DNA of 64,000 nucleotides, taken from the NCBI GenBank assembly GCA_964471325.1, contig CAYYFL010000008.1, positions 20,879 to 84,878 of the forward strand, written 5' to 3'. A program made the translations under genes and the position numbers. Numbering within the stretch: the first letter of the stretch is position 1; each line of letters opens with the position of its first letter. Shown one piece after another: positions 1 through 64,000 of this stretch. The notes below the pieces were generated by a model. That model had not been told where the DNA came from. It saw only the letters and a list, made by a program, of their open reading frames with translations, and ran no database searches. The stretch is from an uncultured Planctomycetia bacterium. Its GTDB lineage: Bacteria; Omnitrophota; Gorgyraeia; Velamenicoccales; Velamenicoccaceae.

Positions 1-1
1 C

Positions 2-682
2 GGCACGGTCAATCTCCTGGAGGCCGTGCGTTATGCCAAGATCGACCCTGTGATCCACATCTGTAGTTCTTCGGAGGTCTACGGCCAGGTGCGCGAGAAC
101 GAGGTCCCGATCAAGGAATCGCAGCCTTTCCGGCCTGCTTCGCCGTATGCGGTCAGCAAGGTAGGCGAGGACATGCTGGCATCCCAATACGGCTTGTCTT
201 ACGGTTTGCGCATCATCACGACGCGCATGTTCACGCATACGGGACCCCGTCGGGGAGAGGTCTTCGTCACGTCTGCTTTCGCGCGCCAGATCGCCAGGAT
301 CGAGGCCGGCATCCAGGAGCCTGTCCTGAAAGTCGGCAATCTTGAAAGCATCCGCACGTTCGCCGACGTGCGGGATACGGTCCGTGCCTACTGGCTTCTC
401 GTCCAGAAGTGCAAGCCCGGCGAGGTCTACAATATCGGCGGAAGCATCTCAATGACTGTGGGCGAGATGCTCAAGAAACTTTTGAGCATGACGGACAAAA
501 AGATCTCCATCAAGGTCGATCCGGCGCTCCTGCGGCCTTCGGACGTGACGCTCCAGATCCCTGATTGCACAAAATTCAAGCAGGCGACGGGCTGGGAACC
601 CGAGATACCTTTTGAGAAAACCTTGAAAGATCTTCTGGACTTTTGGCGGGATCATTATGCCGCCAGGAAGAGAAGGTCCTAG
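2..682 (+). CDS. NAD-dependent sugar epimerase/dehydratase (extended SDR, GDP-sugar dehydratase/reductase-like), 5' end outside window
   Basis: The frame is open from nt 2 (GTVNLLEAV...), so the track ORF 26..682 begins at an internal GTG. The SDR catalytic YxxxK is present as PYAVSK. The rest matches the C-terminal substrate-binding half of extended SDRs. Confidence 0.8.
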   Translation, partial: GTVNLLEAVRYAKIDPVIHICSSSEVYGQVRENEVPIKESQPFRPASPYAVSKVGEDMLASQYGLSYGLRIITTRMFTHTGPRRGEVFVTSAFARQIARIEAGIQEPVLKVGNLESIRTFADVRDTVRAYWLLVQKCKPGEVYNIGGSISMTVGEMLKKLLSMTDKKISIKVDPALLRPSDVTLQIPDCTKFKQATGWEPEIPFEKTLKDLLDFWRDHYAARKRRS

Positions 683-702
683 ACAAATACGATCGAGGCG
701 CC

Positions 703-1992
703 ATGGAACGACCTTCTGTGTTGAGTTGCGGTATTTGCCTTTTTTCCGGTCTTGCGTCGCTGATCGTCCTTTTTGCCGTTTTTTCTTTTTGGACACGGCC
801 TGCCTATGCTACCGCAACGCATACCAAAATCTCCGAATGGAATAGGCGCAACGCCCACCTTGTTCCGAACGAAGAGGAAAAGCGGGCGATCGTCGCCCTC
901 AATCAGGATTATTCCATTCCGTGGCGGACGGCCACGGACAGCGACGGGGACGGCGTGGACGATGTCTATGATCCTTCGCCAATGGACTGGCGCGAAAACG
1001 GCTACGATCCATTTGCCGTCCTGGCTTTCCTGAGCTGGTATCACGACTGGAATGCTTATAAATACAACTGTGACGCCCTGAAAAAGGTCGTCGATCTCAT
1101 GAAAGACGCCGGCGTGGGGATGGTGCGTTTTGATTTTTTGTGGCAGGACATCGAGCCGCGGCCCGGCGAGTGGGATTTTGAGAAATACGACTATATCGTC
1201 AATCTTCTGACGGAACGCCAGGTCCGCATCCTGGGGATCCTGGGCTATTCCGTCAGCTGGGCCGGCAAGGCCTGGAATTATCCTCCCTACGACGACGAGA
1301 CTTTTGTCCGTTATGTCCGCCAAGTCATTTCCCGTTACAAAAACAAGATCAAGTATTGGGAGATCTGGAATGAGCCGGATTCGAGGACTTACTGGGTTCC
1401 TCAGGACGACATGAAGCGTTATACGGAGCTCCTCAAGAAAGTGTACGAGGCCGCCAAAGCCGCCGACCCCTCCTGCAAGATCGTCTTGGGCGGCATGACG
1501 AACAGCGGTTATTATGCGATCAAGAACGTCTATCGCAACGGCGGGAAAGATTATTTCGATGTCGTCAATATCCATCCCTTTGCAAATCCGCTTCGTGCCG
1601 GGGCCATGACGCAGGTCCTGGCGATATGTCGCAATGTCCGCCGCGAGATGGATAAGAACGGCGACCAGGACAAGAAGATCTGGATCACGGAGATCGGCGC
1701 TCCGGGCGTTGAACGGCCCAATAAGGACAATGCCTGGTGGGAAGGTATCAGTCCGACGGAAAAACAACAGGCCGCATGGGCGGGAGATGTGTATGAGCGG
1801 TTGACGGGTTTAGACGATGTCGAGAAGGTTTTCTGGGCGTTTTTCCGGGACAACCTGGGGCACTTCAAAAGCGGTGTCGATTTCTTCGGTTTGGTCCGTT
1901 GGGATTTTACGCCCAAGCCGTCTTTTTACGCGTATAAAAAATGCTCACACGCCGTCATGGACAGGTGGCGCTTGTTTAAGGGGGAGCCGTGA
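703..1992 (+). CDS. membrane-anchored glycoside hydrolase, clan GH-A TIM barrel (GH5/GH39-like)
   Basis: N-terminal hydrophobic anchor (CGICLFSGLASLIVLFAVFSF). Asp-rich Ca-binding-like DSDGDGVDDVYD. Acid/base-type motif WEIWNEPD and nucleophile-type WITEIGAPG. GAGG lies 4-5 nt before ATG 703; the track start 643 lies inside the previous gene. Confidence 0.65.
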   Translation: MERPSVLSCGICLFSGLASLIVLFAVFSFWTRPAYATATHTKISEWNRRNAHLVPNEEEKRAIVALNQDYSIPWRTATDSDGDGVDDVYDPSPMDWRENGYDPFAVLAFLSWYHDWNAYKYNCDALKKVVDLMKDAGVGMVRFDFLWQDIEPRPGEWDFEKYDYIVNLLTERQVRILGILGYSVSWAGKAWNYPPYDDETFVRYVRQVISRYKNKIKYWEIWNEPDSRTYWVPQDDMKRYTELLKKVYEAAKAADPSCKIVLGGMTNSGYYAIKNVYRNGGKDYFDVVNIHPFANPLRAGAMTQVLAICRNVRREMDKNGDQDKKIWITEIGAPGVERPNKDNAWWEGISPTEKQQAAWAGDVYERLTGLDDVEKVFWAFFRDNLGHFKSGVDFFGLVRWDFTPKPSFYAYKKCSHAVMDRWRLFKGEP

Positions 1993-2140
1993 TCTTTCCC
2001 CCGCACCCAGAATGCCCCACCTGTAAAGGTGGAGATTGGCGATGTCTCAAGACATCGCCATGGCATTCGGGCGGGATTCCGCCCTACGGCGGAAGCCCGG
2101 CACGAAAAGGGGCCATGGCTGTAAAACCGTGGGGCTCCAC

Positions 2141-2929
2141 ATGATTTCGTTTGTCGACGCCCATTGTCATCTGCAAGATGAGAGGATCAGGAGTGATGCG
2201 GGGGCCCTCATGGCCCGGGCCAAAGCCAAAGGGGTCTGTCGTCTGGTGTGCTGCGGCTCGGCGGAAGATGACTGGGAAGCCGTGGCCGCCCTCCGGGGAA
2301 AATATCCTGCCGAGATCGTTCCTTCTTTCGGCCTCCATCCCTGGCATATCAAGAATCGTTCTTCCAGATGGCTGGAGAATTTGGAAGGGTTCCTCAAGCG
2401 CATGCCATCAGGCGTCGGGGAGATCGGGCTGGACCACGGCCTGAAGGATTTTGATGAACAGGATCAAAGAGAGATTTTTCTGGCGCAACTGGCGCTGGCG
2501 CGGACACTCCGGCGTCCTGTGTCGATCCATTGCCGCAGGGGGTGGGATGTCTTGCTGGATGTCTTGAAGGATTTCGGCCCGTTGGATGCCGGCGGTGTCA
2601 TCCACTCCTATTCGGGGAGCGCGGAGATGGTGCCGTCTCTTGAAACTTATGGTCTTTATTTTTCTTTTTCCTGTTCAATCACGCGTTCGGGCAATACACG
2701 GGGCCGCCGCGCCCTGCGGGTCGTTCCCAGAGACAGGCTTTTGATCGAAACAGATTCGCCGGATATGCCGCCCGCCGGCTCAACAGGATTGAATGAACCG
2801 TCGCATCTGCTTTTGGCGGCGCAGACAGTGTCTGAAGTCCTCGGAGTCACCCTGGAAGACGTTGCTGTCCTGACGACTGCCAACGCCACGGCGCTTTTCG
2901 GATCTCTGGCTGCACCTGGCCCCATCTGA
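2141..2929 (+). CDS. tatD: TatD-family metal-dependent hydrolase
   Basis: Begins MISFVDAHCHL (HxH metal motif), followed by SIHCR, VIHSYSG and ETDSPDM motifs typical of TatD. The 35-aa N-extension of track ORF 2036 looks non-homologous. Confidence 0.85.
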   Translation: MISFVDAHCHLQDERIRSDAGALMARAKAKGVCRLVCCGSAEDDWEAVAALRGKYPAEIVPSFGLHPWHIKNRSSRWLENLEGFLKRMPSGVGEIGLDHGLKDFDEQDQREIFLAQLALARTLRRPVSIHCRRGWDVLLDVLKDFGPLDAGGVIHSYSGSAEMVPSLETYGLYFSFSCSITRSGNTRGRRALRVVPRDRLLIETDSPDMPPAGSTGLNEPSHLLLAAQTVSEVLGVTLEDVAVLTTANATALFGSLAAPGPI

Positions 2930-3073
2930 AGGGCCACACCTTGCTTCATCGGTCTAGCAAGTGCGCCACCTGCTGTGGCGGTGTTTCGCTTTCTGCGGAA
3001 CCCGTCCGGGTCTTTGTGCTATATGGCGGATACACAGGAATTGACCTGACGGTTTGTTTTGCGGGGGTGACCT

Positions 3074-3760
3074 ATGGGCAGGACGCGTATTTTTTCTCAT
3101 GAAGACCGTGTTTTCCAGGATCGCAGGGAAGCCGGCAGGATCCTGTCGGAAGCGTTGAAAGAATTTCGGGGAAAAGATGCCGTTGTCCTCGGCATTCCGC
3201 GCGGCGGCCTTGTCGTGGCTGCAGAGATCGCCAGGGCGATCGAGGCAGACCTGGATGTCGCTCTGACGCGGAAGATCGGCGCGCCGCTTCAGCCTGAATT
3301 GGCTATCGGCGCTCTCTCGGAAAGCGGACAGGTTTATCTGAACAGCGCTTTGGCGGCCCAGGTGGGAGCCGACGAGGACTATATCGAGCGGGAGAAGACG
3401 CGGCAGGCAGGTGCCATCAAGGAACGCGCACAGCAGTACAGAAAAGTCAGGCCGAAGGCCTCTATCACGGACCGCTTGGTGATTGTGACGGATGATGGTG
3501 CGGCCACAGGCGCGACCATGTTGGCAACGCTCTGGTCGTTGAGACAGGAGAAACCGCAACGTCTCATCGCCGCCCTGCCTGTCGTATCGGGCGATGCCGT
3601 CGAAATCCTTGCCGGCGCCGCCGACGAGCTTGTTGTCCTGCAGGTGCCGATGTATCTGGCCGGGATCAGCCAGTTTTACGGCGATTTTTCGCAGACAAGC
3701 GACGATGAAGTTGCGGGTATCCTCAAGGAATTCGTGGTGCGGCGCGGCAGGAAGTTGTGA
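3074..3760 (+). CDS. phosphoribosyltransferase-family protein
   Basis: PRPP-binding loop VIVTDDGAATGATM, preceded by GIPRGGLVVAAEIA. The size is typical of stand-alone putative PRTases. Confidence 0.75.
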   Translation: MGRTRIFSHEDRVFQDRREAGRILSEALKEFRGKDAVVLGIPRGGLVVAAEIARAIEADLDVALTRKIGAPLQPELAIGALSESGQVYLNSALAAQVGADEDYIEREKTRQAGAIKERAQQYRKVRPKASITDRLVIVTDDGAATGATMLATLWSLRQEKPQRLIAALPVVSGDAVEILAGAADELVVLQVPMYLAGISQFYGDFSQTSDDEVAGILKEFVVRRGRKL

Positions 3761-3838
3761 GGGAATTATGTCTCGCGATGGCTTGGTCTTTGGAGCCGGC
3801 AAGTTCAGCGGCCCTCCGAAAGATTTTCAGGAGGGGGC

Positions 3839-4606
3839 ATGAGAGAGGATCCGGGGCGTTTTTCCAGGACCGCTTTATTGCTCGGGAAGGATGCAGTTCA
3901 CCGTTTTAAGCAAAGCTCTGTGGCCGTCGTCGGACTGGGTGCCGTGGGGTCTTTTGCCCTGGAGGCCCTGGCCCGCGCAGGAGTAGGGTCTTTTTCCCTC
4001 GTCGATTTCGACGAGGTCAAGCCCACGAATTTCAACCGTCAGCTCTTTGCTTTGGAGTCCACCTTGGGTAAATCCAAGACAGGGGTCGCCTGCGAGCGGG
4101 TCCTTGATATCAATCCGCATTGCCAAGTCGTGGCGCAGCAGGCCTTTGCCGGCCCGGAAAATTTAAACGAGCTCCTGGATCCGGCCCCGGATGCGGTGAT
4201 TGACGCCATCGACAGCTTGAATCCCAAAACAGAGCTCCTTAAGTTCTGCGTCACCCATGGGATCCCCGTTGTTTCTTCCATGGGCGCCTGCGACAAGACA
4301 GACCCTTTTTGTGTCCGTGTCGCCGATATTTCCGAGACGAGAATTTGTCCTTTGGCCCGCAGGATCCGCAAGCGCCTCAAGAAGAACGGTATTCCTGAAG
4401 GGATCGTGTGTGTTTACGGGACCCAGAATCCTCGTGGGACCTTGGGCGAAGAAGGGGACGAAGAGACGCTAAGGAGAGGCCGCAAGCGCACGCCGCGCGG
4501 CTCTATTGGCTATATGACAGGCATATTCGGCCTTGTTGCCGCTTACGAAGTCTTGAAGATCCTGGCAGGAGGGTCTCTGGAGTCGGTCTCCGGCCCGGGG
4601 TCGTGA
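3839..4606 (+). CDS. tcdA: tRNA threonylcarbamoyladenosine dehydratase (ThiF/MoeB-fold, TcdA/CsdL-like)
   Basis: Rossmann motif VAVVGLGAVGSFALEALARAGVG, then DFDEVKPTNFNRQ. Length and hydrophobic C-terminal tail are as in TcdA. Confidence 0.75.
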   Translation: MREDPGRFSRTALLLGKDAVHRFKQSSVAVVGLGAVGSFALEALARAGVGSFSLVDFDEVKPTNFNRQLFALESTLGKSKTGVACERVLDINPHCQVVAQQAFAGPENLNELLDPAPDAVIDAIDSLNPKTELLKFCVTHGIPVVSSMGACDKTDPFCVRVADISETRICPLARRIRKRLKKNGIPEGIVCVYGTQNPRGTLGEEGDEETLRRGRKRTPRGSIGYMTGIFGLVAAYEVLKILAGGSLESVSGPGS

Positions 4607-4764
4607 AGTTTTGCAGGCATGGCCTCAGTTGAAAAACGGCCCAGAAGATGACATAATGTGCTGGAATATTTGAAGAAAGGCAAGGGGGGCCATCTTATGC
4701 CGCCGTTCGAAAACCGGGCCTTCAGGGCGGCGGAGGCGGAGATTGATTTTGCGGGAGAAAAAAC

Positions 4765-5067
4765 ATGAAGGGGCCGAAAGTTTACATGGTGATAGAGATC
4801 AAGATCAAAGACAAGGAAAAATACGGCCGGTATGTCGATGAAGTTTATGGTATCGTGCGCCGTCATGGCGGCCGTTATCTGGTCAGGGGCGGCCGCGTCA
4901 CGCCCATGTTCGGAGGCTGGACGCCGGAACGGATGGTTGTGATCGCGTTCGATTCGCTGGAGGATTTAAAGAAGTGTTTCGCGTCTCCAGAATATTCGGC
5001 GGTTGCCCCCCTGAGGGAGACGTCAACCGAAACCAGGTCCGTTATCCTGGAGGGATGCCAGCCATGA
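4765..5067 (+). CDS. DUF1330-family small protein
   Basis: 100-aa dimeric alpha/beta-barrel-type sequence (YMVIEIKIKDKEKYGRY ... VVIAFDSLEDLKKCFASPEY) that I recall as DUF1330. The stop overlaps the next start (ATGA). Confidence 0.6.
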   Translation: MKGPKVYMVIEIKIKDKEKYGRYVDEVYGIVRRHGGRYLVRGGRVTPMFGGWTPERMVVIAFDSLEDLKKCFASPEYSAVAPLRETSTETRSVILEGCQP

Positions 5068-5927
5068 GGGTCGCCGAAGGCGTCCATGCTTTAAAGATTC
5101 CATTTCGACTTCCCGTCGGACCGGACAATTTCCTGGAACGGTTTGTTTATTGTTATCTGGTGTGCGGCGATGCCGTCTGCCTGATCGACAGCGGCGTTGC
5201 TGGGAGTCAGAAGATCATTTTTGATTATCTTGTATCTATCGGCCGCAAGCCGCAGGACATTTCCATCTTGGTCCTGACGCATAGCCATCCGGACCATATG
5301 GGCGCCGCGCACGCAATCCGGGAAGCCACAGCGTGCACGGTGGCGGCGCATCTCTCGGAGAAAAACTGGATAGAAGATATCGATTTGCAGTTCAGGGAAA
5401 GGCCGGTGGCTGGTTTCGAGACGCTTGTCGCCGCCCCTGTCAAGGTTGATCGGATACTTAAAGACGGAGATGTCCTGGGATTGGGGGGCGGTTTTGACAT
5501 GGAGGTTTTTCATACGCCGGGGCATTCCAGGGGTTCGCTATCATTGTTCCTGCGCAAGCAGAAGGTGCTGTTCTGTGCGGATGCCGTCCTCCTGCCGGGA
5601 CAGTTGCCCATTTATGACGATAATGAAGCATGCGTGCGGTCTGTCAATAAGTTGAAATATATGCGAGGCGTCGAGACATTGCTTTCTTCCTGGGATGAGC
5701 CGAAACGGGGTCCCGAGGTGCTCCGGGCCTTGGATGAGAGTCTTATTTTTCTTCGAAGCATTCAGCGGGCGGTGTTTGAGGTGGTCAACGAGTATCCGAC
5801 GGCGGACCTGATGGCCATGTGCGGACAAGTGGTCAGGATCATGGGCTTGCCGCCAGCGGCGCTCAATCCCTTGGTGGCCAGGTCATTGGCGTCGAGCCTT
5901 GAGAAAAAACGGCCGCGCGGACACTAA
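5064..5927 (+). CDS. MBL-fold metallo-hydrolase
   Basis: HxHxDH motif as THSHPDHMGAA, later FHTPGHSRGS. ATG 5064 overlaps the upstream stop, with GGAGGG 10 nt upstream. Confidence 0.85.
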   Translation: MRVAEGVHALKIPFRLPVGPDNFLERFVYCYLVCGDAVCLIDSGVAGSQKIIFDYLVSIGRKPQDISILVLTHSHPDHMGAAHAIREATACTVAAHLSEKNWIEDIDLQFRERPVAGFETLVAAPVKVDRILKDGDVLGLGGGFDMEVFHTPGHSRGSLSLFLRKQKVLFCADAVLLPGQLPIYDDNEACVRSVNKLKYMRGVETLLSSWDEPKRGPEVLRALDESLIFLRSIQRAVFEVVNEYPTADLMAMCGQVVRIMGLPPAALNPLVARSLASSLEKKRPRGH

Positions 5928-5976
5928 TCTTCTGCGGCCGGGGCAAGGGCGGGCCCATGGGGCTCCAGAGGTCGGC

Positions 5977-6696
5977 ATGGACAACAGTTTGAAGATCGAA
6001 AACCTGACGGTGGAAGTGGGCGGCCGGGTGATCTTGGAAAATCTTAACCTGGAGATTTCCTCGGGCAGCACCCTTGTTTTGTTCGGGCCCAACGGTTCCG
6101 GAAAATCCACGTTGATCAAGGCCATCATGGGATTTGAGAATTATGCGATCACCCGGGGGAAGATCGTCTTCGGAGGAGAGGTGATCAACGGTTTGTCGAC
6201 GGATGAACGCGCCAAAAAAGGCATCGGCGTCCTTTTCCAGAACCCGCCGAAGATCAGGGGGATCAAGCTGCGCCAGATGGTGGAACTGGTCACGCGGCGG
6301 CCGGCGCAGGAAGACATCTTTGTCGATAAGCTCAACGTCGGGGAACTGATGGACAGGGACCTTAATGTGAATTTTTCCGGAGGCGAGATGAAGCGTTCGG
6401 AGCTTCTTCAGGTTTTGTCCCAAAAGCCGAAGCTTTTGCTTCTGGATGAGCCTGAATCGGGCGTCGACATCGAAAATATCGCCATGATGGGCAGGGTGCT
6501 CAATGCCTTTATCCGCGAGCATGCCGTGGCCTCGCTCATCATCACGCACACCGGTTATGTCTTGGATTATGTCGACGCCCAACACGCCTGCGTGTTGATG
6601 GACCGCGATATCCGCTGTTATGATGATCCGCGCAAGGTTTTTGAAGACATCCGTCAATTCGGTTATGAAAAGTGCCGCACCTGCCGGGGACAATGA
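5977..6696 (+). CDS. sufC: Fe-S cluster assembly ATPase SufC
   Basis: Walker A GPNGSGKST, signature FSGGEMKR, Walker B LLLLDEPESGVD, H-loop ITHTG. Translationally coupled (ATGA) to a SufB/D-family gene. Confidence 0.9.
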   Translation: MDNSLKIENLTVEVGGRVILENLNLEISSGSTLVLFGPNGSGKSTLIKAIMGFENYAITRGKIVFGGEVINGLSTDERAKKGIGVLFQNPPKIRGIKLRQMVELVTRRPAQEDIFVDKLNVGELMDRDLNVNFSGGEMKRSELLQVLSQKPKLLLLDEPESGVDIENIAMMGRVLNAFIREHAVASLIITHTGYVLDYVDAQHACVLMDRDIRCYDDPRKVFEDIRQFGYEKCRTCRGQ

Positions 6697-7796
6697 ACCT
6701 TATGGCTGATAAGGATGCCCGTCTCGGAAAAGAGGAAGCCCGCCGTCTGGAGCGCATCGGTTATGATGCATCCGAGAAGGAGCGCGCCGGTTCTTTTATC
6801 CAGCAGGACAGCGATTTGCTCCTGCATAAGACGCTCCATGAGGATATCGAGGTCATGGGGATCGATGAGGCCTTGAAGACTGTTCCCGACGCCGCGTCAT
6901 ACTACGGTAAGGCCTTTGCGGCGTTGGACCGGGAATATCCGAAAGAAACATCCGGCGGTTATTACATCAGGATCAAGGCCGGCAGGACCGTGCTTTTTCC
7001 CGTGCAGGCGTGCCTCTATCTCAAGAAGGCGAATTTCAAACAGAAGGTCCATAATCTCATCATCGCCGAACCCGGGTCAAAAGTCTATATCATTACCGGC
7101 TGTACGGCGCATAGCGCCTCACAGGAAGCGTATCACTTGGGTATTTCGGAGTTTTTTGTCGGCGAAGGGGCTTATGTGAATTTCACCATGATCCATAGCT
7201 GGACAAAAGATACGAACGTGGAGCCCAAGAGCATCGCCCTTGTCGACAAGCGAGGGACGTTTATCTCCAACTACATCTGCCTGGACCCTGTCAGGAATAT
7301 CACCATGTATCCGACGGCCGTATTGGGCGAGATGAGCATTGCGCATTTCAGCTCGCTCATGGCGGCCCATGAAGGTTCGGCCCAGGACATCGGCTCGCGC
7401 GTCATTTTCAACGGGAGGGGGTCTTCGGCGGAAATCATCTCGCGGGCCGTCAGCTTAGGAGGATCGGTTACTGCGCGCGGCCACCTCAAGGCCGCCTCAC
7501 CCGATATCAAGGCGCATTTGGAATGCCGGGGGCTTGTCGTCAACGAAAAAGGCAGGATCCATGCTATTCCGGAGCTCGAGACCGAATACAGGGATGTGGA
7601 TATGTCCCATGAGGCGGCGATCGGCAAGATCTCCAAAGAGGAGATCGAATATTTATGTTCCAGAGGGATTTCCAAAGATAAAGCGCAATCCCTTATCATC
7701 CGCGGTTTTGTAGACACCAACATCCTGTCGTTGCCTGAATTGTTGAAGAAAGAGATTGATCAACTTGCAGACCGGACATTGAAGTCCGGTCTATGA
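6693..7796 (+). CDS. sufB: Fe-S cluster assembly scaffold, SufB/SufD family (short form)
   Basis: C-terminal region with beta-helix-type repeats, ending HEAAIGKISKEEIEYLCSRGISKDKAQSLIIRGF, which is characteristic of SufB/SufD. Lies directly downstream of sufC. Confidence 0.8.
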   Translation: MNLMADKDARLGKEEARRLERIGYDASEKERAGSFIQQDSDLLLHKTLHEDIEVMGIDEALKTVPDAASYYGKAFAALDREYPKETSGGYYIRIKAGRTVLFPVQACLYLKKANFKQKVHNLIIAEPGSKVYIITGCTAHSASQEAYHLGISEFFVGEGAYVNFTMIHSWTKDTNVEPKSIALVDKRGTFISNYICLDPVRNITMYPTAVLGEMSIAHFSSLMAAHEGSAQDIGSRVIFNGRGSSAEIISRAVSLGGSVTARGHLKAASPDIKAHLECRGLVVNEKGRIHAIPELETEYRDVDMSHEAAIGKISKEEIEYLCSRGISKDKAQSLIIRGFVDTNILSLPELLKKEIDQLADRTLKSGL

Positions 7797-7908
7797 TTCT
7801 TTCCGGCGGCCTGCCTTGTTGGGTTTCTTATGAGGATTGCCAGGTCCTGGTTGTCCCAAAGATAAAACACATCTCATTTCGTGCGAGAAGAGCCAAGGAG
7901 GAGTCTGG

Positions 7909-8298
7909 ATGGAAAAGAGAAGGGTTCTGGTTGTGGATGATGAGGAGAACCTCCGTAAATTATTGAAGTTGAACCTGGAAGGGACCGGCAAGTTTACGGT
8001 TGAGACCTTGGCGGATGCCAAGGACCTTATCGAGACGCTTCATATGTTCAAGCCCGAGGTGATCCTGCTCGACCTCTTGTTGCCCGGCCTCGGCGGACTG
8101 GAGGCATGCGAGATGCTGAATAGGGATCCGCTGGGCGAGGGAGTGCCTATTATCGTTCTTTCTTCCCTGGCCAAAGACGGAGACAAACGCGCCGCTTACG
8201 GCAAAGGAGTCGTGGATTATCTCGTAAAGCCCATTGAGAACGATGATCTTGTCGCCAAGATCGAAAAGGTCCTTTTGAACAAAGACAGTTCGTCATGA
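7909..8298 (+). CDS. single-domain response regulator (receiver only)
   Basis: VLVVDDEEN, phospho-acceptor context VILLDLLLPGLGG, and DYLVKPI. AAGGAGGAG lies 6 nt upstream of ATG 7909. Confidence 0.85.
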   Translation: MEKRRVLVVDDEENLRKLLKLNLEGTGKFTVETLADAKDLIETLHMFKPEVILLDLLLPGLGGLEACEMLNRDPLGEGVPIIVLSSLAKDGDKRAAYGKGVVDYLVKPIENDDLVAKIEKVLLNKDSSS

Positions 8299-8355
8299 GA
8301 GGCGAGAGGGCGGCATCGGAATCGAAGAAGCCCTCGCGGCACAGGTCGTGATTGC

Positions 8356-11349
8356 ATGAAGATAAAATTTAACAAACCCCTTTTGGCTGCGATTCTTCTG
8401 TTTTTGGCCGCGGGGACGGTGTTGACCGGATGGGTTTTCCGCATCGAAGACAGGCGCATGCGCGAAGATTTCATGGTCGGGGCGCGCATCTTGAGGAGCG
8501 CCATCGACCCTTGGCGCATTTTGCGTTTAAGCGGTTCCGAAGCCGACCTTGTTTCTCCCGATTATCAGCGCCTGAAGGAACAATTGAGCCTGGCGCGTTT
8601 CTCCAACCCCGAATGTCGTTTCACCTACCTGATGGGCCGGCGGCCGGACGGTCAAGTCTTTTTCTTCGTAGATTCGGAACCGCCTAGTTCAAAGGATTAT
8701 TCGCCTCCCGGCCAGATCTATACAGAAATCTCTAGGCCCATGCAGGATGTCTTTGTGACCGGCAAGGAAGTTGTCGTAGGGCCGGCATCGGACCGGTGGG
8801 GGCGATGGGTCAGCGCGGCGGTCCCGATCGTCCATCCGGAAACAGGCAAGATCATTGCCGTGCTCGGCGTGGATATTGCGGCGCGTCACTGGACAGCGCT
8901 TATCATCTATCATTCCCTTCCTCCAGCGATCGTTACCCTATTGCTCTTCATGATAGTGGGGGCATTTTTGCTCATCCAACAGAGGGATAGGCTGGAAAAG
9001 ATGCGGCTTTTGGCCTCGCGGATGGCGTTGCAGCAGAGCACGGAAAACTTCCAGAAGCTGTTTGAGAATATGGCCGACGGCATGGCCATCTTTCGGGCGG
9101 TCGAGGAGGGGCGGAATTTTGTCTTTGTTAATCTGAATAAGGCAGGAGAGAAGATATCGCAGGTGAAACGGCAAGGCATTATCGGCAAAAAGATCACTGA
9201 GGTGTTTCCTGCCGCGGCAGATATCGGTCTCTTGGAGGTCTTGCGCCGGGTCTGGAGCAGCGGCGCATCGGAATATCTCCCCGGCACCCTCTATAAAGAC
9301 CAGCGGATCGAGCATTGGACTGAGAATTATATCTTAAGATTGCCGTCGGGCCTTGTGGTGTCGATCTATTCTAATATTCCCAAACGCAGGCAGATCGACG
9401 AGGAGATCAAGAGTCTGGCAAAGTTCCTTGACGAGAGCCCCCGTCCGATCTTGCGCATTTCCGTCGACGGCAGATTGCTTTTCGTCAACCGGGCCGGCCT
9501 GGATCAACTGGCGGACTGGCGCTTGCAAATGGCGCAGCTGGCGCCGCTTCACTTAAGGGACCTGGCGTTCAAGGCATTAGAGACCGGTTTGGGCCAGCAT
9601 GTCGATATTCCTTACGGCCAACAGGTATATTCTTTTTATGTGACGCCGGTCGGCGGATCCGGCTACGCCAATCTTTACGGCATTGACATCACTAGGCGCA
9701 AAAGGATGGAAGAGGAGTTAAAACGAAAGACCGAATTCCTGGAAGCCCAGACAGAAGCGTCCCTGGATGGACTGCTTGTCGTTGATGAAAACGGACAGAG
9801 ATCTCTAACGAATAAACGGTTGCTTAAGCTATGGCAGGTGCCGCAGGCCGTTGTCACCGATAAGAATGACGCGGCACTTTTGCAATTCGCGGCGAGCAGG
9901 GTGAAGAATCCCAAGGAATTTTTGGCCCAGGTCGATTATCTTTATGCCCACAGGAGCGAAACAAGCAAGGACGAAGTCGAGTTTAAGGACGGGATGATTT
10001 TTGAGAGATATTCTTCGCCCGTCATAGATAAGAATGGAAAATACTTCGGGCGTATCTGGACATTCCGCGATATCACCGAGCGCAAACAGGCGGAAAGGAA
10101 GATCCTGGAATACACCAAGCGTCTGGGGTATTTGACGAAGTATGCCAACGATCTGATCATCTTGCTTGACGAGAATTTTAACATTCTGGAAGTCAACGAG
10201 CGCGCCGAGGATGTTTATGGCTATAGTCGCGATGATCTGGTCGGGAAGCATGCGACTTTTTTGCGCGCATCTGAAGTCCAGGAGGCGTTCAGCCGACAGA
10301 TTGCGCCGGTCCATGAGGGAGGTTGTGTTCTTTTTGAAACGGTGCATGTGCGCAAGAGCGGGGAAAAATTTCCGGTCGAGATCAGCGTCAATGCCTTTGA
10401 TGCCGACAAGAAGAGGTTTTATTTGGCCGTCATCCGCGATATCACCGACCGCAAGAAAGCCGAAGAAAAGCTGAGCCAGGCCCTGGCAGAAGAGATTAAG
10501 CTCCGTGAAATGACCACAAGCATGCTGGAAGATAACAAGCAGATCAGGGAGAGGTTGGAAAAGAGCCTGGAAAAATTAAAAGAGGCCCAGGCCCAGCTTG
10601 TCCAGGCCGAGAAGATGGAGGCCATAGGCAGGATGGCTTCCGGCATCGCGCACGAGGTTAAAAATCCCCTCGGGATCATCCTCCAGGGGATCAATTACCT
10701 TGAGGGGAAGCTGACGGCCGTAGAAGATGGCAACCGCGAGATACTCCAAATGATGAAAAGCAGCGTCAAGAGGGCCGACGGTATCGTGCGCGCGCTTCTT
10801 GATTTTTCCAGGGCCGAAGAATTAAAGCTGGAACGGCAGGATATCAACGTTGTCATTGAGAGCGCCCTTGAGTTGACGAGACATAGGCTCAAGCTTCTTG
10901 TCGTGGAGCCTGTCTGCGACTTGGAAGAGGGGCTTCCAAAAATATATCTGGATCGGGGCAAGATCGAGCAGGTTTTCGTCAATTTATTCAACAATGCCCT
11001 GGACGCCATGCCTCAAGGCGGCAAGCTTTATGTCCGTTCTTATTTGTCAGAGATGAAGATGTTTGAAAATAGAGTGGGGAGCAGAAAAGAGGACGGTTTC
11101 AGGCCGGGGGAAACAGCCCTGGCGGTAGAAATAGAAGATACCGGCACGGGAATGGATGCGGATATCTTCAGCAAGATATTCGACCCGTTCTTTACGACAA
11201 AAGACCGGTCGGAGGGGACAGGGCTGGGTCTTTCGATTGCCAAGAACATCGTCGAGATGCACAACGGCTTGATCGGCGCAGAAAGCGAAAAAGGCAAAGG
11301 AACGAAATTCACCATTCTTTTCAAAGTTTTTAGAGAAGACAGGAGATGA
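8356..11349 (+). CDS. multi-PAS sensor histidine kinase
   Basis: Two TM segments flank an extracytoplasmic domain. Several PAS-like modules each end in DIT(R/E/D)RK. H-box ASGIAHEVKNPL, N-box FNNALDAM, G-boxes IEDTGTGM and GTGLGLSI. Confidence 0.9.
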   Translation: MKIKFNKPLLAAILLFLAAGTVLTGWVFRIEDRRMREDFMVGARILRSAIDPWRILRLSGSEADLVSPDYQRLKEQLSLARFSNPECRFTYLMGRRPDGQVFFFVDSEPPSSKDYSPPGQIYTEISRPMQDVFVTGKEVVVGPASDRWGRWVSAAVPIVHPETGKIIAVLGVDIAARHWTALIIYHSLPPAIVTLLLFMIVGAFLLIQQRDRLEKMRLLASRMALQQSTENFQKLFENMADGMAIFRAVEEGRNFVFVNLNKAGEKISQVKRQGIIGKKITEVFPAAADIGLLEVLRRVWSSGASEYLPGTLYKDQRIEHWTENYILRLPSGLVVSIYSNIPKRRQIDEEIKSLAKFLDESPRPILRISVDGRLLFVNRAGLDQLADWRLQMAQLAPLHLRDLAFKALETGLGQHVDIPYGQQVYSFYVTPVGGSGYANLYGIDITRRKRMEEELKRKTEFLEAQTEASLDGLLVVDENGQRSLTNKRLLKLWQVPQAVVTDKNDAALLQFAASRVKNPKEFLAQVDYLYAHRSETSKDEVEFKDGMIFERYSSPVIDKNGKYFGRIWTFRDITERKQAERKILEYTKRLGYLTKYANDLIILLDENFNILEVNERAEDVYGYSRDDLVGKHATFLRASEVQEAFSRQIAPVHEGGCVLFETVHVRKSGEKFPVEISVNAFDADKKRFYLAVIRDITDRKKAEEKLSQALAEEIKLREMTTSMLEDNKQIRERLEKSLEKLKEAQAQLVQAEKMEAIGRMASGIAHEVKNPLGIILQGINYLEGKLTAVEDGNREILQMMKSSVKRADGIVRALLDFSRAEELKLERQDINVVIESALELTRHRLKLLVVEPVCDLEEGLPKIYLDRGKIEQVFVNLFNNALDAMPQGGKLYVRSYLSEMKMFENRVGSRKEDGFRPGETALAVEIEDTGTGMDADIFSKIFDPFFTTKDRSEGTGLGLSIAKNIVEMHNGLIGAESEKGKGTKFTILFKVFREDRR

Positions 11350-11350
11350 G

Positions 11351-11725
11351 ATGGAAAAGAAAAGAGTGATGGTCGTGGATGATGAACAGGATTTTCTTAA
11401 GATAACGAAAATCAACCTGGAGCAGACGGGCCGTTTTGAGGTCGTGACGGTATCGGATGCAACCGGCATCGTGTCTCTGGTGAAGTCTTTTTGTCCCGAC
11501 GTGATTCTTCTCGATATCCTGATGCCGAAGACAGGGGGCGTCGAGGCGTGTAAAATGCTGAGCACGGATCCTGCGGCAAAGGATATTCCCGTGATCGTGA
11601 TCTCGGCGCTTGATACAAAGAAGGATAGGCTTGCCATGAAAGAGTTGGGCGTTGTTGATTTTCTTGTAAAACCCATAGAAATGGATGAGTTGATTTCCAG
11701 AATTGAACAGGTGCTGGAGGGATGA
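11351..11725 (+). CDS. single-domain response regulator (receiver only)
   Basis: VMVVDDEQD, VILLDILMPKTGG, DFLVKPI. Starts 2 nt after the kinase stop. Confidence 0.9.
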   Translation: MEKKRVMVVDDEQDFLKITKINLEQTGRFEVVTVSDATGIVSLVKSFCPDVILLDILMPKTGGVEACKMLSTDPAAKDIPVIVISALDTKKDRLAMKELGVVDFLVKPIEMDELISRIEQVLEG

Positions 11726-12420
11726 TGGCAAAAGGACGGCCGCGGCGCCTTGAAAATCCGAAAAAAATGCAAAGATATATCACGCCTGCGGCCATGCAAC
11801 GGTTGGACCGGCTGGCCGAGGAGAAATACGGCCTTCCGTCTTTGATCCTGATGGAGAACGCCGGCCGCAGCGCCGCCGAAGCGGTAGCGCGGCTGACCAG
11901 GGGCCAGAAGAGACGGGTGGCTTGCATTTGCGGCCGCGGCAACAACGGCGGCGATGGTTTTGTCGCCTGCCGCCATCTCATGAATAAGGGTATCGGTGTC
12001 GAGGCATTCGTGATGGATGGGGCGAAGGGGTTGACGGATGACGCCCGTCTCAACAGGGACATCCTCAAGAGATGGGGTTGTCCTGTCCACCGGATCGCCA
12101 CGACCGCAGATATCCGGACCTTGCGTCGAAGCCTTAAACGTTGCGCCTGTGTCGTTGATGCTGTCTTCGGTATCGGTTTTAGGGGCGCGCCCAGACCTCC
12201 TTACGATGAGGTGATCGCCGCCGTCAATGCGTCCGGCAGACCCGTTGTTTCGCTGGATGTCCCTTCAGGTCTCGATGCGTTGACAGGGCGCGCCCCCGGC
12301 GCCTGCATCCGTGCCTCCGTGACCGTGACGTTCGGATATCCCAAAACAGGCCTTGTCCGTCACGACGGCCCTTTTTACGCGGGTCGCATCCTTGTCGCAG
12401 ACATTTCCCTGCCCCGATAG
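11722..12420 (+). CDS. nnrE: NAD(P)H-hydrate epimerase (YjeF N-terminal domain only)
   Basis: LMENAGRSAAEA, CGRGNNGGDGFV, VVDAVFGIGF and SLDVPSGLD motifs of the YjeF_N/AI-BP family. No carbohydrate-kinase (NnrD) half is present. Confidence 0.8.
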   Translation: MMAKGRPRRLENPKKMQRYITPAAMQRLDRLAEEKYGLPSLILMENAGRSAAEAVARLTRGQKRRVACICGRGNNGGDGFVACRHLMNKGIGVEAFVMDGAKGLTDDARLNRDILKRWGCPVHRIATTADIRTLRRSLKRCACVVDAVFGIGFRGAPRPPYDEVIAAVNASGRPVVSLDVPSGLDALTGRAPGACIRASVTVTFGYPKTGLVRHDGPFYAGRILVADISLPR

Positions 12421-12476
12421 TTCTCCCAGCCGGATCCAGTATTTTTCCAGGAAGGTATACCGCCTTACGGGGCATT

Positions 12477-12504
12477 TTGTTTTTCGGTGGTTCTCCTGTA
12501 TAAT
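12477..12504 (+). promoter_or_regulatory. candidate sigma70-type promoter of crcB operon
   Basis: TTGTTT (12477-12482), 16 nt spacer, then perfect TATAAT (12499-12504) preceded by TG. It lies 49 nt upstream of the crcB ATG. Confidence 0.35.
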
Positions 12505-12552
12505 GAGGACAAGTTATTTTTCATTCTTGGCCCCATTAATGAAGGATATGTC

Positions 12553-12936
12553 ATGAAGTTTTTTCTGATCGGTCTTGGCGGCGCCATCGGCACGGTCTTG
12601 CGCTACATCGTTTCCGGGTTGGATTATAAATATTCATACGGCATTTTTCCCATCAGTACCCTTGTGGTGAATCTGGCGGGTTCTTTTGTCATCGGATTCC
12701 TCTGGGGGCTTTTTGAGGGTGCAGCCATCTCTCCTCAGGTGCGCCTGTTCATTTTTATCGGCGTCCTGGGGGGATTCACGACATTTTCAACGTTCGCGCT
12801 GGAAAATTTCAATCTTTTCCGGGACAGCGAGCATCATATCGCGCTCCTGAATATTCTCATTTCCAATCTCTGTGGGATTTTTCTGGTTTTTATCGGCTAT
12901 GCCCTGGCCAGGATGTTTCTGGGCTTCTTTAAATAG
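12553..12936 (+). CDS. crcB: fluoride ion channel CrcB/FluC
   Basis: About 127 aa with four TM helices. MKFFLIGLGGAIGTVLRY and GVLGGFTTFSTF are the two conserved CrcB motifs. Confidence 0.9.
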   Translation: MKFFLIGLGGAIGTVLRYIVSGLDYKYSYGIFPISTLVVNLAGSFVIGFLWGLFEGAAISPQVRLFIFIGVLGGFTTFSTFALENFNLFRDSEHHIALLNILISNLCGIFLVFIGYALARMFLGFFK

Positions 12937-12947
12937 GAGGTTCTTCC

Positions 12948-13283
12948 ATGAAATTGCCGCAGGAAGGAATGTTATTGAGGATTTTCGTTGGGGAGAGCGA
13001 CGTGCATCAAGGGAAAGCCCTTTATGAGCAGATTGTCCTGAAGGCGCGTGAACTGAACCTGGCAGGCGCGACGGTTTTACGCGGGATCATGGGATTCGGC
13101 GCCGACAGCCGCATGCATACGGCAAAATTGTTACGGCTGTCTGAAGATCTGCCCGTCGTCATCGAGATCGTCGACACCGAAGAAAATCTCAACAAAATCC
13201 TGCCTTTTCTTGACGAGGTCGTCGTCGAAGGATTAATCACGCTGGAGAAGGTAAGGGTCATTAAATACAGGCACAAAGATTGA
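12948..13283 (+). CDS. DUF190-family (PII-like) protein commonly linked to crcB
   Basis: LLRIFVGESD...LYEQIVLKARELNLAGATVLRGIMGFG pattern of DUF190. AGGAGG RBS. Immediately downstream of crcB. Confidence 0.8.
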   Translation: MKLPQEGMLLRIFVGESDVHQGKALYEQIVLKARELNLAGATVLRGIMGFGADSRMHTAKLLRLSEDLPVVIEIVDTEENLNKILPFLDEVVVEGLITLEKVRVIKYRHKD

Positions 13284-13296
13284 ATAAGGAGGGTGT

Positions 13297-14040
13297 GTGT
13301 TTCATCATAAAATTTTTGGTTTTGCAGTTGCCGGCGCGTTATGGATGATCGCCGTGCCGTTTGTTTTTGCCGAGGAGCTTAAGCCTGCTTCAGCACCGTC
13401 GCCGGACAAGGTCATGGCCGCGTACGAAGAGACAAGCATTTCCGCCATCGAAGACCTGATGCGGGAACACGGCGTCCTTGACCGGGTTCTTCTCATATAT
13501 GAAGAGCTTTTGAGACGGATGGAGGCGGACAAGCCTTTCCCGTCCGAGACCCTTCGTTCCGCAACAGATATCATCCGGGATTTCATCCAGGATTATCACG
13601 AGAGGCTCGAGGAAAAATATGTATTCGTGAAATTCCGGTATGCGCGGGCGCTTGAGGAATTGATTGGGACGCTCCAGCGTCAGCACGAGGCGGGGCGCTT
13701 GCTGGTCAAGGATATTGTTTCCTGCGAAAACCTTCGAAGCCCGGATGAAAAAAAGAAATTGATGGCGTCGATGCGCGCATTTATCCGGATGTACCGCCCC
13801 CATAAGGCCCGTGAAGACACTGTTGTGTTCCCGACTTTCCACGCCCTGACATATCTTTCCGAATACGATATGCTGGGTGATATCTTCGAGCAGGAGGAGG
13901 TCAGGCATTTCGGGGATGGCGGTTTCGATAAGATCGTCAGCCGCGTGGAGGCCCTTGAAAAGAAGCTCGGCATTTATGATTTATCGTCATTCACACCTGT
14001 GCCGACCGCAGAGTCCCGCGGGAATGAAGAGGGGGCTTGA
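13297..14040 (+). CDS. secreted/anchored hemerythrin-like (HHE cation-binding) domain protein
   Basis: GTG start. Signal/anchor FAVAGALWMIAVPFVFA. H/E-rich helices (LMREHGVLDRVL, DYHERLEEKYVF, RPHKAREDTVVFP) resemble hemerythrin-like domains. Confidence 0.55.
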   Translation: MFHHKIFGFAVAGALWMIAVPFVFAEELKPASAPSPDKVMAAYEETSISAIEDLMREHGVLDRVLLIYEELLRRMEADKPFPSETLRSATDIIRDFIQDYHERLEEKYVFVKFRYARALEELIGTLQRQHEAGRLLVKDIVSCENLRSPDEKKKLMASMRAFIRMYRPHKAREDTVVFPTFHALTYLSEYDMLGDIFEQEEVRHFGDGGFDKIVSRVEALEKKLGIYDLSSFTPVPTAESRGNEEGA

Positions 14041-15518
14041 TGCCGGTATCCATTGAGTTCATTTTGCTCTGGGTGTCCATACTGATTTTGATCAGTATTT
14101 TTTCAAGCAAGCTTTCGGATAAGTTCGCCGTCCCGGCGTTATTGTTGTTTTTGGTCATCGGGATGCTGGCGGGATTCGAAGGTCCCGGCGGGATCTATTT
14201 CGACGATCCGTCTCTGGCGAAGACGATCGGCATCGTCGCGCTTATCTTCATTATTTTTTCAGGCGGCCTGGACACCAGCTGGAAAGAGATCCGCCCCGTG
14301 GCCTTGCCGGGTTTTTTCCTCGCGACGGCCGGCGTTTTCCTGACGGCCTTCATCGTCGGGGTCTTCTCCGTTTTTATCCTGAGATTTTCGTTGCTGGAGG
14401 GGTTATTGCTCGGCGCCATCGTTTCTTCCACGGATGCGGCGGCCGTCTTCAGCGTTTTGCGGTCCAGGCACATCAGCCTCAAGAGCCCCCTCAAGCCGCT
14501 TTTGGAGCTGGAGTCCGGCAGTAACGATCCCATGGCCGTTTTTCTGACCCTCAGCTTTATCGGCATGCTGACGGCGAAAAATACAAGCGTCGCCACCTTG
14601 GCGTCCCGGTTTGTGCTGGATATGGGCGGAGGGGCGCTTGTGGGATATGTGATGGCCAAGACGAGCGTCTGGATCATCAACCGCCTGAAATTAGAATTCG
14701 ACGGTCTCTATCCCGTTTTGACGGTTTCGCTGGTGCTCCTGACGTATTCGCTGGCTGCGCTTTTGCAATGCAACGGGTTTCTGGCGGTTTTTCTGGTCGG
14801 ATTGATCATGGGGAAGCACGAGTTCCTCAACAAAAAAATGATCATGAGGTTCCACGACGGCCTTGCCTGGCTCATGCAGATCGTGATGTTCCTGACACTG
14901 GGTCTTTTGGTTTTTCCATCCCATCTTTTACCGGTCATGGGCGCCGGCCTTTTGATTGCGATTGTCCTTATGGTTTTGGCCCGTCCCGTCAGCGTCTTGG
15001 CGTGTCTTCTGCCGTTCCCGATGGTCTTGAGAAAAAAGATCATGGTGGCGTGGGTAGGTCTCAGGGGAGCGGCGCCGATCGTCCTGGCCACCTTCCCTTT
15101 GCTTGCAGGCATTTCGCAGGCGGATACGATCTTCAACGTGGTTTTCTTTGTCGTTCTGACCTCGGTTTTGATTCAGGGGACATCCATTCCTCTTGTTTCG
15201 CGGATCCTGAATGTTGGCGCCCCCATGGCCAACAAGCGCCGCTATCCCATTGAATTCGAGAAGATAGAAGGCATCGATGCGGAATTGACCGATTTGATCG
15301 TTCCTTATGTTTCAGAAGCGGTCGGCAAACGGCTCATGGAATTACATATGCCGGGCAAGTGTCTGATTGTGCTGATTTCCCGAGGGGACAGGTATGTCAT
15401 TCCTACAGGCCAGACGGTCATTGAGGGCGGCGACGTATTGCTTGTGCTTGCCAATGAGCACGACCTGGCCGCATTGCAAAAAAAGCTGGCAAGCCTGAGG
15501 GAAGAAGACAATGCGTAG
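14040..15518 (+). CDS. K+/H+ antiporter, CPA1 family (NhaP2/CvrA-like) with C-terminal TrkA_C domain
   Basis: About 12 TM helices, with LESGSNDPMAV and GLRGAAPIVLA motifs. The C-terminal soluble domain (VGKRLMELHMP...VIEGGDVLLVLA) is typical of TrkA_C. ATG 14040 overlaps the upstream stop. Confidence 0.85.
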   Translation: MPVSIEFILLWVSILILISIFSSKLSDKFAVPALLLFLVIGMLAGFEGPGGIYFDDPSLAKTIGIVALIFIIFSGGLDTSWKEIRPVALPGFFLATAGVFLTAFIVGVFSVFILRFSLLEGLLLGAIVSSTDAAAVFSVLRSRHISLKSPLKPLLELESGSNDPMAVFLTLSFIGMLTAKNTSVATLASRFVLDMGGGALVGYVMAKTSVWIINRLKLEFDGLYPVLTVSLVLLTYSLAALLQCNGFLAVFLVGLIMGKHEFLNKKMIMRFHDGLAWLMQIVMFLTLGLLVFPSHLLPVMGAGLLIAIVLMVLARPVSVLACLLPFPMVLRKKIMVAWVGLRGAAPIVLATFPLLAGISQADTIFNVVFFVVLTSVLIQGTSIPLVSRILNVGAPMANKRRYPIEFEKIEGIDAELTDLIVPYVSEAVGKRLMELHMPGKCLIVLISRGDRYVIPTGQTVIEGGDVLLVLANEHDLAALQKKLASLREEDNA

Positions 15519-15870
15519 GCCCCGGCAGAGAGAGGGGACCCGGACGAAAAAACGAAAGTTCAAGAGGAACGGCAGATTTTTTGTCTATATCGTTGAATGC
15601 AGCGACGGTACGTATTATACGGGCTATACCCCGTGTTTGAAGAGGCGGATCGGGCTGCATAACAAAGGCAGGGGTGCCAGGTATACGCGGGACAGAAGGC
15701 CGGTGAAACTCGTCTGGCACAAGCGGTATCGGAATTTCAGGCCGGCCTTTTTGGAAGAAAAGAGGGTCAAGACCCTGACCCGCAGGCAAAAAGAGGCCCT
15801 TGTGAAGGGGCTCAGGCTGAGGGTCATTCCCAAAAAGGGCGGACGATCGGCAAGGAGGGGCCGTCGATGA
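15511..15870 (+). CDS. GIY-YIG nuclease-family protein (UPF0213-like)
   Basis: FFVYIVECSDGTYYTGYT ... RRIGLHNKG ... VKLVW is the GIY-YIG core. Confidence 0.85.
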   Translation: MRRPRQREGTRTKKRKFKRNGRFFVYIVECSDGTYYTGYTPCLKRRIGLHNKGRGARYTRDRRPVKLVWHKRYRNFRPAFLEEKRVKTLTRRQKEALVKGLRLRVIPKKGGRSARRGRR

Positions 15871-17696
15871 ATTCCAGGAAGGACCCGGATTCCCTGAAGA
15901 GATCTTTGTGCGCCGTCATGGGGCTCGCCCTTGTTTTTATCGTTTTTCGGCCTTTCTTTCATGTTCAATTTTTGAGTTTTGATGACCCCCAGTATATTAC
16001 GCAGAATCCTTTTCTGGGGGCGTTCAGTTGGCACGCGGTTAGGCGTATTTGGGGGAATTTTTATTTCGGACAGTATCAGCCTCTCGTGCACCTGACTTAT
16101 CTTTTGGAATGCCGCCTTCTTGGAAACGATCCCTTTGTCTACCGTTTCACGAACATCCTTCTGCATGTCGTCAATACAGGCTTGGTCTATGCATGGATAA
16201 GCCGGCTGACGAAGAGCCGGTTGACAGGCGCCCTGACGGCCCTGTTGTTCGGTTTGCATCCGTTACGCGTTGAGTCCGTTGTCTGGCTCAGTGCCAGAAA
16301 GGACGTTCTGTTCGGTTTTTTTTATCTTTTGGGCATGAACGCTTATCTGGCCTATGTCCGTTGCGGCCGAAAGCGTGATTATCTGTTCGCCGGAATATTT
16401 TTCTTTTTGAGCCTTTTGTCAAAACCGGCGCTGGCCGTGACGTGGCCGCTGACGGCAATTATGGTAGATGGCTACGAAGGAAGATGGAAGAAAAAGGGGT
16501 CCTGGCTCGAGAAGATCCCGTTTTTCCTTCTGGCCTCCGTCTTTATTTTTATCATATTTTCCGCGGCGCGGTCATTTCCGTTGATTGTCCTGCCGGCCCA
16601 CTCTTCCGTTGCCTTCAGGGTGGCATGCAGTTGCAGCGCGATCCTGTTGTATGCGGGCAAAATACTGTGTCCTGTCCGTTTATCGGCCGTTTACGCATGG
16701 CCGCTGGGATGGCAGATGGAGGCGGCCGCCGTTTTACTTTCCCTGTTGCTTTTGGGTCTTGCGTATGCTGTCAGGCGGCTGCCGCCTTCGAGCCGGAGGA
16801 ACATCTTTTTCGGTCTTGGCATTTTTTTGGCGGGGATCCTTCCGGCATTGCATCTGTTCGCCGCCGGCCAGACGATGTTCGCCGCGGACCGTTACACATA
16901 CATCGCGTCCATCGGGCTGAGTTATCTTGCGGCCCTGGGAGGCGTGCGGTTATTTTCGACCGGGCGCAGGTTTTTCTTTATCTGTCTGGTGACGGTTGCG
17001 GCCGGGATTTTTGCGCTGGGGGTTTTGACTTGGCAAAGGACAGCGGTATGGAAGAACAATGCCGTCTTCTGGACAGACGTTTTGGCTAAATGTCCGTTGT
17101 TCATCGACGGTTACCTTAACCGAGGGGACTATTTTGTGGAACAGAAGGATGAAGACAAAGCGCTGAAGGATTATGCTGCAGGCCTGGCGGTGACCAGCCG
17201 TTTCTTTGCAGCTGAAGAAGCCGCGGAGGCGGGAGGGTTTTCTGAACGGCAGGGTTGGTCTGATGATCCATTCCTGCAGAACGAGTCCTTTGCCATCAAG
17301 GATGCCGATCCCCGTTCGAGATTTCTTGTCAGGATGGCATTGGCCCGCGCTTTCAAGGGAGACGATGCTGCCAGCGCCGTTTTGCTCAAAAAGGCCTTGG
17401 ATTATTTCGATGGCATCGGTTATTTTCCAAACGATATCAGCCTCCAGAGTTATCTTTTGATGGGTTTTTTAAAACAGGCGGCCGGCGACCGGCAGGGGGC
17501 CGAGATCTACTACCGCAAGGCTTGGGAGATATATCCTCCTTACGCCACTGTTTTTAAGAATAGGGCGTATTTTTATATTGCGATCGGCCGTCCCGGCGAG
17601 GCGGTCGAGATGCTGCGGGGCCTGCACGTCAACACCATGGGGGTCATTCCTTTTGCGGTCTGCGGGGATGGCTTTGATGCCGGCGGCGTTGAATGA
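15867..17696 (+). CDS. polytopic membrane protein with C-terminal TPR repeats (GT-C / protein O-mannosyltransferase-like)
   Basis: More than 10 TM helices with an N-terminal FDDPQYI motif (TMTC/PMT-like), then TPR-like repeats (YLNRGDYFVEQKDEDKALKDY, GAEIYYRKAWEIYPPY). Confidence 0.6.
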   Translation: MNSRKDPDSLKRSLCAVMGLALVFIVFRPFFHVQFLSFDDPQYITQNPFLGAFSWHAVRRIWGNFYFGQYQPLVHLTYLLECRLLGNDPFVYRFTNILLHVVNTGLVYAWISRLTKSRLTGALTALLFGLHPLRVESVVWLSARKDVLFGFFYLLGMNAYLAYVRCGRKRDYLFAGIFFFLSLLSKPALAVTWPLTAIMVDGYEGRWKKKGSWLEKIPFFLLASVFIFIIFSAARSFPLIVLPAHSSVAFRVACSCSAILLYAGKILCPVRLSAVYAWPLGWQMEAAAVLLSLLLLGLAYAVRRLPPSSRRNIFFGLGIFLAGILPALHLFAAGQTMFAADRYTYIASIGLSYLAALGGVRLFSTGRRFFFICLVTVAAGIFALGVLTWQRTAVWKNNAVFWTDVLAKCPLFIDGYLNRGDYFVEQKDEDKALKDYAAGLAVTSRFFAAEEAAEAGGFSERQGWSDDPFLQNESFAIKDADPRSRFLVRMALARAFKGDDAASAVLLKKALDYFDGIGYFPNDISLQSYLLMGFLKQAAGDRQGAEIYYRKAWEIYPPYATVFKNRAYFYIAIGRPGEAVEMLRGLHVNTMGVIPFAVCGDGFDAGGVE

Positions 17697-17720
17697 TTTA
17701 GAGCGAGAGGCCAAGGAAGA

Positions 17721-18182
17721 ATGTCCAAGAGAAGCATCAAGGATATGGTGAACGCTTTGGCAAAAGTGCTTAAAGAGCATCATGCCCCGCATGAGGTCGC
17801 CCTGGGCGTCGCCATTGGCGCTTTCATTGCTGTCCTGCCTTTGTACGGTTTTCACACATTGCTTTGCGTGATTGCGGCGGTTCTCATTCCCCGCGCCAAT
17901 AAATTAGCCATACTGTTGGGTACGAATATCTCGTTGCCTCCGACCATAGCCACCATTACCTGGACGTCTTATGATATCGGCCGCCTGATCCTGGCCCACA
18001 AGCGTTACCCGCCGCTTTCCTGGGAATACGTCAGGAATTTTAATATTTCAAGGTTCAGCGAGTTCTATTACCCTTTGTTCACAGGAAGCCTCGTTTTGGG
18101 ATTGATGTGCGCCGCGGTTTTTTATGTGATCACATGGATCATCGCCAGCCGCATGGGAAGGAAGCATTCTCTTGGAAAATAA
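17721..18182 (+). CDS. DUF2062-family membrane protein
   Basis: HEVALGVAIGAFIAVLPLYGFHTLL ... LGTNISLPP pattern that I recall for DUF2062. Three TM helices. Confidence 0.6.
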   Translation: MSKRSIKDMVNALAKVLKEHHAPHEVALGVAIGAFIAVLPLYGFHTLLCVIAAVLIPRANKLAILLGTNISLPPTIATITWTSYDIGRLILAHKRYPPLSWEYVRNFNISRFSEFYYPLFTGSLVLGLMCAAVFYVITWIIASRMGRKHSLGK

Positions 18183-18858
18183 TACCTCTTGCGTCATCCG
18201 TAAATATATCCCCAACGACCGGCCGGACGTCCGCCGGATCAGCGTGCAGACGGCATTGATGGGCGAGCCGGGTACTGTTTTTTTCGACGACGATGAGACG
18301 CTCGCCGATGCCCTTACGATTTATTTCACCGATCATGAACCGGGATCGTGTTTTGTCGCCGTCTGCGGCGGGAAGGTCGCCGGTTATGTGCTGGGAGCCA
18401 CGGATGTGCGGCGCATGGATAAAATATTCGGGACAAAAATCCTCCCGTTTTTATTGCCGAAGGCTTTCCGCCGCGGGACTTTCTTGTGCAGGAAGAATCT
18501 GCGTTTTCTGTTTCACGTATTCCTGAGTTTGCTGAAAGGCGAATTCCGGACGCCGGTCTTTTCAAAGGAGTATCCGGCGGCCCTGCACATCAATATCGAC
18601 AAGGGATTTCGTGCGTCGGGAATCGGTTCAAAACTGATTCATGCCTACCTGGATTATCTGAAAAAAGAGGGGGTCGCGGGGGTCCATTTTGCGACCATGT
18701 CTGAAAAAGCGGCAGGGTTTTTCGAAAAGAACGGTTTACGACGCCTGTTTTCGGGGAAGCGGTCTTATTTCAGGTACTTTTTAGGCAGGGATGTTCTCCT
18801 GGCTATTTACGGCATGCGCCTGGCCCCGGCGAAAGCGCAGGTCTGTCCACAAGGATAA
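18172..18858 (+). CDS. GNAT-family N-acetyltransferase
   Basis: CoA-binding motif FRASGIGSKLIHAYLDYLKKEG. TTG start as given by the track; there is no nearby ATG, so the start is uncertain. Confidence 0.7.
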   Translation: MENNTSCVIRKYIPNDRPDVRRISVQTALMGEPGTVFFDDDETLADALTIYFTDHEPGSCFVAVCGGKVAGYVLGATDVRRMDKIFGTKILPFLLPKAFRRGTFLCRKNLRFLFHVFLSLLKGEFRTPVFSKEYPAALHINIDKGFRASGIGSKLIHAYLDYLKKEGVAGVHFATMSEKAAGFFEKNGLRRLFSGKRSYFRYFLGRDVLLAIYGMRLAPAKAQVCPQG

Positions 18859-18874
18859 AAGCGAGGGAGCGGGT

Positions 18875-21463
18875 ATGATCAGCACGGGAGAGAAAGGGTT
18901 GGATCAGGTTATCACCGGTTTGCAGCTTGGGGACAATGTCGTCTGGCAGTTGGATTCCATCGACGATTACCGCGGGGTTGTCCTGCCTTTTGTGAAAAAA
19001 TCCTGCGAGGATAAGAAGAGGGTTGTCTACATACGTTTCGCCAGCCACAAGCCTCTCCTGAAAAGCTCCAAAAATGTCGTGACGTACCGGCTGGATGCCT
19101 CGGAGGGCTTCGAATCTTTCTCAGCCCAGATCAACCGCATCATCCGCAGGGAGGGCGAAGGGGTTTATTACGTCTTTGATTGCCTTTCGGATCTTCTTTT
19201 CGCCTGGTCCAACGACCTGATGATCGGGAATTTTTTTAAAATCACCTGTCCGTTTCTTTTCGAGCTGCATACGATCGCCTATTTTTCGATTCTGCGCCAC
19301 CGGCATTCCTTTATGACGGTGGCGCGTATCCGCGATACCACCCAGCTCCTTGTCGATGTCTATCATCATAAGAATAACTATTATATCCATCCGCTGAAGG
19401 TCTGGAACCGCTATTCCCCGACGATGTTTCTGCCCCACATCAAAAAAGGCGGCCGCTTCGTCCCTATCGCCAGCAGCGGCGATACGGCGAGGCTGTTCTC
19501 GAGTGTTTTTAAAAGCGGAGAGAGGAGCGTCAAGCAGAAACTGGACTACTGGGACAGGCTTTTTATGAAAGCCGAAGACCTTTGCGGCCAGACAGGCGTC
19601 TCGCGCGCCAGGAGGGAGCAGCTGGCCGGCCAGATATCCAGGCTCATCATCTCGCGCGATGAGAAGATATTGCGGTTGGCCAAGGATTATCTGACGCTGG
19701 AGGATTTTTTGACGATCAGATCGCGGATGATCGGGACCGGTTTTATCGGCGGTAAATCGGTCGGGATGCTGGTGGCCCGCAATGTCCTCCTGAAGGAAAA
19801 AACGCTCCAGGCAGAGAAGTTTTTTGAGCCGCATGATTCTTTTTATGTCGGCTCGGACGTCTTCTACACCTATATCGTCGAGAACGGCTGGTGGAAGGAA
19901 CTGATGGCACAGCGGACAAAAGACGGCTATTTCAGGCTTGCCCGCGGCCTCCGGGAGAAGTTATTGGGCGGCGTTTTCCCCGAGGAGATCAAGGAGCAAT
20001 TCCGGCGCATCATCGATTATTTCGGCCAGTCGCCGATCATCGTGCGTTCCAGCAGTTTGCTGGAAGACAGCTACGGCAACGTTTTTGCCGGCAAGTACGA
20101 GAGCGTCTTTTTAGTCAACCAGGGGACGCCGGAGGAGCGGTTGGCCGCGTTCATCGGGGCCGTTCACAGGGTTTACGCTTCGACCATGAGCGACGATGCC
20201 CTGGCATACCGTCTTAAGCGGGGGTTGGACAAGGTCGACGAGCAGATGGCCTTATTGGTCCAGCGCGTCTCCGGCGCCTTCCATAAGGGGTATTTTTTCC
20301 CGGATGTCGCCGGCGTCGGGATCTCCTACAATACCTTTGTCTGGAATAAGTCTATGGATCCGGAAGCCGGAATGCTGCGTCTGGTCCTCGGCCTGGGGAC
20401 GAGGGCTGTCAACCGCGTCGAGGGCGATTATCCGCGCATTGCGGCTTTGGATGAGCCGCTGCTCAAGGCCCATGCAGGCGCCGGAGACGCGCAGAAATTT
20501 TCCCAGCATGACGTGGATGTGCTTCATATAAAGGAAAACGCCTTTCGGACGGTTTCTGTGGGCGATCTTCTTGGTAAAAAGATAGATGTGCATCTGGATA
20601 TGATAGGGACAGAGGATCGTGAAGCCCCAAGTGCGGATAACGGGCAGGGGCCCCGCTGGATCATTACCTTTGACAGGCTTCTGTCGCAGAACGGATTCAG
20701 ACAGAAGATGCAGAAGCTCCTGAAAATCCTGGAGAAGGCCTACGGATACCCTGTCGATATCGAGTTTACCGTGAATTTCAAAGAAAAAGGGGAATTTCAG
20801 CTCAACCTTCTGCAGTGCAGGCCCATGCTGACCAAGGGCCTGGGAAGCAGGGTTGTCATTCCCGACGGGATAGCCAAAGAGGCCGTCGTTTTCGCATCAA
20901 GCGGCCACTTTATGGGCGGCAACATCTCTCTGGCCGTCGACAGGATCATTTATGTGGATCCGCAGGCCTATTGTGCCATCGAGTCCCAGTCGGGGAAATA
21001 CGATATTGCCCGCGCCATCGGAGATATCAACCGGCAGGTTTCCGACAAGGAGAAATGCGCGGCCATGTTGTTGGGGCCGGGCCGATGGGGGACGAGCACC
21101 CCGTCCCTGGGGGTCCCGGTCTCGTTTGCAGAGATCGACAACATGTCCGTCCTGGGGGAGCTGGCTTTTTCAGGCAACAATGTCATGCCGGAGCTTTCCT
21201 ACGGGACCCATTTTTTCCAGGACCTGGTGGAATCAGGTATTTTCTATTTGTCCCTTTATCCCGATAAACAGGGCGTGTATATCAATCGCGGCGTCCTGGA
21301 TGCGGAAACAAAGACGTTATCCGAATATTTTCCCCAATACAAGAAATACGAGCATGTCATCAAGATATTCGACGTCAAAGACAAAGGGGTGAAGTTTGCC
21401 GCCGACATCATGACGCAAAAAGTGATATGCTATTTCAGCGGAACAGAGCCAGGGAAAGTTTAA
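18875..21463 (+). CDS. PEP/pyruvate-binding (PPDK_N-type) domain protein with N-terminal KaiC/RecA-like pseudo-ATPase domain
   Basis: The central region IVRSSSLLEDSYGNVFAGKYES and later VGISYNTF match the ATP-grasp nucleotide-binding domain of PEP synthase / pyruvate phosphate dikinase. The N-terminus (GLDQVITGLQLGDNVVWQ) looks KaiC-like but lacks a P-loop. Confidence 0.75.
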   Translation: MISTGEKGLDQVITGLQLGDNVVWQLDSIDDYRGVVLPFVKKSCEDKKRVVYIRFASHKPLLKSSKNVVTYRLDASEGFESFSAQINRIIRREGEGVYYVFDCLSDLLFAWSNDLMIGNFFKITCPFLFELHTIAYFSILRHRHSFMTVARIRDTTQLLVDVYHHKNNYYIHPLKVWNRYSPTMFLPHIKKGGRFVPIASSGDTARLFSSVFKSGERSVKQKLDYWDRLFMKAEDLCGQTGVSRARREQLAGQISRLIISRDEKILRLAKDYLTLEDFLTIRSRMIGTGFIGGKSVGMLVARNVLLKEKTLQAEKFFEPHDSFYVGSDVFYTYIVENGWWKELMAQRTKDGYFRLARGLREKLLGGVFPEEIKEQFRRIIDYFGQSPIIVRSSSLLEDSYGNVFAGKYESVFLVNQGTPEERLAAFIGAVHRVYASTMSDDALAYRLKRGLDKVDEQMALLVQRVSGAFHKGYFFPDVAGVGISYNTFVWNKSMDPEAGMLRLVLGLGTRAVNRVEGDYPRIAALDEPLLKAHAGAGDAQKFSQHDVDVLHIKENAFRTVSVGDLLGKKIDVHLDMIGTEDREAPSADNGQGPRWIITFDRLLSQNGFRQKMQKLLKILEKAYGYPVDIEFTVNFKEKGEFQLNLLQCRPMLTKGLGSRVVIPDGIAKEAVVFASSGHFMGGNISLAVDRIIYVDPQAYCAIESQSGKYDIARAIGDINRQVSDKEKCAAMLLGPGRWGTSTPSLGVPVSFAEIDNMSVLGELAFSGNNVMPELSYGTHFFQDLVESGIFYLSLYPDKQGVYINRGVLDAETKTLSEYFPQYKKYEHVIKIFDVKDKGVKFAADIMTQKVICYFSGTEPGKV

Positions 21464-21503
21464 GGATCCAGTTTTGCCTGTTTGTGCGGACAAGGAGGAA
21501 GAG

Positions 21504-21662
21504 ATGAACGCTAAACTGGTCGAGAATATAGCCAGAAATATGCGGCCTAAAGACACTCCGGAATTGTTGAACATTTATACGGAAAATGACGGGGCCCAAG
21601 TCGAGATGTATCTGAAAATAAGACGTCATGCAGCCGCAGATAAGGTATCTTCAACCCGTTGA
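21504..21662 (+). CDS. hypothetical small protein (52 aa)
   Basis: AAGGAGGAAGAG lies directly upstream of ATG 21504. No family recognised. Confidence 0.35.
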   Translation: MNAKLVENIARNMRPKDTPELLNIYTENDGAQVEMYLKIRRHAAADKVSSTR

Positions 21663-21695
21663 TACAAGCCGTGCAGCGGTTACCTGGGAGATGAG

Positions 21696-22508
21696 ATGAA
21701 AAATCTATGTTGGGTTTTGTTGGGCACGGCATTCTTGGCCGGATGCGCCGCGAACAAGGTTTATGTGAATCCGCAAAAAACCATCCGCGAGATGACTCTC
21801 GACGAGACGGAATGCCGGACCATGGCCGATACCTTGGATCTTAAGGATGACGCCGGCAGGCAAAAGGAATACAACCAATGCATGCAAGAGAGAGGTTACA
21901 AGCTTGTTCCGGAAAAGGACGCCAGGCGCGTCAAAGGTTTCCAGGAGGTATGGGTTGATCCCGTGGTGGATTTTAAAGTTTACGAGGCCATTGTTATCGA
22001 CAAGGTGGATGTCAGCGAGGTCCAGGTCATGAATATGCGGGGGGCCCCCGGCACAAACGTCTCGGATGCGGACATCGACAGGCTTGCCGAGCGCATGCGT
22101 GACCGTTTTTCTGTCTTCCTGGGCGCAGTCCTGCCTGTCGTGCCGCAAGAGGAAGCCGGAAAGAGAAAGATACTGCGCATCCGTCTGAGCCTTTTGGATA
22201 TCGCTACAACGAATATCGGCGTCAACGTCGCCCTGCAGGCTGTGCCTATCCCTTATATGCCTGTTTCTTCCAAGGGGTTGTTCAGTTTTGAAGGCACGAT
22301 CACGGATTTCTCCAGCGGGAAAAAACTGGTGACGATGGCCGACAAGACAGGTTCAGGCAAGAATTCTTCTTTGATCGGTCTGGAAAAATTCGATAAATGG
22401 AAATATGCCTATGAGACCATTGATTACTGGGCGGACTGCCTGGCAAAGTTCCTGGCCGACAAGCGGGGAGAATCCTACAAGTCCCAGCTTAAATTCAAAT
22501 TTATTTGA
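21696..22508 (+). CDS. lipoprotein (DUF3313-like)
   Basis: Lipobox LLGTAFLAGC at residues 8-17. I recall DUF3313 as a similar-sized lipoprotein family, but this is not verified. Confidence 0.55.
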   Translation: MKNLCWVLLGTAFLAGCAANKVYVNPQKTIREMTLDETECRTMADTLDLKDDAGRQKEYNQCMQERGYKLVPEKDARRVKGFQEVWVDPVVDFKVYEAIVIDKVDVSEVQVMNMRGAPGTNVSDADIDRLAERMRDRFSVFLGAVLPVVPQEEAGKRKILRIRLSLLDIATTNIGVNVALQAVPIPYMPVSSKGLFSFEGTITDFSSGKKLVTMADKTGSGKNSSLIGLEKFDKWKYAYETIDYWADCLAKFLADKRGESYKSQLKFKFI

Positions 22509-22567
22509 GGAAAAACGATGCGGCATATGTTTCATCTGGGACATTCGACAAGGGGGAGCGGATCGTC

Positions 22568-23329
22568 ATGAAAAGATGGTATGAGGCGTTGTTTGAGAAT
22601 TATGCGCATAAATACGATCAAGAGTGTTATGTCAATGGAACACCCGGAGAATGTGATTCTATTGAACAGGAGATAAACCGCGATAAGTCAATAAAAATCC
22701 TGGATATCGGCTGCGGCACAGGCCGTCATGCCATTGAATTGGCAAAAAGAGGATACAACGTGACCGGCATCGACTTGTCGGCGGCGCAGCTCAAAAGGGC
22801 AAGGGAGAAGGCCCAAGAGGCGGGGGTGACCATCGACTTCCAGAAGCACGACGCCAGAAACCTTCCTTTTCGGGGCGAATTCGATCTGGCGATCATGCTC
22901 TGTGAGGGCGGTTTTTCTTTGATGGAAACGGATGAGATGAATTTTGAGATACTTAAAGGCGCGACCAGGGCGTTGAAGAATAACGGGAAGTTCATATTCA
23001 CCACATTGAACGCCTTGTTTCCGCTGTTTCATTCGGTAAAGGAATTTTATGGGTCGGCGGGTAAAGAAGGGGGTTCGGTTTGTAAAAGCATATCCTTCGA
23101 TTTGATGACGTTCCGCGATCATAATCGCGTTGAATTTGAAGATGACGCAGGAAATAAAAAAGCATTGGAATGCAATGAGCGATGTTATGTCCCCAGCGAA
23201 ATCACTTGGCTGCTTCATTCGCTTGGATATAAGAAGATAGAGATTTTTGGAGCTAAGCTCGGGGCATACTCAAGAAACGACAAGCTGACCACCGAAGACT
23301 TTGAAATGCTCGTCATCGCTGAAAAATGA
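22568..23329 (+). CDS. class I SAM-dependent methyltransferase
   Basis: Motif I ILDIGCGTGRHAIELA, motif II DLAIMLC. GGGGGAG RBS before ATG 22568. Confidence 0.85.
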   Translation: MKRWYEALFENYAHKYDQECYVNGTPGECDSIEQEINRDKSIKILDIGCGTGRHAIELAKRGYNVTGIDLSAAQLKRAREKAQEAGVTIDFQKHDARNLPFRGEFDLAIMLCEGGFSLMETDEMNFEILKGATRALKNNGKFIFTTLNALFPLFHSVKEFYGSAGKEGGSVCKSISFDLMTFRDHNRVEFEDDAGNKKALECNERCYVPSEITWLLHSLGYKKIEIFGAKLGAYSRNDKLTTEDFEMLVIAEK

Positions 23330-23377
23330 AAGAAGATAATTTTTAGACAATGTTTGAACGAAGGATAAACGTCAGCT

Positions 23378-24454
23378 ATGACTATGCAAAAGGGAATGCA
23401 AATCAAACGGCATGAGGTGCTGCCGCTGAGGGCGCCTTTAAGCCAGCCTTTTCGTACCGCGTTTGGTCAGCACGACACCTTGGATAATCTTCTTTTTAAG
23501 ATTGAACTGAACAATGGTGTCGTGGGTTTTGGCGAAGCGGCGGTGGCCACGCACATCACCGGCGAAACGCTCTCGCAAACGCAGAATAACCTTAAAAAGT
23601 GCGGGCAGAGTTTGTGCGGGCGTAATGTAGCCGACTATTTAAGCATCTCGTCTGCGCTCCACTGGCAGGTGCCGGACAATAAGGCCGCGCTTGCCGCTGT
23701 CGAAATGGCGGTTTTTGATGCGCTGGCGCGTTCTTTAAAGATACCGTTGTGGCGATTCTACGGCGATAGGCCGGTAAAGCTGCATACCGATATTACGATC
23801 GTCATCGATAGCGTAGAAAACGCCCGAAAGAAGGCGCGCGAATTCTACCTCCGCGGTTTCAGGGCGTTTAAGATCAAGATCGGCCGCGATAGAGACCAAG
23901 ACCTGGAACGGGTGATTGCGGTAGCCAGGATCACCAAGAATTCAAAATTGTATTTAGACGCTAATCAGGGTTATAGCGCGGAACAAACCTTAAAGTTCCT
24001 CAAAGACCTGGAAACATATAATATTATTCCCGATCTCATCGAACAACCGGTTCCCAAAGATGACAGGGAGGGGCTGAAAAAAGTGACGCGCCTTGCCAAA
24101 CCAAAGGTTTGTGCGGACGAAAGCGTAAAGGATATGGTAGATGCCATTTGGGCGGTCAAAGAAAAGGCCTGCGATGTGATTAATATCAAGTTGATGAAAT
24201 GCGGGCTTGTCCAGGCGAAAGAGATTGCGTTTTTGGCCAGGGCCAATCATATCGGCCTTATGATCGGCGGGATGATGGAAAGCAGCCTTGCCATGACCTG
24301 TTCGGCGCATATCGCATCGGGGTTGGGATTCATTGACTATGTCGATTTGGACACGCCGTTCTTTTTGAAGGACGGGTGCAAACATAAATTCCTTTCAAGA
24401 AGCGGGGAGTATGATCTCGGCAAGGCAAAAAACGGGATAGGCATAATACCTTAA
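23378..24454 (+). CDS. dipeptide epimerase (enolase superfamily, L-Ala-D/L-Glu epimerase-like)
   Basis: FKIKIG, LYLDANQGY, IEQPV, CADESV and NIKLMKCGL give the Lys/Asp/Glu/Asp/Lys catalytic and metal ligand pattern of MLE-subgroup epimerases. Confidence 0.8.
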   Translation: MTMQKGMQIKRHEVLPLRAPLSQPFRTAFGQHDTLDNLLFKIELNNGVVGFGEAAVATHITGETLSQTQNNLKKCGQSLCGRNVADYLSISSALHWQVPDNKAALAAVEMAVFDALARSLKIPLWRFYGDRPVKLHTDITIVIDSVENARKKAREFYLRGFRAFKIKIGRDRDQDLERVIAVARITKNSKLYLDANQGYSAEQTLKFLKDLETYNIIPDLIEQPVPKDDREGLKKVTRLAKPKVCADESVKDMVDAIWAVKEKACDVINIKLMKCGLVQAKEIAFLARANHIGLMIGGMMESSLAMTCSAHIASGLGFIDYVDLDTPFFLKDGCKHKFLSRSGEYDLGKAKNGIGIIP

Positions 24455-24458
24455 AAAG

Positions 24459-25628
24459 ATGGTCACAGATTCTTACGCCGTCATCGCTATCTTGGTTCTC
24501 ATTGAGTTTTGCGTCCTGTATCTTTCCAGCAGGCGAAGATTTAAAAAATATTTCCATTTCATCCCGCCGGTTTTCTGGATCTATGCCGTCCCTATGCTTT
24601 TTTCTTCGCTGGGCCTCATAACTGCGGAAAACCCATTTTATAATATCATCGCATCCAACCTGCTTCCGGCCAGCCTTGTTCTTCTTTTGCTTAGCACTGA
24701 CCTTAAGGCGATCTCGAGGCTGGGCAAAAAAGCCTTGATCATGATGTTGAGCGGCAGCATCTCCATCATGGTTGCCGTCCCCGTAGTTTTTTATCTCTTT
24801 AAGGGCATAGTCGGTAACCGCATGTGGAGCGGTTTTGGCGCGCTTTCCGCCTCTTGGGTGGGAGGCAGCGCCAACATGGTGGCCGTCAAGGAGGCCTTAG
24901 GCGCCCCTGAGCAGGTCTTCGCCCCCATGCTTGTCGTAGATACGGTCGTGCCTTATGTCTGGATGGCATTTTTGATTGCGGTCGTCGGGATGCAGAATAT
25001 TTTCGATCAAAAGGTCAAAGCCGATAGCAAGGTCCTGGAAGAGCTCAAGCGGCATTTGAGCGGCCGCCAGGAGCTTAAAAAAAGTTTTTCAGCCAAAGGG
25101 ACCTCTTGGATTATTTTTACCGCCGTGGCCGGCGTGGTTATTTCCAGGATTTGTGCTTATTATTTGCCGGCCGTTAAGAATACGATCTCGGCATATACCT
25201 GGACAATCATTTTTGCTTCAACCTTGGGTGTTTTGTTGTCGCTGACGCCGGCAAGAAAACTTGAACAGTCAAACTCGACCCTGTTCGGCTACTGGCTTTT
25301 ATATTTTGTGCTTGCGACTATCGGCGCCAAGGCTTGCATTCGCGATCTCAGCGCTGCCTTGGTGCTTATTGGAGCGGGGTTTTGCGTGATCATTTTGCAC
25401 GGCTTGATGATCGCCGCCGCCGCCAAGATAATACGCGCACCGATGTTTTTGGCAGCTACTGCCAGTCAGGCGAATATCGGCGGCCCGGCCTCGGCGCCGG
25501 TTGTGGCAGTGGTCTATCAGCCGGCATTGGCTTGTGTAGGAATCTTAATGGCGGTCCTGGGGAACCTAGTTGGAACATACGCAGGCATTATCACGGGTTA
25601 TGTCTGTAAATTCATTGCAAAAGCATGA
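24459..25628 (+). CDS. DUF819-family polytopic membrane protein
   Basis: About 10-12 TM helices. SASWVGGSANMVAV and ASQANIGGPASAP motifs that I associate with DUF819. Confidence 0.65.
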   Translation: MVTDSYAVIAILVLIEFCVLYLSSRRRFKKYFHFIPPVFWIYAVPMLFSSLGLITAENPFYNIIASNLLPASLVLLLLSTDLKAISRLGKKALIMMLSGSISIMVAVPVVFYLFKGIVGNRMWSGFGALSASWVGGSANMVAVKEALGAPEQVFAPMLVVDTVVPYVWMAFLIAVVGMQNIFDQKVKADSKVLEELKRHLSGRQELKKSFSAKGTSWIIFTAVAGVVISRICAYYLPAVKNTISAYTWTIIFASTLGVLLSLTPARKLEQSNSTLFGYWLLYFVLATIGAKACIRDLSAALVLIGAGFCVIILHGLMIAAAAKIIRAPMFLAATASQANIGGPASAPVVAVVYQPALACVGILMAVLGNLVGTYAGIITGYVCKFIAKA

Positions 25629-25885
25629 TGCGTGAACTATCGGCTCTTTTTGCTGCCTGGATGAAGAGGCGGTTTATTTTTATGAGCTGATGAACGCACG
25701 CGACAAATCCCGAGACGCTAAAATATTTATAATTATATGAGAAATAAAAAGATAGAAAAAAAGAATGTTTTTCTGAAAAGCTACGGATGACCGCTGGACT
25801 CGATCCCACAGGACTATCCTACCTTTTCTTGAAGAAATCTACAAAGACAAATTAGCTGAAATAACTACCTATATACCAAGAGGTT

Positions 25886-25923
25886 AAAGACAGTTTGAGG
25901 TTTGACTGTCTTTTTTATTTTTT
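25886..25923 (+). terminator. rho-independent terminator-like hairpin in the junction gap
   Basis: AAAGACAGT / ACTGTCTTT 9-bp stem, 10-nt loop, followed by a T-rich tract. No ORF ends nearby; DUF819 ends 258 nt upstream. Confidence 0.35.
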
Positions 25924-25984
25924 GACCTATTTGGAAGATTTCGGGAAGAGCATAGGTCACGTTTACATATTGGACGATTAGAAA

Positions 25985-27355
25985 ATGATCCCAGCTGGAA
26001 TATCACCCACAGAAGCAGCTTTCGAAGTTATTGGCCTGGTTAACGCCAAGTCGATCATGGATTACTTGTTTGTAGATACAAAAGTAGGAGCGGCTGTATT
26101 TCTGATCGGAATGCTGCTTTCTCTATGGACCGCGATCAAAGAAGCTGATTATTCATACTTGTGGGGTTACGTTTTCATGTATTTTGTTTTGTTATTTCTT
26201 TTTATTAAACCTATGACGAATGTCTCGAGCAGCACATCTACTATGGAACAAGCCGGCTGGAGTGAAGTCACCACTCAGCAGATTCTGCAGGATACCTTTA
26301 TCGATACCGGTAAGAGCCGTGCCGGCTCTCTGGGTCTTGTATTTATAAGCCAGGCTTATAATTCCGTTGTCTACGGCACGGTCAGTGCCATCACCCGAGC
26401 TACACAGCAGCAGGATTTTAACTATCTCAAGAATCCTTTTATTGTGAACAAGGTTTCGATGTACCTTGGGCATTTCAGCGCACAAGGCATCAAAAAAGAC
26501 CCGGTCTTGCGAAAAGACATGGAGGATTTCCTCAAGAGTGACTATCCGCAGACCTTGGGCAGGATGCTTAATAATAATGCGCAGACACAATTAACCAAAA
26601 AATGGTGGCCTGGGGATGAGGATGTGGTGGCGAACTATGATTCTGCTCAACGAAAGAGATGGGAGAATTTGGACTCTCGGCTGAACGACTACATCAAAAA
26701 ACAGATCGACACATGGGGATTGGCAGGCACATTTGTCAATCTGTTCGTAGATTATAAGGCTTTAAAGATTTCGCTGCTTTCCAGCGAGGTTGGAAAATCA
26801 GCTACTCAAATAGCCTCTGGTGAGGCCGGCTACGGCATAAATCCGCAAGGGGTTTCTTTGAGTTGGCTTGCCAGAAAGGCGACGGGTGCCTTTGCTTTTC
26901 TAGGTTCTACGGTAGGCCAGTTTTTCTCAAGTTCTTTGGCTGAGTTTATGATCAAGACCCTGCCTTATTTGGAAGGGTATGCCGTTATGATCATTTACAG
27001 TCTTTTTCCTTTTACGCTTCTTTTGTGTCTGTTGTTCAGGACCCCGGAGATCCTTAAGGAATACTTCGTTTATCTTTTCTGGGTTAAGTCCTGGGTGATT
27101 ATCTGGGCGCTTATTCATTACGCCTCTCTTTACATGGCCGCGCTACAGGCCAAATTAGCTTCCGGCACCACCAGCTCCTGGTTTTTCGAGAGGCCTTATT
27201 TTAATACGGTGACCGGGGTTCTTTTGGTCATGTCTCCAGGCATAGCCTGGTTTATGACCAAAGGTGTCTTGAGCGGCATAGGGGAGGCAGCTTCAGCCTT
27301 GACTGTTCACGCGGACAAAGGAACTGGAAAAGTTAGTTCTAAATTGGGAGTTTAG
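25985..27355 (+). CDS. traG: TraG N-terminal-domain-like polytopic membrane protein (F-type mating-pair formation)
   Basis: Multi-TM architecture. The C-terminal segment LPYLEGYAVMIIYSLFPFTLLLCLLF...YLFWVKSWVIIWALIHYA parallels the F TraG_N region LPFAQSLLMLILVCLFPLM...YFQMWPVMFAILNYA. It lacks the TraG C-terminal half. Confidence 0.5.
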   Translation: MIPAGISPTEAAFEVIGLVNAKSIMDYLFVDTKVGAAVFLIGMLLSLWTAIKEADYSYLWGYVFMYFVLLFLFIKPMTNVSSSTSTMEQAGWSEVTTQQILQDTFIDTGKSRAGSLGLVFISQAYNSVVYGTVSAITRATQQQDFNYLKNPFIVNKVSMYLGHFSAQGIKKDPVLRKDMEDFLKSDYPQTLGRMLNNNAQTQLTKKWWPGDEDVVANYDSAQRKRWENLDSRLNDYIKKQIDTWGLAGTFVNLFVDYKALKISLLSSEVGKSATQIASGEAGYGINPQGVSLSWLARKATGAFAFLGSTVGQFFSSSLAEFMIKTLPYLEGYAVMIIYSLFPFTLLLCLLFRTPEILKEYFVYLFWVKSWVIIWALIHYASLYMAALQAKLASGTTSSWFFERPYFNTVTGVLLVMSPGIAWFMTKGVLSGIGEAASALTVHADKGTGKVSSKLGV

Positions 27356-27420
27356 AGGGCAAATTATGCGTATTTTAATTGGTGAAGAATTGGGAGGGTA
27401 TCTAAATTATTTTAACAGGC

Positions 27421-27594
27421 TTATGCGGACAATTCTAGCATGGCTTTCTTCGCGCATCCTGTTGGACCATGAGCGCGTTGCACCCTTTTCCCGCGTCAGC
27501 TCTTGCGGTAGCCTTTTCCAAGCCTTCTCCCGAAGGCTACCGCATGTTTTCTTCCACCCCACCCCCGCCAGCCAGGCGGCCAATAGAAAGGCAG
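27421..27594 (+). repeat. left arm of 174-nt inverted repeat (IR-L)
   Basis: Reverse complement of 56792-56965. By manual alignment the central ~148 nt are identical. GC-rich. Ends 4 nt before ATG 27599. Confidence 0.9.
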
Positions 27595-27598
27595 GATC

Positions 27599-28366
27599 AT
27601 GAAACAAGGTAGGAACACCAAAGAAGAACAAACGCGCAGGATTAAACTTCTGGTTGGCTTTCTATTTACTTTCAGATATGCCACAAGAACCCAGTTGGAG
27701 ACATTCATTCAGTTGATCGTAAATATATCTCATACGCACTGGTTGGTAGATTACTCGCTCAAGAAAGGCTTTGTCAGCGTTTACTACGAACCTGTATTAA
27801 AAACGAAAATCTACTATCTGGGCCCCAAAGGCAAGCAACTAATCTCCCATGAGGCTATGATCGAACATTACCACTTTGAGAAAAGCTATGCTGGGATTAA
27901 TACTTTCGCCCATCAGAATGCCGTGGTTGAGGCCTTCTTCATGCTGAAAAGTCATCTTAATATCCAGGAATGGATCTGCGAATGGGCCTTGCGGGTAGGA
28001 AAAGAGCGCCGTGAAAAGATACCCGATGGATTGCTCGTTTTCCCGGATGGGACAAAGGCAGCCCTGGAGGTAGAGACTAGGTACAAAAAGCTAGATGTTT
28101 TAAGATATTTCGTCAAAAGATACCACTATGACATCACAAGGATCTCCAGATATGACTGCGTTTTGGTTATTTCCGCAAGCAGATTGAATTACGAAGGCCT
28201 GAAAACCCGCTTATACAACATAGCTCCTGAGCTTTGCGCGAGCAGGTTCTTCTTGAGCGACCTTGGCATGCTTGAGCAGGGGATGTGCCTTTATCAGAAC
28301 AAATTGATTCACCTAGAAGATGCCTTTGGATTATTAAGGCAAAATGCGGGGGCAAGCCATGAATAA
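27599..28366 (+). CDS. replication-relaxation (Replic_Relax, PF13814-like) family protein; candidate non-canonical relaxase/accessory
   Basis: N-terminal winged-helix-like part (FRYATRTQLETF). NTFAHQNAVVEAF and IPDGLLVFPDGTKAALEVETRYKK (PD-(D/E)xK-like) follow the Replic_Relax pattern. Adjacent to the coupling-protein gene. Confidence 0.6.
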   Translation: MKQGRNTKEEQTRRIKLLVGFLFTFRYATRTQLETFIQLIVNISHTHWLVDYSLKKGFVSVYYEPVLKTKIYYLGPKGKQLISHEAMIEHYHFEKSYAGINTFAHQNAVVEAFFMLKSHLNIQEWICEWALRVGKERREKIPDGLLVFPDGTKAALEVETRYKKLDVLRYFVKRYHYDITRISRYDCVLVISASRLNYEGLKTRLYNIAPELCASRFFLSDLGMLEQGMCLYQNKLIHLEDAFGLLRQNAGASHE

Positions 28367-30614
28367 GGGCTCAAGTCTTAAGAACGTGTTTATAAGGCTG
28401 TTATTGTTGCTTCCGCTCATCTATGTGGCCATTGGCTGGTCTATAGGCCTGAATTACGCCAGAAAAGGTCTTATTTTGGGACCTTATGGGGATATCCCTG
28501 TGGTTGCGAAAAGAGGGATACTGGGTTCTTCGGTGAGTGATATATCCGGAGGCACAGCCATAGTGTCTATTTTGTCACCACAGCTTGGCGATGACTCAAT
28601 GCATTTCACCATAGAGGGTTATTTTGAGATACCGGAAAGCTGGGTTTTCGATTTTCCACCTGGCTATGGGAAAAACCCTGGATACGGCCTAAGCAGAAGC
28701 TTTCTTTTGACCGGAAGCTATGGGCGGGCTCAAGCGTATGAGCTGAAAGCCCCGGGCCGTTCCATAGGAAGTTTATCCGTCAGCCAGCTGTTTGATTTTT
28801 TAAAGGCTACGGGAAGAACCGGAGACATGGAGAAATTGAGGCCGTATCTGGTTCTTGAAAAGTTTGAAAAGAAATACCCCTGGGCTTATTCTGACACCGT
28901 GCTTTTGTCCAAGACCATGGGAAACATCTTTTCCGAGAATTTCGTTCCCCATGACATCCTGGGTTTGGTTGGGTTATTTGTCTTGGTGATAGCCTTGAGC
29001 GCAAGGAACTTTTGGCTGTGGTTGTATTATCTCTATTGGGTCTTTGCCTATTGGTTCGCTAGGGTCGGCTTCCATGATTCCAATTTTGCTTTTAGCCCTG
29101 AAGGCTGGCAAGTAATCCTCTGGAGCTTCTGGCACGGGTTCATCCAGAAAGAAGGCAGGCTCTTTTTGGTTTGTGCCATGGGGTTGTCAGCCGTTCTTTT
29201 CGGGATTCTGGGATTTTTGTACCTGGTCAAGCACGTTCTGCCGCGCAAAAAGCGTGAGCTGGAGGACTTCCTGAAAGTAGACAAGGATATCCTGAAAAGA
29301 AAGGAGCTCTCTATTGAGAGCGTTGAATTCAAGAAGGTGCGTTACGACATCGACAGGAAACTTGTCCGGTATCAAAAAACAGACAAATACTTTTTGGGTG
29401 TCTCTGATGACAAAGAGGATATTGTCCTTGAAGAGAATATCCTTAACCACCATTTGCACGTATTGGGCTCGACAGGCAGCGGCAAGACCTCCCTGGTCGT
29501 CCTGCCGCTTGCCAGGCAGGCCCTGGATAAAGAGAGAGGATGTTGTTTCATAGACTTTAAAGGGGACGAGGTCTTCAAAAAATATGTCCGGAAGAAGGCA
29601 ATGGAGAATAATAAGAAGTTTTATTACTTCAGCATTGATCCTCATGAGGCGTCGATCGGCTACAATCCGTTGTCTTCAGGGGATATCCTTTCCAAGGTCG
29701 ACAGGATCATGACCGCCCTTGAGTTGATTTATCAGGGGCCGGCCGGTTTTTATTCCAATGTCCAGGCCATGACCTTTGTCGAGCTCTTGAAAAAGATGGC
29801 CAGCCAAAAACAGGAGATCAATTTCCTTCATGTTAAGGAAGACCTGGATGATCCACGTTTCCTTATGTCGGTTGACGTCAAAAGCCAGGAGATCAAGGGG
29901 TTATTGGCTGCGATCTCCTGGATCGCGGGAGTCGACGTTATCAACCGCGATCAACTGGATTTATCCCACGTGATCAAAAACGGGGATGTTGCGTTCTTTG
30001 CCTTAAAGAGCCAGGTGAATACGAGGCTCGCTGAGGCCATAGGCAAGATGCTCATTATCGATTTGAAATCCCAGGCTGTTTTTCGTAAAGAGACGGATCC
30101 GCCCTATTTTATCTTCATCGATGAATTTCAGAATCTGGCTTGTTCGCACTTCGTGGACGTCATCTCCAAGGTCAGGAGCGCGAATTTTTGCCTGGTTTTG
30201 TCCAATCAGTCGCGGGGGAACCTGTCGAGCGTTTCGCATGCTTTCGAAAACGCGATTTTTACCAATACCGCGACTAAGGTCATTTTTACTCAGGAAGACC
30301 CGCTTGACGCAAGATTCTGGTCTGAGAAGACGGGGCAAACTACCTACCAGGACAAGAGCGTTTTTCAGGTGGATACGATGGCCGCGGATAATAAAGGCGC
30401 CAGGCTTGACGGTTTAAGATCCGCCCAGGGCAATATCCATACAGCCAGGAAGAACTATATCTCAGAGAACGTGTTTTTGAGACTGCCCTTTGCCAAATCC
30501 GTAATCTTTTCGCGGGGGAAACTTACCCGCATCGTAAATCATGAGTTTTTATTTAACAAGGCGGAAAGGGACAGGCTCATATCCCTGCCGTTCGAAAATA
30601 AGGAAAGCAGGTAG
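28344..30614 (+). CDS. type IV coupling protein (TraD/VirD4-family ATPase)
   Basis: N-terminal TM region. Walker A HLHVLGSTGSGKTS, Walker B YFIFIDEFQNL, later LVLSNQS. ATG 28359 is an alternative start. Confidence 0.85.
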   Translation: MRGQAMNKGSSLKNVFIRLLLLLPLIYVAIGWSIGLNYARKGLILGPYGDIPVVAKRGILGSSVSDISGGTAIVSILSPQLGDDSMHFTIEGYFEIPESWVFDFPPGYGKNPGYGLSRSFLLTGSYGRAQAYELKAPGRSIGSLSVSQLFDFLKATGRTGDMEKLRPYLVLEKFEKKYPWAYSDTVLLSKTMGNIFSENFVPHDILGLVGLFVLVIALSARNFWLWLYYLYWVFAYWFARVGFHDSNFAFSPEGWQVILWSFWHGFIQKEGRLFLVCAMGLSAVLFGILGFLYLVKHVLPRKKRELEDFLKVDKDILKRKELSIESVEFKKVRYDIDRKLVRYQKTDKYFLGVSDDKEDIVLEENILNHHLHVLGSTGSGKTSLVVLPLARQALDKERGCCFIDFKGDEVFKKYVRKKAMENNKKFYYFSIDPHEASIGYNPLSSGDILSKVDRIMTALELIYQGPAGFYSNVQAMTFVELLKKMASQKQEINFLHVKEDLDDPRFLMSVDVKSQEIKGLLAAISWIAGVDVINRDQLDLSHVIKNGDVAFFALKSQVNTRLAEAIGKMLIIDLKSQAVFRKETDPPYFIFIDEFQNLACSHFVDVISKVRSANFCLVLSNQSRGNLSSVSHAFENAIFTNTATKVIFTQEDPLDARFWSEKTGQTTYQDKSVFQVDTMAADNKGARLDGLRSAQGNIHTARKNYISENVFLRLPFAKSVIFSRGKLTRIVNHEFLFNKAERDRLISLPFENKESR

Positions 30615-30636
30615 TATGTTCAATTTTTGAACATAC
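30614..30636. repeat. perfect 10-bp palindrome (GTATGTTCAA-ttt-TTGAACATAC)
   Basis: Overlaps the T4CP stop codon and precedes the pilin gene. May be an operator or a weak terminator; there is no following T-run. Confidence 0.5.
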
Positions 30637-30676
30637 CATATCGAGGTTGATCAAACAGAAAGGAGGCTTTAAAGCT

Positions 30677-31000
30677 ATGCAGATAAATATTATTGCAAAA
30701 CGGAGTGTGTTAAAGATGTGCGCTGTCCTGTGTCTGGTTTTGAGTCTTTCCCTGGCGCTCGCGCCTTTTGTCTTAGCGCAGGTGGATACGAGCCAGGAAC
30801 AGCAGGTTGTCAGTGATTTTGCCACTTTTATCATTAATATTCTCACTGGCCCTGTGTCAAAGATCTTAAGCGCGGTTCTGCTCATTGGAGGGGTGGTTGC
30901 GCTTTTAAACGGAAAACAAGGGGTGGCTATCGCGTGCGGTTTTGGGTTCATGATCCTGATGTTTATACCCAAGATCCTCCAAGGGCTGTTCAAAACATAA
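30677..31000 (+). CDS. VirB2/TrbC-type conjugative pilin precursor
   Basis: Long signal peptide ending LALAPFVLAQ, then two hydrophobic helices (ILTGPVSKILSAVLLIGGVVAL; VAIACGFGFMILMFIP), as in VirB2/TrbC pilins. AGGAGG lies 10 nt before ATG 30677. Confidence 0.55.
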   Translation: MQINIIAKRSVLKMCAVLCLVLSLSLALAPFVLAQVDTSQEQQVVSDFATFIINILTGPVSKILSAVLLIGGVVALLNGKQGVAIACGFGFMILMFIPKILQGLFKT

Positions 31001-31308
31001 TGAAAAAGTGCTGCCGGACCATCGATAGACCTTTGCTTCTTTTCGGCCTGGAACCAGAAGATGTAGGGATCCTGGCTTTGATCAGTGGTTTCTTGATCAT
31101 TTTCTTTGATCCTTTTTATGCTGGCACGGTTTTCTTCGGAGGATGGATACTTTTGAGAATAATGAAACAAGGTAAACCCCAGGGATATCTCGCGCACCTG
31201 TTTTATAAGCACGGGGTGAGGATTAAGGGTTTAATTGATCCGCCGGAACGCGTCGGACGGTATTCGGTTTTTGGGGGAGGTGATCGCGATGCAGATGCAG
31301 AGCTTTAG
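31000..31308 (+). CDS. traL: TraL-like (VirB3-class) T4SS inner-membrane protein
   Basis: IDRPLLLFGLEPEDV resembles F TraL RWFGLPLDEL. KQGKPQGYLAHLFYKHG ... PPERVGRYSV parallels F TraL KKGRGSSWLRDLIYWY ... VPDSCFRQWI. Confidence 0.6.
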   Translation: MKKCCRTIDRPLLLFGLEPEDVGILALISGFLIIFFDPFYAGTVFFGGWILLRIMKQGKPQGYLAHLFYKHGVRIKGLIDPPERVGRYSVFGGGDRDADAEL

Positions 31309-31480
31309 TCTTTTGGAATTGGCGTTAATCGTTTTGATGATTATTTTCTATTTTCTGCCGACCCTGGTGGCGTACTTTAGGCAGCACAAAAACATTCCGG
31401 CTATTTTTGTGCTTAATCTTCTTTTGGGCTGGACTGTTTTGGGATGGGTGAGTTCTTTAGTGTGGTCTTTCATGAAATAA
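31289..31480 (+). CDS. superinfection-immunity (Imm, PF14373-like) small membrane protein
   Basis: FYFLPTLVAYFRQHKNIPAIFVLNLLLGWTVLGWVSSLVWSF matches the YFLPxxxA...N.LLGWT.xGW signature. GGGGGAGGTG RBS. Overlaps the traL end by 20 nt. Confidence 0.7.
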   Translation: MQMQSFSLLELALIVLMIIFYFLPTLVAYFRQHKNIPAIFVLNLLLGWTVLGWVSSLVWSFMK

Positions 31481-31728
31481 ACATATATGGATTTTGTATT
31501 TAACATTTAAGTTGACAAAGGACTTCGTTTTACTATGCTGCTCAAGAGGATTTTGTTATGAACTTGTCCTCAAATAATCTTGATGCTGTATCTTATTATA
31601 TATAAGATAGTTATAATAAATACTGAATTCAAGTTAAAATAATGCATATTTGACTTGATATTTATGTTATGTATGTTATATTTGTTATGGAGGCTGCTAC
31701 TTATTATTATAACCAAAAGGACGGCTAA

Positions 31729-32127
31729 ATGGACATAATAATTACGTCTTGGGCTCTGGATTCGTACTTAGAAATGAAGCATAATAGAGTATTCAGCAAA
31801 GAAGAATATAAAAAGATCATTCGTCCAGATGTATTACGACTTAGGGATTATCCTGATGATCCCAAGTTTGAAAACGAAAAATTTTGGTCGATTGTCGCTG
31901 ATCAAAGTCATAATAAGATTGAAAATGGCTATAAAATGAAATGGCATCAAATTGGCAGTGGCAAAATTCAACTTCGTTTGACTGTGGGAATGTTTTGCAA
32001 TGCTTTTCTTTGCGAGGCATATGTCAAAAGAAATCCGAAGGCGGAACAAAGAAAAATAGCGCGTTTCAAGGTGTTTTTACAATTAATAAGACAAAGTCAA
32101 TATACTGAGAATGGGAGATTATCATGA
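31729..32127 (+). CDS. putative HigB/Gp49-like toxin (RelE/ParE superfamily), uncertain
   Basis: The C-terminal part IQLRLTVGMFCNAFLCEAYVKRNPKAEQRKIARFKVFL resembles the Gp49/HigB pattern (RilY...f.KKt.Ktp..ei..A). ATGA-coupled to a downstream HTH protein. Lies in a very AT-rich tract. Confidence 0.4.
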   Translation: MDIIITSWALDSYLEMKHNRVFSKEEYKKIIRPDVLRLRDYPDDPKFENEKFWSIVADQSHNKIENGYKMKWHQIGSGKIQLRLTVGMFCNAFLCEAYVKRNPKAEQRKIARFKVFLQLIRQSQYTENGRLS

Positions 32128-32618
32128 GAACCGGTGCGTTATTATCAGCCGATAGAAGTGTAGAGCTTATTGAAATAGGACACCAAATGAAACAAAGGGG
32201 GTTGTCTGATGTATTTATTGCAGCTGCCGTTCAGACAGCTTTCGAATTTGAGGGGGTTTATGATTTAATGAAAATGTGGTCAGAAGAGTCGGAGAAAAAA
32301 GAACAAGATGAAGTTATCGCTGATATACAAGAGATGATTGATGAATGTTCTCAGAAAGAAAAGATCGAAGGGACCTATGTGCGTTTTGACGATTTAGATC
32401 AAATTGCCAAAAACATTCGTTCTTTCAAAGATAGCTTGCGAATGATCGTCGAAAAAAAGGGTGGAATTAAGATGGTTGCAGATTTAACCGGCATCCCTCA
32501 GCCATCATTATCTAGATTTTTTAATTCTAGATCGATACCAAGAAGGATAACTTTGTTAAAAATTGCGAGGGCTTTAAATTTGAGCCAGATCCAAATTGCT
32601 ACTGAATGGAGTAGATGA
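32124..32618 (+). CDS. XRE-family HTH protein (putative HigA-type antitoxin/regulator)
   Basis: C-terminal helix-turn-helix VADLTGIPQPSLSRFFNSRSIPRRITLLKIARALNLSQ. Confidence 0.55.
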   Translation: MRTGALLSADRSVELIEIGHQMKQRGLSDVFIAAAVQTAFEFEGVYDLMKMWSEESEKKEQDEVIADIQEMIDECSQKEKIEGTYVRFDDLDQIAKNIRSFKDSLRMIVEKKGGIKMVADLTGIPQPSLSRFFNSRSIPRRITLLKIARALNLSQIQIATEWSR

Positions 32619-32677
32619 AAGAATGTCGTAACTGTGGAATGTGAACATAAAACATATATTCCTATGTTTAAAAAAAA

Positions 32678-32705
32678 CTTGACAAAACGATCTGAAGGTG
32701 TAAAT
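32678..32705 (+). promoter_or_regulatory. candidate sigma70-type promoter
   Basis: TTGACA (32678-32683), 16 nt spacer, TAAATT (32700-32705), in an ORF-free gap. Confidence 0.4.
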
Positions 32706-32711
32706 TAATAA

Positions 32712-32838
32712 TAGATAATTTGGTGTAAGGAGAATCAGAAGCGCGGATTCTCTCTAAAGTTTCAAAAGCAGTCCTATTGGAACAACCAAGGGGCTGGTTT
32801 CTTGAGGTAAAACTCAAGAAGCCAGCCCTTTTTTATTT
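32712..32838 (+). ncRNA. candidate ~125-nt small RNA or attenuating leader upstream of traE
   Basis: Bounded by the promoter above and a strong terminator. It has an internal 7-bp hairpin GAGAATC(32729-35)/GATTCTC(32745-51). No start codon follows the TAAGGAG at 32725. Confidence 0.3.
32791..32838 (+). terminator. rho-independent terminator
   Basis: GGGCTGGTTTCTTGAG / CTCAAGAAGCCAGCCC 16-bp stem (one G.U), 6-nt loop, then TTTTTTATTT. Ends 9 nt before the traE ATG. Confidence 0.75.
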
Positions 32839-32846
32839 GCCCAGAC

Positions 32847-33470
32847 ATGCCAAAATCACTGGAACACAATGAAACTACTAAACGCCCGACTTTCCTTGAG
32901 AAATGGGCCCGGGCTGAACAGACCAGCGCGTTTTTAGGTATGGCCCTTTACGCCTGCATCGCCTTCTGTCTGGCTCTTCTTATCACGGTCTTTAAGTTAT
33001 CCACAAGGTCGCAACCTATTTACTATATTCCAAGCTCGCATGAAGCGGGGATCTCCTATCCGAATCGAATAGAAAAAGAGGCTGTCTGCGCCTTTGCCTC
33101 AAACTGGCTGCTAGACCGCAATAACTTCACTTCCATCACAGTCAAGGAGACCTATGCAAGGGCCATGCGCTACATGGCGCCTGCGCTTCTTTCAAGAACA
33201 AGGGCTGGTCTTGAAGATGAGATTGGCCGGGTTTTGCGCGATAACATTTCATCCTTGTTTTCTTTAAGCCAAGATCCCCAATGGGAGCAATCTGGTAAAG
33301 AATTTAAGGTGATATTGACCGGAGAAAAGTCACTCTTCATGGGAAAAGAAAAACTGGATGACCGCAGTCTTCGCTACACGATCACCTTAGAGAGGGTCTC
33401 TCCGGTTCAGACCAACCCTTATGGCCTGGTTATTGCAGGGGTCAAGCAAGAGCAGATAGGAGAACAATGA
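32847..33470 (+). CDS. traE: TraE-like (VirB8-class) T4SS protein
   Basis: A single N-terminal TM (FLGMALYACIAFCLALLITVF) followed by a periplasmic domain. DNISSLFSL parallels F TraE DNVNSAFFQ. Ends NPYGLVIAGV. No SD is visible before the ATG. Confidence 0.55.
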   Translation: MPKSLEHNETTKRPTFLEKWARAEQTSAFLGMALYACIAFCLALLITVFKLSTRSQPIYYIPSSHEAGISYPNRIEKEAVCAFASNWLLDRNNFTSITVKETYARAMRYMAPALLSRTRAGLEDEIGRVLRDNISSLFSLSQDPQWEQSGKEFKVILTGEKSLFMGKEKLDDRSLRYTITLERVSPVQTNPYGLVIAGVKQEQIGEQ

Positions 33471-34213
33471 GAATATCCATCGCAGCTCTTCGTCCTTTTG
33501 GGATATTTTGCATTCTGTTGATTGTTTTTGGATTGGTCCTGACGGACGCGTTTGGAGAATCCGCGGCTGTTAACGGCAGCGAAGATGTCATCCCTTTGCG
33601 GTTGAAAACCGGCATGGTGACGCAGGCAGAGTTCCCAGAAAAGATTGCCGATGTCACAAAGAGCATTTCTTCGGATTTCCTTCAGGTCGAGACCCTCGGT
33701 AACAGGATGTTTTTGCTGCCGCTTAAAAGTTTTGATTCTTATCTTCATGTCGTCACAGAAGGAAATACTTCCTACTGCTTGCATTTGATCATGGACAATG
33801 TCGAGGCGCCTACTTCTATTGAGATCAAAAAAAGACCTCAAGCCAGGAAAGAGACCCAAAATCAGGGAACCTTTAACACGGTTGAGCTAATGAGGATGCT
33901 TCTAAAAGGAGAAGTGCCGCCAGGGGCAGCGAGTGCAGGGTCCAGCATACATGAGGTCTTCAATAACGGAGTTTTCCGCATAACAACGGATAAGGTTTAT
34001 GAGCTTGGAGGCGGGGCCAAAGCGCTGGTGTTGCGTTTTGAGAACCTAATGGATAAGCCCATTGTGCTGCCTATAGAAGATATAGAGCTACCGGGGTTAG
34101 TCGCAGCCAGCGTGGATACCCAGGTTTTGGGGCCAAGGCCCCGCAGCCAAGCTAAAAACAGTGCCGATTCCATGACAAAGGCCTACATGATTATTGAGGC
34201 GCAGGATCAGTAA
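33467..34213 (+). CDS. traK: TraK-like (VirB9-class) secreted T4SS core protein
   Basis: Signal peptide, about 248 aa, sited between traE and traB with an ATGA overlap as in F-type operons. The call rests mainly on synteny and size. Confidence 0.5.
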   Translation: MRISIAALRPFGIFCILLIVFGLVLTDAFGESAAVNGSEDVIPLRLKTGMVTQAEFPEKIADVTKSISSDFLQVETLGNRMFLLPLKSFDSYLHVVTEGNTSYCLHLIMDNVEAPTSIEIKKRPQARKETQNQGTFNTVELMRMLLKGEVPPGAASAGSSIHEVFNNGVFRITTDKVYELGGGAKALVLRFENLMDKPIVLPIEDIELPGLVAASVDTQVLGPRPRSQAKNSADSMTKAYMIIEAQDQ

Positions 34214-34223
34214 AAAAATATCC

Positions 34224-35456
34224 ATGACCAAAATCTCGTTTAAGGACATTCCTAGCTTTAATATTGTGGCATCGATACTAAGCCATAAGCCGCGGCCGGT
34301 TATCTTAGCGGTCTGCGGCTTGGCTATCGTTTTAGGATTCCTGGCTTTTAGCGGCGTCAAAGAGACCAAAAACATCAAAAAAAGCCTTACGACACCTGAT
34401 CGTTCTAAGGCAAAAACCAACCCTGAAGATAAAGATGTGGGTGTCCTTGTAGGCTCTGTAGATACCAAGACATATGTTTCCCGCATTGAAAAACAATACT
34501 ATGACATATCCTCGCGTCAGGACAATAGCGAAGCCCGCCTGGCAGAGCTGGAAAAAGACATAGCCGGCCTGCGAAAAAACCAGTCTGAGATAAGCAAGAT
34601 TATCGTGGATCTTGACAAAAGGGTGACGACTGCGCTGTCTGAAAGCATAAATTCAGGCAAGCCAGGTTTCCAAGAGAACCAGGAAGCTGGCAATGAGGGG
34701 ATCCTGGGTAATCCGTTGTCCGGGATAGCATCGGTCAAGCCAGCGATGCGCCTGGAGATGGCCAAAGTCAGCGAGATTAGAGGAGAAGCCGATGCTTTGA
34801 AAAAAAGATGCGTTTACCTGCCTTTGGGGAGTTTTGTCAAAGGCACTCTTTTGACCGGAGTCTATGCGCCTGTGAACGTCAACAATCCTCTGCCTGTCTT
34901 GATCAGCGTGGATGAGGCTTTTTACGGCCCTAATAACACAAGGATCCCCTTAAAAGGAGCTTTTGCCATTGGCAAGGCCATAGGTGATGTTGTCTCCAAG
35001 AGGGCCATCATCCAGATCGTCGGTTTTTCGGTCGTGTTGCCTGGAGGCAATACTTTTGAGCATGAGGGTAATTTAGGGTATCTGACAGACGAGACCGGCC
35101 GCCTGGGCATCCCAGGAGAGTTGATCTACAACACAGGTAAGCAGCTATCCTTGAGTTTTATCTCAGGGTTCTTGGCAGGAGGGGCCGAAGCGCTCTCTCA
35201 GGCGCAGACTTCAACCGTGGTCGGCGCCTACGGTCAGACTGCTCAAAACGTCACAGGCAATACAGGTAATTATGCCATGTTCTCAGGGCTGGCTAACAGC
35301 GCCCAGGGCATGGCCTCGTATTATCAAAAACAATTGGAGGCCATGATCCCTGCCATCAAGATCGAAGCTGGAACAAAAGTGACCCTGGTCATCCAGAAAG
35401 GGGTGGAAATTGAAGGCCTTAAAGCTTCTGTTGACGATTTCGATTATGTTGATTAG
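34224..35456 (+). CDS. traB: TraB/TrbI/VirB10-family T4SS core protein
   Basis: N-terminal TM, coiled-coil/Pro-poor linker, C-terminal barrel region GTLLTGVYAPVNVNNPLPVLISV...IPGELIYNTGKQL typical of the VirB10 family. Confidence 0.75.
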   Translation: MTKISFKDIPSFNIVASILSHKPRPVILAVCGLAIVLGFLAFSGVKETKNIKKSLTTPDRSKAKTNPEDKDVGVLVGSVDTKTYVSRIEKQYYDISSRQDNSEARLAELEKDIAGLRKNQSEISKIIVDLDKRVTTALSESINSGKPGFQENQEAGNEGILGNPLSGIASVKPAMRLEMAKVSEIRGEADALKKRCVYLPLGSFVKGTLLTGVYAPVNVNNPLPVLISVDEAFYGPNNTRIPLKGAFAIGKAIGDVVSKRAIIQIVGFSVVLPGGNTFEHEGNLGYLTDETGRLGIPGELIYNTGKQLSLSFISGFLAGGAEALSQAQTSTVVGAYGQTAQNVTGNTGNYAMFSGLANSAQGMASYYQKQLEAMIPAIKIEAGTKVTLVIQKGVEIEGLKASVDDFDYVD

Positions 35457-35814
35457 TTCCGGCTGCGCGGCTTCCCACAAGGTGGTTGTCAGCGGAGCTC
35501 AGGATAAGGTGATGGACGCGTATCTTTCCGCTGTGAGTTCAGGCAGGCGTGATTCTGGTGAGTTCATCAAGGACAAGTTAAAACTCAACAAGGCATTCGG
35601 ATATGTCGCGCCTTATGTGCCTGTCATTGAGCCCGCGGATGTCAGACTTGTCTGGATCCCGGCTCATAAGTCAAAAGAGGACAAAGATACCTTAGTCGCT
35701 GGCCACTGGATATACGTCATGGTGAAAGAATCAAGCTGGTTCATCGATTCCCAGAAGCAGGACAAAGCGAGGATCCCTTTATTGGTTCCTTACAAAGAAA
35801 CTGTCGCGAAATGA
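35410..35814 (+). CDS. traV: TraV-like outer-membrane lipoprotein
   Basis: TTG start. Lipobox MLISSGC. The C-terminal VRLVWIPAHKS...GHWIYVMVKESSWF parallels F TraV ALWIAPYID...SVFFVIKPSAW. Overlaps traB by 47 nt. Confidence 0.6.
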   Translation: MKALKLLLTISIMLISSGCAASHKVVVSGAQDKVMDAYLSAVSSGRRDSGEFIKDKLKLNKAFGYVAPYVPVIEPADVRLVWIPAHKSKEDKDTLVAGHWIYVMVKESSWFIDSQKQDKARIPLLVPYKETVAK

Positions 35815-38348
35815 TCAAAACCCAAACCCTTGAGTCGTTCTTTGAAGAAGGCAGGTCTTTCACAGACCTTCTGCCTTATTACACTCATGAAAACGGCTTG
35901 TTTGTTCTCAAAGACGGCAGCATGGGCCAGATCTGGGAGATTTCGCTGATTGAAAGCGAGACGAAATCCGCAGACCACCTGGAGGAGTTATCCCGGTCCC
36001 TGGAAGGGATTCTCCTGAGGCTGCCTGAAGATATGGTCAGCTGCCAGTTCATCCTGGTTTGCGATGAGGATTTCAACGACAGGATAGAAACTTATCAAAA
36101 CAATGGAGGGCCTTTTGACAACGAGATCATCAAGAGCTGCAGTCAAAGCAAGATAAAACACCTCAAGGAGGGAAAGGACGGTTTTTTTGAGCAGGCAGCC
36201 GGCAGCTATTGCTCCAAAAACATACGTTGTTTTTTCACCTTGCGGTATTTTCCGTCATGGGTCTATCCGGCCTTCGGCGATAAGGTCCATTTTTATTTCA
36301 CAGGCAAAGATACGATCGGAAAAAAGATCGAAGAGGATTTCCTGGTCTACTGCCAGACCATTGCCCGCTTCTGTGAAGTCGTAGAGGGGGTCTTTAAGGC
36401 CTGTGAGATCAGCTATCAGAAGGTAGATGAAAGGCAATTGCACAAGCTTCTCTACAAGATGCTTAATCCGAAACGCAGCCAAGGCACGGGCATTCCTGCG
36501 TTAAGAGAAGATGAATATATGTATGATCAGCTTTTGTACAATGCACCACGCGTTTACGGGGAAGGGTTCGAATTCGAAGACAGGCGTTATCAGGTTGTGA
36601 CCTTGAAGGAGCTGCCTTTGGCTACGGAACCAGGCATGTTCAGCGCTGAAGTCGTCCGCGGAACGCGCTTTTCCCTGTTGGATATGCTTAAAGATTTCAT
36701 CATGGTGGTCAATTTCCATATCCCGAAACAGGAGGAAGCCATAAAAAGGATCAAGATGCAGAAGGCTTTTGCCTTCCTGCAGCGCTCCACGTATTTCGGA
36801 GATAAGTCCATTGAGGCCCTGGAGAAAAAGGAAGAACTGGATTCCGTAGTCAAGGAAACCTTCACCTCAGGCCATAAGATCATCTATCCCAGGATCCATT
36901 TCATCATCTCAGGGGAAACCCAGGAGTCTTGCGACAATCTGACAGCCAACATGCTGAACGCCCTCTCGCGCATGGGCGCTGAAGGCTTAAAAGAAGAGAT
37001 TATCGGTGCGTCGCTGTTTTTATCGTGCCTGCCTTTGTGTTTTGACCATCATTACGAGCGGTTCATCAAGCGCACCAGGCGCATGGTTTCAAGCAATCTT
37101 AGCGACATGCTTCCCTTGTACGGCTCAGTCCGAGGGACCCAGACGCCAGCCCAGCTGTATCTGAACAGAAGGGGCGAGCCTGTATTCTGGGATTTTTTTG
37201 ATTCCAACACAAACCCGCATACAATCGTGATCGGCGCCTCAGGCTCAGGCAAGAGTTTCTTCGTGAATGACTTCATCCTGCAGAATGCGCGGCTGGATTC
37301 GCATTTCTTTGTCCTGGACAAGGGAGATTCCTACAAGAAGCTCTGCTCAGTTTTAGGGGGCCAGTACATAAGGTTTGAGTTGAATGACCCCGTAACCATC
37401 AATCCTTTTTTAAAAATGCCGGATGCAGAGCACCTGGCTTTTTTGGTGACCATGTTATCCCAAATGTGCTCAGGCGGCGATGAACGCGAAAGGCTCCTGC
37501 GCGAGCACGAAGGCGTGCTTCAGCAGGCGATACTCGCTGCCTATAAGGACAGGAAAGCCAAGGACGAGGAACTGGTTCTGTCAGACGTGGTTGAGAAGCT
37601 TAAAAGCCACAGCTGCAACAGGAAGCTCGGGGTTGGCGAAAGCATTGGCATAAAGCTTGCTTTGAAGCTCAGGTCTTTTACCAAGGAAGGGCCTTTTGGC
37701 AAATTCTTCGACGGGAAAAATCAGTTCAGCCTTGGCGCCAAGTTCACTGTCTTTGAGCTGGGGAATCTAAGTGCTCATCCTGACCTGCAGGTGGTGGTCC
37801 TCTTAAACATCATGTATTTCATCACTCATTTTGTCTCGCAGCCCGAAATGAGGCCTAAACGGAAATTCCTTTTGATTGATGAGGCCTGGAGTCTCTTGAA
37901 ACTTCAGAATACGGCGGAATTCATCACCAATTCGTTTAAGACGTACCGCAAATACCGCTGTTCCTGCTGCGCCATAACGCAGGAGATCACTGACTTAATA
38001 GGAAAAGAGTGCGGCATCGCCATCCAGGCCAATGCAGCCAACAAAGTGTTTTTAAAACAGGAGCCCAATGTCATCGACTCCTTAAAAGGTTTTGCATCGT
38101 TGTCTGAAAAAGAGATCGAACTCCTGAAGTCTGTCGAGACCCAGAAAGGGAGATTCTCGGAAGCCCTCATAGTCTCGGATTCATCCCGCGGCGTCATCCG
38201 CCTCGTGCCGGATCCTTTCCTTTACTGGCTGGCAACAAGCGATGCCAAGGACAACGGATACTTGGAGGACAAATTGCAGAAGTTTGGCGACAGGTATTTG
38301 GAGGCGCTTTCAGAATGCGCCGAGGAGAAACCTTATGGTCTACGCTAA
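35811..38348 (+). CDS. traC: TraC/VirB4-family T4SS ATPase
   Basis: Walker A IVIGASGSGKSFF, Walker B KFLLIDEAWSLL. 845 aa, as for F TraC. Confidence 0.9.
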   Translation: MIKTQTLESFFEEGRSFTDLLPYYTHENGLFVLKDGSMGQIWEISLIESETKSADHLEELSRSLEGILLRLPEDMVSCQFILVCDEDFNDRIETYQNNGGPFDNEIIKSCSQSKIKHLKEGKDGFFEQAAGSYCSKNIRCFFTLRYFPSWVYPAFGDKVHFYFTGKDTIGKKIEEDFLVYCQTIARFCEVVEGVFKACEISYQKVDERQLHKLLYKMLNPKRSQGTGIPALREDEYMYDQLLYNAPRVYGEGFEFEDRRYQVVTLKELPLATEPGMFSAEVVRGTRFSLLDMLKDFIMVVNFHIPKQEEAIKRIKMQKAFAFLQRSTYFGDKSIEALEKKEELDSVVKETFTSGHKIIYPRIHFIISGETQESCDNLTANMLNALSRMGAEGLKEEIIGASLFLSCLPLCFDHHYERFIKRTRRMVSSNLSDMLPLYGSVRGTQTPAQLYLNRRGEPVFWDFFDSNTNPHTIVIGASGSGKSFFVNDFILQNARLDSHFFVLDKGDSYKKLCSVLGGQYIRFELNDPVTINPFLKMPDAEHLAFLVTMLSQMCSGGDERERLLREHEGVLQQAILAAYKDRKAKDEELVLSDVVEKLKSHSCNRKLGVGESIGIKLALKLRSFTKEGPFGKFFDGKNQFSLGAKFTVFELGNLSAHPDLQVVVLLNIMYFITHFVSQPEMRPKRKFLLIDEAWSLLKLQNTAEFITNSFKTYRKYRCSCCAITQEITDLIGKECGIAIQANAANKVFLKQEPNVIDSLKGFASLSEKEIELLKSVETQKGRFSEALIVSDSSRGVIRLVPDPFLYWLATSDAKDNGYLEDKLQKFGDRYLEALSECAEEKPYGLR

Positions 38349-38787
38349 AAGATTTGCAGTTCTATTTTCCATCTTATGGCTGGCCGGTTGTTGCTCTTTG
38401 GGTCCAGCGGTAAAGAAGAGAAACGACTATGAACAGGGCTACAGGCAAGGAGTCCATGAGAATATCCATGATTTTGCCCAGAGTTTCTATGGCAACGAGT
38501 TTCCTTATTTTTACTGGCAGAGCCCTGTTGTCCAGAATGTGAATATCCCGGCTCATATTGAGAACGGGTTATTCATTCCTGAGCATAATGAGCCGGTCAT
38601 GATTGAGCCTGGTGCATGGAGAAAGAGATTCGGCTACCCGATTAGGGTTGCGAAGAATAAGCCGGACAAAACAGAAGGAGAGGATTATGCGCTCAAGTAT
38701 TTTGATTTTGATAGCAGGGATATTACTGTGTTTCCCGAATCCTACGCAGGCGATAAACCAGGAAACGAAAACAAAGATTCTCGCTAG
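38335..38787 (+). CDS. lipoprotein upstream of secretin (PilM-position; possible pilotin)
   Basis: MVYAKRFAVLFSILWLAGC lipobox. GAGGAG RBS. The 3' 101 nt overlap the secretin ORF in another frame. Confidence 0.45.
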   Translation: MVYAKRFAVLFSILWLAGCCSLGPAVKKRNDYEQGYRQGVHENIHDFAQSFYGNEFPYFYWQSPVVQNVNIPAHIENGLFIPEHNEPVMIEPGAWRKRFGYPIRVAKNKPDKTEGEDYALKYFDFDSRDITVFPESYAGDKPGNENKDSR

Positions 38788-40234
38788 CGAGTGGCAGACA
38801 GCAGCAAAGCCGGAAGCCGGAACCACCGGAGATAAGCTGATTCCTGCGGCCGCAACCGAGGTCAAAAAAGATACGAAACCAGCTGAATTGCCGCCGGCGT
38901 TCTCAAAGAAAATCACCCTGAGAGCAAATGGCGTCAACATAAGGACGATCTTGGGCAAGTTAGGCGAATTGACGGGATTGAGTGTGGTTTATGACCCGGA
39001 ATTCAACTCGGATGCGGTCGTGGCCCTGGATGCTTTGGATACGCCAATGGGGCAGGTGTTGGCAGACATCCTTTTCCCCTTATCGAGCAGCTTCAAGGTT
39101 AAAGATAAGAGCCTGGTCGTCGTCGCCCGCGAAACCCGTGTCTTTAAGCTGAGTCTTCCGCCGTCAAGCCAGGATTTCAGCGATATGGTGAGTAACGAAT
39201 CATGGACGAATCCGCAAGGCAATACCTCGAACAACACCGGAACCCTGTCCGGCTCCACATCCAATATGAGCGTCAAAGTAGGCGCGAGGGTCTTTGTGGA
39301 AACCAAAGAGGACAATATCTCTTTCTGGAAGGATATAGAGACCAACCTCTCGAAGATGATTTCCGCAAGGGGGAAGTACTCCTTTAATAAGCCTGCGGGT
39401 CTGGTCATGGTTTCGGATAATCCGATATGTCTTGATAAGATCAGTCGTTACATCGACCTGGTCAATGCCGAAAGCAATAAGCAGATCCTGATCGAAGTCA
39501 AAGTCCTGGAAGTCAGCCTGTCCAGACAGAATGCCGGAGGCATAGACTGGAACGCCATCTATAAGAATCTGGCAGGGATAAAAAAGATAACGTTGAGTTC
39601 AGATTTCGCAGCTCAAAACATCGCATCTGGCAGCCTTTTTACTTTGAGCGCAACCGGTCCCAAGGATGATTCAGGAACCGGATCAAGTGGCTTAAGCGTA
39701 CTTATCCAGGCGCTTGAAACCCAGGGGAAGGTTGAGGTGATCTCACAGCCCAAGGTCATGCTTTTGAACAACCAGTCTGCTATGGTCCAAGTCGGGACCG
39801 TGACAAGCTATGTTTCAAACACAACGACCACAGCGACACAGGCGGGTCTGGTTGCAACGAGCGCCAACACAGACCAGGTGCAGGAAGGTGTGACTTTGAG
39901 GCTCATGGCCAGCATCTTGCACGATGAGATCCTTGTGCAGCTGACGCCGGTGGTGACGACCTTGGATACGATCAGAAGCATCAGCATGGGAGGCGGCGTT
40001 ACCATTGAAGCGCCCAAGACTTCAACCCGTTCCATGCATACGCTTGTCAAAATCAAGGACGGCCAGACCATCGCAGTCGGCGGCCTGATCACCTCCAATG
40101 ACACCAAGACCAGGCAAGGCATACCTGTCTTAAGCGAGCTGCCGTTCTTAGGAAGGCTTTTCGAATTCAAAAATAAATCCTTAAACAGAACCGAACTGGT
40201 CATTTTCATAACACCTAAAATACTGCCAAGATGA
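38687..40234 (+). CDS. secretin (GspD/PilQ superfamily; R64 PilN-position)
   Basis: Signal peptide MRSSILILIAGILLCFPNPTQA. C-terminal secretin signature VGGLITSNDTKTRQGIPVLSELPFLGRLFEFKNKSLNRTELVIFITPKIL. Confidence 0.85.
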   Translation: MRSSILILIAGILLCFPNPTQAINQETKTKILASEWQTAAKPEAGTTGDKLIPAAATEVKKDTKPAELPPAFSKKITLRANGVNIRTILGKLGELTGLSVVYDPEFNSDAVVALDALDTPMGQVLADILFPLSSSFKVKDKSLVVVARETRVFKLSLPPSSQDFSDMVSNESWTNPQGNTSNNTGTLSGSTSNMSVKVGARVFVETKEDNISFWKDIETNLSKMISARGKYSFNKPAGLVMVSDNPICLDKISRYIDLVNAESNKQILIEVKVLEVSLSRQNAGGIDWNAIYKNLAGIKKITLSSDFAAQNIASGSLFTLSATGPKDDSGTGSSGLSVLIQALETQGKVEVISQPKVMLLNNQSAMVQVGTVTSYVSNTTTTATQAGLVATSANTDQVQEGVTLRLMASILHDEILVQLTPVVTTLDTIRSISMGGGVTIEAPKTSTRSMHTLVKIKDGQTIAVGGLITSNDTKTRQGIPVLSELPFLGRLFEFKNKSLNRTELVIFITPKILPR

Positions 40235-41409
40235 ACTACCTTATTTTCGATTCCGATATCTACTACGAGACAAAAGAAAAGTCCGGAAGGATATCCAGGC
40301 AGGAAGCCGTGATGATTGTCGCAGGCCCGGACAAGGACGTCTCCGTTGCCGTCATCGATACCATCCAGAAACACCTGGCCGCGCCCCAGAAGGACGCCTT
40401 CAGCCGCGACCAGTTGATAGCCGAAAGCTTTAACTCCGAATACGTCACGCAGTCAGAGCAAATAGCGGCCAATCTCTTCCAGGTGATTGCCATAGAGCGC
40501 GCCAAAGTCGTGGAGATCTATAAATGCTTCGGGTTTGAAAACGTACGGCGCCTGGTTCCTTATGCCGTGGCCTTGAGGGAATTCCTGAAGATCAACAATC
40601 TCTTGGATGCTAAAAAACGGATCGTTTTCCTGGATTATCTGAATCCCATAGTGCTTTTGACGATTTTCCACCAAGACACGTTCACCACGCCCCGTAGGCT
40701 GGCCTTGAACAACCGCATCCCAACAGAAATCACCCGCAGTCAGGAGAACTACAAGAACGTCAATAAAGACGCAAACGGCATCGATTTTTTGATCATTACC
40801 AATTCAAAGGATATCAAGGACAAGATTACTGCCAGCGGCCTTGAGGCCGATGAAAATATCGCCCTGGTCAAGGATCCTTATCCGGCCTTGACAGGCCTTA
40901 AGGAAGGCTCGTTCAGCATACACTATCTCCTGCCTGAGCAGTTCATTCGCTTAAGGCGGCTAAAAGAGATGAAAAAGCGTTTCTTGAACCTTGGGATTAT
41001 GGCCGCAATTTTTAGCGTATTTTTGGCCGCATTTGCGTTTTCTTTTGGCATCAATAAGGACAGGAAGCTTGCCTTGAGGGATTTGCGGCTTAAAAAGCGA
41101 TTCGAAAGCGAAAAGCTAAAACAGGGTTATGCGGCAAAATACAGAGACATCGTAAGACGTGAAGCAGGGCTCAATTTCGACGATTACCTTGAGTCTTTTA
41201 TCAATGCGGTGCCTAATGAATACAAAATAGAGTCCATGGTCGTAAGGAAGATAACATCCGGGGCTTTTCGGTTTGAGGCGGTCTTGTTGACAGACGTTGA
41301 TAAGACATCTCCTGTCTTGGCTCTACCGCGGGTTTTCAGGCAGGCCAATACAGAGAATGTTCTGGTCAAAGGCAATCCCGGGGTTCGCGTGACGTTGGAT
41401 ATTTCCTAA
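40231..41409 (+). CDS. pilus-assembly protein (R64 PilO-position; PilM/PilN-like, bitopic)
   Basis: A cytoplasmic ~250-aa domain, one TM (LGIMAAIFSVFLAAFAFSF) and a periplasmic tail. Assignment is by position between the secretin and the ATPase. Confidence 0.4.
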   Translation: MNYLIFDSDIYYETKEKSGRISRQEAVMIVAGPDKDVSVAVIDTIQKHLAAPQKDAFSRDQLIAESFNSEYVTQSEQIAANLFQVIAIERAKVVEIYKCFGFENVRRLVPYAVALREFLKINNLLDAKKRIVFLDYLNPIVLLTIFHQDTFTTPRRLALNNRIPTEITRSQENYKNVNKDANGIDFLIITNSKDIKDKITASGLEADENIALVKDPYPALTGLKEGSFSIHYLLPEQFIRLRRLKEMKKRFLNLGIMAAIFSVFLAAFAFSFGINKDRKLALRDLRLKKRFESEKLKQGYAAKYRDIVRREAGLNFDDYLESFINAVPNEYKIESMVVRKITSGAFRFEAVLLTDVDKTSPVLALPRVFRQANTENVLVKGNPGVRVTLDIS

Positions 41410-41428
41410 GCGGAAGGAGGTGGAACCG

Positions 41429-41656
41429 ATGTCGATTTTTTACGGAAAACTCAGCCGCAGAGTAGGCAAGGAGGGGAAGGAATACTTTGTGGGCCGGGCA
41501 GGCGGCATTCCCATCAGGGCAGCCTGGGGAAAAAAGAAGGAAGACGACATCTGCATATTTTTGGATGTCGACAGGATCAATTTCCTGGCAAAGGGGGAGA
41601 AGGCAAACGGCGCCGGCGCAGAGGCAACTGCCGGAGAAGAGGAAAATCAGGCGTAG
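41429..41656 (+). CDS. hypothetical protein (75 aa)
   Basis: GGAAGGAGG lies 8 nt before ATG 41429. No family recognised. Confidence 0.3.
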   Translation: MSIFYGKLSRRVGKEGKEYFVGRAGGIPIRAAWGKKKEDDICIFLDVDRINFLAKGEKANGAGAEATAGEEENQA

Positions 41657-41729
41657 CGATCAATCAAAGAGCTCATCCGGTGCATTTAGGGCCGGATGAG
41701 CTTGGAGATTTTTTAAGAAAATAAATCCC

Positions 41730-42215
41730 ATGAAAACCATCACATTTCTTTTTGCAGCGGCAATTCTGGTTTTATCCATAAAAATATGGGGCCTTAACCA
41801 GGATACGAGCTTACTTAATAGCCGGCTGAATAAAACCCGGGAAGAGATCAATGCGATCATCCTGAAAGAAAAAGGGCTCGCCGTCTATAAGAACGAGGCG
41901 GCTTTGCCTTTGGATCAATACTATCTGCAAGTTTACAACGACATCAAGGAAATAGCCGCCTATTACAATGAGGCCTGCGAGGTCAAGATCGCCGGAGCCA
42001 AGGACTTGACGGCTCTAAAGGATCTTTTTAAGCCGTCTGTCTATGAAGGGATAAAATACTTCGACATTCTCTGTCGGTTCAGTTTAAACGAAAGAACAGG
42101 GGGTTCTTTATTGCGTATGTTTTGTAGCTTAGGCCAGGCCGGCCCGATGGAGATTCTGGAAGTTTATTTGGAAAAAAATACCGTTGTCCTGATCATGCGC
42201 CTGTATGGGACTTGA
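41730..42215 (+). CDS. bitopic pilus-assembly protein (PilO/PilP-position)
   Basis: N-terminal TM FLFAAAILVLSIKIW followed by a coiled segment. Assigned by position only. Confidence 0.35.
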   Translation: MKTITFLFAAAILVLSIKIWGLNQDTSLLNSRLNKTREEINAIILKEKGLAVYKNEAALPLDQYYLQVYNDIKEIAAYYNEACEVKIAGAKDLTALKDLFKPSVYEGIKYFDILCRFSLNERTGGSLLRMFCSLGQAGPMEILEVYLEKNTVVLIMRLYGT

Positions 42216-42234
42216 GAAAAAGGAGGATGCCCGC

Positions 42235-42855
42235 ATGAGAAAATTTTTGACATTATCTCTGATTTTCATCTTCAGCATGGCTCCAAGGTTTGTCTGGGCC
42301 GGCGATGACAACCTTTTGGCTGTGGATATCCCAGGTCAGAAGAAGCAAGGTCCTGGTCAGGAAAACAAAGTCCTTCCGACAGAGCGGCCCCCCGAGAATA
42401 GCGCGCCTGTCATTTCGGGGCAGGGGGATGAATTCGCTAAGGATCTTGAAAAAATAAAGGCTTTCCAGGAAGCGATGAATGACAGACGCCGTGCCATAGA
42501 AATGATTCGGCTCGACCTTGAGAAAGAGAGTCTGATTTTAAAGGAAAAGCAGGCGCAGAAGCAAATATATGATATCGACAACAGCCTGCCCTTGGCCAAA
42601 AAAGAGGAGCTCCAGAAAAACGCGTTGTCAGACGGGCTCAGAGCTCCTCTGGCCGATCCTGCGGACGTCAGGCTCGCGATGCTTTTGATCTCCGGAGACC
42701 TCAAGGAAGGGATCCTTACCATTAAAAACACGGCCTATCCGTTCAAAGAGGGCGACTGTGTCGCCTCTAAGCTGACTGTTTCAAAGATAACGCAGGATGC
42801 GGTTACTTTCAAACAGGCGGATCAAACAGAATTTACGCTGGATTTCATGGATTAA
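42235..42855 (+). CDS. secreted PilP/GspC-like pilus-assembly protein
   Basis: Signal peptide. The C-terminal beta-domain GILTIKNTAYPFKEGDCVASKLTVSKITQDAVTF resembles PilP / GspC-HR domains. AAGGAGGA RBS. Confidence 0.4.
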   Translation: MRKFLTLSLIFIFSMAPRFVWAGDDNLLAVDIPGQKKQGPGQENKVLPTERPPENSAPVISGQGDEFAKDLEKIKAFQEAMNDRRRAIEMIRLDLEKESLILKEKQAQKQIYDIDNSLPLAKKEELQKNALSDGLRAPLADPADVRLAMLLISGDLKEGILTIKNTAYPFKEGDCVASKLTVSKITQDAVTFKQADQTEFTLDFMD

Positions 42856-42858
42856 AAT

Positions 42859-44499
42859 ATGGCCATAGAAAAGATCGGCGACATCCTCCTTCAAGCCCAC
42901 AGCGTGACAAAAGAAGAGCTGGACTATTGTCTTGCGATCCAGAAGGGCCAAAAGATCGATGAGAAGATAGGCAGGATCTTAAAGTATTTTCACTTTGCAA
43001 CGGACGAAGAGATCGCTCGTGCCTTGGCACAGCAGGTGGGGTGGAAGTATTTCGACAAAAAATACACGATTGATCTTGAGACGATCGACGGGATAGGCTT
43101 TGACTTTTTTAAGGAAGAGACGTTTGTCCCTGTGAGGACTGAGCAGGGGCTGGCGTTTGTCTTTGCGCATCCTTTTGCCGTCGCGGCCACGGATTGTTTG
43201 TCGAAATACGGCTTAAGCGACAAAGACTGCTACGTCGGCAGCGAAGATCAGGTCTGTTATCACCTGGATTGTCTTTCCAACCGCAAAAGGGCGGCCGAGA
43301 TAGAAAAAAAGATAGGCCTTATTAAAGAGCAGGGCCTTATTGGTAACGAGCTCAAGGAATTGGCGGACTCGCTTTTGGATGAAGCGATCATCCAGGCTGC
43401 AAGCGACATCCACATCGAGCCTGAGGAAAAGATAAGCACGGTGCGTTTCAGGATCGACGGGATGCTTTATTTTCGACTGGCGATCCGGCCCGATGTACAC
43501 AATAATCTTGTCAACATTATATTCAGCAAGGCGGATATCACGGTCAGCGATTTTTTGAAGTTCCACGATGCCAGGTTCCAGCACAATTATTCAAACCACG
43601 CGGTTGATGTCAGGGTTTCCTGTATCCCATCGTCTCACGGCCCGGCCCTGGTGCTTCGCCTCTTGGACGTCAACAGGTCCCTCATCAGTCTGGAGCAACT
43701 GGGATTTGACAGGGCGCATTTTGACTGCATACGCCGCATTGCGCAGAAGCCCCACGGCATCATCATCATGGCTGGTCCCACAGGTTCAGGCAAGACGACG
43801 ACGCTTTATGCCATCTTAAATGAGCTTAAGTCCATCTCAACGAAAGTAATCACGATCGAGGACCCCGTGGAGATAAAGATGCCGCTTGCCAACCAGGTCC
43901 AGATCAACGAGAAGCAGGGTATCACGTTCGCTCATGCGACCCGGGCTTTTTTAAGGCATGACCCGAATATCATCCTGATCGGAGAGATCCGGGATAAGGA
44001 CACGGCTCAAGAAGCCATCCGCGCTGCCATGACAGGCCACAGGGTGCTTTCAACCTTGCACACAAACACGGCCGTTGATTCTGTCTACAGGCTCCATGAT
44101 CTTGGGGTTGATCTAGCCTATATCTCAAACAGCATCCTGGCTGTTATCTCGCAAAGGCTGATCAGGAAGCTGTGTCCGTTCTGCAAAAAAAGAGTCACGG
44201 TCAAGAAAGAGAAGTGGCCTGGATTCTTTAAGGAACAATTCAAGGAAGACAAAAGTGAAATACGTGCCTACAAAGCCGTCGGATGCGACCATTGCCAGGG
44301 TGGTTACAAAGGCCGCACTGTTATTGCCGAGATCCTGGAATTTGATCCTGAGATTAAAAGTAGAGTCGCCTCGGGACGACTCGAGTCGCTTTATGACAAA
44401 GAGAGGGAAAAGACGCGTCTTAACCTCAGACAGGACGCCGCCAGGCTTATTCTTTGCGGTGTCACTTCGTTTGAGGAAGCAGAAAGGATCATCGGATAG
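42859..44499 (+). CDS. type IV pilus / T2SS assembly ATPase (GspE/PilB family; R64 PilQ-position)
   Basis: N-terminal T2SSE_N-type domain. Walker A GPTGSGKTTT, Asp box, His box GHRVLSTLHTN, and a tetra-Cys motif CPFC...CDHC. Confidence 0.9.
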   Translation: MAIEKIGDILLQAHSVTKEELDYCLAIQKGQKIDEKIGRILKYFHFATDEEIARALAQQVGWKYFDKKYTIDLETIDGIGFDFFKEETFVPVRTEQGLAFVFAHPFAVAATDCLSKYGLSDKDCYVGSEDQVCYHLDCLSNRKRAAEIEKKIGLIKEQGLIGNELKELADSLLDEAIIQAASDIHIEPEEKISTVRFRIDGMLYFRLAIRPDVHNNLVNIIFSKADITVSDFLKFHDARFQHNYSNHAVDVRVSCIPSSHGPALVLRLLDVNRSLISLEQLGFDRAHFDCIRRIAQKPHGIIIMAGPTGSGKTTTLYAILNELKSISTKVITIEDPVEIKMPLANQVQINEKQGITFAHATRAFLRHDPNIILIGEIRDKDTAQEAIRAAMTGHRVLSTLHTNTAVDSVYRLHDLGVDLAYISNSILAVISQRLIRKLCPFCKKRVTVKKEKWPGFFKEQFKEDKSEIRAYKAVGCDHCQGGYKGRTVIAEILEFDPEIKSRVASGRLESLYDKEREKTRLNLRQDAARLILCGVTSFEEAERIIG

Positions 44500-45705
44500 A
44501 TGCATTACAGATACAACGTTCTTTCACGGACCGGCAATGAGATAAGCGGCGTCGAGCAGGGCTCTTATCAGGCGATCAGGGACAAACTAAAAGACAATAA
44601 TTTTCACATTCTGTCCCTGGAGCCCGACCTTGTTAAGTCTATCGAATTTTACCTGAAAAGAAAGAGGGTCAGGGTCCAGGCCTTGGCGGAACTTTTTGAA
44701 GACCTTTCCAACATCTTGGAGAGCGGCCTGAGCATGAACGAGGCCATTATGACGCTTGAAGAATCCAGCGTTGAACCGGTCTTAAAGCACGCTCTTTCGC
44801 AGATCAACGACAGCCTTGCCACGGGCATTTCATTGGCTGAGGCTTTTAGCCGCACAGAAGTCTTCCCCTGGCAGGTTCTCAATATGGTCCGGGTCGGCGA
44901 GAAATCCGGAGGTCTTGAGCGGGTATTCAGGGATCTGGCAGGGTATTATTCCAGGGAGGCGGACTTTTTACGCAGTTTAAAAGGCGCCCTGGTTTATCCG
45001 GCGGTCGTGCTCTTTCTGCTTGTCGCGGTTATGTTTTACGTTTCTTTCCAGGTGATCCCACATCTGGAATCGCTCCTGCCGTTAAAGGAGAATGCCTATT
45101 TTTTCACGCGTCTGCTTTTGTCTTTGAGCCATGGCCTGAGGGATTATTGGTTTATGTATCTGGTTATTCCTGTTGCCTTGGTTTTTCTTTATTCAAAGCT
45201 CAAGATAAGCCAGGTAGAGCGTATAAGGGATTTTTACTACAGGATCCCCGTCTTAGGCCCTTTGATAAAGGACGTGGCTTTCAGCTTTTTGTTTTCCAAC
45301 CTTGCGATCCTGCAAAGAAACGGCATCAGCGTCATCGAGGCCCTTTCCCTGGTCCGCGAGACGGCCTTTGACAAGTTCTTTGCCGGCAAGATCGCCAAGG
45401 TCAAGGACGCCGTCGTCAGCGGGTTGAGCCTGTGGCAGGCTTTAAAACACGATGCATTTTTCCCGAAGTCTGTCTACTCAAGCATCAGAAAAGGCGAGGA
45501 GATGGGCAACCTTGACAGATACCTGCAGAGCCTGGCGGATTCGTATTTCAAGAAGGTGACCAGGAAGATCGATGCGCTTCTGGGTTTTATCCAGCCGGCA
45601 TTTTTGATGCTTTGCGGGATTCTTCTGTTATTCATCGTCTCGGCGTTTGTCATACCTGTCTACAGCAATCTTTCGAATATCGCAGGCGGGAACGTCAAAT
45701 TCTAA
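44500..45705 (+). CDS. type IV pilus platform protein (GspF/PilC family; R64 PilR-position)
   Basis: Two repeated T2SSF-type domains with three TM helices. Starts directly after the ATPase stop. Confidence 0.9.
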   Translation: MHYRYNVLSRTGNEISGVEQGSYQAIRDKLKDNNFHILSLEPDLVKSIEFYLKRKRVRVQALAELFEDLSNILESGLSMNEAIMTLEESSVEPVLKHALSQINDSLATGISLAEAFSRTEVFPWQVLNMVRVGEKSGGLERVFRDLAGYYSREADFLRSLKGALVYPAVVLFLLVAVMFYVSFQVIPHLESLLPLKENAYFFTRLLLSLSHGLRDYWFMYLVIPVALVFLYSKLKISQVERIRDFYYRIPVLGPLIKDVAFSFLFSNLAILQRNGISVIEALSLVRETAFDKFFAGKIAKVKDAVVSGLSLWQALKHDAFFPKSVYSSIRKGEEMGNLDRYLQSLADSYFKKVTRKIDALLGFIQPAFLMLCGILLLFIVSAFVIPVYSNLSNIAGGNVKF

Positions 45706-45718
45706 AAGGAGGTGGACA

Positions 45719-46144
45719 ATGAGGAACAAGAAGGGTTTTACGTTGATCGAACTGGTCCTGGTCATCAGTATCATCGCGCTTCTCATCATGGCCGTGGGTC
45801 TGGCTTCAGGTGTCAGGGAAAACGCCAAGATCCACTCAGCCGCGGAGTCCGTCAAGTCTTTAAGGACTGCTGCGGAAAGCTACATTGCTTCAGGCAAGAT
45901 AACGTATGAGGGGATTGCAGTTTCCGAACTAAAGACTGCCGGCTACTTACCCGAGAGTTTTTCGGAGACAGGATCAAATCCGTGGGGAGGGGATTACGCG
46001 GTCGTACCGGACACAGACCCCAGCAAGGTGGATATCTCCTTAACACAGGTCAGTACTTCCGGCGCAGCACGGCTTTCAGCCTTGTTTGCCAACAGCGCGA
46101 CAGCAACGAGCTATTCATCCGGAACATGGACTGCGACATTCTGA
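45719..46144 (+). CDS. type IV (pseudo)pilin with class III signal peptide
   Basis: MRNKKGFTLIELVLVISIIALL: prepilin cleavage/methylation motif G|FTLIE. AAAGGAGG RBS. Confidence 0.85.
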   Translation: MRNKKGFTLIELVLVISIIALLIMAVGLASGVRENAKIHSAAESVKSLRTAAESYIASGKITYEGIAVSELKTAGYLPESFSETGSNPWGGDYAVVPDTDPSKVDISLTQVSTSGAARLSALFANSATATSYSSGTWTATF

Positions 46145-46596
46145 AAAAGGATGGTTTTAGCTTAATTGAACTGAGCCTTGTTTTCGCGATAGCTTTCCTA
46201 TCGCTGGGGGCGGCTTTTTATTCTGCGGCCAGAATGAGGCAGAGCGCTCTAGCCATGAGGACGATCCAGGAGCTGGATGCCTTGGCGAGCGCAAGCGCTC
46301 AATATTACCTGGAGAGCGGGGCGTGGCCGCAAGATGTGGCGGATCTGCGGCCCGCCTACCTCAGTCCTCAGGCAACAGACGTTAATCCTTTTGGCAATGT
46401 TTATGCCATAACAGGCGGCGCCTCAAGCGTCACTGTTTCGACAGCGCTGCCGAAGGGGCTCATAACGCCTGAAAATTCTGGCAGCGAGATTGTGGTTCAG
46501 AATCAAGGCGCCAATGATCTGGTCAGCGTCGCAAGGTCCGTTGAGAGCACAACGTGGGGACTGCAGTATGACAAAAAGAATATCTTCCATCAATAA
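46126..46596 (+). CDS. type IV minor pilin
   Basis: MDCDILKKDGFSLIELSLVFAIAFL: prepilin motif G|FSLIE. Overlaps the previous gene by 19 nt. Confidence 0.75.
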   Translation: MDCDILKKDGFSLIELSLVFAIAFLSLGAAFYSAARMRQSALAMRTIQELDALASASAQYYLESGAWPQDVADLRPAYLSPQATDVNPFGNVYAITGGASSVTVSTALPKGLITPENSGSEIVVQNQGANDLVSVARSVESTTWGLQYDKKNIFHQ

Positions 46597-47401
46597 AAAG
46601 GGATTTTCCTTAATCGAGCTATGCATTGTGATGGGGGTTTTGGCCATCCTTGCTTCATCCATCACGCCGGTCTTTATCAAAAGGATTCAGATCAAGGCAG
46701 CTGAAAAGACCGCGCTTGAAATGGCCAATATCCAGCAGGCGGCTTGCGCTTATTTTGTCACAAACGACGCCTGGCCTGACAGTATTCAGACGCTGGAAAC
46801 AGCGGGCTATCTTAATCCTTCTTGGAGCGCCAACAATCCCTGGCAGAATGCGTATAACATTTCATCGACGGCAACAGGCTTCAGCATCACGACTGTGGTG
46901 CCTCAGGAATGGACCAATCTTGTCGCAGGAAACTTGCCTACGAGCTCGGTCGCCGGCGGATCCGTGACGAGCACGGTTTCGGTGCCGGGGGCTATGCCTA
47001 ATGAATCGCTTCCTGCAGGCGCCATCGTCATCTGGTCCGGAACTGTTGCCAGCATTCCTTCGGGATGGCAGCTCTGCGATGGGACCAACGGTACGCCTGA
47101 TTTAAGGGACAGGTTCGTCGTAGGAGCAAGCCGGGATGTGGGAAGTATGGCTGAGACCAATGTCTTAGGGGTTTTGACCAAGGCAGGAGGTGAGGCCAAA
47201 CATACCTTGACCATAGCCGAGATGCCCCCGCATGCGCACTCTTACCGCTGGTGGAACGCATGGTATTTCTCGGGTAGTTCCGAGCTTGGCGCTAAAGGCA
47301 GTTATAATGACAATGCCCAGACAGGTATTACAGGAGGCGGGCAGCCTTTTGATATGCTGCCGCCTTATTATGCCCTATGTTTTATCATGAAGATGCCTTA
47401 A
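46568..47401 (+). CDS. type IV pilin fused to phage tail-collar (PF07484-like) domain; candidate tip adhesin (R64 PilV-position)
   Basis: N-terminus KKGFSLIELCIVMGVLAIL. C-terminus GWQLCDGTNGTPDLRDRFVVG...GGEAKHTLTIAEMPPHAH...GGGQPFDMLPPYYALCFIMK reproduces the collar-domain signature (GW..CDG, PDLRgRf, GGe..h.Lt..e.P.H.H, qP..n.pPy....yiI). Confidence 0.8.
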   Translation: MTKRISSINKKGFSLIELCIVMGVLAILASSITPVFIKRIQIKAAEKTALEMANIQQAACAYFVTNDAWPDSIQTLETAGYLNPSWSANNPWQNAYNISSTATGFSITTVVPQEWTNLVAGNLPTSSVAGGSVTSTVSVPGAMPNESLPAGAIVIWSGTVASIPSGWQLCDGTNGTPDLRDRFVVGASRDVGSMAETNVLGVLTKAGGEAKHTLTIAEMPPHAHSYRWWNAWYFSGSSELGAKGSYNDNAQTGITGGGQPFDMLPPYYALCFIMKMP

Positions 47402-47619
47402 GGTTCAGGCGATTCCTGTTTTGTCTGTTTTTCCTGGCAGCATCTTCTTCGGTCTGTTTTGCTTCTCAGGATGTCATTGATTTGGGAGAGGAAGGTTTCA
47501 GTTGCCCTCTGACGCTTAGAGTCAATGAAAAGAGTTTGTCTGTGATAAACGAAGAAGCCAATGTTATTGCAGATTCAAGGTAGAATGGTTAGAAATCTAT
47601 TATCTTTGTGATCGTCGAC

Positions 47620-48132
47620 TTATATCCCGAGGGTCTTCTTGATGTCTTTTATTAAAAGATACAAGTGCAATGGATCAATCGGTGAAGGTTCAAAGCCGAA
47701 ATGTTCATAAAATGATTTAGCACGTTCGTGTTTCGCATGGACGAAAATAGCCCGTCCGCCAATACTGTCAGCCGCGGCAACAATGCGCACCAGCGCATCG
47801 CGCAATAAGGCTTTGCCTAGACCACTACCTTGTTCGATTTTATCGACAGCCAGGCGCGCAAGAATGACCACGGGGACAGGATGGTTGGCCAATCCTTTGC
47901 CTACGCGTTGAGGGGTATCCTCTTTGCTTATGGAGCCGGGGGTGAGGGTGTAATATCCCACAACCTGCTTATTTTTGGTTGTGACATAGGTTCTTGAAGA
48001 ACCATTTTGGTTATTGATGAGCGCAAATTTTCGCAGGTAGGAATTCAGGGCTTCATCCCCGCAATCAAAATCATCGATTGCGTGAGATTCATGGAGCAAA
48101 ACAGGAGTGTCTAAAGAAGATCCTTTACTCAT
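47620..48132 (-). CDS. GNAT-family acetyltransferase toxin (TacT/KacT-like)
   Basis: FDCGDEALNSYL, YVTTKNKQVVGYYTL and RLAVDKIEQGSGLGKALL are typical of DUF1778-partnered GNAT toxins. Overlaps the antitoxin stop by 8 nt. Confidence 0.8.
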   Translation of the reverse strand: MSKGSSLDTPVLLHESHAIDDFDCGDEALNSYLRKFALINNQNGSSRTYVTTKNKQVVGYYTLTPGSISKEDTPQRVGKGLANHPVPVVILARLAVDKIEQGSGLGKALLRDALVRIVAAADSIGGRAIFVHAKHERAKSFYEHFGFEPSPIDPLHLYLLIKDIKKTLGI

Positions 48133-48400
48133 TAAAAATGTTTTGTTCCTGGAAAAGCTTCTTAAGCCTGGGGATTTCTCTGGCCGGGCTATCAAGAGCG
48201 GCACAGAAGGCTTTCCATTGGGCTTGAGGCAGTTGGAAGTGGGTTTTGTCGGCTATCAATTCTTCCGCTTCTTTCAAGGCGCTATCGAGAACAAAAGCTG
48301 ATAGCTTCTTGTGATGAAGGGAGGCCGCATATACAAGAAGATTTTTTTGGGAGCTCTCAATGCGTAAATCAATACGTCTATTTTTTTGTGCTATGGCCAT
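48125..48400 (-). CDS. DUF1778-family RHH antitoxin (TacA-like)
   Basis: RIDLRIESSQKNLLVYAASLHHKKLSAFVLDSALKEAEELI matches the DUF1778 pattern. ATG 48400 is preferred to the track start. Confidence 0.85.
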   Translation of the reverse strand: MAIAQKNRRIDLRIESSQKNLLVYAASLHHKKLSAFVLDSALKEAEELIADKTHFQLPQAQWKAFCAALDSPAREIPRLKKLFQEQNIFNE

Positions 48401-48450
48401 GATTCGTCTCCTTTCTTTAGGTAATAAAAATATAACATATAGTACACACA

Positions 48451-49377
48451 TTGTCCACACTAAATTTAAAATATTTTAAAAAGGCATTTAGCCTCATTTT
48501 GTTGCTAAGCCTGTGTTTTGTTTCCAGCAGGGCTAATGCCCTTGAGCTTGGCGATATCTCCGGGATGATTGATTGGAATTGCCTGGATCTAAAGGTGATC
48601 GGAACCTGTGTTGGGCCTTTTGGCATGCCTGGCATTATCATTATGTACTGGGAGCCGGCACTTCTCATTGAAACTGTCAAGCGGCCCGGTGATACGGTTA
48701 TCGGATCGTTGCAACCCGAGCTCTCAAATCTTGTGACCCAGGCCGTCAAGGATTTCGCTAAAAGTTTAGGCGCATCATCCATGCCTGTTTCAAGCGGATC
48801 AGGCTCATCGAAGATCGATGAGACGAACCTGCAATTTAATGAGGCGCACGTGTATGGGCTTCCTTTTAAAGATGAGATTATGGCATCTTTGGGCATGACA
48901 TGCCCGGACAAGCTTCCGACAGGTTCTTTGATCAAATATCTTTCAGAACTGGATGCTTCGGAGTGGCGAATTGGGGTTCTGGAAGCCTCTAACCCCAAGA
49001 GCATGGCTTCAGCTGCAGCTGGCCCGGCCTGCGCTGTGATAGCCAGTTTTATGAATGATTTGTGCATGGGGTATTGGGGAGCGACCTATCCAAGAAGAGG
49101 CTTTTTTACGCATCAAAGCCAGGTCGTAGGAAGCGCGGTTGCAGCGGTCCGGGCTGTGAGCATTGCTTCAGGTTTAAATATACCTGGACATGTTGTTTTT
49201 GAAGGCACTGGTTTTGTGCCGTTTTTTGAAAACGACAAGCTGCAATTGATTTATCCTGTTGTATCAGGGTGCATCAAAATAGGCCAGAATCCGGCATCCT
49301 GGGAATCCGGCAAGCTGTCCGCTTCAGGCAAATACCTGTGGCTGTATTGGCGAAGAAGAATATGCTGCGTGTATTAG
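48451..49377 (+). CDS. traU: TraU-like periplasmic T4SS protein
   Basis: Signal peptide. MYWEPALLIETVKRPGD parallels F TraU SMWEPARLIEFQRVPGC. TTG is the only possible start before the signal peptide. Confidence 0.75.
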   Translation: MSTLNLKYFKKAFSLILLLSLCFVSSRANALELGDISGMIDWNCLDLKVIGTCVGPFGMPGIIIMYWEPALLIETVKRPGDTVIGSLQPELSNLVTQAVKDFAKSLGASSMPVSSGSGSSKIDETNLQFNEAHVYGLPFKDEIMASLGMTCPDKLPTGSLIKYLSELDASEWRIGVLEASNPKSMASAAAGPACAVIASFMNDLCMGYWGATYPRRGFFTHQSQVVGSAVAAVRAVSIASGLNIPGHVVFEGTGFVPFFENDKLQLIYPVVSGCIKIGQNPASWESGKLSASGKYLWLYWRRRICCVY

Positions 49378-49877
49378 GTGTCAGTTTCTTTGTGTTGTTG
49401 GTGGTTTTGCCTTTGGGCTTTTGCCAGGAGAGCGATTGCAGCGAATGTTCTAAAGGCATAGCTGATCTAAATCCTGGCTTAAAGGAAAAAATAGAGGAAA
49501 TACAGAGACAAGCCTATGACAGGATGAGCGGGGTAGGGCAAGATCAGAATTCCGAGATTATATTATTCATCGATCCGGATTCCGACTTTTCAGACACCGT
49601 TGTCAGCGCTCTTGTGAATTTCAAAAAAGAGAATCCAGGATGGATTGTCAAGACTGTCATTGTTACCAATGATAAGCAGGGTTTGAAGAACAGGCTGATT
49701 CGGAAACGGGATTATTTCAATAACGGTATGGAGTTCGATATTGACTTTAATGGTAATCTGACAAGGCAGTTTGGCATCGATAAGACTCCTAGCTATGTCA
49801 TTTTTCGTGATGGGAAGCATTGCATAATAACAGGCCGGACTGATCTGAGCGAGATCATTGAGCAGCTTAATAAATGA
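49362..49877 (+). CDS. TrbC/TraW-like periplasmic T4SS assembly protein
   Basis: Signal peptide. ILFIDPDS and FDIDFNGNLTRQFGIDKTPSYVIF resemble the F TrbC/TraW pattern (vFvS.SMP ... IdP.lF..f.I..VPa.V). Confidence 0.5.
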   Translation: MLRVLGVSFFVLLVVLPLGFCQESDCSECSKGIADLNPGLKEKIEEIQRQAYDRMSGVGQDQNSEIILFIDPDSDFSDTVVSALVNFKKENPGWIVKTVIVTNDKQGLKNRLIRKRDYFNNGMEFDIDFNGNLTRQFGIDKTPSYVIFRDGKHCIITGRTDLSEIIEQLNK

Positions 49878-50605
49878 GATGTCTTTTGATATTGATTACT
49901 TTGTTTGTCTATACGCCTTTTGCCTGTAGTGAGGGGATGTTTCAATACGACAGGATCGATTTTTTTAAAGAACCGGATGCAAGAAAAGATATTGTTTCAG
50001 AACCAAGGCGGAAGAACTTTGAATCAATAGAGAGCGAATGGGCTGAGCCTGTTGTCAATCCTTCAGGCGAAGTGACTATTTATGTACCGCCTAAAGAGGT
50101 GAGGGATTTTCTTGATAAACCTGATCCTGAAAATGCCAGAGCATACCTCGAATGGAACTTAAACAGGATCAGAAAATTCGTCACGGCCCAGGAGATGCTT
50201 GCCAAACAAGCAGAGACGCTTAATCAGCCAGAGAAAGACAATGGTGCGGCGGACGCAGATTCGCATCAGACGAATTCGACAAACGGTGCTTCCAAAGATT
50301 CTGTCCCTCAGGGAGATTACCTGTTTTTCTTTATGTTAAAAGGCTGTCTTGCCTGCGAAAAAGAAGCCCGCGTCATAGAAAGCATCTATCTCACCCACCC
50401 TGAAATCAGGATCCAGGCTTTTGCCAGAGGTTTTGGCGATGACGACTTGAGAAAATTTATGTTTCCTGCGATAGAGGATAAGGGGATGAGCGCCTTATTC
50501 AAGATCGAGTCTTATCCGACGATCGTCGTATTTAACAGTAAAAGACAAAAGTATTTCCTCTCTGGACTTGCGGACAAAGAGAAGATACTAAAATTATTCA
50601 GATGA
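49874..50605 (+). CDS. traF: TraF-like thioredoxin-fold T4SS protein with CxxC
   Basis: LFFFMLKGCLACEKEARVIE ... FPAIEDKGMSALFKIESYPTIVVF follows the F TraF pattern (fFF.s.C..C ... fP....d.G.a..l.v...Pa). Confidence 0.65.
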   Translation: MRCLLILITLFVYTPFACSEGMFQYDRIDFFKEPDARKDIVSEPRRKNFESIESEWAEPVVNPSGEVTIYVPPKEVRDFLDKPDPENARAYLEWNLNRIRKFVTAQEMLAKQAETLNQPEKDNGAADADSHQTNSTNGASKDSVPQGDYLFFFMLKGCLACEKEARVIESIYLTHPEIRIQAFARGFGDDDLRKFMFPAIEDKGMSALFKIESYPTIVVFNSKRQKYFLSGLADKEKILKLFR

Positions 50606-51882
50606 AAAGGATCATTCTTTTGTGGATCTTTGTCTTTATCGGCGCTTGTGCAAGCTATGCGGATATCTTCACAAAAGACGATTCAACGCCTTATACCATT
50701 GAGAGCGCGGTTTCGGAAGATAATTCAGGGTTTTATTACAGAGGGGGCGTTGACTATAATCCTCCGGTTGCCCCGCAAGAGCCCGGCGTAGGCTATTCCA
50801 TTGTCAGCGGATCAAAAGGTTGCAGCGGCTTCGATTTTGCCTCAAGTTTCACGTCGCTTTTCTCCCAGCAGATATTAGAGGACTATTTGAAGGGTATATC
50901 CAGTGCTGCCATGGCAGCTGCGCCGATGCTGCTTTTAGAGTATGTTTCGCCGACCTTGGCGGATATCGTAAAACATTTCAACAGCATGACGAATATGAGG
51001 TTGGGTTTAAGATATGCCCAGTGCGAGGATATCGAGAAGGCGGCTGGCGCCTACATCGACAAGTTAAGGAAAACAAGCGAAGACGTGTGCGTCAAAGAGA
51101 AGGTGGCCCAGGGCTTTGATATCGATTCAGCGCTTAAGGTCTGCAAAGGCAAAAGTGATCCGTTTGCATACCTGAAGAATGCCGATGGTATTCCTCTGCT
51201 AGGGGGAGGCAAGATAGAAGTTATTTCCGATATCTTAAAGAAGATAAATATTCCTGAAGGCAGGAAGGATTTCGTCAAGTCGGTGGTCGGTGAAACCACC
51301 ATCACGTCTTCGCAGATTGAGAACAATAAGGGACAGAAGTCTATCTACAGTGTGAATGAAGATTTTAGGAACGATGCTATGGCCAAGCTTGCGTCCTTGG
51401 TGGATGGGTATATTACATCAAGAAGCATTTCAGAGGATGCGTTAAAAGAAATTTCACTGCCGAATAGCCCGATAGTTGACGAACAGATTAAAGAGATTGT
51501 TCTTATGCCAAGGGCAAAGCAGTACATAGCCATTGCCAAGTTAGCTTCTAACATGGCCTATTTTCAAACCATCGCCAAATACCGCCAGGCCCTGGACGAT
51601 CTGCTTGAGGCCATGCGTACATCAGGTCTTGATGATGTGCAGCGAGGGGTCTTGGAGAGGGGCTATAACGCTTTAAAAGAAGAATTCGAAAGATTCAAGG
51701 AGGAAAGGCAGATCTATAAAGATTATAATGAGACAATAGCAGGTGTCTTATCGGAGGCCGAGAGAGAAAAGCTAAATATTATCATCAACGATGATGGAAC
51801 GGATTCGTATTTTAACGATTCCACAGAAAATCAGGACAAAAAAGAGATGTATCTGTCCGTATCCGAAGAGAAAAAAGAATAG
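50602..51882 (+). CDS. traH: TraH-like T4SS protein
   Basis: Signal peptide. GCSGFDFASSFTSLFSQQILEDYLKGISSAAMAAAPMLLLEYVSP parallels F TraH GGCGGIDLYLGSFSFINKEQLVQMLRNIASNAAGYAFQLALDAMCP. Confidence 0.7.
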   Translation: MKRIILLWIFVFIGACASYADIFTKDDSTPYTIESAVSEDNSGFYYRGGVDYNPPVAPQEPGVGYSIVSGSKGCSGFDFASSFTSLFSQQILEDYLKGISSAAMAAAPMLLLEYVSPTLADIVKHFNSMTNMRLGLRYAQCEDIEKAAGAYIDKLRKTSEDVCVKEKVAQGFDIDSALKVCKGKSDPFAYLKNADGIPLLGGGKIEVISDILKKINIPEGRKDFVKSVVGETTITSSQIENNKGQKSIYSVNEDFRNDAMAKLASLVDGYITSRSISEDALKEISLPNSPIVDEQIKEIVLMPRAKQYIAIAKLASNMAYFQTIAKYRQALDDLLEAMRTSGLDDVQRGVLERGYNALKEEFERFKEERQIYKDYNETIAGVLSEAEREKLNIIINDDGTDSYFNDSTENQDKKEMYLSVSEEKKE

Positions 51883-52096
51883 CTTGGTTTATCTTGAGGA
51901 GTAGAACCTCAAATGATAAAATGCAGACAGGTTTATCATAATTCTTGGTTACTCCTTGATGCAAGTATCGCATATAATTTAAGGGATTTGGAATAAAATA
52001 GTTATGGCAAAGCAATTGTTAATGCAATCTTATTTTGGTGTGATATATAATGATAAACGATAATAAGCAATGTAACCATTGGGAAGAGGTCTACCC

Positions 52097-52273
52097 ATGG
52101 TAAAAATTGAAACTTATCTTACGGTAAGGCAAGTTGCGAGACAGCTGGGCTTATCGGAATATATGGTTAGGCAGCTTATCCGCGATAAGGAAATGCGGGC
52201 GACAAAAATCAGACAGTGACGAGTAAGGCCTGAGGATTTAGATAATTTTATCAGGGCGAGGACTAAAAAGTAG
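52097..52273 (+). pseudogene. excisionase/AlpA-type HTH gene interrupted by an in-frame TGA at the conserved Trp position
   Basis: Manual translation gives MVKIETYLTVRQVARQLGLSEYMVRQLIRDKEMRATKIRQ-TGA(52217-52219)-RVRPEDLDNFIRARTKK-TAG. The family consensus is ...vkiGrrWripredLe.fl. Confidence 0.5.
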
Positions 52274-52365
52274 AAAGTGTTAAAGACAATTATTCCCTTA
52301 CAAAAACAGGTCGTTAATGGAAGCTGTCTTTGTTGTTTCAGAGATTTAATAGGGAGGTTTAAACA

Positions 52366-54039
52366 ATGAAGAAGAAATCACAGATTAAGCAATTGGAATT
52401 ACCATTCAAGGTTAATAAGGAAGTCGTTAGCCATTTGAGTTTGGGCTTATACAGAAATTTCGCAAGAGCGATTAAGGAACTGATCTCTAATGCATACGAT
52501 GCTGGTGCCACAGAAGTTAAAATCAAGCTGGATCTCGATAAGGCAGAGATTATTGTGAGGGATAACGGCCATGGGATGAGTCTCGAGGATATCGAAAATA
52601 AATTTCTTACAATTGGTTTTGTAACTTCTCCATCTGACAAACCAGATGAACTCGGAAGATATCGAATAGGCACATTTGGGATAGGTTGTCTTTCTGTTTT
52701 TCCATATTGCGATACTATCCATGTAATAACAAAAAAACGAGACAATGACGAATTAATTGAGCTAAATATTGTAACGCAGCGTTTTTTCAGTGGGGTACCA
52801 TCTGATATTGACAAAGAAAAGGCACAATGTATTATTCATAAAAGCGATTTACCCAAAAAAGAGGGGGAAACAATCATATCTCTGAAAAACATAAAACCTC
52901 ACCTAATTAAAGAGCTGCGACAGAAACGAGGCTCTGGTTGGTCCAGCATAGATAAGTTTAGCGGTTTTGAAAAATTTAAATGGACACTGAGTCAATATGC
53001 GCCAATTGAGTTTTCTTCGGATCATAAAGAATTACATGATTTTTTCAGCGTGTCTAAAAGAGTCTCCATGAGACTATGGCTTGATGGAGAAGAGCTTTTT
53101 CGGAATATTCCTGAAAATATGGAAATCCTTGAAAAAGGAGAAGAAAAATTTGGGAAAGTCGTAGTTAAATATGTTATTACAACATCAAAAAAACCGGTCG
53201 AGCCAGAGGAAGCAAGAGGGCTGCAAGTCAGACTCAGAGATGTCGCAGTGGGATTGCCAACGGATTTTGAGGTTACAAAATTTACTGGCAAAGTTCCAGG
53301 GAAATTGAATTATTTATCAGGAGAAGTCTGCATTATGGAGGGTCTTGATTCAGCGCTTATGATTGACAGAGATAATTTTTCGTATACAGAAGAAGTGGCT
53401 GAAATGCAGGAGTTTTTCAGAAAGAAGCTGATTAAATGGAACGACGTTCAGGAAAAGTGGGCTTCAAAAGACAAGGATATTTATGAAGCATTGATGCCGC
53501 TGAAAGATTCTGAGCCGATAATCAATGAATTGAAAAAAGCAAAAATAATCCATTTCTCAAAAGAAAGATTAAGGCTTCCTAGGGAGTCTTTAGTAAAAAG
53601 AGTCAAAGACAAGTTGATCTCGCCAGCTGAAACAATAAAAAAGGCGCTGTCTGATAAGACGGATTTTAAGATCATCTCAAAGAAGCAAAGTGTTAAGGCT
53701 AATCAGCCTGCATTGGAAATCAAGCAAAAAGAAAAATCAATAGTTATTTATGAGGATCATCCTGAATTTTCTGAAATAATTGAAGTTGAAAACAAGAAAT
53801 TTTCTGTCCTTTACGATGAGTGGAATTACAAGAAAACCCAGTATGCATTGTGCAAATTTGAGAAAGACGAAAAGAACGTTGTTTTTAACTCATCTCATCC
53901 TCTCTTTAAGAGCAAAATAAATGATGAGATTATTAAGAGAATAGCCCTTGGTTTCCTCTTGATTGCTAAGAATAGGAAGGATGGGGGAAAATTGCTCAGT
54001 GAATTAAATGGCCTCCTTGAAGATGTGTTCAAGAGATAA
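52366..54039 (+). CDS. GHKL-superfamily ATPase (HATPase_c_3 / MORC-paraMORC-like)
   Basis: Bergerat-fold boxes: N-box KELISNAYDAGA, G1 VRDNGHGMS, G2 IGTFGIGCLS. The ~380-aa C-terminal region is unassigned. Confidence 0.8.
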   Translation: MKKKSQIKQLELPFKVNKEVVSHLSLGLYRNFARAIKELISNAYDAGATEVKIKLDLDKAEIIVRDNGHGMSLEDIENKFLTIGFVTSPSDKPDELGRYRIGTFGIGCLSVFPYCDTIHVITKKRDNDELIELNIVTQRFFSGVPSDIDKEKAQCIIHKSDLPKKEGETIISLKNIKPHLIKELRQKRGSGWSSIDKFSGFEKFKWTLSQYAPIEFSSDHKELHDFFSVSKRVSMRLWLDGEELFRNIPENMEILEKGEEKFGKVVVKYVITTSKKPVEPEEARGLQVRLRDVAVGLPTDFEVTKFTGKVPGKLNYLSGEVCIMEGLDSALMIDRDNFSYTEEVAEMQEFFRKKLIKWNDVQEKWASKDKDIYEALMPLKDSEPIINELKKAKIIHFSKERLRLPRESLVKRVKDKLISPAETIKKALSDKTDFKIISKKQSVKANQPALEIKQKEKSIVIYEDHPEFSEIIEVENKKFSVLYDEWNYKKTQYALCKFEKDEKNVVFNSSHPLFKSKINDEIIKRIALGFLLIAKNRKDGGKLLSELNGLLEDVFKR

Positions 54040-54047
54040 GGGTTACT

Positions 54048-54773
54048 ATGGCAGATTTAGACACGCTGAGAGGGCAACTAATAGAGGAGCTGTGGCTTCC
54101 TGTTGTTAAAGAAGCAGGCAAACATTTTTATGGTAGGCGAAAGAATAAAAGAATGAGGCTTTTTACGCTCACAGATGGAGTTCTTTTCGGCGAACTGATA
54201 AGATTTGAGGGGGAGGGCTTGATACAAAGAGGAGATGCTGTATTGTGGGTTAGCAATATGATTAAAGCAGTCAGGGCGGAAACAGAGTCAAGAGGCTCTG
54301 TTTATAGCGGCTCAATATGCGACGAGGAAGTGTTAGGCACAGTATGCCCCTTAAGATCCTTGTTTCCATGCGATATTTTGAATCTTGATTTTTCATCACA
54401 AGATTATAATTCTAATAATCAAAGAATTGAGAAAGAGATAGGGAAAACAGAACAATTTTTGTGTTTGCAGAACCAAAAGCGCAATCCTGGGTTCGTAGTC
54501 TTGCAGAGTACTGTTATTGATGCAGAGGTTTTAGATAGGGATGCTATCAAAAATTTTTCTGATTCTATGCACGAGAATGACTGGGGTGGTTTGACAATAG
54601 ATGGCTTTCCTCAACTTGTTGCAGACAATGGGCAAAAGAGGAATTTTATCAAACAAGTATTGCAATCCTTGGGTCAGAAATATAAATACAGAGCTTTAAA
54701 AATAACAGATGCTGTTAAGATAATTGATGCCAACCAGCAACTAATTTCAATAGCTGGTATTTTTACGAGGTAA
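54048..54773 (+). CDS. hypothetical protein (possible Rossmann/methyltransferase-like fold)
   Basis: Tightly packed in the operon. LFPCDILNLDFSSQD resembles the D.i.LDpfG-type motif of some MTase-fold proteins. No confident family. Confidence 0.45.
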   Translation: MADLDTLRGQLIEELWLPVVKEAGKHFYGRRKNKRMRLFTLTDGVLFGELIRFEGEGLIQRGDAVLWVSNMIKAVRAETESRGSVYSGSICDEEVLGTVCPLRSLFPCDILNLDFSSQDYNSNNQRIEKEIGKTEQFLCLQNQKRNPGFVVLQSTVIDAEVLDRDAIKNFSDSMHENDWGGLTIDGFPQLVADNGQKRNFIKQVLQSLGQKYKYRALKITDAVKIIDANQQLISIAGIFTR

Positions 54774-54777
54774 CAAT

Positions 54778-55563
54778 ATGAAAACCTTCAGATCAGACAG
54801 ATTGCCTAGATTGACGAAAATTATGTATGACAGCCAACTCAGGCTGAATACTAAAAATTGGGAAGATACACTAAAAGCGAACCATCAAGAAGTTGAGCGG
54901 TTGTTGGAAATGATAAGCATTTTCGATTCCTGGAGAACTTCTTTGGAACGAGCTTACGGTGATGTAGCTAGGGATTTAATTAAAGAAACATTTATGGATG
55001 CTTATATGTCTGTGCATTTTGCTTGTATGGCCTTATATAAGCAAGCCCATGTATCTTTGAGGACTGAGCTTGAGACAGCTTTAAGGTTAGTATATTTTTC
55101 TAGCCATCCCGTTGAATTCAAGTGGTGGAGGGATGATAAAGATTATTTTCATGGGAGACATGTTTGGGGAGATAAATTTGATTATTTCAGAAATTTAGAA
55201 TATTTTCAGCGCTTTGAACAGCGGGCAGTTAAATTATTTGAAACAGAAAATAGGAATAATCCAAATAATATAGGGAAACTATATAAAATTTTATCGAAGT
55301 ATGTGCACAGCGGCTTTCCAGCTTTTTTAACAACCATGCAAAGCGTTGCTCCAGTATATAAACGAGCAGACCTTAATCTTTGGATTGTTAATTTCAAAGA
55401 GGTCCAAAAATGCATTAATACTATTCTTGCTTTGGGTTTTTCTGCTGAATTTAAAGCCTTTGATGCTATTGTACAAAGGAATGTCTTAAGAGTGATCAGA
55501 GACAGAAATTATAAGCGTGGTTTAAAACAGGTGTTAGGGTTACGAATTCAAGGACGTATATAG
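54778..55563 (+). CDS. hypothetical all-alpha protein (weak HEPN/Abi-like features)
   Basis: Tightly packed in the operon. Contains an Rx6H string (RLVYFSSH) and LSKYVHSG. No confident family. Confidence 0.45.
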   Translation: MKTFRSDRLPRLTKIMYDSQLRLNTKNWEDTLKANHQEVERLLEMISIFDSWRTSLERAYGDVARDLIKETFMDAYMSVHFACMALYKQAHVSLRTELETALRLVYFSSHPVEFKWWRDDKDYFHGRHVWGDKFDYFRNLEYFQRFEQRAVKLFETENRNNPNNIGKLYKILSKYVHSGFPAFLTTMQSVAPVYKRADLNLWIVNFKEVQKCINTILALGFSAEFKAFDAIVQRNVLRVIRDRNYKRGLKQVLGLRIQGRI

Positions 55564-55566
55564 AAA

Positions 55567-56658
55567 ATGGGACAAGAAGCGATCGAAAATCAATTGGATA
55601 TTTTGCATAAGGCTCCTTCTACTAGATATCAGGGAAGCAAGAGAAGCATATTAGCTTGGATATACGAAAACCTAAAAGACATTCAGTTCGAAAGTGTCCT
55701 TGATGGCTTTGGGGGGACGGGAAGCGTCAGTTATTTATTTAAACTGATGAATAAGAAAGTAACGTTCAATGATATCCTTCCGTCAAACCATATGACGGGC
55801 ATTGCTCTTATTGAGAATGATTGCATAACTCTAGATGAAGATGATTTAGAGTTTATATCCCACCGAAATGGCTTCAACTATCCGACTTTCATCGAAGACA
55901 CCTTTAAAGGAATATATTACACTTCTGGTGAGAATAGGTTGCTTGATGTGTTGGCCTTAAATATAAGGATGCTTTCTGAAAAATATCAAGGCGATGTTTT
56001 AGCCAAGAAACAGGCGTTGGCTTATTATGTTTTGTTTCAGGCTTGTTTATGTAAACGGCCTTTCAATCTCTTTCATAGAAAAAATCTCTCACTTAGGACT
56101 GCGAGAAACATAAAGAGAACATTTGGAAATAAGAAGACTTGGAATACTCATTTTGAAACATTTCTAAAAAGATTTAATGCAGAGGTTTCCCAGAAAGTCT
56201 TTTCCAATGGTCTTGTAAATAAAGCCATTTCCCAGGACATTGTGGCTATAAAAAAGGAAGATTTTGACCTTGTGTATTTAGACCCACCCTATGCAAGAGC
56301 AGATGAAAAAACACCAAAAGATTATCACGAGCTGTATCATTTTCTCGACGGTTTTGTTGATTATGATAATTGGCCGAAAAATATAAATTTAAACACAAAT
56401 AATAAGAGGATGTTTAAGCAAAAAAACCATTGGGATGAAGGAAAGATTGAAGACAACTTTGATGCTTTGTTCAGGAAGTTTAAGGATTCAATAATTGTTG
56501 TCTCCTACGGAGAGCCCGGATTCCCTTCCATTTATAAAATCAAACAGCTTCTTTCGAAATATAAGTCAAAAGTAAAAATTGCCAAAAAGGAATACAAATA
56601 CAAGTTGAATCACCGGAACGGGCACGGCTTATATGAGGTTTTAATAATAGGGGTTTAG
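55567..56658 (+). CDS. Dam-type (D12 class) N6-adenine DNA methyltransferase
   Basis: N-terminal YQGSKRSILAWI, SAM motif DGFGGTGSVS, catalytic LVYLDPPYA. Confidence 0.85.
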   Translation: MGQEAIENQLDILHKAPSTRYQGSKRSILAWIYENLKDIQFESVLDGFGGTGSVSYLFKLMNKKVTFNDILPSNHMTGIALIENDCITLDEDDLEFISHRNGFNYPTFIEDTFKGIYYTSGENRLLDVLALNIRMLSEKYQGDVLAKKQALAYYVLFQACLCKRPFNLFHRKNLSLRTARNIKRTFGNKKTWNTHFETFLKRFNAEVSQKVFSNGLVNKAISQDIVAIKKEDFDLVYLDPPYARADEKTPKDYHELYHFLDGFVDYDNWPKNINLNTNNKRMFKQKNHWDEGKIEDNFDALFRKFKDSIIVVSYGEPGFPSIYKIKQLLSKYKSKVKIAKKEYKYKLNHRNGHGLYEVLIIGV

Positions 56659-56791
56659 CATGATATATACTTTTGATGAAAGAAATCCCGCCAAAGATTG
56701 GGACACTTCTTTCCTTTTAGTTTCTCATCCTATTTTCTTACAATGCTTAGAAATTCCCCCTCAAATTACTTCTGAATGGAATATAAGATTT

Positions 56792-56965
56792 CTGCCTTCC
56801 TATTGGCCGCCTGGCTGGCGGGGGTGGGGTGGAAGAAAACATGCGGTAGCCTTCGGGAGAAGGCTTGGAAAAGGCTACCGCAAGAGCTGACGCGGGAAAA
56901 GGGTGCAACGCGCTCATGGTCCAACAGGATGCGCGAAGAAAGCCATGTTGAAATTGTCCGTATAA
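56792..56965 (-). repeat. right arm of 174-nt inverted repeat (IR-R)
   Basis: Reverse complement of 27421-27594. Lies between the methylase and the PIN-like gene. Confidence 0.9.
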
Positions 56966-57038
56966 CAAAAAGCGATAATAGAATTTTTTAAAGCGAGAGG
57001 ATGTTTTTTGCTTGGGCGGTTAGGGTGCAGAAGGAGAA

Positions 57039-57536
57039 ATGAATATGGATAATGAGGAAAGAGTGCCTTACAGATTGCTCTATGCGATCTTTCTTGATTC
57101 CTGCGCCTTTTATCCGTCGCAAAAAGATCAAAAATTAGCGAGGAATAAATTGTGGGAGTTTGAGGATAAAGGGCTTATTAAAACAATGGAAAAAGCAGAA
57201 GCTACTAATGAAGAAATTGAACGGGCCCCTAAAGAACTTAGAAAAAGAATAGAGAGGGAGTCCAGAATAATTAATTGCGATTCGATAGAAACCAGGGAAG
57301 ACCGAGAAGCATTAAGTGAAATAGAGAAACTGTTATTTTCTAATAAACAAAAATTAGCGGACAACGAAAAGCGAGATGCTAGAAATATATTTTGTGCCAA
57401 GAAAATGGGATGCGACTTATTTGTTACAGTTGATAATTGTCATATTCTAAAGAGAGCAGAAATAATAAAGGAAAAATTCAGATTTCGTGTCGTCATGCCA
57501 ACCCAATGCGTAAAAATAATTTCAGAGGAATTGTAA
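57039..57536 (+). CDS. PIN-like domain protein (putative nuclease), uncertain
   Basis: N-terminal AIFLDSCAF and C-terminal GCDLFVTVDNCHIL resemble the first and last acidic motifs of PIN domains. GAAGGAG RBS. Confidence 0.4.
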   Translation: MNMDNEERVPYRLLYAIFLDSCAFYPSQKDQKLARNKLWEFEDKGLIKTMEKAEATNEEIERAPKELRKRIERESRIINCDSIETREDREALSEIEKLLFSNKQKLADNEKRDARNIFCAKKMGCDLFVTVDNCHILKRAEIIKEKFRFRVVMPTQCVKIISEEL

Positions 57537-57617
57537 AAAATGACCTGTTCTTGATTTTGCAGTTTTTGTTTGGCCGCAGTAAGTAAGTCCTCCTTTTTTT
57601 TCCTCGCCAAAAATACT

Positions 57618-57820
57618 CAAGGCTTTAATTTCGTCAACAAAATTCAGGAAATAATTCGTCTCCACTCTTGTGGTCTGCCTCAAGAGTGACGTGTCCCTTC
57701 GGGGAGTCCTCAATTTTTTCCTCGAATCCAGGAAGGTTCGCTTACTCCATCCGTCGTTCGCTCTCCTTCGGCCAAGCCCTGTTTTATTGACTAAACCGCC
57801 GTTTGTGGTCTGCCTCAAAC
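57618..57820 (+). repeat. structured intergenic module, copy A
   Basis: Direct repeat of 58990-59190. Contains two hairpins with the invariant loop TGGTCTGCCT (57657-57691, 57800-57821). Confidence 0.85.
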
Positions 57821-57870
57821 GCCTTTAAAGGCCTTGAGTTGCTTTTTGGCGTAAAAGAAAGGAGGACCAC

Positions 57871-58176
57871 ATGCGTCCAAGAACAAAAAAACAGGAACAA
57901 AATCAAGAAAGGAAGGAGGTGAGCAAGATGTTCGAAGTCTCCAGGATCCATCGTATCGAAGGAAACGATACTCTGAAGGCCTTTGTGGATATCAAAGTCG
58001 CTGACAGCGTTTTGATCAAAGGCTTGAGGGTCATGGCCGGCAAGAATGATACCTTGTTCGTCGCCATGCCGTCCCAGAAGGCGGAGGATGGCAAATACTA
58101 TCCTACCGTCAAGCCTCTTACCAAAGAGGCTAACCAAGAGCTGCAGGATGCAGTTCTTGCTGCCTATAACGAATAG
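57871..58176 (+). CDS. spoVG: SpoVG-family nucleic-acid-binding protein with possible 19-aa basic N-extension
   Basis: MFEVSRIHRIEGNDTLKAFVDIKVADSVLIKGLRVMAGKNDTLFVAMPSQKAEDGKYYPTVKPLT follows the SpoVG consensus. Both ATG 57871 and ATG 57928 have strong SD sequences. Confidence 0.8.
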   Translation: MRPRTKKQEQNQERKEVSKMFEVSRIHRIEGNDTLKAFVDIKVADSVLIKGLRVMAGKNDTLFVAMPSQKAEDGKYYPTVKPLTKEANQELQDAVLAAYNE

Positions 58177-58275
58177 GCAGTGAAAAAAGCTGCGCTATCG
58201 GCTATACGGGCACTTTAAAAAATCAAACCCAAGGCTAAAATTCCTTTTCTTTTTTTCCGCGATATCTTAATTAAA

Positions 58276-58308
58276 AACCCTCTGCAATATAAATTTTTGC
58301 AGAGGGTT
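58276..58308 (-). terminator. rho-independent terminator (minus strand; possibly bidirectional)
   Basis: AACCCTCTGCAA / TTGCAGAGGGTT 12-bp perfect stem, 9-nt loop. On the minus strand it is followed by TTTTTAATTAA. Confidence 0.65.
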
Positions 58309-58351
58309 GGAAAATTAAGCTCCACTATTATTCAAATCGCTCTTGCGCTTA

Positions 58352-58510
58352 TTAGGGCTTTCGCAATACCTGGCTCGCAGATATCTTTACCACTTTCTCA
58401 TTCCGCCACACCGTTAGAGGCCGTCCACTGCGTTTGTGGTCCTCAACGACCTCTCGAACCGCTTCTTTGAGCGCCCTAAAAGCCTTTGCCTGCATAGTTT
58501 TTTTGGTCAT
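58352..58510 (-). CDS. small protein (52 aa) partnered with zeta-like ATPase genes
   Basis: Manual translation: MTKKTMQAKAFRALKEAVREVVEDHKRSGRPLTVWRNEKVVKISASQVLRKP. It starts 5 nt after the ATPase stop. I recall this type of small ORF next to zeta-like AAA ATPases. Confidence 0.4.
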   Translation of the reverse strand: MTKKTMQAKAFRALKEAVREVVEDHKRSGRPLTVWRNEKVVKISASQVLRKP

Positions 58511-58514
58511 TGCC

Positions 58515-58754
58515 TTACCTCAATGTTCTCATTATTTTTTCAAATAAAACTTTATCAAGGATCTCTGTTTTGCCGTTTTTTTCCTGTGCGATCAATCGGG
58601 GCACGGCATCGGCATTATTAAACAACAGCCACGTATCTGCCAATGGTTTATAGTAGCTCAAACATTTCGCGTAATCAGGCAAAAACTTCTTCGCAAATGT
58701 CGTCTTGCCGGAGCCGTTCGGGCCGGCGATGACATAAACATTTTTGGTTTTCAT
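58515..58754 (-). pseudogene. internally deleted zeta-toxin-like P-loop ATPase remnant
   Basis: N-terminal VYVIAGPNGSGKTTFAKKF is joined directly to a C-terminal-type tail ADTWLLFNNADAVPRLIA. It is 79 aa against about 190 aa in intact family members. Confidence 0.55.
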
Positions 58755-58779
58755 GCGTTAAAATTATATCTCAAAGAAA

Positions 58780-58812
58780 AACCTCCTGCAACAAATTATG
58801 ATGCAGAGGGTT
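58780..58812 (-). terminator. terminator-like hairpin, paralogous to 58276-58308
   Basis: AACCTCCTGCA / TGCAGAGGGTT (one mismatch). On the minus strand it is followed by TTTTTCTTT. Confidence 0.45.
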
Positions 58813-58946
58813 AGAAAATCAGCTCTTCCAGAGGAGCTCAAAGAGAAAGATCGGCAAGTTAAGCTCTTGCGGCCTGACGCGCCTTTTTATCCCTCAGCAC
58901 CCTGTTTCTCACCGTCTTTGTCGTTTTCTTTCCTGGTTTTTCAGGT

Positions 58947-58978
58947 ATGGCTTCGTCTCCTTTCTGTTTGTTTTCGCT
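58947..58978 (-). repeat. inverted copy of the RBS/start region of gene 59247 (anti-RBS arm of module B)
   Basis: ATGGCTTCGTCTCCTTTCTG(TTTG)TTTTCGCT is the reverse complement of 59221-59248 apart from a 4-nt insertion. Weaker similarity continues to about 58850. Confidence 0.85.
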
Positions 58979-58989
58979 TTTGTAACCGT

Positions 58990-59190
58990 AAGCCCTGATT
59001 TTCGTCAATAAAATCACGAAAATAATTCGTCTCCGCTTTTGTGGTCTGCCTCAAAAGCAGCTTCGCCCCTTCGGGGAGTCCTCAATTTTTTTCGCGACCC
59101 AGGAAGGCTCTCGCGCTCCGTCCGTCGTTTGTTCGCCTTCGGGCAGGCCTGTTTTTTTGACAAAAACCGCCGTTTGTGGTCTGCCTCAAC
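58990..59190 (+). repeat. structured intergenic module, copy B
   Basis: Direct repeat of 57618-57820, with hairpins at 59035-59058 and 59167-59194 carrying the same loop TGGTCTGCCT. Confidence 0.85.
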
Positions 59191-59246
59191 CGGCTTCAGG
59201 CGCTTAGGTTAAATTCTCCAAGCGAAAACAGAAAGGAGACGAAGCC

Positions 59247-59531
59247 ATGAAAAACACGAACAAGAAAGAAAACGAACAAAAATTCGACGAAGGGGTGTTG
59301 AGGGCTGACGGCTGCATGATGAGGCATAACCAGCCGCGTCAGGCGGAATTCCGGACGCGCGAAGAGGATTTTCCCGAATCTTCCTTCGGAAAGTCAGCGT
59401 ACTGGGAAGAGAGAAGACTGCTCAACCGCGTCCATGAGCTCATGGCTATGGGTTTTAAGATCAGGCCTGAGCAAACCCTGGAAGAGTTTGTCCAGGCGCA
59501 TGAGGATGCGTTTACAGAGGAGGCGCTATGA
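59247..59531 (+). CDS. hypothetical protein (94 aa)
   Basis: GAAAGGAG RBS. The N-terminal K/N/E/Q-rich leader (MKNTNKKENEQK) is similar to the optional leader of the spoVG-like gene (MRPRTKKQEQNQ). Confidence 0.45.
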   Translation: MKNTNKKENEQKFDEGVLRADGCMMRHNQPRQAEFRTREEDFPESSFGKSAYWEERRLLNRVHELMAMGFKIRPEQTLEEFVQAHEDAFTEEAL

Positions 59532-59710
59532 AGGTATCTGAGTTTCCTGAAAGCTTGAGGAAGATCATCTTGTCCAGCGTGGATGAGATGAATCTGGAGC
59601 AAAAAGTAACCATGGCCCAGGTGAGTATTTCCTTCCGCGTGGGCCAGGAGATCCACGTTGAAAACTGGGAATACAAGGAAAATACCGCAGAAGGAGGGGT
59701 CAGATGTTGA
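59528..59710 (+). CDS. hypothetical protein (60 aa)
   Basis: ATGA-coupled to the previous gene. No family recognised. Confidence 0.35.
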   Translation: MKVSEFPESLRKIILSSVDEMNLEQKVTMAQVSISFRVGQEIHVENWEYKENTAEGGVRC

Positions 59711-60045
59711 CGGAAAGCGGATTAGGGCAATTCACAGGCACGACGCAATGGTTCAGGCACTTGAGCGGTTATCTTTATACGGACGGTGTGCAATATGTGG
59801 CTGAACAAGGCGGCGCCTACTGGCTTTTGGACAAGATCCTGTTTATAACCCGGGCCAAGGCGAAGCTGTGGGAGTTTGGGGTCTGGAGGCTGTCCGTGCG
59901 CGAGGACCGTTCAGCCGTGCTTGTCTGTGAAGACGGCAATTATAACAAGCTTTTTGAGGAGAAGATCGACTGGACGGATTTTCCGCTCAATAAAATTGAA
60001 TTGTGGTTTGAAAACGGCGTCCTGATACTGCCGAGCGAACACTAA
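59704..60045 (+). CDS. DUF6876-like plasmid/ICE leading-region protein
   Basis: FTGTTQWFRHLSGYLYTDGVQYVAEQGGAYWLLD matches my recollection of the DUF6876 N-terminal signature. Not verified. Confidence 0.45.
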   Translation: MLTESGLGQFTGTTQWFRHLSGYLYTDGVQYVAEQGGAYWLLDKILFITRAKAKLWEFGVWRLSVREDRSAVLVCEDGNYNKLFEEKIDWTDFPLNKIELWFENGVLILPSEH

Positions 60046-60067
60046 TCAAAGAAAGGAGGTGAATACT

Positions 60068-60298
60068 ATGCAATTAAACGATCTGAATGGGAAAACCACC
60101 ATCAAAGTCGCAGGAGAAGAAGTCGAGGTCTGTGCTTCTGATTCTGTCAAGGACACCTTAAAAAGGCTCCTTGAGGAAAAGGGCATCGATTCCTTCACGA
60201 TTCTCGTTGACGGCAATGAGGTGGCCTCAACGAACGATCTGCCAGAGACGTTTGCAGATCACGAAATCGAGGTGCAAAGATACGTCAAGGCAGGCTAA
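60068..60298 (+). CDS. ThiS/MoaD-like beta-grasp ubiquitin-like protein ending in Ala-Gly (PRTRC protein C-like)
   Basis: 76 aa. The pattern IKVAGEEVEV...VKDTLKRLLEEKGI..FTILVDGNEV...L.ETFADHEIEVQRYVKAG-stop follows the ThiS/MoaD layout. GAAAGGAGG lies 8 nt before ATG 60068. Confidence 0.6.
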   Translation: MQLNDLNGKTTIKVAGEEVEVCASDSVKDTLKRLLEEKGIDSFTILVDGNEVASTNDLPETFADHEIEVQRYVKAG

Positions 60299-60363
60299 AA
60301 GAAAGGAGAAAGAACGCGGAAAAGAGGGGAGCGACTCCCCTCTTTTCCTTTTTAGAGGTCAAA

Positions 60364-60966
60364 ATGATTGATGAAAAACTAATACACAACGCAAGGCCGG
60401 CATCCAGAATCATAGAAGAGATTGACGACTCCTGGCGCCAATTTGTTGAGAACTTAAAAGACCAGGCGTTCAAAGTCCCCTTTAAAGGAGACTATAGGTG
60501 TTGTGTCAAGAATGACTTTTTTCACGTTGAAGCCTACGTAGGTCCTCTTGTGATCGATAAGCTCTACGATGGCCGCAACACCTATCTGCTCAAGACCCCG
60601 ATTAAGCATGAGGCCTTTACGCTCTATGGCGAATATGACCAGGCCGGGGACTTTTGCAACTTTGTTTCAGACCCTGAGATCGGCTGCCACTATCTGGCCA
60701 TGAGCAATATGGACGCCGGCCGCAAGATCTGCACAGGAGACCTCCAGGTTAACAACGCGAGCCTCAATTCGCTTGAAGCGCTCAAAACAATGGCATTAGA
60801 GGTTATCAAGTCTTTCAGGCTCATTAATCTGACATCTTTAGGCACCGTGATATTGCCTGAAGAGCATTCTATCCTTAAAGATATCTTATCTGATAAGTCT
60901 AAAGGCCCGGATATGAAAACAAAGAGCCTGCTAGACGCAAATTTGATCGAACCATTATTAAAATAG
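60364..60966 (+). CDS. candidate E2-like (UBC-fold) protein (PRTRC protein B-position)
   Basis: Sited between the Ubl and E1 genes. HYLAMSNMDAGRKICTGDL resembles the UBC active-site stretch HPN(I/V)...G.IC. Confidence 0.4.
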   Translation: MIDEKLIHNARPASRIIEEIDDSWRQFVENLKDQAFKVPFKGDYRCCVKNDFFHVEAYVGPLVIDKLYDGRNTYLLKTPIKHEAFTLYGEYDQAGDFCNFVSDPEIGCHYLAMSNMDAGRKICTGDLQVNNASLNSLEALKTMALEVIKSFRLINLTSLGTVILPEEHSILKDILSDKSKGPDMKTKSLLDANLIEPLLK

Positions 60967-60977
60967 GAGAAGAAACA

Positions 60978-61922
60978 ATGCCTCAAGGAGCTATTTACTC
61001 GCGGCAGGAGTTAATCGACCAACTGGACATACCGGAAATCGCTACCGTCATAGGGTGCGGCGGCACAGGATTCTGGACCGCGGTGTTTCTGGCGATGAGC
61101 GGGGTGGAAGAATTGGTCCTGGTGGATCGCGATATCATCGAGATATCCAATCTTAACAGATTGCTCTTGGAAGAGCGGCACGTGGGAAAGAAAAAGATCG
61201 AAGTTCTAAAAGAAATCATCTCAGGTGTTAGAAAATCAACAAGGATCGAAACCCATGACATGCGCATTGAAAAATCAGCGGACTGCCAGGTCCTGCGTGG
61301 GAAAGTATTCTGCTGTACAGATAATTTGAAAAGCCAGCAGCTTATCTGTGCATATGCCAAGAAAAACGACTTAACCTATCAGAGAATAGGCTATGACGGC
61401 ACGGTTTTGAACGTCTCCAGGGCCTTTCCCTTGTCTTTTAAAGAAGTCGAAGGCCAGGAAGGCTATACGTTTACCCCTTCTTGGGTCGTTCCAGCGGCAC
61501 TGGCAGCCGCAGCCGGCGTCGCCTCGGTCATGTATAAGCGGCTGTCTTTGATGGAAGATTTGGGCAAGTTGCACATACAGCATTCTTCCTTTGTCCCTGA
61601 GAAGATCTTGGATGAAGCCAAGCAGGAACGTGAAGATTACATCACAGATCATATCGATGATTATCTTCCCAGCGGTTACGGCTATTGCGACGACTGCAGC
61701 CATTGCGATGACTGCAATAGGGTGGACCCAGAAGATCATTGCTCAGACTGCGACAAGGAATACACCCAAGCTGATCTTGACGAAAAAATCGCTGAAGAGA
61801 AAGAAGAATGGCTGAAAGAAACAATCGAAGAGATCAAATCAGGTGAGATCTCCAGGGAAGAATTAAAAGAAGCTTTGAAGCAATGGTTTAAAATCACTCA
61901 AAGGAGGCCAAAAAATGAATAA
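60978..61922 (+). CDS. ThiF/MoeB/E1-like adenylating enzyme with Cys-rich acidic C-terminal tail
   Basis: ATVIGCGGTGFWTAVFLAMSGV (nucleotide loop) and LVDRDIIEISNLNRL (ThiF signature). Tail YCDDCSHCDDCNRVDPEDHCSDCD. Confidence 0.85.
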   Translation: MPQGAIYSRQELIDQLDIPEIATVIGCGGTGFWTAVFLAMSGVEELVLVDRDIIEISNLNRLLLEERHVGKKKIEVLKEIISGVRKSTRIETHDMRIEKSADCQVLRGKVFCCTDNLKSQQLICAYAKKNDLTYQRIGYDGTVLNVSRAFPLSFKEVEGQEGYTFTPSWVVPAALAAAAGVASVMYKRLSLMEDLGKLHIQHSSFVPEKILDEAKQEREDYITDHIDDYLPSGYGYCDDCSHCDDCNRVDPEDHCSDCDKEYTQADLDEKIAEEKEEWLKETIEEIKSGEISREELKEALKQWFKITQRRPKNE

Positions 61923-62574
61923 TATCCAAAACAACGCAAGCAATATCTTAAACGTCAATATCAAAAATTATACGGACTGCGGATGGTGTTCGGATAAGGC
62001 CAACGAGGAGATCCTGAATATCCCTTGGTTCATCTGGAGCCAGTGGCTGTATATTTCCCGGAGGATGGGCAAGAAAGAGTGGGGAGCGATATTTTGGGTC
62101 AAGGATAACACCGTAACCGGTTTTAAGATTCCCAAACAGGAAGTCAACTCGGTTGAGTGCGCATTCAAAGAGGAATTGGGCGGGGACGGGATTATCCATT
62201 CCCATCATGATATGGGTGCTTTTCATTCGACTCAGGATGACGCCCACGCGCGCAATCTTTATCAGTATTCGATAGTTCTTTCGAATTCAGATGGAAGCGT
62301 CTGTACGAAAAGACTCAAACTGCCCTGCGGAGCTTTCGGCTATATGCAGGTGCGGCTTGGCATCGTTGATCTGCCGGAAATCGATCTGGAAAAAATCGGC
62401 GAGAAAAAGAGAGAAGCGACCTTGGAGCAATCCGAAGAGGAATTATGCCGACAGGCCCAATGCGACGAGCTGCAAATGCAGTGTGAAGAATGCATGAGGT
62501 CTGATTGCCATGGTTGCGAGATTTTTCTTGCTATGCAGAAAATAGAGGCCGGAATGTTTGGGACCGGGTTTTAG
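61915..62574 (+). CDS. JAB/MPN (JAMM) metalloprotease
   Basis: Exact JAMM spacing HxH-x7-S-xx-D in IIHSHHDMGAFHSTQDD, with an upstream Glu (FKEELGG). Cys-rich C-terminus. Overlaps the E1 stop by 8 nt. Confidence 0.85.
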   Translation: MNNIQNNASNILNVNIKNYTDCGWCSDKANEEILNIPWFIWSQWLYISRRMGKKEWGAIFWVKDNTVTGFKIPKQEVNSVECAFKEELGGDGIIHSHHDMGAFHSTQDDAHARNLYQYSIVLSNSDGSVCTKRLKLPCGAFGYMQVRLGIVDLPEIDLEKIGEKKREATLEQSEEELCRQAQCDELQMQCEECMRSDCHGCEIFLAMQKIEAGMFGTGF

Positions 62575-62861
62575 AGGTTCCTGAGACAGGCACGACAAGG
62601 GCGGCGGGGTCAATCCGGGCATTATTGGTTTCTGGGATCTAGTCAAATCCACGATGAAAGACGGCTTTATATCTGTAAAGCTTTACGCGATATTAATGAT
62701 GCGTCAAAAAATGCCTCATGATGAGGTTGGTCCATTTTTTGCGATGATTGCGGAGTGCTAACTTTAAACGGCCTTTTCCGTCGAGAAAAATGAGTATCTG
62801 AAAAATCGGGCAAAAATTAACCCTTGATTTCCTCGGAGAAATATGTTACGCATTATTCATT

Positions 62862-63632
62862 ATGGAGAAAGTTTTCATTTTTGATGAAGACATCAAGACA
62901 CGATCTTTCCTTTATGAGTTGATTTCGGAGCTTGGATGGGGCGTGCATACGGTCGCCTCCGGCTCCGTGATCCTTGATTTATTGAAGAACGAACGGCCCG
63001 GCCTGATCATTCTTGCCGAGCAGGAAGGGGAGTTCTGCGGTTTTTCCCTTGTCAGAAAGATCCGCATATTCGATAAAGACGTAAAAATCATTGTATTTTT
63101 CAATCCTGCCTCCGGCCCTTGCCGTGATCCCAACTCAGTCTCAAGAGAGGCAGATATCAGCGCCTACCTGCCCAAGGATTTTCAGGATCCGCGTATCATT
63201 AAGGAAATTATTTCTGTTTTGAATCAACAAATCTATATGAAGCCTGAAGGCATGACGATCCGCGGGAATATTCTTGTTGTCGATGATGAAATAGAAGGCA
63301 GGGAAACAGTGGCCCATTTTTTGCGCAGGAGAGGATTCAGCGCTGATGTGGCCTTAAGCGGCGAAGAGTGCGTTGAAAAGATCAAACAGAAGCCCTTTGA
63401 TCTTGTTCTTCTTGATATTTCCTTGGCGGGCATGGACGGCCTGTTGACCCTCAAGCGGATCAGGGAAATCAACCCCAATATCAAGGTCATCATGAGCACG
63501 GGGCTTGCCAACCCCGAAGTCATTGAGCAGGCGAAATCGCTGGGGGCCGATGATTATCTGGTGAAGCCTTTTAATTTCGGCAGCCTGGAAGCATCTTTGG
63601 TTGCTTTACTGATCAGCAAAAAAAAGACATAA
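62862..63632 (+). CDS. tandem-receiver response regulator (degenerate first receiver, canonical second)
   Basis: The second domain has ILVVDDE, LVLLDISLAGMDG and DYLVKPF. The first domain has Ala-Glu (LIILAEQ) where the phospho-acceptor Asp is expected. Confidence 0.8.
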   Translation: MEKVFIFDEDIKTRSFLYELISELGWGVHTVASGSVILDLLKNERPGLIILAEQEGEFCGFSLVRKIRIFDKDVKIIVFFNPASGPCRDPNSVSREADISAYLPKDFQDPRIIKEIISVLNQQIYMKPEGMTIRGNILVVDDEIEGRETVAHFLRRRGFSADVALSGEECVEKIKQKPFDLVLLDISLAGMDGLLTLKRIREINPNIKVIMSTGLANPEVIEQAKSLGADDYLVKPFNFGSLEASLVALLISKKKT

Positions 63633-63720
63633 AAATGATGGTGTGTTGCATAACCCGCTAAGGCTGAAAGAAGGTCGTCTCCGTCAGTTCAGCGAACGCT
63701 GGTATTTTGAAGATGTATAG

Positions 63721-63756
63721 GCCTCTGCTGCGGTTATCGGCAGAGGCTTTATATTT
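63721..63756 (+). terminator. terminator-like hairpin
   Basis: GCCTCTGC / GCAGAGGC 8-bp stem, 11-nt loop, followed by TTTATATTT. Lies 89 nt after the response-regulator stop. Confidence 0.4.
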
Positions 63757-64000
63757 CAGAGATTAGAAATTCACGTTTGATCTGGAGGCGAAGAACTTCG
63801 CGTTTGATTTTTGGATAGAGTAGAATGTGCAAGCTGAAAGAGTAGTAATACCCATAGCTATCTGCGTTCGTGTGTTGTATATTTATGCTGGATGCAGGCA
63901 CCTTGTTGAAAGCGAAAACAGCAATGTTGCTGTAACCTATTGCGAAACATTATGTTAAATCTCTGAATAAATAAGTAGTAGATGCGGTCAACGGTTAGGA

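Follow-up and report, generated by a model that had tools for sequence, protein, structure and literature searches.

What might four closely packed genes encode that run from a putative GHKL ATPase to a putative DNA methylase on a conjugative element of an uncultivated bacterium? The genes (the cassette) lie in a 64,000-nucleotide stretch of contig CAYYFL010000008.1, which was analyzed as a whole and is called the window. A preliminary description had read them as tightly spaced and co-directional, and as a possible methylase-linked GHKL system without a name, its sensing and effector functions supplied by the ATPase and two proteins without assignment. The ORF check confirmed this layout to the nucleotide: four plus-strand ORFs span positions 52366 to 56658, with intergenic gaps of 8, 4, and 3 nt. 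The features are as follows.

51883 to 52365, plus strand: intergenic region between traH and gene 1 (483 nt), likely cassette promoter region (sigma-70-like sites)
52366 to 54039, plus strand: gene 1, predicted 557-aa GHKL (Bergerat-fold) ATPase, MutL/MORC-like (Pfam HATPase_c_3, 4e-18)
52366 to 52905, plus strand: predicted GHKL ATP-binding domain of gene 1, approximately residues 1 to 180 (invariant Bergerat residues)
52783 to 53397, plus strand: middle domain of gene 1, residues 140 to 344, possible S5-like transducer by position (alignment A7)
53398 to 53730, plus strand: basic linker of gene 1, residues 345 to 455, candidate nucleic-acid-binding arm (charge calculation)
53731 to 54036, plus strand: C-terminal domain of gene 1, residues 456 to 557, candidate metal-binding/nuclease or dimerization domain (alignments A3 and A6)
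54048 to 54773, plus strand: gene 2, 241-aa protein of predicted class I SAM-methyltransferase fold with noncanonical motifs (AlphaFold2 and Foldseek)
54778 to 55563, plus strand: gene 3, 261-aa basic all-alpha protein, candidate effector (AlphaFold2; DUF5677 profile)
55567 to 56658, plus strand: gene 4, predicted 363-aa D12-class N6-adenine DNA methyltransferase, putative self-marking enzyme (Pfam MethyltransfD12, 1.8e-15)

An F-type conjugative element in the window carries the cassette as low-GC cargo (GC of 0.36 to 0.39 versus 0.43 to 0.56 elsewhere in the window, a second low-GC patch at 31 to 33 kb excepted). Sigma-70-like sites upstream of gene 1, at 51894-51922 (with a TG extension) and 51913-51942, are consensus matches only, their number not exceeding the shuffle expectation, and no small ORF is conserved upstream of the cassette in other loci. 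Directly downstream in the window are two long single-strand hairpin elements, similar to the single-strand promoters that occur in plasmid leading regions.

Each of the 16 other distinct complete loci had all four genes, so the arrangement is not due to chance, and their order was identical in 15 of these. The 16 loci represent eight bacterial lineages (Omnitrophica, Dehalococcoidia, Desulfobacteraceae, Pseudomonadota, Pirellulales, Phycisphaerae, Gemmatimonadota, and anammox-type Planctomycetota) and three archaeal lineages (Aenigmatarchaeota, Woesearchaeota, and Thorarchaeota). The four genes are thus one strictly co-inherited unit across phyla and domains, and no fifth gene is conserved across the loci. 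The unit is rare: among 185,579 representative genomes, 15 loci encode a relative, 14 of them of the cassette family. All hosts are uncultivated, and the cassette was absent from 72,556 reference plasmids and from the phages of the reference collection.

The flanks of the cassette are mutually unrelated among loci and often contain restriction-modification (R-M), toxin-antitoxin, or integrase genes. One copy separates hsdR from hsdS in a Type I system bearing a Ymh HEPN gene as well, one adjoins GmrSD and an MTase+GHKL+MjaV system, and another adjoins a HepT/MNT pair. Other copies are near integrases, extra DNA methylases, Schlafen/ResIII genes, or a NOV_C/sacsin GHKL giant; some loci (L012 and L025) have housekeeping flanks. 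The cassette therefore moves among unrelated contexts, often defense islands or mobile elements, and by this genomic context it looks like a defense system. Its position just upstream of the hairpin elements would also suit establishment cargo of the conjugative element, with the methylase pre-protecting transferred DNA and the other genes countering recipient immunity. To this reading we give the least weight of all, as most other loci are chromosomal without nearby conjugation genes, reference plasmids lack the cassette, and an anti-restriction methylase would not typically come as part of four genes that include an ATPase.

The most conserved component of the cassette, never lost, is gene 4. 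Its product is predicted to be a D12 adenine methylase with intact catalytic motifs: TRYxGSKR, DxFGG, and the D-P-P of DPPY are invariant in the family, and the PADLOC MTase_II model PDLC03261 matched at 4.2e-50. The preliminary description had called it Dam-type; the D12 class stood, but orthology to Dam did not, since the score against TIGR00571 (27.6 bits) is far under the cut-off (114.85 bits). A Dam-class methylase combined with a MutL-like ATPase might nevertheless form a nonimmune module for methyl-directed DNA repair or epigenetic control, analogous to Dam-MutL-MutH, and the presence of the cassette in archaeal lineages could be taken in the same sense. Many archaeal lineages lack MutS/MutL. 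We consider such a module very unlikely given the extremely sporadic distribution, the carriage of the cassette as low-GC cargo on a conjugative element, the copy inside an R-M operon and others beside defense genes, and the lack of a MutS-like partner.

For gene 1, the complete Bergerat-fold boxes and the large unassigned C-terminal region noticed earlier both proved real. Motifs E38/N42/D45, D66xGxG70, and G102xxGxG107 are invariant across 36 homologues, which, with the HATPase_c_3 match, identifies the product as a predicted GHKL ATPase with intact ATP-binding motifs. Past approximately residue 180, no match was obtained in Pfam, NCBIfam, PADLOC, or PDB sequences; conservation nevertheless runs along the full length of the protein, and the C-terminal two-thirds are common to at least 215 clusters. 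In the middle domain, 42 columns are invariant, among them R246-N247, P280/E282/Q287/R289, and R335-D336, and its profile had no match in the PDB; by analogy with MutL/MORC architecture (PMC2292703), it is possibly an S5-like transducer. The poorly conserved, Lys/Arg-rich linker has a net charge of approximately +11. In the C-terminal domain, H465, Y483, D484, C496, N508, and H511 are invariant; its profile matched no PDB sequence and was not similar to gene 2 or gene 3.

The nearest relatives of the GHKL domain are Type II enzymes of the BbrUII/HgiDII family (NCBIfam NF050001, 1.1e-29; PADLOC REase_II PDLC03485, 5.8e-19), which are likewise paired with a DNA methylase; the next NCBIfam family is sacsin (4e-12). 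Gene 1 itself may thus be the restriction endonuclease, a divergent member of this group cutting via H465/D484/C496/N508/H511, with genes 2 and 3 as accessory specificity or regulatory subunits and not effectors. These residues are typical metal ligands, and C-terminal nucleases are present or predicted in MutL, paraMORC3/VcSduA, and paraMORC5. We nonetheless find this doubtful. The alignment covers only positions 3 to 171 of the 659 in the restriction enzyme model, that is, the first ~170 residues of gene 1, and scores 103.5 bits against a cut-off of 550; the C-terminal profile lacks a PDB counterpart; the last 100 residues are electrically neutral; and two more strictly conserved proteins with invariant polar clusters of their own would be left unexplained. 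The BbrUII/HgiDII enzymes are, moreover, single polypeptides of ~610 to 660 aa, whereas in the cassette the function is apparently split over three proteins.

Gene 2 had no Pfam, NCBIfam, PADLOC, or PHROG match. The earlier guess of a methyltransferase fold was upheld by its AlphaFold2 model (pLDDT 85), for which Foldseek returned 103 PDB matches at an E value of ≤1e-3; among the matches listed, all were methyltransferases and the best was METTL6 (1.4e-6). The LNLDFSS string on which the guess had rested is residues 111 to 117, within the invariant core N112-x-D114-F115-x-S117-Q118; W16, W67, E80, and E128 are also invariant. The alignment shows no conserved Gly-rich loop after beta-1, and the protein is predicted to have a methyltransferase fold without canonical SAM-binding motifs. 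Its family is near neutral (median pI 6.35) and is the fastest-evolving and least conserved component of the cassette.

The basic gene 3 family (median pI 9.6) is distantly related to Pfam DUF5677 (PF18928), a family without known function, with which it has in common an R-x3-E ... H-P-x-E ... S-x3-H core. The DUF5677 profile matched 27 of 29 family members, all below its threshold (17.5 bits for the gene in the window; cut-off, 27.1 bits), and remote relatives exceed the gathering score. Invariant residues are E70, D74, K88, R95, E99, R103, H110, E113, S173, and H177. Some relatives are paired with a ParA-like ATPase and others with an ORC/CDC6-like AAA+ protein adjoining a serine recombinase; such pairing with unrelated NTPases fits a swappable effector module. 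One DUF5677 member was chosen as a defense candidate for lying near serine recombinases (PMC12632615), and we found no phenotype reported for it.

The Rx6H string noticed earlier in gene 3 is real and invariant in the cassette family (R103-x6-H110), but the HEPN assignment hinted at was not established. If it were correct, gene 3 could be a metal-independent RNase that the GHKL-methylase complex keeps inactive until unmethylated DNA is sensed or a phage inhibits the methylase or restriction part, whereupon it would be freed to cut host tRNA or mRNA, an abortive infection in the style of PrrC/RloC. For the AlphaFold2 model (pLDDT 87; 13 helices), Foldseek against PDB and BFVD gave no significant match (best E value, ~1). 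The sole match of appreciable probability was 1ufb (TT1696; probability, 0.69; E value, 2.5; TM score on target, 0.58), a HEPN protein, and Csm6 appeared, nonsignificantly, at rank 36. The motif lies where a long helix ends, H110 falling at the helix break, as described for HEPN domains (PMC3710099), and the operon in which gene 3 relatives are linked to ParA is similar to the pair of ParA/Soj and MAE_18760 HEPN. Several results argue against this reading: hhalign probabilities against Ymh HEPN and HepT HEPN were <1%, no HEPN Pfam family was matched by gene 3 or its family, and the residue after R103 is Leu instead of the usual polar N, D, or H. Furthermore, most remote DUF5677 relatives have N, S, L, G, or F at the position of R103, while R95, E99, H110, E113, S173, and H177 are kept. 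We therefore regard abortive infection by a HEPN-type RNase as unlikely, although it is the strongest of the alternatives.

The R-M-embedded combination of an NTPase and a helical effector is seen in PrrC/EcoprrI, RloC, and the Ymh-HEPN domains fused to paraMORC GHKL ATPases in R-M neighborhoods, for which a PrrC-like role was proposed (PMC3710099). The last would be the nearest architectural parallel (GHKL, helical effector, and methylase) if gene 3 were an RNase; gene 3, however, is a separate gene that resembles Ymh, HepT, and the Pfam HEPN families neither detectably in sequence nor significantly in structure. The preliminary description gave its background correctly: Iyer, Abhiman, and Aravind (2008; PMC2292703) predicted paraMORC ATPases to occur in R-M operons. 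Like these, the cassette combines in one operon a DNA methylase and a MutL-like GHKL ATPase whose C-terminal extension is conserved; it also has a sporadic, laterally mobile spread over bacteria and archaea, and possibly the ATP-driven clamp or looping engine proposed for such restriction complexes. It differs in having no superfamily II helicase or recognizable RE-fold, HNH, Vsr, or TIR partner, no detected paraMORC2-5 C-terminal signature in gene 1, an adenine (D12) methylase where cytosine methylases predominate, and fixed methyltransferase-fold and DUF5677-like partners that are not described there. In VcSduA (Shedu type I-D, paraMORC3), an N-terminal GHKL ATPase is likewise thought to gate a nuclease, and phage defense requires both activities (PMC12137116). 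That experimentally validated anti-phage system consists of one polypeptide that carries a DUF4263 PD-(D/E)xK nuclease and lacks a methylase, whereas the cassette has no DUF4263 match and comprises two additional subunits besides its strictly conserved methylase. Mza is also a multigene defense system with a MutL-like GHKL ATPase (MzaB), but the match to gene 1 is weak (PADLOC, 2.4e-6; NCBIfam, 4.1e-6) and confined to the ATP-binding domain (25 bits; cut-off, 850 bits), and the other Mza components are absent. As the preliminary description had supposed, the arrangement corresponded to no named system in PADLOC, which has no model for gene 2 or 3 and gave only partial-domain matches to gene 1; we found no published description of the cassette.

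These comparisons support the cautious reading of the preliminary description and favor a restriction-like system. Gene 4 would mark a fixed short motif in host DNA. The gene 1 protein, like MutL and MORC, would dimerize on ATP, and its basic linker might clamp or loop DNA. A noncatalytic reader or regulator linking the ATPase to methylation state or an invader cue is our guess for gene 2, because it is near neutral and fast evolving. On unmethylated DNA, the ATPase would license a nuclease, which we infer to be most likely gene 3, with the H/D/C/N/H domain of gene 1 as an alternative or second catalytic site; DNA is probably a likelier target than RNA. Gene 3, the gene 1 linker, and gene 4 are strongly basic, and gene 2 is not.

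The restriction-like reading is weakened by the housekeeping flanks at some loci, the uncultivated hosts, the lack of reference plasmid or phage copies, and the lack of a recognized nuclease fold in the four proteins (Pfam, NCBIfam, PADLOC, PHROGs, and PDB profile searches, with Foldseek for genes 2 and 3). It draws on co-inheritance, the defense and mobile contexts, the BbrUII/HgiDII-like GHKL domain, the pairings of gene 3 relatives, charge, precedent, and methylase conservation; a methylase that is never lost beside a poorly conserved gene 2 fits the usual R-M pattern. With a probability of about 0.5, we propose that the cassette is a restriction-like system marked by methylation and driven by ATP, and that it is a variation on the paraMORC/GHKL-associated R-M theme for which a prediction was made in 2008.

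Four co-directional open reading frames (ORFs) had been placed at 52366-56658 in the preliminary description, and their coordinates were reproduced exactly, all on the + strand. The genes, here termed the cassette, are separated by spacers of 8, 4, and 3 nt.

52366-54039, + strand, gene 1, GHKL ATPase, 557 aa
54048-54773, + strand, gene 2, predicted methyltransferase-fold protein, 241 aa
54778-55563, + strand, gene 3, all-helical (predicted) DUF5677 relative, 261 aa
55567-56658, + strand, gene 4, D12-class adenine methylase, 363 aa

The four genes form a fixed unit. Loci were collected from the neighborhoods of divergent homologs and from a scan of 185,579 representative genomes, followed by tblastn with all four proteins; three loci cut by contig ends and one unrelated GHKL gene were left out of the count of complete loci. 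The proposal that the genes belong together held elsewhere, since all four were kept in 16 of 16 distinct complete loci outside the window, in the same order and on the same strand in 15. The D12 methylase accompanied the GHKL gene in every one of these loci and was directly 3' of genes 1 to 3 in 15. Bacterial hosts were Omnitrophica, Dehalococcoidia, Desulfobacteraceae, Pseudomonadota, Pirellulales, Phycisphaerae, Gemmatimonadota, and anammox-type Planctomycetota, and archaeal hosts were Aenigmatarchaeota, Woesearchaeota, and Thorarchaeota. In the sole rearranged copy, from a Thorarchaeota MAG (comparison locus L026, 668-5230), the methylase gene lies upstream in the opposite orientation; this methylase is the most divergent (40% identity), with DPPS replacing DPPY, and the copy may be decaying or have been re-wired. 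Our overall reading, to which we assign a probability of about 0.5, is that the cassette is a methylation-marked, GHKL ATPase-driven restriction-like system.

Among the four proteins, gene 4 shows the highest conservation. It had been described as a D12-class, Dam-type methylase, and the first part of that label stood: the Pfam D12 match (PF02086; 1.8e-15) scored 57.8 bits against a 22-bit cutoff, and PADLOC MTase_II matched at 4.2e-50. The second part did not, as the score for TIGR00571 (27.6 bits versus a subfamily cutoff of 114.85 bits) rejects a Dam (GATC) orthologue. TRYxGSKR, D46-x-F48-G49-G50 at the SAM motif (FxGxG in the class), and D239-P240-P241 of the catalytic DPPY are invariant, with Y242 in 9 of 10 sequences. 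These profile matches and motifs identify gene 4 as a D12-class N6-adenine DNA methyltransferase, and the motifs of both the methylase and the GHKL ATPase are intact.

Assignment of gene 1 to the GHKL (Bergerat-fold) ATPase superfamily was judged by the N box (ExxxNxxD), the G1 (DxGxG) and G2 (GxxGxG) boxes, and a HATPase_c-type Pfam match above threshold. HATPase_c_3 matched at 4e-18 (66.2 bits versus a 25-bit cutoff), and the boxes (E38/N42/D45, D66/G68/G70, and G102/G105/G107) were invariant in 36 sequences, which places gene 1 in this superfamily. The top named match was the NCBIfam model for the BbrUII/HgiDII restriction enzymes (NF050001; 1.1e-29); this identity was rejected, the score being 103.5 bits versus 550 and the alignment covering only model positions 3 to 171 of 659. 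The PADLOC models REase_II, TmtA, and MzaB likewise matched in the ATP-binding domain only. Neither single-sequence nor profile searches matched the remaining ~380 residues to PDB sequences or to any entry of Pfam, NCBIfam, PADLOC, or PHROGs. This remainder is strongly conserved and falls into a middle domain, a linker, and a C-terminal domain. The middle domain (~200 aa), by position a candidate for the S5-fold transducer domain that follows the GHKL domain in MORC/paraMORC ATPases, has 42 invariant alignment columns and no sequence-level match to MutL or MORC S5 domains. The linker (residues 345 to 455) is Lys/Arg-rich, with a net charge of ~+11. Invariant H465, Y483, D484, C496, N508, and H511 mark the C-terminal domain (~100 residues), an architecture shared by at least 215 clusters (90% identity), archaeal ones included. 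These residues could form a nuclease site; that gene 1 is the sole endonuclease we consider unlikely. The family-specific C-terminal signatures of paraMORC2 to paraMORC5, namely ExxxH in S5 (paraMORC2), an RE-fold nuclease (paraMORC3), TIR (paraMORC4), and an HxH domain (paraMORC5), are all unmatched, gene 1 having no RE-fold, DUF4263, or TIR Pfam match and no invariant HxH or ExxxH in the homolog alignment. Profile comparison supported neither an "SSHP" likeness of the gene 1 C terminus to gene 3 nor a relationship of that C terminus to gene 2.

For gene 2, AlphaFold2 run on the family alignment gave a model (pLDDT 85) with the strand order of class I methyltransferases with the terminal beta hairpin (beta6-beta7). 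Foldseek returned 103 PDB matches at E ≤ 1e-3, all methyltransferases among the matches listed, with METTL6, NTMT1, DnrK/RdmB, TYW2, and NNMT as neighbors. The earlier guess of a methyltransferase fold was therefore correct, and gene 2 is predicted to have the Rossmann-like, seven-strand fold of class I SAM-dependent methyltransferases. Its sequence had no library match, and sequence and profile searches of PDB chains were also empty; only 20 homologous clusters (90% identity) were found among 5.8 billion. By predicted secondary structure, the family has L-T-L-T-[DNHS] after beta-1, with no conserved Gly (motif I), and no conserved Asp/Glu after beta-2, where W67 is invariant instead. The modeled protein thus appears to lack the canonical SAM motifs and may bind a cofactor by other means. 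Its invariants are N112-x-D114-F115-x-S117-Q118 at beta-4, the position of the catalytic loop, together with W16, W67, E80, and E128. Near neutral (median pI 6.35), gene 2 is the fastest-evolving of the four, with homologs 25 to 70% identical to the window copy. An origin as a degenerate paralog of the adjacent D12 methylase was ruled out by hhalign.

The gene 3 model (pLDDT 87) is all-helical, with four long helices. It had no significant Foldseek neighbor in PDB or BFVD (none at E ≤ 1e-3 in PDB); the sole match of appreciable probability was the HEPN protein 1ufb (TT1696; probability 0.69, TM 0.58 on the target, E 2.5). Sequence and profile searches against PDB chains yielded nothing. Of 29 family members, 27 matched DUF5677, all with sub-threshold scores (best E, 1.8e-5; window protein, 17.5 bits versus a gathering threshold of 27.1 bits). 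An exhaustive profile search with the family retrieved 596 representatives at E ≤ 1e-3, and several remote relatives exceed the DUF5677 gathering score, at 29 to 31 bits. The sub-threshold matches and these remote relatives together point to gene 3 as a divergent branch of the DUF5677 superfamily, a distant relative and not a formal member. The modeled helical protein bears a cluster of conserved polar residues and is highly basic, with a median pI of 9.6 and a net charge of +15; the superfamily-wide core comprises R95-x3-E99, H110-P-x-E113, and S173-x3-H177.

HEPN domains are defined by a four-helix up-down bundle in which helix 3 ends with Rx4-6H, the R being followed in most cases by a polar residue (Anantharaman et al. 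2013, PMC3710099). An Rx6H string in gene 3 had been called weakly HEPN-like. The string itself is present: R103-x6-H110 is invariant in the family of cassette homologs, and R103 lies at the end of a long helix, the correct placement for HEPN. Profile similarity to established HEPN families was not found: HEPN Pfam families were matched by 0 of the 29 family members and hhalign gave probabilities of 0.5% against Ymh HEPN and 0.2% against HepT HEPN, both taken from the fetched loci. Leu follows R103, which is itself missing in most remote DUF5677 relatives. Set against the published definition, gene 3 is a possible HEPN protein. PrrC-like abortive infection, in which gene 3 would act as an RNase, we hold to be a minor possibility.

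Remote relatives of gene 3 occur in two- to four-gene units with unrelated NTPases. The products of one recurrent operon are a 279-aa ParA-like ATPase, a protein of 134 aa, a 255-aa DUF5677-like protein, and another protein of 145 aa; its copies were found in three of the loci fetched for comparison.

L035, 488-2936, ParA-like/DUF5677-like operon
L036, 232-2680, ParA-like/DUF5677-like operon
L030, 2-1771, ParA-like/DUF5677-like operon

The operon resembles the "ParA/Soj + MAE_18760 HEPN" pair, a proposed toxin-antitoxin system (PMC3710099). On a Clostridium butyricum megaplasmid (NZ_CP073278.1; locus L031, 5226-9329), a large serine recombinase, a 236-aa gene 3 relative, and an overlapping ORC/CDC6-like AAA+ protein (559 aa, with an RNA-polymerase-alpha-CTD-like tail) are all annotated as hypothetical. 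This arrangement is consistent with DUF5677 being, as reported, enriched near serine recombinases. We infer that the swapping of gene 3 relatives among NTPases is the typical behavior of conflict-system effector modules.

Cassette flanks are mutually unrelated across loci, and all-against-all BLAST of flanking ORFs revealed neither a fifth conserved gene nor a small controller upstream. Restriction-modification (R-M) genes are common in these flanks. In Omnitrophica UBA6215 (L004, 3604-16729), the cassette separates hsdR from hsdS in a Type I operon whose other genes include one for a Ymh-family HEPN protein and, ahead of hsdM, three without annotation, which illustrates R-M operons as insertion hot spots for other defense genes. 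Immediately 5' of the cassette on a JGI/ENA sediment contig (L008, 3101-6871) are genes for an N6_N4 DNA methylase, a GHKL ATPase of 605 aa, and an "MjaV" family protein of 223 aa, which give this island a second R-M-type system with a GHKL component; a GmrSD gene lies further 5'. In a Pseudomonadota MAG (L017, 12704-17134), a 1,477-aa protein with a sacsin-type GHKL domain and C-terminal NOV_C, encoded ~400 nt 3' of the cassette, is a candidate for another large GHKL-type defense gene. One copy adjoins a HepT/MNT pair, and other neighbors include integrases, further DNA methylases, and a Schlafen/AlbA_2 gene with a ResIII helicase; housekeeping genes flank the cassette in a few loci. The cassette was absent from reference plasmids and phages, with the exception of a gene 3 relative of 22% identity on Clostridium butyricum megaplasmids.

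Comparative genomics has tied prokaryotic MORC/paraMORC ATPases to R-M systems (Iyer et al. 2008, PMC2292703). This association is the nearest concept to the cassette, the GHKL-plus-methylase theme being common to both, and an operonic DNA methylase or R-M link, by which MORC/paraMORC proteins are recognized, is present here. The cassette nevertheless lacks the helicases and recognizable nucleases of those paraMORC operons. VcSduA (paraMORC3/Shedu) offers an experimental precedent for a GHKL-gated nuclease (PMC12137116), but consists of one protein and has no methylase. If gene 3 is HEPN-like, the nearest parallel would be the Ymh-HEPN fusions to paraMORCs in R-M loci. The preliminary description had seen no BREX, DISARM, or Dnd marker, and a PADLOC-DB v2 search of the cassette agreed, with no marker match to BREX, DISARM, Dnd/Ssp, MADS, Mza, Druantia, or others. 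Gene 4 matched generic MTase_II models and, weakly, mad2 (1.9e-4); genes 2 and 3 had no match at E ≤ 1. Because PADLOC v2 has no models for genes 2 and 3 and no description of the cassette turned up in full-text literature searches, we judge this composition to be a new variation on the already known GHKL-methylase R-M theme.

In the window, the cassette lies in a patch with a GC content of 0.36 to 0.39, versus 0.43 to 0.56 in the remaining window, a second low-GC patch (31 to 33 kb) excepted. F-type conjugation genes lie 5' of it, from TraE (32847) through TraU and a TraF-like gene to TraH (end, 51882), and SpoVG, DUF6876, ThiF, and JAB genes lie 3'.

47620-48460, - strand, TacA-like antitoxin (Pfam TacA1, 1.1e-23) and GNAT acetyltransferase toxin, amid the conjugation genes upstream of the cassette
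59704-60045, DUF6876 protein, preceding the gene group at 60059-62574
within 60059-62574, 79-aa ORF and 200-aa ORF, both without family
60978-61922, ThiF/E1-like protein
61915-62574, prokaryotic JAB protein

Given the low-GC patch and the surrounding conjugation genes, the cassette is recently acquired cargo of a conjugative element. No repeats delimiting the low-GC insert were found, and Rfam gave zero matches over 51.5 to 59.6 kb. To the reading that the cassette is anti-defense cargo of this element, we give only a slight chance. The 60059-62574 group looks like a ubiquitin-like conjugation cassette of a kind common on conjugative elements, presumably PRTRC-type.

Several further features were observed in this region. 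A 165-aa ORF (57039-57536) in the same low-GC patch, directly 3' of the cassette, has no Pfam or PHROGs match and is not kept beside the cassette in other loci. The second low-GC patch (31000-33000; GC, 0.37 to 0.39), just 5' of traE, encodes a 132-aa ORF without family and a 164-aa protein whose C-terminal part is an HTH_3/addiction-module-antidote-like domain. An element of ~280 to 300 nt is present in two copies (57587-57867 and 58947-59248), 1,371 nt apart and with blocks 78 to 94% identical. Folded as single-stranded DNA, each copy gives a single long, imperfect hairpin (dG, -58.8 and -71.7 kcal/mol; z, -7.5 and -8.7) that stops at the ribosome-binding site and ATG of the next + strand gene, a SpoVG-like gene (57871) and a 94-aa ORF (59247), respectively. 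Neither copy had an Rfam match. The hairpins resemble single-strand (Frpo/ssi-type) promoters of plasmid leading regions, and by this analogy the conjugative element may have its leading region here.

As a methylation-marked, GHKL ATPase-driven restriction-like system, the cassette would work as follows. The gene 4 methylase would mark self DNA; the GHKL protein would dimerize upon ATP binding and contact DNA via its basic linker, with gene 2 as a putative non-catalytic reader or regulator; and a nuclease would be licensed when DNA is unmethylated. Gene 3 is the favored candidate for that effector, the H/D/C/N/H site in the gene 1 C terminus being the alternative. A role of the cassette in methyl-directed repair or epigenetic control seems to us highly improbable. 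More tentatively, the cassette could represent a new class of ATP-dependent self/non-self discrimination, in which a dead methyltransferase-fold subunit reads methylation or a SAM-related cue and a MutL/MORC-like GHKL clamp then licenses a DUF5677-type enzyme.

Almost none of the prokaryotic MORC/paraMORC ATPases have been studied experimentally. The cassette is of interest because it is compact (4.3 kb), fixed in composition, and present in both prokaryotic domains, which makes it a tractable model, and because it could give a first function to two orphan families: the degenerate methyltransferase-fold protein and the DUF5677 superfamily with its three unrelated NTPase partners. As cargo of a conjugative element, it also shows a route of spread for such systems. 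How a GHKL clamp, a methylase, and a nuclease cooperate is a question that also bears on the reading of epigenetic marks by eukaryotic MORCs. If the more tentative reading, a new class of self/non-self discrimination, is true, DUF5677 proteins, with ~600 representative clusters and with ParA-like and ORC/CDC6-like NTPases also among their partners, would be a hitherto unrecognized family of effectors that are gated by NTPases, target nucleic acids, and have a fold without any solved relative.

Follow-up and report, generated by a model that had tools for sequence, protein, structure and literature searches.

In the window, by which we mean the whole 64-kb stretch of DNA that was analysed, a conjugative element carries two mutually homologous repeats, one ahead of each of two successive gene sets. 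We give about an even chance to the explanation that each copy, a functional analogue of Frpo and ssi elements but of a new sequence class, takes shape as a promoter only while its DNA is single-stranded. The two-copy repeat reported by a sequence-only reading of this DNA is borne out: a global alignment of core 57618-57825 with core 58990-59196 (208 and 207 nt) has 172 identical positions, or 82.7% identity. Direct-repeat families span three pairs of segments:

57619-57686 / 58990-59057, direct repeat, 82%
57695-57725 / 59067-59097, direct repeat, 94%
57728-57825 / 59099-59196, direct repeat, 78%

The 16-mer TTGTGGTCTGCCTCAA occurs four times in the window, twice per copy, versus 0.54 expected, and a count of four was reached in none of 100 shuffles; the 25-mer CCCTTCGGGGAGTCCTCAATTTTTT occurs twice versus 0 expected. 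No further copies exist elsewhere in the 64 kb.

The unit had been described as a non-coding module of about 200 nt. This is too narrow for the unit as a whole, which is not purely non-coding: long inverted repeats flank each core and run into the ORFs that follow.

57544..57912, copy 1 (type 1), complete hairpin: 5' outer arm, core and 3' outer arm; inverted repeat I1
57544-57628 / 57825-57912, outer arms of copy 1
57587-57626 / 57828-57867, inverted repeat flanking the core of copy 1
57858..57873, plus strand, SD AAGGAGGA and first ATG (57871) of a SpoVG-like ORF, within the 3' arm of the basal stem
57871..58176, plus strand, SpoVG-family gene (Pfam SpoVG, E = 9.6e-21, residues 25-101)
58872..59344, copy 2 (type 2), complete hairpin: inverted repeats I4, I5, I23 and I24
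58891-58998 / 59196-59304, outer arms of copy 2
58872-58899 / 59317-59344, outermost pairing of copy 2
58947-58969 / 59226-59248, inverted repeat I4 of copy 2, 23 nt, 100% complementary
59233..59249, plus strand, SD (AAGGAG) and ATG (59247) of a 94-aa ORF, within the 23-bp perfect stem
59247..59531, plus strand, 94-aa gene, family unassigned, N-terminus highly conserved

The outer arms of the two copies are non-homologous. In both, the upstream flank pairs with the start of the next ORF: its SD, its ATG and its first 14-33 codons. A strong SD and an ATG do follow each core, as had been claimed, and AGAAAGGAG is invariant in 15 of the 15 aligned copies. The SpoVG gene has a second in-frame start at 57928, with a strong SD of its own, just beyond the hairpin. 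The K/N/E/Q-rich leaders of the two ORFs are indeed alike, but they are not a separate feature: their likeness stems from the pairing of the flank with SD, ATG and early codons, and each leader is the A-rich 3' arm of its hairpin, with its mirror in a T-rich 5' arm.

Inside the outer arms, the cores carry conserved side hairpins:

57663..57688, hairpin H1 of copy 1, CACTCTTG-TGGTCTGCCT-CAAGAGTG
57728..57772, hairpin H3 of copy 1, CCAGGAAGG ... CCTTCGG, inserted on the 3' half where helix P3 gives way to P2
57797..57824, hairpin H2 of copy 1, inserted on the 3' half, with the TTGAC helix (P2) on one side and the basal stem on the other
59035..59058, hairpin H1 of copy 2
59167..59194, hairpin H2 of copy 2

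A covariation analysis, which had been proposed as a check, backs the fold: over the related copies, 97.8% of the cells are paired and double changes occur at 9 pairs, a number reached by none of 500 shuffles, while slid controls give at most one double-changed pair. The stem of H1 in copy 1 shows covariation between copies together with compensating indels, and its GG-NNTG-CC loop varies at NN only. H3 is helix 8 of the covariation model, with double changes at two pairs (172:205 and 174:203); H2 is helix 10, with covarying pairs 240:259 and 241:258, and in copy 1 it is flanked by TTGACT (57787-57792) and the basal stem. The pairing of TTT(T)CGTCAA(C/T)AAAA with a TTGAC(T/A) segment, already noticed by eye, turns out to be helix 4, with 13 pairs that are 100% paired and two unpaired positions identical in every copy. 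H1 and H2 are conserved as TTGTGG-NNTG-CCTCAA. The T-runs were considered as intrinsic terminators and rejected: CCTTCGG is the 3' strand of the covarying H3, and the T-run is the 3' strand of P2.

Both copies fold strongly, as RNA and as single-stranded DNA, and rank among the strongest folds of the window in a sliding-window fold with a 40-nt step. The full hairpins reach -88.3 kcal/mol (copy 1, 57540-57915) and -129.2 kcal/mol (copy 2, 58868-59348) as minus-strand DNA. The 301-nt core of copy 1 folds at -65.8 kcal/mol on the minus strand, with z = -9.2 versus -8.7 on the plus strand, and the 316-nt core of copy 2 at -80.9 kcal/mol, with z = -10.2 versus -8.7. By energy, the minus strand folds better than the plus strand in all nine copies compared. 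The background of the window favours the plus strand (mean asymmetry +2.9, sd 3.65), whereas the windows of the module lie between -7.2 and -9.3, in the lowest 1%. Plus-strand A.C cells, which are G.T on the minus strand, form the majority of the non-Watson-Crick cells, 14 versus 5 and 29 versus 15, a bias that amounts to about 8-10 events versus 5 and is not significant alone. Energy and wobble bias both favour folding of the minus strand, the template of the downstream genes.

The folds could also act at the RNA level, an alternative that we consider possible but rather unlikely. The whole hairpin would then be a long mRNA 5' leader, and its 5' arm would block the SD and the start codon. Translation would have to wait for the stem to open or be cleaved, with RNase III or an H1/H2-binding factor as possible agents. 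SD, ATG and first codons lie within a stem that is a perfect 23 bp in copy 2 and 40 nt in copy 1, which is just what a translational lock needs; the RNA folds have z-scores of -6.9 and -7.5; the covariation suits both strands equally; and no terminator lies between the 165-aa gene and copy 1, so that a read-through RNA would contain the hairpin. However, the asymmetry points to the minus strand, in nine of nine copies and in the lowest 1% of the window, with A.C exceeding G.U on the mRNA strand. The only compensatory change in the CCC-TTC-GGG hairpin, a C>T/G>A double change in L122/L124, keeps the closing pair of the triloop and destroys a UUCG tetraloop; a reading of CCCTTCGGGG as such a tetraloop is weakened by it. 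The RNA-level reading also lacks an Rfam match even at E = 10: Rfam 15 has no match in the whole window at gathering score, and a search of 57400-59400 at E up to 10 gives scattered weak matches far below gathering scores, and no family matches the cores consistently. It leaves unexplained a conserved -35/-10-like pair, described below, which is kept with different hexamers in diverged copies. At two related loci (L040 and L116), moreover, a bidirectional terminator lies 5' of the type-2 copy, and no plus-strand promoter is predicted past this terminator. The two readings are compatible, an RNA-level block serving as a second layer to a single-strand promoter.

The sequence-only reading had offered a cis-regulatory cassette, either a structured 5' UTR or an Frpo/ssi-type element. 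The conjugative setting, the repeated placement before gene sets and the large single-strand fold all stand; the single-strand promoter is the better supported of the two options, because the strand-asymmetry tests favour folding of the minus, or template, strand over folding of the mRNA. Kinship in sequence with Frpo/ssi fails: 57587-57870, searched with blastn (word size 11) in 72,556 plasmid records, including F (NC_002483), has no match at E <= 0.01. Samuel et al. (2024) are said to have used a BLAST criterion for sequence similarity to Frpo/ssi.

That reading had also found no convincing -10 box. A -35/-10 pair does fit on the other arm, when this is read on the minus strand:

57610..57637, minus strand, sigma-70-like promoter of copy 1: TTGACG (57637-57632), 16-nt spacer, TATTTT (57615-57610)
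58979..59008, minus strand, promoter-like site of copy 2: TTGACG (59008-59003), 18-nt spacer, TACAAA (58984-58979), a weak -10

The first site, on the distal arm, scores 9/12 in a promoter scan in which consensus -35/-10 matches arise by chance at about 1 per kb, and TTGACG-16-TATTTT is also present in L040 and L116. The type-2 site fails the scanner, whose rule demands a T at position 6; its -10 reads TAGAAA or TACGAA in relatives, giving a conserved TAnnAA in which the final T is absent. At the same place on the minus-strand arm, one diverged copy has TTGATA-16-TATACT (10/12) and a second TTG(C)ACA-17-TATTGT. The minus-strand folds place the -35 in paired sequence and the -10 at a bulge or internal loop: in copy 1 every base of the -35 is paired and the -10 has its A unpaired, facing a 3-nt template bulge, and in copy 2 the -10 faces a template-side bulge of varying sequence and length. 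The non-template side of the bubble is conserved, while its template side varies in sequence and length. Because TTGAC is part of a stem, it appears in the 3' arm of each strand; what decides between the strands is the -10, the side on which the insertions lie and the asymmetry statistics. The invariant stretches, namely the H1/H2 loops, AATAATTCGTCTCC and GGGAGTCCTCAATTTTTT, lie outside what the promoter model explains.

In the single-strand promoter that we propose, conjugation would bring the minus strand, template of all the genes here, into the recipient, where it would fold into a hairpin of 370-470 nt. On its 3' arm, helices P3, P2 and P1 would follow one another without unpaired linkers and form a continuous 'non-template' strand, with, in this order, an A/T-rich stretch, TTGAC(G/T), 16-18 nt and a -10-like hexamer beginning with TA. 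H3 and H2, inserted in the template arm, would be extruded from it; in duplex DNA they part TTGAC from the sequence downstream, so that no rightward promoter would exist there. Host RNA polymerase would bind the pseudo-duplex, with the -10 at the helix distortion, start the RNA about 20 nt 5' of the ATG and exit the base of the hairpin into the gene, yielding a short leader with its SD free. Synthesis of the complementary strand would remove the hairpin and switch the promoter off. There is probably a second layer: because an mRNA started upstream contains both arms, the SD and ATG of read-through mRNA would be locked in a stem of 23-40 bp, which would restrict expression to the moment of entry. 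The same transcripts could prime complementary-strand synthesis, as Frpo does.

The same minus-strand -35/-10 is also an ordinary leftward promoter in double-stranded DNA, its sites being intact in the linear sequence. It is thus conceivable, if unlikely, that this is its role: it would make a regulatory RNA of about 110-150 nt, ended by nearby minus-strand terminators, and the inverted repeat would let this small RNA mimic the mRNA leaders or pair with them. The minus strand of the window has terminator-like hairpins at 58870-58854 and 58838-58821, and that of L040 has one at 7309-7291. However, L040 and L116 have no minus-strand gene to the left, so the RNA would be non-coding or antisense to co-oriented genes; nor would it be a classical antisense repressor of the downstream gene, since it has the same sense as the target SD region. 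A leftward promoter also leaves unexplained the 370-470 nt of intrastrand pairing, the covarying H1-H3, and the minus-strand bias of the whole unit, including the part past the promoter on the other arm.

An integrated conjugative element is present in the window, with a MOBC-type Replic_Relax/MobC protein, T4CP, TraC, TraE, TrbI, TraU, TraF, TraH, TraG_N and a type IV pilus. All genes, tra genes included, are co-oriented, with the minus strand as template, and the leading and tra genes of F are likewise co-oriented; by analogy with F, the minus strand may be the transferred strand. A candidate oriT is a 174-nt element that occurs in inverted copies (27421-27594 and 56792-56965); if it is the oriT, its orientation could reverse the strand argument. 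The motif GCGCATCCTGTT in this element was considered as a MOBP-like nick site and dropped, the relaxase candidate being MOBC-type and the motif not being conserved in L040. The 94-aa gene heads a set that continues with a 60-aa gene, DUF6876, a Ubl-like gene, a 200-aa gene, a ThiF-type E1 and a JAB gene; its eight homologues are all found in the same gene order. More distant homologues of SpoVG adjoin genes for ArdA, DUF932, an orphan methyltransferase and Ubl/E1 proteins, all typical contents of leading regions.

Relatives were gathered through neighbouring proteins. Beyond this element, related copies are carried by Ca. Velamenicoccus archaeovorus and by metagenome contigs, each time within the same gene block and solely at the same two syntenic positions. 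In a genome scan with a two-loop pattern, the only true locus is that of Ca. Velamenicoccus archaeovorus LiM, and two further matches, in coding repeats, are due to chance. All 73 metagenome loci matching a 22-base two-loop pattern are chance matches, none having the TTG...CAA closure or the central motifs; so are the 39 single matches of the loop 15-mer in viral contigs, where the 18-mer GGGAGTCCTCAATTTTTT has no match. A non-homologous but analogous-looking hairpin in L128 (4670-4974, minus-strand TTGATA-16-TAAAAT) was kept as a lead only, with no canonical-start ORF in its 3' arm.

A two-copy repeat with flanking inverted repeats might suggest a MITE-like mobile element or a neutral duplication without function. 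This seems to us extremely improbable: the 'terminal inverted repeats' are not the same in the two copies and are formed by the starts of neighbouring genes; the copies of the relatives occupy two syntenic positions, with none elsewhere in the window, in plasmids or in viral contigs, and the 73 metagenome matches being all due to chance; and covariation means selection on pairing.

Among known systems, F and IncI1 carry repeated homologous single-stranded DNA promoters 5' of successive leading operons, and non-homologous classes exist (PMC9849209, PMC12672017, PMC11541004). Like the first class, Frpo1/Frpo2 of F and ssi1-3 of ColIb-P9/pESBL, the copies described here are mutually homologous repeats of about 300 nt before successive conjugative gene sets, with a large stem-loop in the template strand of the genes, candidate -35/-10-like boxes in the stem and establishment-type genes downstream; as in F, a small gene pair lies between the two copies (PMC9849209). 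Unlike that class, they share no sequence similarity with it, belong to a host of the phylum Omnitrophota rather than Enterobacteria, and have a multibranched fold with three conserved side hairpins instead of one long imperfect stem. The Frpo2 hairpin of F ends about 47 nt 5' of the ssb ATG, whereas the stem here extends over the SD and start codon and as many as 33 codons. The published -35/-10 of Frpo2 could not be placed in its computed fold, and a simple scanner finds none on either strand.

Single-stranded DNA promoters fall into several unrelated sequence classes, and those of classes 2 and 3 in IncI1/IncF stand 5' of ardA/klcA and M.EcoGIX and include ssp2 of F; like the copies here, they came from a homology-independent search, as very stable hairpins 5' of leading operons with reconstituted -35/-10 (PMC12672017, PMC13478746). 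In contrast to the copies here, they have mapped 5' ends in transconjugants. Of the 316-nt and 301-nt folds given above, that of copy 2 (-80.9) passes the -75 kcal/mol criterion used for these classes; that of copy 1 (-65.8), at a locus of lower G+C, falls short of it.

The copies also resemble the single-strand origins ssoA/T/U/W of rolling-circle plasmids and Sso1 of ICEBs1, non-coding sequences of about 150-300 nt that are recognised by RNA polymerase on single-stranded DNA, in being strand-specific and highly structured. The hallmarks of ssoA are CS-6 in the terminal loop, RSB and a rolling-circle Rep gene. A site of this kind, recruiting RNA polymerase or primase only for priming of the complementary strand, with no role in the expression of adjacent genes, is in our view a very unlikely explanation; a variant would make the hairpin a structural roadblock to complementary-strand synthesis. 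Large strand-biased hairpins would suit such a site no less than a promoter; Frpo combines the two activities, and ssp2 of F stalls double-strand conversion (PMC7690428; bioRxiv 10.64898/2026.01.09.698686). However, CS-6 (TAGCGT/A) is absent from both strands of both hairpins and there is no rolling-circle Rep nearby. The stems are built from the starts of two different genes: because these type-specific stems use SD, ATG and early codons, the element, in two copies fused to gene starts, is tied to these starts and not to arbitrary intergenic sites. RBS-sequestering leaders, such as anti-SD stems and the fold-back of hok mRNA, also pair SD and start codon with a distant upstream segment, but the stems here are far longer and more perfect, are biased to the DNA template strand and match no Rfam family.

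To our knowledge, the demonstrated single-strand promoters all come from IncF and IncI plasmids of Enterobacteria; those elsewhere are predictions. Omnitrophota are ultra-small, largely uncultured and partly predatory bacteria. If the single-strand promoter is real, zygotic induction from the entering strand would be an ancient general solution rather than a peculiarity of enterobacterial plasmids. Two design principles are suggested: hairpin insertions in the template arm would break the promoter in duplex DNA, and an SD and ATG inside the stem would silence read-through mRNA. The element would also be a handle for locating early, probably anti-defence genes, here a SpoVG-like protein, DUF6876 and the ubiquitin-like conjugation set.

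A further conjecture, which we regard as doubtful, is that the cassette is a two-state switch whose TTGAGG-hairpins are bound by a dedicated single-strand-binding factor, the nucleic-acid-binding SpoVG-family protein being a candidate. In single strands, the promoter would act and yield a short translatable leader; in the double-stranded element, every read-through mRNA would be untranslatable, and expression of SpoVG, the 94-aa gene, DUF6876 and Ubl-E1-JAB would be strictly zygotic. If the three conserved TTGAGG-hairpins of the transferred strand were bound by the SpoVG protein encoded downstream, it would exert a feedback on the promoter or on double-strand conversion.

The module that stands before the SpoVG-family gene (copy 1, or type 1) and again before the 94-aa gene (copy 2, or type 2) is a genuine, non-random repeat, as the sequence-only reading had proposed. 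Core 57618-57825 (208 nt) and core 58990-59196 (207 nt) agree at 172 positions (82.7%), and the repeat families of the window pair 57619-57686 with 58990-59057, 57695-57725 with 59067-59097, and 57728-57825 with 59099-59196. The motif TTGTGGTCTGCCTCAA occurs four times in the window, twice per copy, against 0.54 expected occurrences. The strong Shine-Dalgarno (SD) sequence and the ORF reported downstream of either copy are also where they were said to be, the ORF starting with an ATG. The size of about 200 nt, however, holds for the core only. The core of copy 1 is bracketed by the inverted repeat 57587-57626/57828-57867, and that of copy 2 by a perfect 23-nt inverted repeat, 58947-58969/59226-59248; in both, it is the downstream ORF's SD and ATG that make up the 3' arm. 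Pairing continues outward, at 57544-57628/57825-57912 in copy 1, and at 58891-58998/59196-59304, then 58872-58899/59317-59344, in copy 2. Since the hairpin arms extend 14-33 codons into the downstream ORFs, the related K/N/E/Q-rich leaders, which are indeed present, are simply the 3' arms of the hairpins, which are rich in A and face 5' arms rich in T. The N-terminus of the 94-aa protein is highly conserved at the protein level, so this arm is probably translated as well.

Both copies lie in a conjugative element whose genes are all on the plus strand, with the sole exception of a two-gene cassette between the copies. The order is:

Left third of the window: chromosomal, metabolic genes, 52-59% G+C
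About 25.9 kb: start of the element, with TraG_N first in its listed gene order
27599-28366, plus strand: MobC/Replic_Relax (MOBC-type) protein, second in order
Next, plus strand: coupling protein, pilin-like, TraE, TrbI and TraC genes
Next, plus strand: type IV pilus set, then TraU, TraF, TraH
After TraH, plus strand: low-G+C cargo with a HATPase_c_3 protein and a D12 methyltransferase
After the cargo: 165-aa gene, copy 1, SpoVG-family gene, two-gene minus-strand cassette, copy 2
After copy 2, plus strand: 94-aa gene, 60-aa gene, DUF6876, small Ubl-like gene, 200-aa gene, ThiF-type E1, JAB protein

The cassette (58352-58754) encodes a 79-aa P-loop fragment and a 52-aa protein, and is bracketed by 54-nt hairpin/terminator repeats at 58262-58315 and 58766-58819 (76% identical). 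The F plasmid offers a parallel, with toxin-antitoxin genes lying between its Frpo1 and Frpo2. Two in-frame start codons of the SpoVG-like ORF, both preceded by a strong SD, fall within 57871-57930: ATG 57871 lies within the hairpin stem, ATG 57928 (SD GGAAGGAGGTGA) a little beyond it, and only past the second does the Pfam SpoVG match start. Two protein isoforms or two expression modes are possible. DUF6876 is followed by a ubiquitin-like conjugation set (60059-62574): the Ubl-like gene, the 200-aa gene (no family match), the ThiF-type E1 and the JAB peptidase. A Bil-like system in the probable leading region of such elements might have an anti-defence or establishment function.

The module has no match in Rfam, in the plasmid collection or in viral contigs, and a pattern scan of metagenomes returned chance matches only. 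The genome scan yielded one true locus, in the Omnitrophota genome of Ca. Velamenicoccus archaeovorus LiM (L040), where the two copies keep their order, one ahead of a SpoVG paralogue and the other ahead of a homologue of the 94-aa protein. The genes concerned there are BU251_02645-02650, and LiM is a member of a limonene-degrading enrichment with metatranscriptomes (PMC12583861). Homologues of that protein led to nine further metagenome contigs (L116-L119, L120-L124), and the short fragments L125 and L126 carry the gene for the 94-aa protein of the window itself. All contigs found in this way have the same gene block and the same two module positions; it is thus hardly credible to us that the module, repeated as it is, should be a mobile or neutral repeat. 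L116 also has TraF and TraH upstream and the same gene order down to JAB; its cargo differs (MNT/HEPN). More distant SpoVG homologues, of about 60% identity, sit beside ArdA, DUF932, an M78 peptidase, a YukD-like Ubl, BilD_N/ThiF and a methyltransferase; among their contigs, L132 has two diverged versions of the module, the first ahead of SpoVG and the second behind DUF932. Both ArdA and DUF932 belong to the classical gene content of leading regions. The F plasmid has a DUF932 gene after Frpo1 (PMC9849209; the F record was also inspected here).

Some smaller traits accompany these loci. The cargo slot between TraH and a second repeated element, described below, is variable: the window (52366-56658, 37% G+C) has the HATPase_c_3 protein, two unknown proteins and the D12 adenine methyltransferase, and L116 (2948-3915) a nucleotidyltransferase/HEPN pair. 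L040 and L116 are without the minus-strand cassette and have one bidirectional terminator (GATCCCCGGCCAGGGGATC) in its place. A conserved motif, AAAGCTG(C/T)(G/C)CTATCGGC(T/G)A(T/G)ACGGG, directly follows the stop codon of the gene preceding a module copy (window 58186-58215; L040 7249-7275), even in the distant L132 (3369-3392). In L040, the region 4660-6525 ahead of the module block has another putative ubiquitin-like set (87-aa, 395-aa ThiF-like and 148-aa proteins, named by eye from translations), together with a type I restriction R subunit and a putative HTH/ImmA-like pair, likewise named by eye; the 8 kb of L040 sequence covered contain no tra genes.

Folding is strong in every form considered. 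Against shuffles, the RNA folds reach z = -6.9 (copy 1) and -7.5 (copy 2), and the single-stranded DNA folds -9.2 and -10.2 on the minus strand, and -8.7 and -8.7 on the plus strand; in a G+C-corrected 300-nt sliding fold of the whole window, the modules rank with the strongest minus-strand folds. Six full type-2 copies were used for a curated structure of 85 pairs:

P1: basal stem, type-specific, including SD and ATG
P2: TTT(T)CGTCAA(Y)AAAA with TTTT(A/T)TTGAC
P3: GRAAATAATT with AATTTTTTYC
H1: terminal hairpin
CCC-TTC-GGG: a further, small hairpin
H2 and H3: side hairpins, H3 being GAAGGC/GCCTTC

In this structure 97.8% of cells are paired and 9 pairs are changed on both sides, while slid controls give at most one double-changed pair; the covariation score is 0.109 against 0.052, and none of 500 shuffles reaches the observed values. 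The pairing of the module's 5' end with a TTGAC-containing 3' segment, already proposed from the sequence, is helix P2 of this covariation-tested structure. P1, P2 and P3 follow each other in the 5' half without unpaired linkers, H2 and H3 being insertions in the 3' half. H1 and H2 have in common TTGTGG-NNTG-CCTCAA, of which NN is the sole variable part, and their outer stems covary, including compensating indels. The basal stems of the two types are unrelated in sequence, with equivalent pairing partners. In the L132 copy after DUF932 (3488-3721), two tandem H1-type hairpins (loops at 3541 and 3575) and an H2 (3700) can be seen; the contig ends within the element.

Watson-Crick covariation does not discriminate between strands, and the folding strand must be read from asymmetric measures. 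The minus strand, template of the downstream genes, is the more stable in 9 of 9 full copies, with RNA and DNA parameters alike. The background of the window runs in the opposite direction: E(minus) minus E(plus) has mean +2.86 (sd 3.65), while the module windows range from -7.2 to -9.3, and a value of -7 or below is reached in only 15 of the 1593 windows. In the type-2 alignment, 14 of the non-Watson-Crick cells are A.C, which the minus strand reads as G.T, and 5 are plus-strand G.T; these counts came from a structure predicted on the plus strand, yet favour the minus strand. The type-2 basal stem has 4 A.C events against 1 G.T, and the outer arms of all copies 29 against 15. Four asymmetric measures, from few events in related copies, thus give moderate evidence that the minus strand folds. 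That the module is an RNA leader and nothing else would suit the RNA folds and the SD and ATG held in P1; the bias to the minus strand speaks against it, and we think this reading unlikely.

The distal arm of copy 1 contains, on the minus strand, TTGACG, 16 nt, TATTTT (57637-57610), a site shared by L040 and L116. In the corresponding position, TTG(C)ACA-17-TATTGT is found in the L132 copy that precedes SpoVG, and TTGATA-16-TATACT, a near-consensus minus-strand promoter (10/12), in the copy after DUF932, it being understood that consensus matches arise by chance at about 1 per kb. Type-2 copies have TTGACG, 17-18 nt, TA(C/G)(A/G)AA, a -10 without the final T. An element active in single-stranded DNA had been suggested with no convincing -10 box; boxes can now be placed on the minus-strand distal arm, the type-2 -10 remaining imperfect. 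In predicted folds every base of the -35 is paired, and the -10 falls at a bulge or internal loop, whose non-template side is conserved and whose template side varies in sequence and length. On the folded minus strand the boxes are oriented towards the base of the stem and the gene beyond it.

Being part of a stem, TTGAC can be read on either strand. The minus-strand boxes also amount, in duplex DNA, to an ordinary leftward promoter, and a small RNA made from it is a rival reading that we rate as improbable, a little below the RNA leader. In the rightward direction the duplex sequence is broken by H2, which keeps TTGAC about 30 nt away from the basal stem, and likewise by H3; a scan of the window, L040 and L116 predicts no rightward duplex promoter, and in L040 and L116 a bidirectional terminator immediately precedes the type-2 copy. 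The reading we put first, at about even confidence, is that the module represents a new promoter class that functions solely in the transferred single strand. RNA polymerase would use the boxes in the folded strand, presumably the transferred one, and start about 7 nt past the -10, giving a leader of roughly 20 nt with the invariant AGAAAGGAG. This promoter is probably combined with an RNA-level lock, by which the stem would block translation of read-through transcripts, and possibly also primes complementary-strand synthesis.

Known systems offer a comparison. Single-stranded Frpo of F is a stem-loop that offers RNA polymerase its -35 and -10 boxes (Masai and Arai 1997, via PMC9849209, PMC7690428); Frpo1 and Frpo2, 92% identical and 5 kb apart, are required for early expression in transconjugants (PMC9849209). 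IncI1 and IncF plasmids have three unrelated hairpin classes, which a search for folds below -75 kcal/mol ahead of leading operons brought to light and whose 5' ends have been mapped in transconjugants (PMC12672017), and Frpo-like candidates are widespread in leading regions (PMC11541004). One hairpin of the IncI1/IncF classes also stalls complementary-strand synthesis (bioRxiv 10.64898/2026.01.09.698686); that the module should have an ssi or roadblock function only seems to us quite improbable. The module resembles the Frpo/ssi promoters (those of F and ColIb-P9) in its repetition, size and strand-specific fold, and probably also in its kind of place and its candidate boxes, and leading and tra genes share one orientation in F as in the window's element. 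Unlike them, it is multibranched, comes from a different phylum, and has no sequence similarity to them in the plasmid-collection search; its stem takes in SD, start codon and early codons, whereas the F Frpo2 fold, computed here, stops about 47 nt before the ssb ATG. Because of these shared traits and differences we file the module as ssDNA-promoter-like: it would work like such a promoter, outside the Frpo/ssi family.

Contig L128 has, at 4670-4974 and upstream of an ArdA-SpoVG pair, a hairpin of about 305 nt that shares no homology with the module. This hairpin has the module's architecture in a different sequence: nested inverted repeats, and a minus-strand TTGATA-16-TAAAAT with the -10 in an internal loop; its 3' arm has no ORF with a canonical start. 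A ubiquitin-like conjugation set is also listed at 9166-11898 of this contig.

The second repeated non-coding element, of about 174 nt, is found at 27421-27594 (plus strand), directly upstream of the MOBC-type relaxase candidate, and, inverted and 97% identical, at 56792-56965 (minus strand), 74 nt upstream of the 165-aa gene before copy 1; the two copies bracket the entire tra block and the cargo. It recurs in L116 (4086-4255), in L117 (5324-5493) and, diverged, in L040 (about 2950-3200). It holds a 13-bp hairpin (GCGGTAGCCTT...AAGGCTACCGC) and a C-rich tail, has no Rfam match, and folds weakly overall (z = -1.6). It may serve as an oriT or as a recombination site, and the way it is oriented matters for deciding which module strand is transferred.

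Follow-up and report, generated by a model that had tools for sequence, protein, structure and literature searches.

The window, by which we mean the whole 64-kb stretch of DNA analysed, comes from a member of the Omnitrophota, a phylum with few cultured members to which the predatory ultramicrobacterium Velamenicoccus belongs, and contains a conjugative element with palindromes at its probable entry end. F-type type IV secretion system (T4SS) genes occupy 26-52 kb of the window, the right end of the element is the site of an island of palindromic modules, and beyond ~62.6 kb there are no element genes. The modules and all genes downstream of them are co-oriented with the T4SS genes, as the leading genes of plasmid F likewise are with its tra genes, and in five genomes from three genera traC lies 16-28 kb upstream of the modules in the same orientation. 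We infer that the module-bearing end is the leading end of the element and that the minus strand is the one transferred. Some elements run counter to the assumption of minus-strand transfer, for example ICEBs1, which reportedly transfers the gene-sense strand. A search for an oriT found none, searches of the genome for the canonical relaxase families TraI_2, Relaxase and TrwC gave no hit, and the only relaxase-like candidate seen is a Replic_Relax protein which adjoins the coupling protein. The window carries no tRNA genes and so offers no integration-site marker, a search to the right of the element turned up no integrase, and no primase gene was recognised within it.

Two modules, A and B, were delimited around the starts of a SpoVG-like gene, which has a second in-frame start at 57929 with its own Shine-Dalgarno (SD) sequence, and of a 94-aa gene. 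Their parts are:

57544-57912, minus strand: palindrome A, a long interrupted hairpin that makes up the whole module ahead of the SpoVG-like gene (DNA fold, inverted repeat I1)
57610-57637, minus strand: left arm A, with TTGACG (57637-57632), 16 nt and TATTTT (57615-57610), from a consensus scan; proposed non-template strand of a single-strand promoter
57643-57726, no strand assigned: P2 helix A, 57643-57656 with 57712-57726, A/T-rich and in the position of an UP element
57657-57691, plus strand: H1 of module A, apical 16-mer at 57668-57683 (fold, covariation)
57694-57705, plus strand: H2 of module A, TCCC-TTCG-GGGA, then conserved AGTCCTCAA (fold)
57729-57781, plus strand: H3 branch of module A, a right-arm insertion between P2 and P1 (fold)
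57782-57795, plus strand: right strand of P1, with TTGACT at 57787-57792, pairing with 57629-57642 (fold)
57798-57823, plus strand: H4 of module A, apical 16-mer at 57803-57818 (fold, covariation)
57825-57912, plus strand: right arm A, with spacer helix P0, a poorly paired -10 region, GGCG and an A-rich leader
57858-57865 (SD), 57871 (ATG) and first codons, plus strand: gene start in right arm A
57871-58176, plus strand: SpoVG-like gene (PF04026 match, residues 25-101)
58872-59344, minus strand: palindrome B, the whole module upstream of and into the 94-aa gene
58979-59008, minus strand: left arm B, with TTGACG (59008-59003), 18 nt and TACAAA (58984-58979)
59028-59065, plus strand: H1 of module B, apical 16-mer at 59039-59054
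59066-59076, plus strand: H2 of module B (fold)
59157-59162, plus strand: TTGACA of right arm B
59169-59194, plus strand: H4 of module B, apical 16-mer at 59174-59189
59247-59531, plus strand: 94-aa gene, function not assigned, the first of a string of DUF6876/ubiquitin-like cassette genes

Each pair of H1 and H4 sits inside one imperfect palindrome of 370-470 nt, whose tip is made by H1 and H2. The downstream gene has its ribosome-binding site and first codons in the right arm; the left arm mirrors this sequence past the SD and into the open-reading frame, but is itself non-coding. Left-arm open-reading frames were rejected as real divergent genes, being short, unconserved or without a start. 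Folded as DNA, palindrome A reaches -88.3 kcal/mol (z -10.3) on the minus strand and -76.6 kcal/mol (z -6.9) on the plus strand; the minus strand of palindrome B, which contains the inverted repeats I2 (23 nt, 100%) and I3 (28 nt, 82%), folds at -102 kcal/mol. Helix P2 encloses H1 and H2 and has five pairs changed on both sides, and because it covaries, the T-run after H2 is identified as its 3' strand. H2 was also considered as an intrinsic terminator or attenuator and rejected: the T-run starts 9 nt past the stem and pairs with the upstream A-run in P2, and H2 was not called in a terminator scan. The H3 branch varies between families, and helix P1 is 94% paired over 17 modules.

Four copies of TTGTGGTCTGCCTCAA, all on the plus strand as the first-pass annotation had claimed, form the apices of H1 and H4 in both modules, against 0.03 expected (0 of 100 shuffles reached four). 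Allowing up to two mismatches revealed no extra copies in the window, the whole 1.9-Mb assembly has no TTGTGGTCTGCCTCAA outside these four, and among the 51 TGGNNTGCCT sites in the genome the hairpin context occurs at the module copies only. The complementary flanks reported for three copies were found as described (CACTC/GAGTG plus CGT/ACG; GCTT/AAGC; CGT/ACG), whilst two details required correction: what had been taken for a bulge in the fourth copy is a T.C mismatch (CCG-t-TTG / CAA-c-CGG), and the supposedly open 10-nt loop is probably not open, its inner GG and CC being able to pair. In TTGTGGTCTGCCTCAA the apex probably has a T.T mismatch followed by two G-C pairs and capped by a TCTG tetraloop. 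The core common to the homologues is TGG-NN-TGCCT, in which the T.T mismatch and two G-C pairs lead up to an NNTG tetraloop; the H1/H4 apex reads AGGCA-NN-CCA on the minus strand.

Exact matches to TTGTGGTCTGCCTCAA in the genome contig set numbered 118, only the Omnitrophota loci being homologous; about 110 were discarded as single chance occurrences in unrelated phyla, and a pattern scan of viral contigs for the hairpin returned nothing. The homologue set comprised 38 distinct hairpins from Omnitrophota genomes and metagenomes. Both modules are also present in Velamenicoccus archaeovorus of the LiM enrichment culture, at about 638.6-639.8 kb of NZ_CP019384. Compensatory stem changes around a constant apex, as previously proposed, exceeded chance by a wide margin in the homologue set: 91.6% of cells were paired against 68.5% when shuffled, the covariation score was 0.569 against 0.144 (0 of 500 shuffles as high), all eight variable pairs showed changes on both sides, and slid registers of the alignment gave at most 65% pairing. 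The earlier suggestion is supported to the extent that selection acts on a hairpin formed in single-stranded nucleic acid, the apical sequence of which stays constant. A double-stranded operator bound as direct repeats whatever the structure, which the same annotation had named as the refuting alternative, would account for the fourfold core and the weakly palindromic halves TTGTGG/CCTCAA, but it is excluded because the stems covary, differing in sequence and length yet remaining complementary, with a closing pair that takes all four Watson-Crick forms (G-C 27, C-G 7, A-T 1, T-A 1); we leave it next to no probability.

The same test was extended to whole modules. The arms covary by module type: the score of the winA right arm (module A of the window) is 102 with its own left arm and 61 with that of B. 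The winA fold, imposed on 17 modules, gives 78% pairing against 73.4% shuffled, with 44 pairs changed on both sides where 31 were expected (0 of 500 shuffles) and at most 58% pairing in slid registers. It is very unlikely, in our judgement, that the palindromes are decaying inverted duplications of a promoter plus gene start, with arms kept alike by gene conversion and only the small hairpins functional. Degenerate copies of the SD and first codons in the left arms are what such a duplication would leave behind, but at least 10 genomes spread over several families share the architecture, compensatory changes are specific to the arms, the insertions are always confined to the right arm, and the folding strand bias is consistent.

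Which strand is folded was addressed by comparing the two. The H1/H4 stems alone carry no strand signal, as ~357 stem pairs include four G.T/G.U pairs on the plus strand and three on the minus. Across whole modules, DNA parameters favour the minus strand in 20 of 20 (by 6.1 kcal/mol on average) and RNA parameters do so in 17 of 20, and arm mismatches are G.T in 51 cases on the minus strand versus 20 on the plus, a bias that is moderate and comes from related sequences. The gap upstream of plasmid F ssb (reported Frpo2), folded as a control for strand asymmetry only, gave the same sign (template strand -121.4 vs. -112.0); the published -35/-10 boxes of F Frpo2 could not be placed by eye in that fold.

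These results bear on an RNA leader, in which the plus strand is transcribed through read-through or from an unrecognised promoter, the SD and start codon are hidden by pairing with the left arm, and H1/H4 as RNA hairpins (U.U, two G-C, NNUG tetraloop) are bound by, for example, a SpoVG-like regulator of translation or RNA stability. SpoVG proteins are reported to bind RNA. The helices form on the plus strand too, the SD and AUG of module B lie within a 22-bp perfect helix, every hairpin copy is on the gene-sense strand, and the H2 and H3 loops are often UUCG, a tetraloop favoured in RNA. Against this, G.U pairs make up only ~1% in H1/H4 and 1.5% in whole-module folds, the plus strand is the less stable as given above, H2 is no canonical terminator, Rfam covariance models at gathering and permissive thresholds have no match in the modules, and a conserved plus-strand promoter upstream of the palindromes is absent (13 of 22 modules have none), whilst fixed promoter-like boxes on the opposite strand are left unexplained. 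The evidence leans towards minus-strand DNA over RNA, and we regard the leader as unlikely, though the most serious competitor.

The promoter-like boxes lie in the left arm, whose minus strand reads as an uninterrupted UP-like / TTGAC / 16-18 nt / TAnnnT-like promoter. In 19 of 20 modules it agrees with the promoter consensus at 8-9 of 12 bases, with a spacing of 16-18 and in the same position, where the -10 hexamers are only moderately consensus-like and the consensus may not fit Omnitrophota promoters. The right arm is interrupted by the H3 branch and by H4, which begins 3-5 nt past its TTGAC (a few bases past TTGACT in module A) and contains its best '-10', without A2/T6; a -10 within the H4 loop was rejected, as its distance from TTGAC shifts with stem length. 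All 17 of the 17 modules have the -35 TTG paired in helix P1, whereas pairing of the -10 columns is seen in just 6-14 of them.

We therefore hold, with moderate confidence, that the palindromes are single-strand DNA promoters of the Frpo/ssi type whose sequence class is new and in which H1 and H4 are branches that fold on themselves and bear a recognition loop. One hallmark of such promoters, a long imperfect inverted repeat folding on the template strand of the downstream genes, is present; a second (-35/-10 boxes in the stem, 16-18 nt spacing, direction towards the gene, weak -10 pairing) is recognised by consensus matching. During conjugation the minus strand, template of these genes, would enter the recipient alone and fold into a rod, in which the left arm would provide the uninterrupted non-template strand: the UP-like P2, TTGAC, a 16-18-nt spacer and the TAnnnT-like hexamer, which would face the least-paired part of the rod, and then GGCG, the A-rich leader and the SD. 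In module A the transcript would be expected to begin near GGCG, at about 57847-57851. The right arm would be the template, continuing into the SpoVG-like gene or the 94-aa gene, with H4 and the H3 branch as insertions in this arm only and H1 and H2 as a forked tip. Because it folds on itself, H4 would leave the pairing of the single-strand arms undisturbed; in double-stranded DNA it would push the rightward TTGAC and the matching -10 position 26-40 bases further apart, and the rightward promoter would therefore be off. We infer both this on/off role of H4 and the promoter activity. Two points count against the reading: the left arm in double-stranded DNA would also act as a leftward promoter, and some modules are incomplete, L149 and L161 being without H4 and L174 without the whole P1-H4 stretch.

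A single-stranded minus strand could also be put to uses other than transcription of these genes. H1/H4 may be ssi/sso-like priming sites or complementary-strand roadblocks for second-strand synthesis, read by primase, RNA polymerase or helicase and not parts of gene promoters, a proposal we find distinctly doubtful. The hairpins are strand-specific and limited to the element, and ssoA origins have a short conserved sequence in a hairpin loop. Frpo RNA is reported to prime DNA synthesis too, and the stem of an F single-strand DNA promoter stalls complementary-strand synthesis (bioRxiv 10.64898/2026.01.09.698686). However, the element is without a recognised primase gene, CS-6 (TAGCGT/A) occurs on neither strand of either module, a pure roadblock could do without a constant loop, and the fixed SD distance and mirrored SD/open-reading frame start indicate gene expression. 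Highly improbable is a site for a strand-specific DNA enzyme, for example an HUH nickase/relaxase or a recombinase whose substrate is a folded single strand. Such an enzyme would be suited by a hairpin that is strand-specific and has both a constant apex and a mismatched pair, in a mobile element that has no recognisable integrase or canonical relaxase, but four direct sites in 1.5 kb within promoter-like palindromes would cut the element apart, and no copy lies near the Replic_Relax and coupling-protein genes or the element ends.

The single-strand promoter reading has several precedents. Frpo and class 1-3 single-strand DNA promoters are large stem-loops which rebuild -35/-10 boxes and are inactive as double-stranded DNA (PMC9849209, PMC11541004, PMC12672017), class 1 comprising Frpo1/Frpo2 of F and ssi1-3 of ColIb-P9/pESBL (Masai and Arai 1997; PMC9849209; PMC12672017). 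Like Frpo/ssi, the modules are imperfect palindromes of several hundred bases, directly upstream of and co-oriented with putative early genes of a conjugative element, with a stem that rebuilds promoter-like -35/-10 boxes and two copies per element; their template strand folds better than the sense strand, as it does in the F ssb gap. They differ in being hosted by an Omnitrophota integrative element, in a stem that runs through the SD into the open-reading frame, and in having self-folding template-arm branches and a tip hairpin with one constant apical sequence. We know of no Frpo with self-folding branches and a constant apex. Module A had no blastn match among 72,556 plasmids, and the modules have no sequence similarity to known Frpo/ssi or to class 2/3 promoters, hence they represent at most a new class. 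Unrelated sequences can act as single-strand DNA promoters (PMC11541004, 2024); those promoters were recognised by the criteria applied here, namely a hairpin together with -35/-10/UP boxes ahead of genes in the leading region, but belong to Proteobacteria/Firmicutes plasmids and have mapped starts in pESBL, whereas the modules here are known from sequence alone. With ssoA the modules share, putatively, a strand-specific folded single strand read by RNA polymerase; ssoA, however, is not coupled to the SD of a gene and is not the mirror of a gene start. Lambda boxB/nut sites are likewise small hairpins with a constant loop and free stem, repeated before separate operons of one element, but H1/H4 are embedded in a DNA palindrome with G.U almost absent, and no N-like arginine-rich protein was identified.

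The promoter model accounts for H4 as a self-folding insertion and not for the constancy of the H4/H1 loop. The constant apex would most simply be a docking site for one sequence-specific factor. As no such hairpin exists in the host chromosome, the gene for this factor probably lies in the element. A more specific version, that an element-encoded protein, with the SpoVG-like product as candidate, docks on the apex of the incoming strand and gates the single-strand promoter, is speculative and in our view improbable; it could switch the folded promoter by feedback or stabilise it while the strand enters, and the candidate would be made from module A itself. In three other genomes, G317, G045 and G269, the 1.5 kb around the SpoVG-like genes contains no hairpin of this kind, and the co-occurrence neither supports nor excludes the SpoVG-like protein as partner. 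A complementary RNA partner had been suggested too, but no loop complement stands out in the element, the search giving two unstructured chance sites in coding DNA. Other readings of the loop were dropped: kissing with H3 (GGCANNCC vs. GGNNTGCC), since NN does not covary, H3 is variable and its CC is taken by the CAGG/CCTG closing helix; a sigma-54 site, whose GG-to-GC spacing is wrong by inspection; and a DnaA box, as CCACA appears only when the closing pairs happen to be TTG/CAA.

Single-strand DNA promoters allow conjugative elements to express protective genes ahead of second-strand synthesis, and to our knowledge they have so far been demonstrated only in enterobacterial plasmids. If the promoter reading is true, the same device exists with a different sequence in an integrative element of the Omnitrophota, with two added features: self-folding insertions that break the promoter in double-stranded DNA, and a constant apex which implies a dedicated reader. 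If the protein-gated version were also true, it would add a control layer not known for Frpo-type promoters and give mobile-element SpoVG homologues a first function. The SpoVG-like gene, the 94-aa gene and the DUF6876 and ubiquitin-like cassette would, on the promoter reading, be 'first-minutes' genes of this element family.

The window contains exactly four copies of the 16-mer TTGTGGTCTGCCTCAA against 0.03 expected from shuffles, all on the plus strand and where the first-pass annotation had placed them; an assembly-wide search (1.9 Mb, 62 contigs) allowing up to two mismatches found no more. These copies are not independent but belong to two homologous modules that share 84% identity across ~200 nt and are spaced 1371 nt apart, each with a strong SD and ATG ~50 nt past its end:

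57544-57912: palindrome A (module A), upstream of a SpoVG-like gene (PF04026 match)
At least 58908-59302, or 58872-59344 with inverted repeat I3: palindrome B (module B), upstream of a 94-aa gene that has DUF6876 and a ThiF/JAB cassette after it

An exact scan for the 16-mer in one genome per species returned mainly single chance matches, and the multi-copy or homologous loci were confined to Omnitrophota; the complete Ca. Velamenicoccus archaeovorus LiM genome was among those carrying them. Further modules came from blastn within the phylum, a search with the 94-aa protein and one metagenome pattern scan, giving 22 distinct modules and 38 distinct hairpins in total. The ungapped alignment of these hairpins (H1 at the palindrome tip and H4 in the right arm) has an invariant T-GG-NN-TG-CC-T apex, where NN is TT, TC, GT, GC, GG or TG and A is never present. 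The constancy of the H4 loop is unbiased, since H4 played no part in module selection; the H1 motif was used in selection, yet modules recovered by BLAST or protein search carry it too. The stems vary in sequence and length (6-14 bp, some bulged) whilst complementarity is kept: 91.6% of alignment cells are paired versus 68.5% in shuffles and at most 65% in slid registers, both sides have changed at all eight variable stem pairs, and the covariation score is 0.569 versus 0.144, a value reached by none of 500 shuffles. The closing pair is seen as G-C, C-G, A-T and T-A. This complementary variation, with four forms of the closing pair, establishes the selected hairpin with covarying stems that had been proposed. 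dsDNA operators are an unlikely account of the modules, and an operator blind to structure is ruled out by stems that remain complementary despite sequence change. The "10-nt loop" of the first-pass annotation holds as a constant apical sequence but probably not as an open loop, as GG can pair with CC inside it, leaving a predicted T.T mismatch and NNTG tetraloop.

The hairpins of each module are parts of a palindrome with two mirror-image arms: the region after the second tip hairpin, H2, aligns with the reverse complement of the region before H1 over ~110-170 nt. From P1, a helix containing TTGAC, these arms pass through the spacer helix P0, then the SD and start codon, and reach 15-30 codons into the ORF, with the following order on the plus strand:

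First part: left arm (mirrored ORF start and SD, P0, P1, P2), TCGTCTCC, H1, H2, P2'
Second part: H3 branch, P1' with TTGAC, H4, P0', a poorly paired stretch, GGCG, A-rich leader, SD, ATG

Every insertion (H3 and H4) interrupts the right arm, leaving the left arm unbroken. We rejected the left arm as a gene, as its mirrored "ORFs" are only 1-74 codons long, are not conserved and often lack a start codon; module B has ATA where the mirrored ATG is expected. The T-run behind H2 was likewise rejected as a terminator tail, as it pairs with the A-run ahead of H1 in helix P2, which covaries between families. Imposing the fold of module A on an alignment of 17 modules left 78% of cells paired versus 73.4% in shuffles (none of 500 as high) and at most 58% in slid registers, with both-side changes at 44 pairs versus 31 expected. 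Right arms score near 100 against the left arm of their own type, versus ~60 against the other type in the same genome. At 57871-57930 the SpoVG-like ORF has two in-frame starts, each with an SD: the first SD and ATG are within the palindrome stem, and the second start (57929) is just beyond it.

The left arms share a promoter-like layout on the minus strand, which reads, 5' to 3', A/T-rich P2, a TTGAC-like box (TTG invariant), a 16-18 nt spacer and a hexamer (for example TATTTT, TATTGT, TACAAA, CATTAT or GATAAA), and then GGCG, an A-rich run and an SD-like sequence; a consensus scanner flagged TTGACG-16-TATTTT at 57637-57610. On the plus strand the right arm retains TTGAC; the site expected for its -10 falls within H4 and lacks the A2/T6 signature in every case. 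In the folded rod the -35 TTG is paired in all 17 modules, and pairing is weakest in the -10 columns (paired in 6-14 of 17 modules). Published Frpo and class 1-3 promoters are large stem-loops which rebuild -35 and -10 (and UP) boxes, active on ssDNA and silent after conversion, a description that matches the palindrome geometry seen here. If the minus strand folds, the modelled arm geometry is that required of an Frpo-type promoter: the left arm would act as non-template strand, the right arm as template running on into the gene, and transcription would be expected to begin near GGCG, giving an mRNA whose leader is short, A-rich and unstructured.

Folding with DNA parameters made the minus strand more stable in 20 of 20 modules (mean difference 6.1 kcal/mol), and with RNA parameters in 17 of 20. 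The arm mismatches include 51 that would be G.T wobbles on the minus strand versus 20 on the plus; the counts are drawn from related sequences and so are not independent events. The stems of H1 and H4 are uninformative as to strand. The plasmid F gap ahead of ssb (the reported Frpo2 site) served as a rough positive control and favours the template strand (-121.4 versus -112.0), an asymmetry of the same sign. An RNA leader that buries the SD is a possible alternative, but the folding bias favours the wrong strand for RNA, no conserved plus-strand promoter was found upstream of the modules, and this reading does not account for the constant promoter boxes on the other strand. G.U pairs are also nearly absent: G.T pairs make up 1.5-2.2% of all pairs and ~1% in H1/H4, unlike typical structured RNAs.

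The window carries an integrative conjugative element (25700-62600) of the F-type T4SS kind, which also has a type IV pilus set. Its recognised genes include:

TraG_N, Replic_Relax protein, coupling protein, TraE, TrbI, TraC
Secretin/T2SSE/T2SSF pilus set; TraU, TraF, TraH

A low-GC cargo island follows the transfer genes, then both modules and their genes, all on the plus strand. A co-oriented traC is present 16-28 kb upstream of the modules in five genomes from three genera. DNA left of ~25.7 kb and right of ~62.6 kb looks chromosomal, so the excised circle joins the module-bearing end to the TraG_N/Replic_Relax end. In plasmid F the leading genes are co-oriented with the tra genes, with oriT in between; by analogy, the minus strand would be transferred, with the right end entering early. 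We infer this polarity, as searches for an oriT and for canonical relaxases (TraI_2, Relaxase, TrwC) recognised none. The 255-aa Replic_Relax protein, from a family in the PD-(D/E)XK superfamily (PMC3424549), is encoded beside the coupling protein and is a candidate for the relaxase role. No integrase was found in the contig DNA right of the element, the region searched. An A/T-rich inverted repeat (25743-25765/26184-26206, 23 nt, 83%) lies at the left border, overlapping the TraG_N start. Two related elements (58262-58315 and 58766-58819, 76% identical), each a G+C-rich hairpin flanked by an A-run and a T-run, look from their sequence like bidirectional terminators; they flank a minus-strand P-loop NTPase, perhaps a broken gene, that is split into two short ORFs (58515-58754 and 58352-58510). 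Nicking or recombination sites are an unlikely reading of the modules, whilst a priming or roadblock role on the transferred strand, functions known for Frpo, is compatible with a single-strand promoter.

The strand-specific hairpins H1 and H4 covary around a constant apex, and hairpins of this type were found only within modules, both in their own genome and at the homologous loci examined. H1 forms the palindrome tip with H2, and H4 is inserted 3-5 nt past the right-arm TTGAC. In the single strand H4 would have to fold on itself for the arms to zip, and in dsDNA its 26-40 bp would separate the rightward -35 from the -10, so that rightward transcription would be limited to the single-stranded state. 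H4 is not indispensable, as two modules lack it and one lacks the entire P1'-H4 stretch, and its folding does not by itself account for the constant apex, which needs a further explanation. As such hairpins are absent from the host chromosome, a reader of the apex is more likely encoded by the element than by the host; the SpoVG-like protein would be a candidate on position and fold family only, and SpoVG-like genes without such hairpins occur in other genomes.

TGG...TGCCT-like loops persist in a more distant element family (G395), beside a TTGACA and an inverted repeat that contains an SD: loci L177/L183 (G395:C10) have the variants T-AGG-GC-TGCC-T and C-TGG-GGGA-TGCC-T, and the 94-aa homologue there has two SpoVG-like genes no more than 3.5 kb away. 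Locus L176 (G378:C28), in a distant element family, has another hairpin ahead of its 94-aa homologue, a perfect 19-bp inverted repeat containing TTGACA, with TTGACA-16-CATAAT on the opposite strand of the left arm; judged by sequence, it may be an independent ssDNA-promoter-like design before the same gene family. Locus L157 (6767-6955, metagenome contig Ga0194113_10013980) carries three constant-apex hairpins in one module, a tandem pair at the tip and one at the H4 position.

The ssDNA promoter is a known kind of element; in the ssDNA-promoter literature examined we found no description of this sequence class, of an Omnitrophota host or of constant-apex branch hairpins. SD burial in any read-through RNA would be a side effect of the palindrome, one that would help to silence the genes in the double-stranded element.
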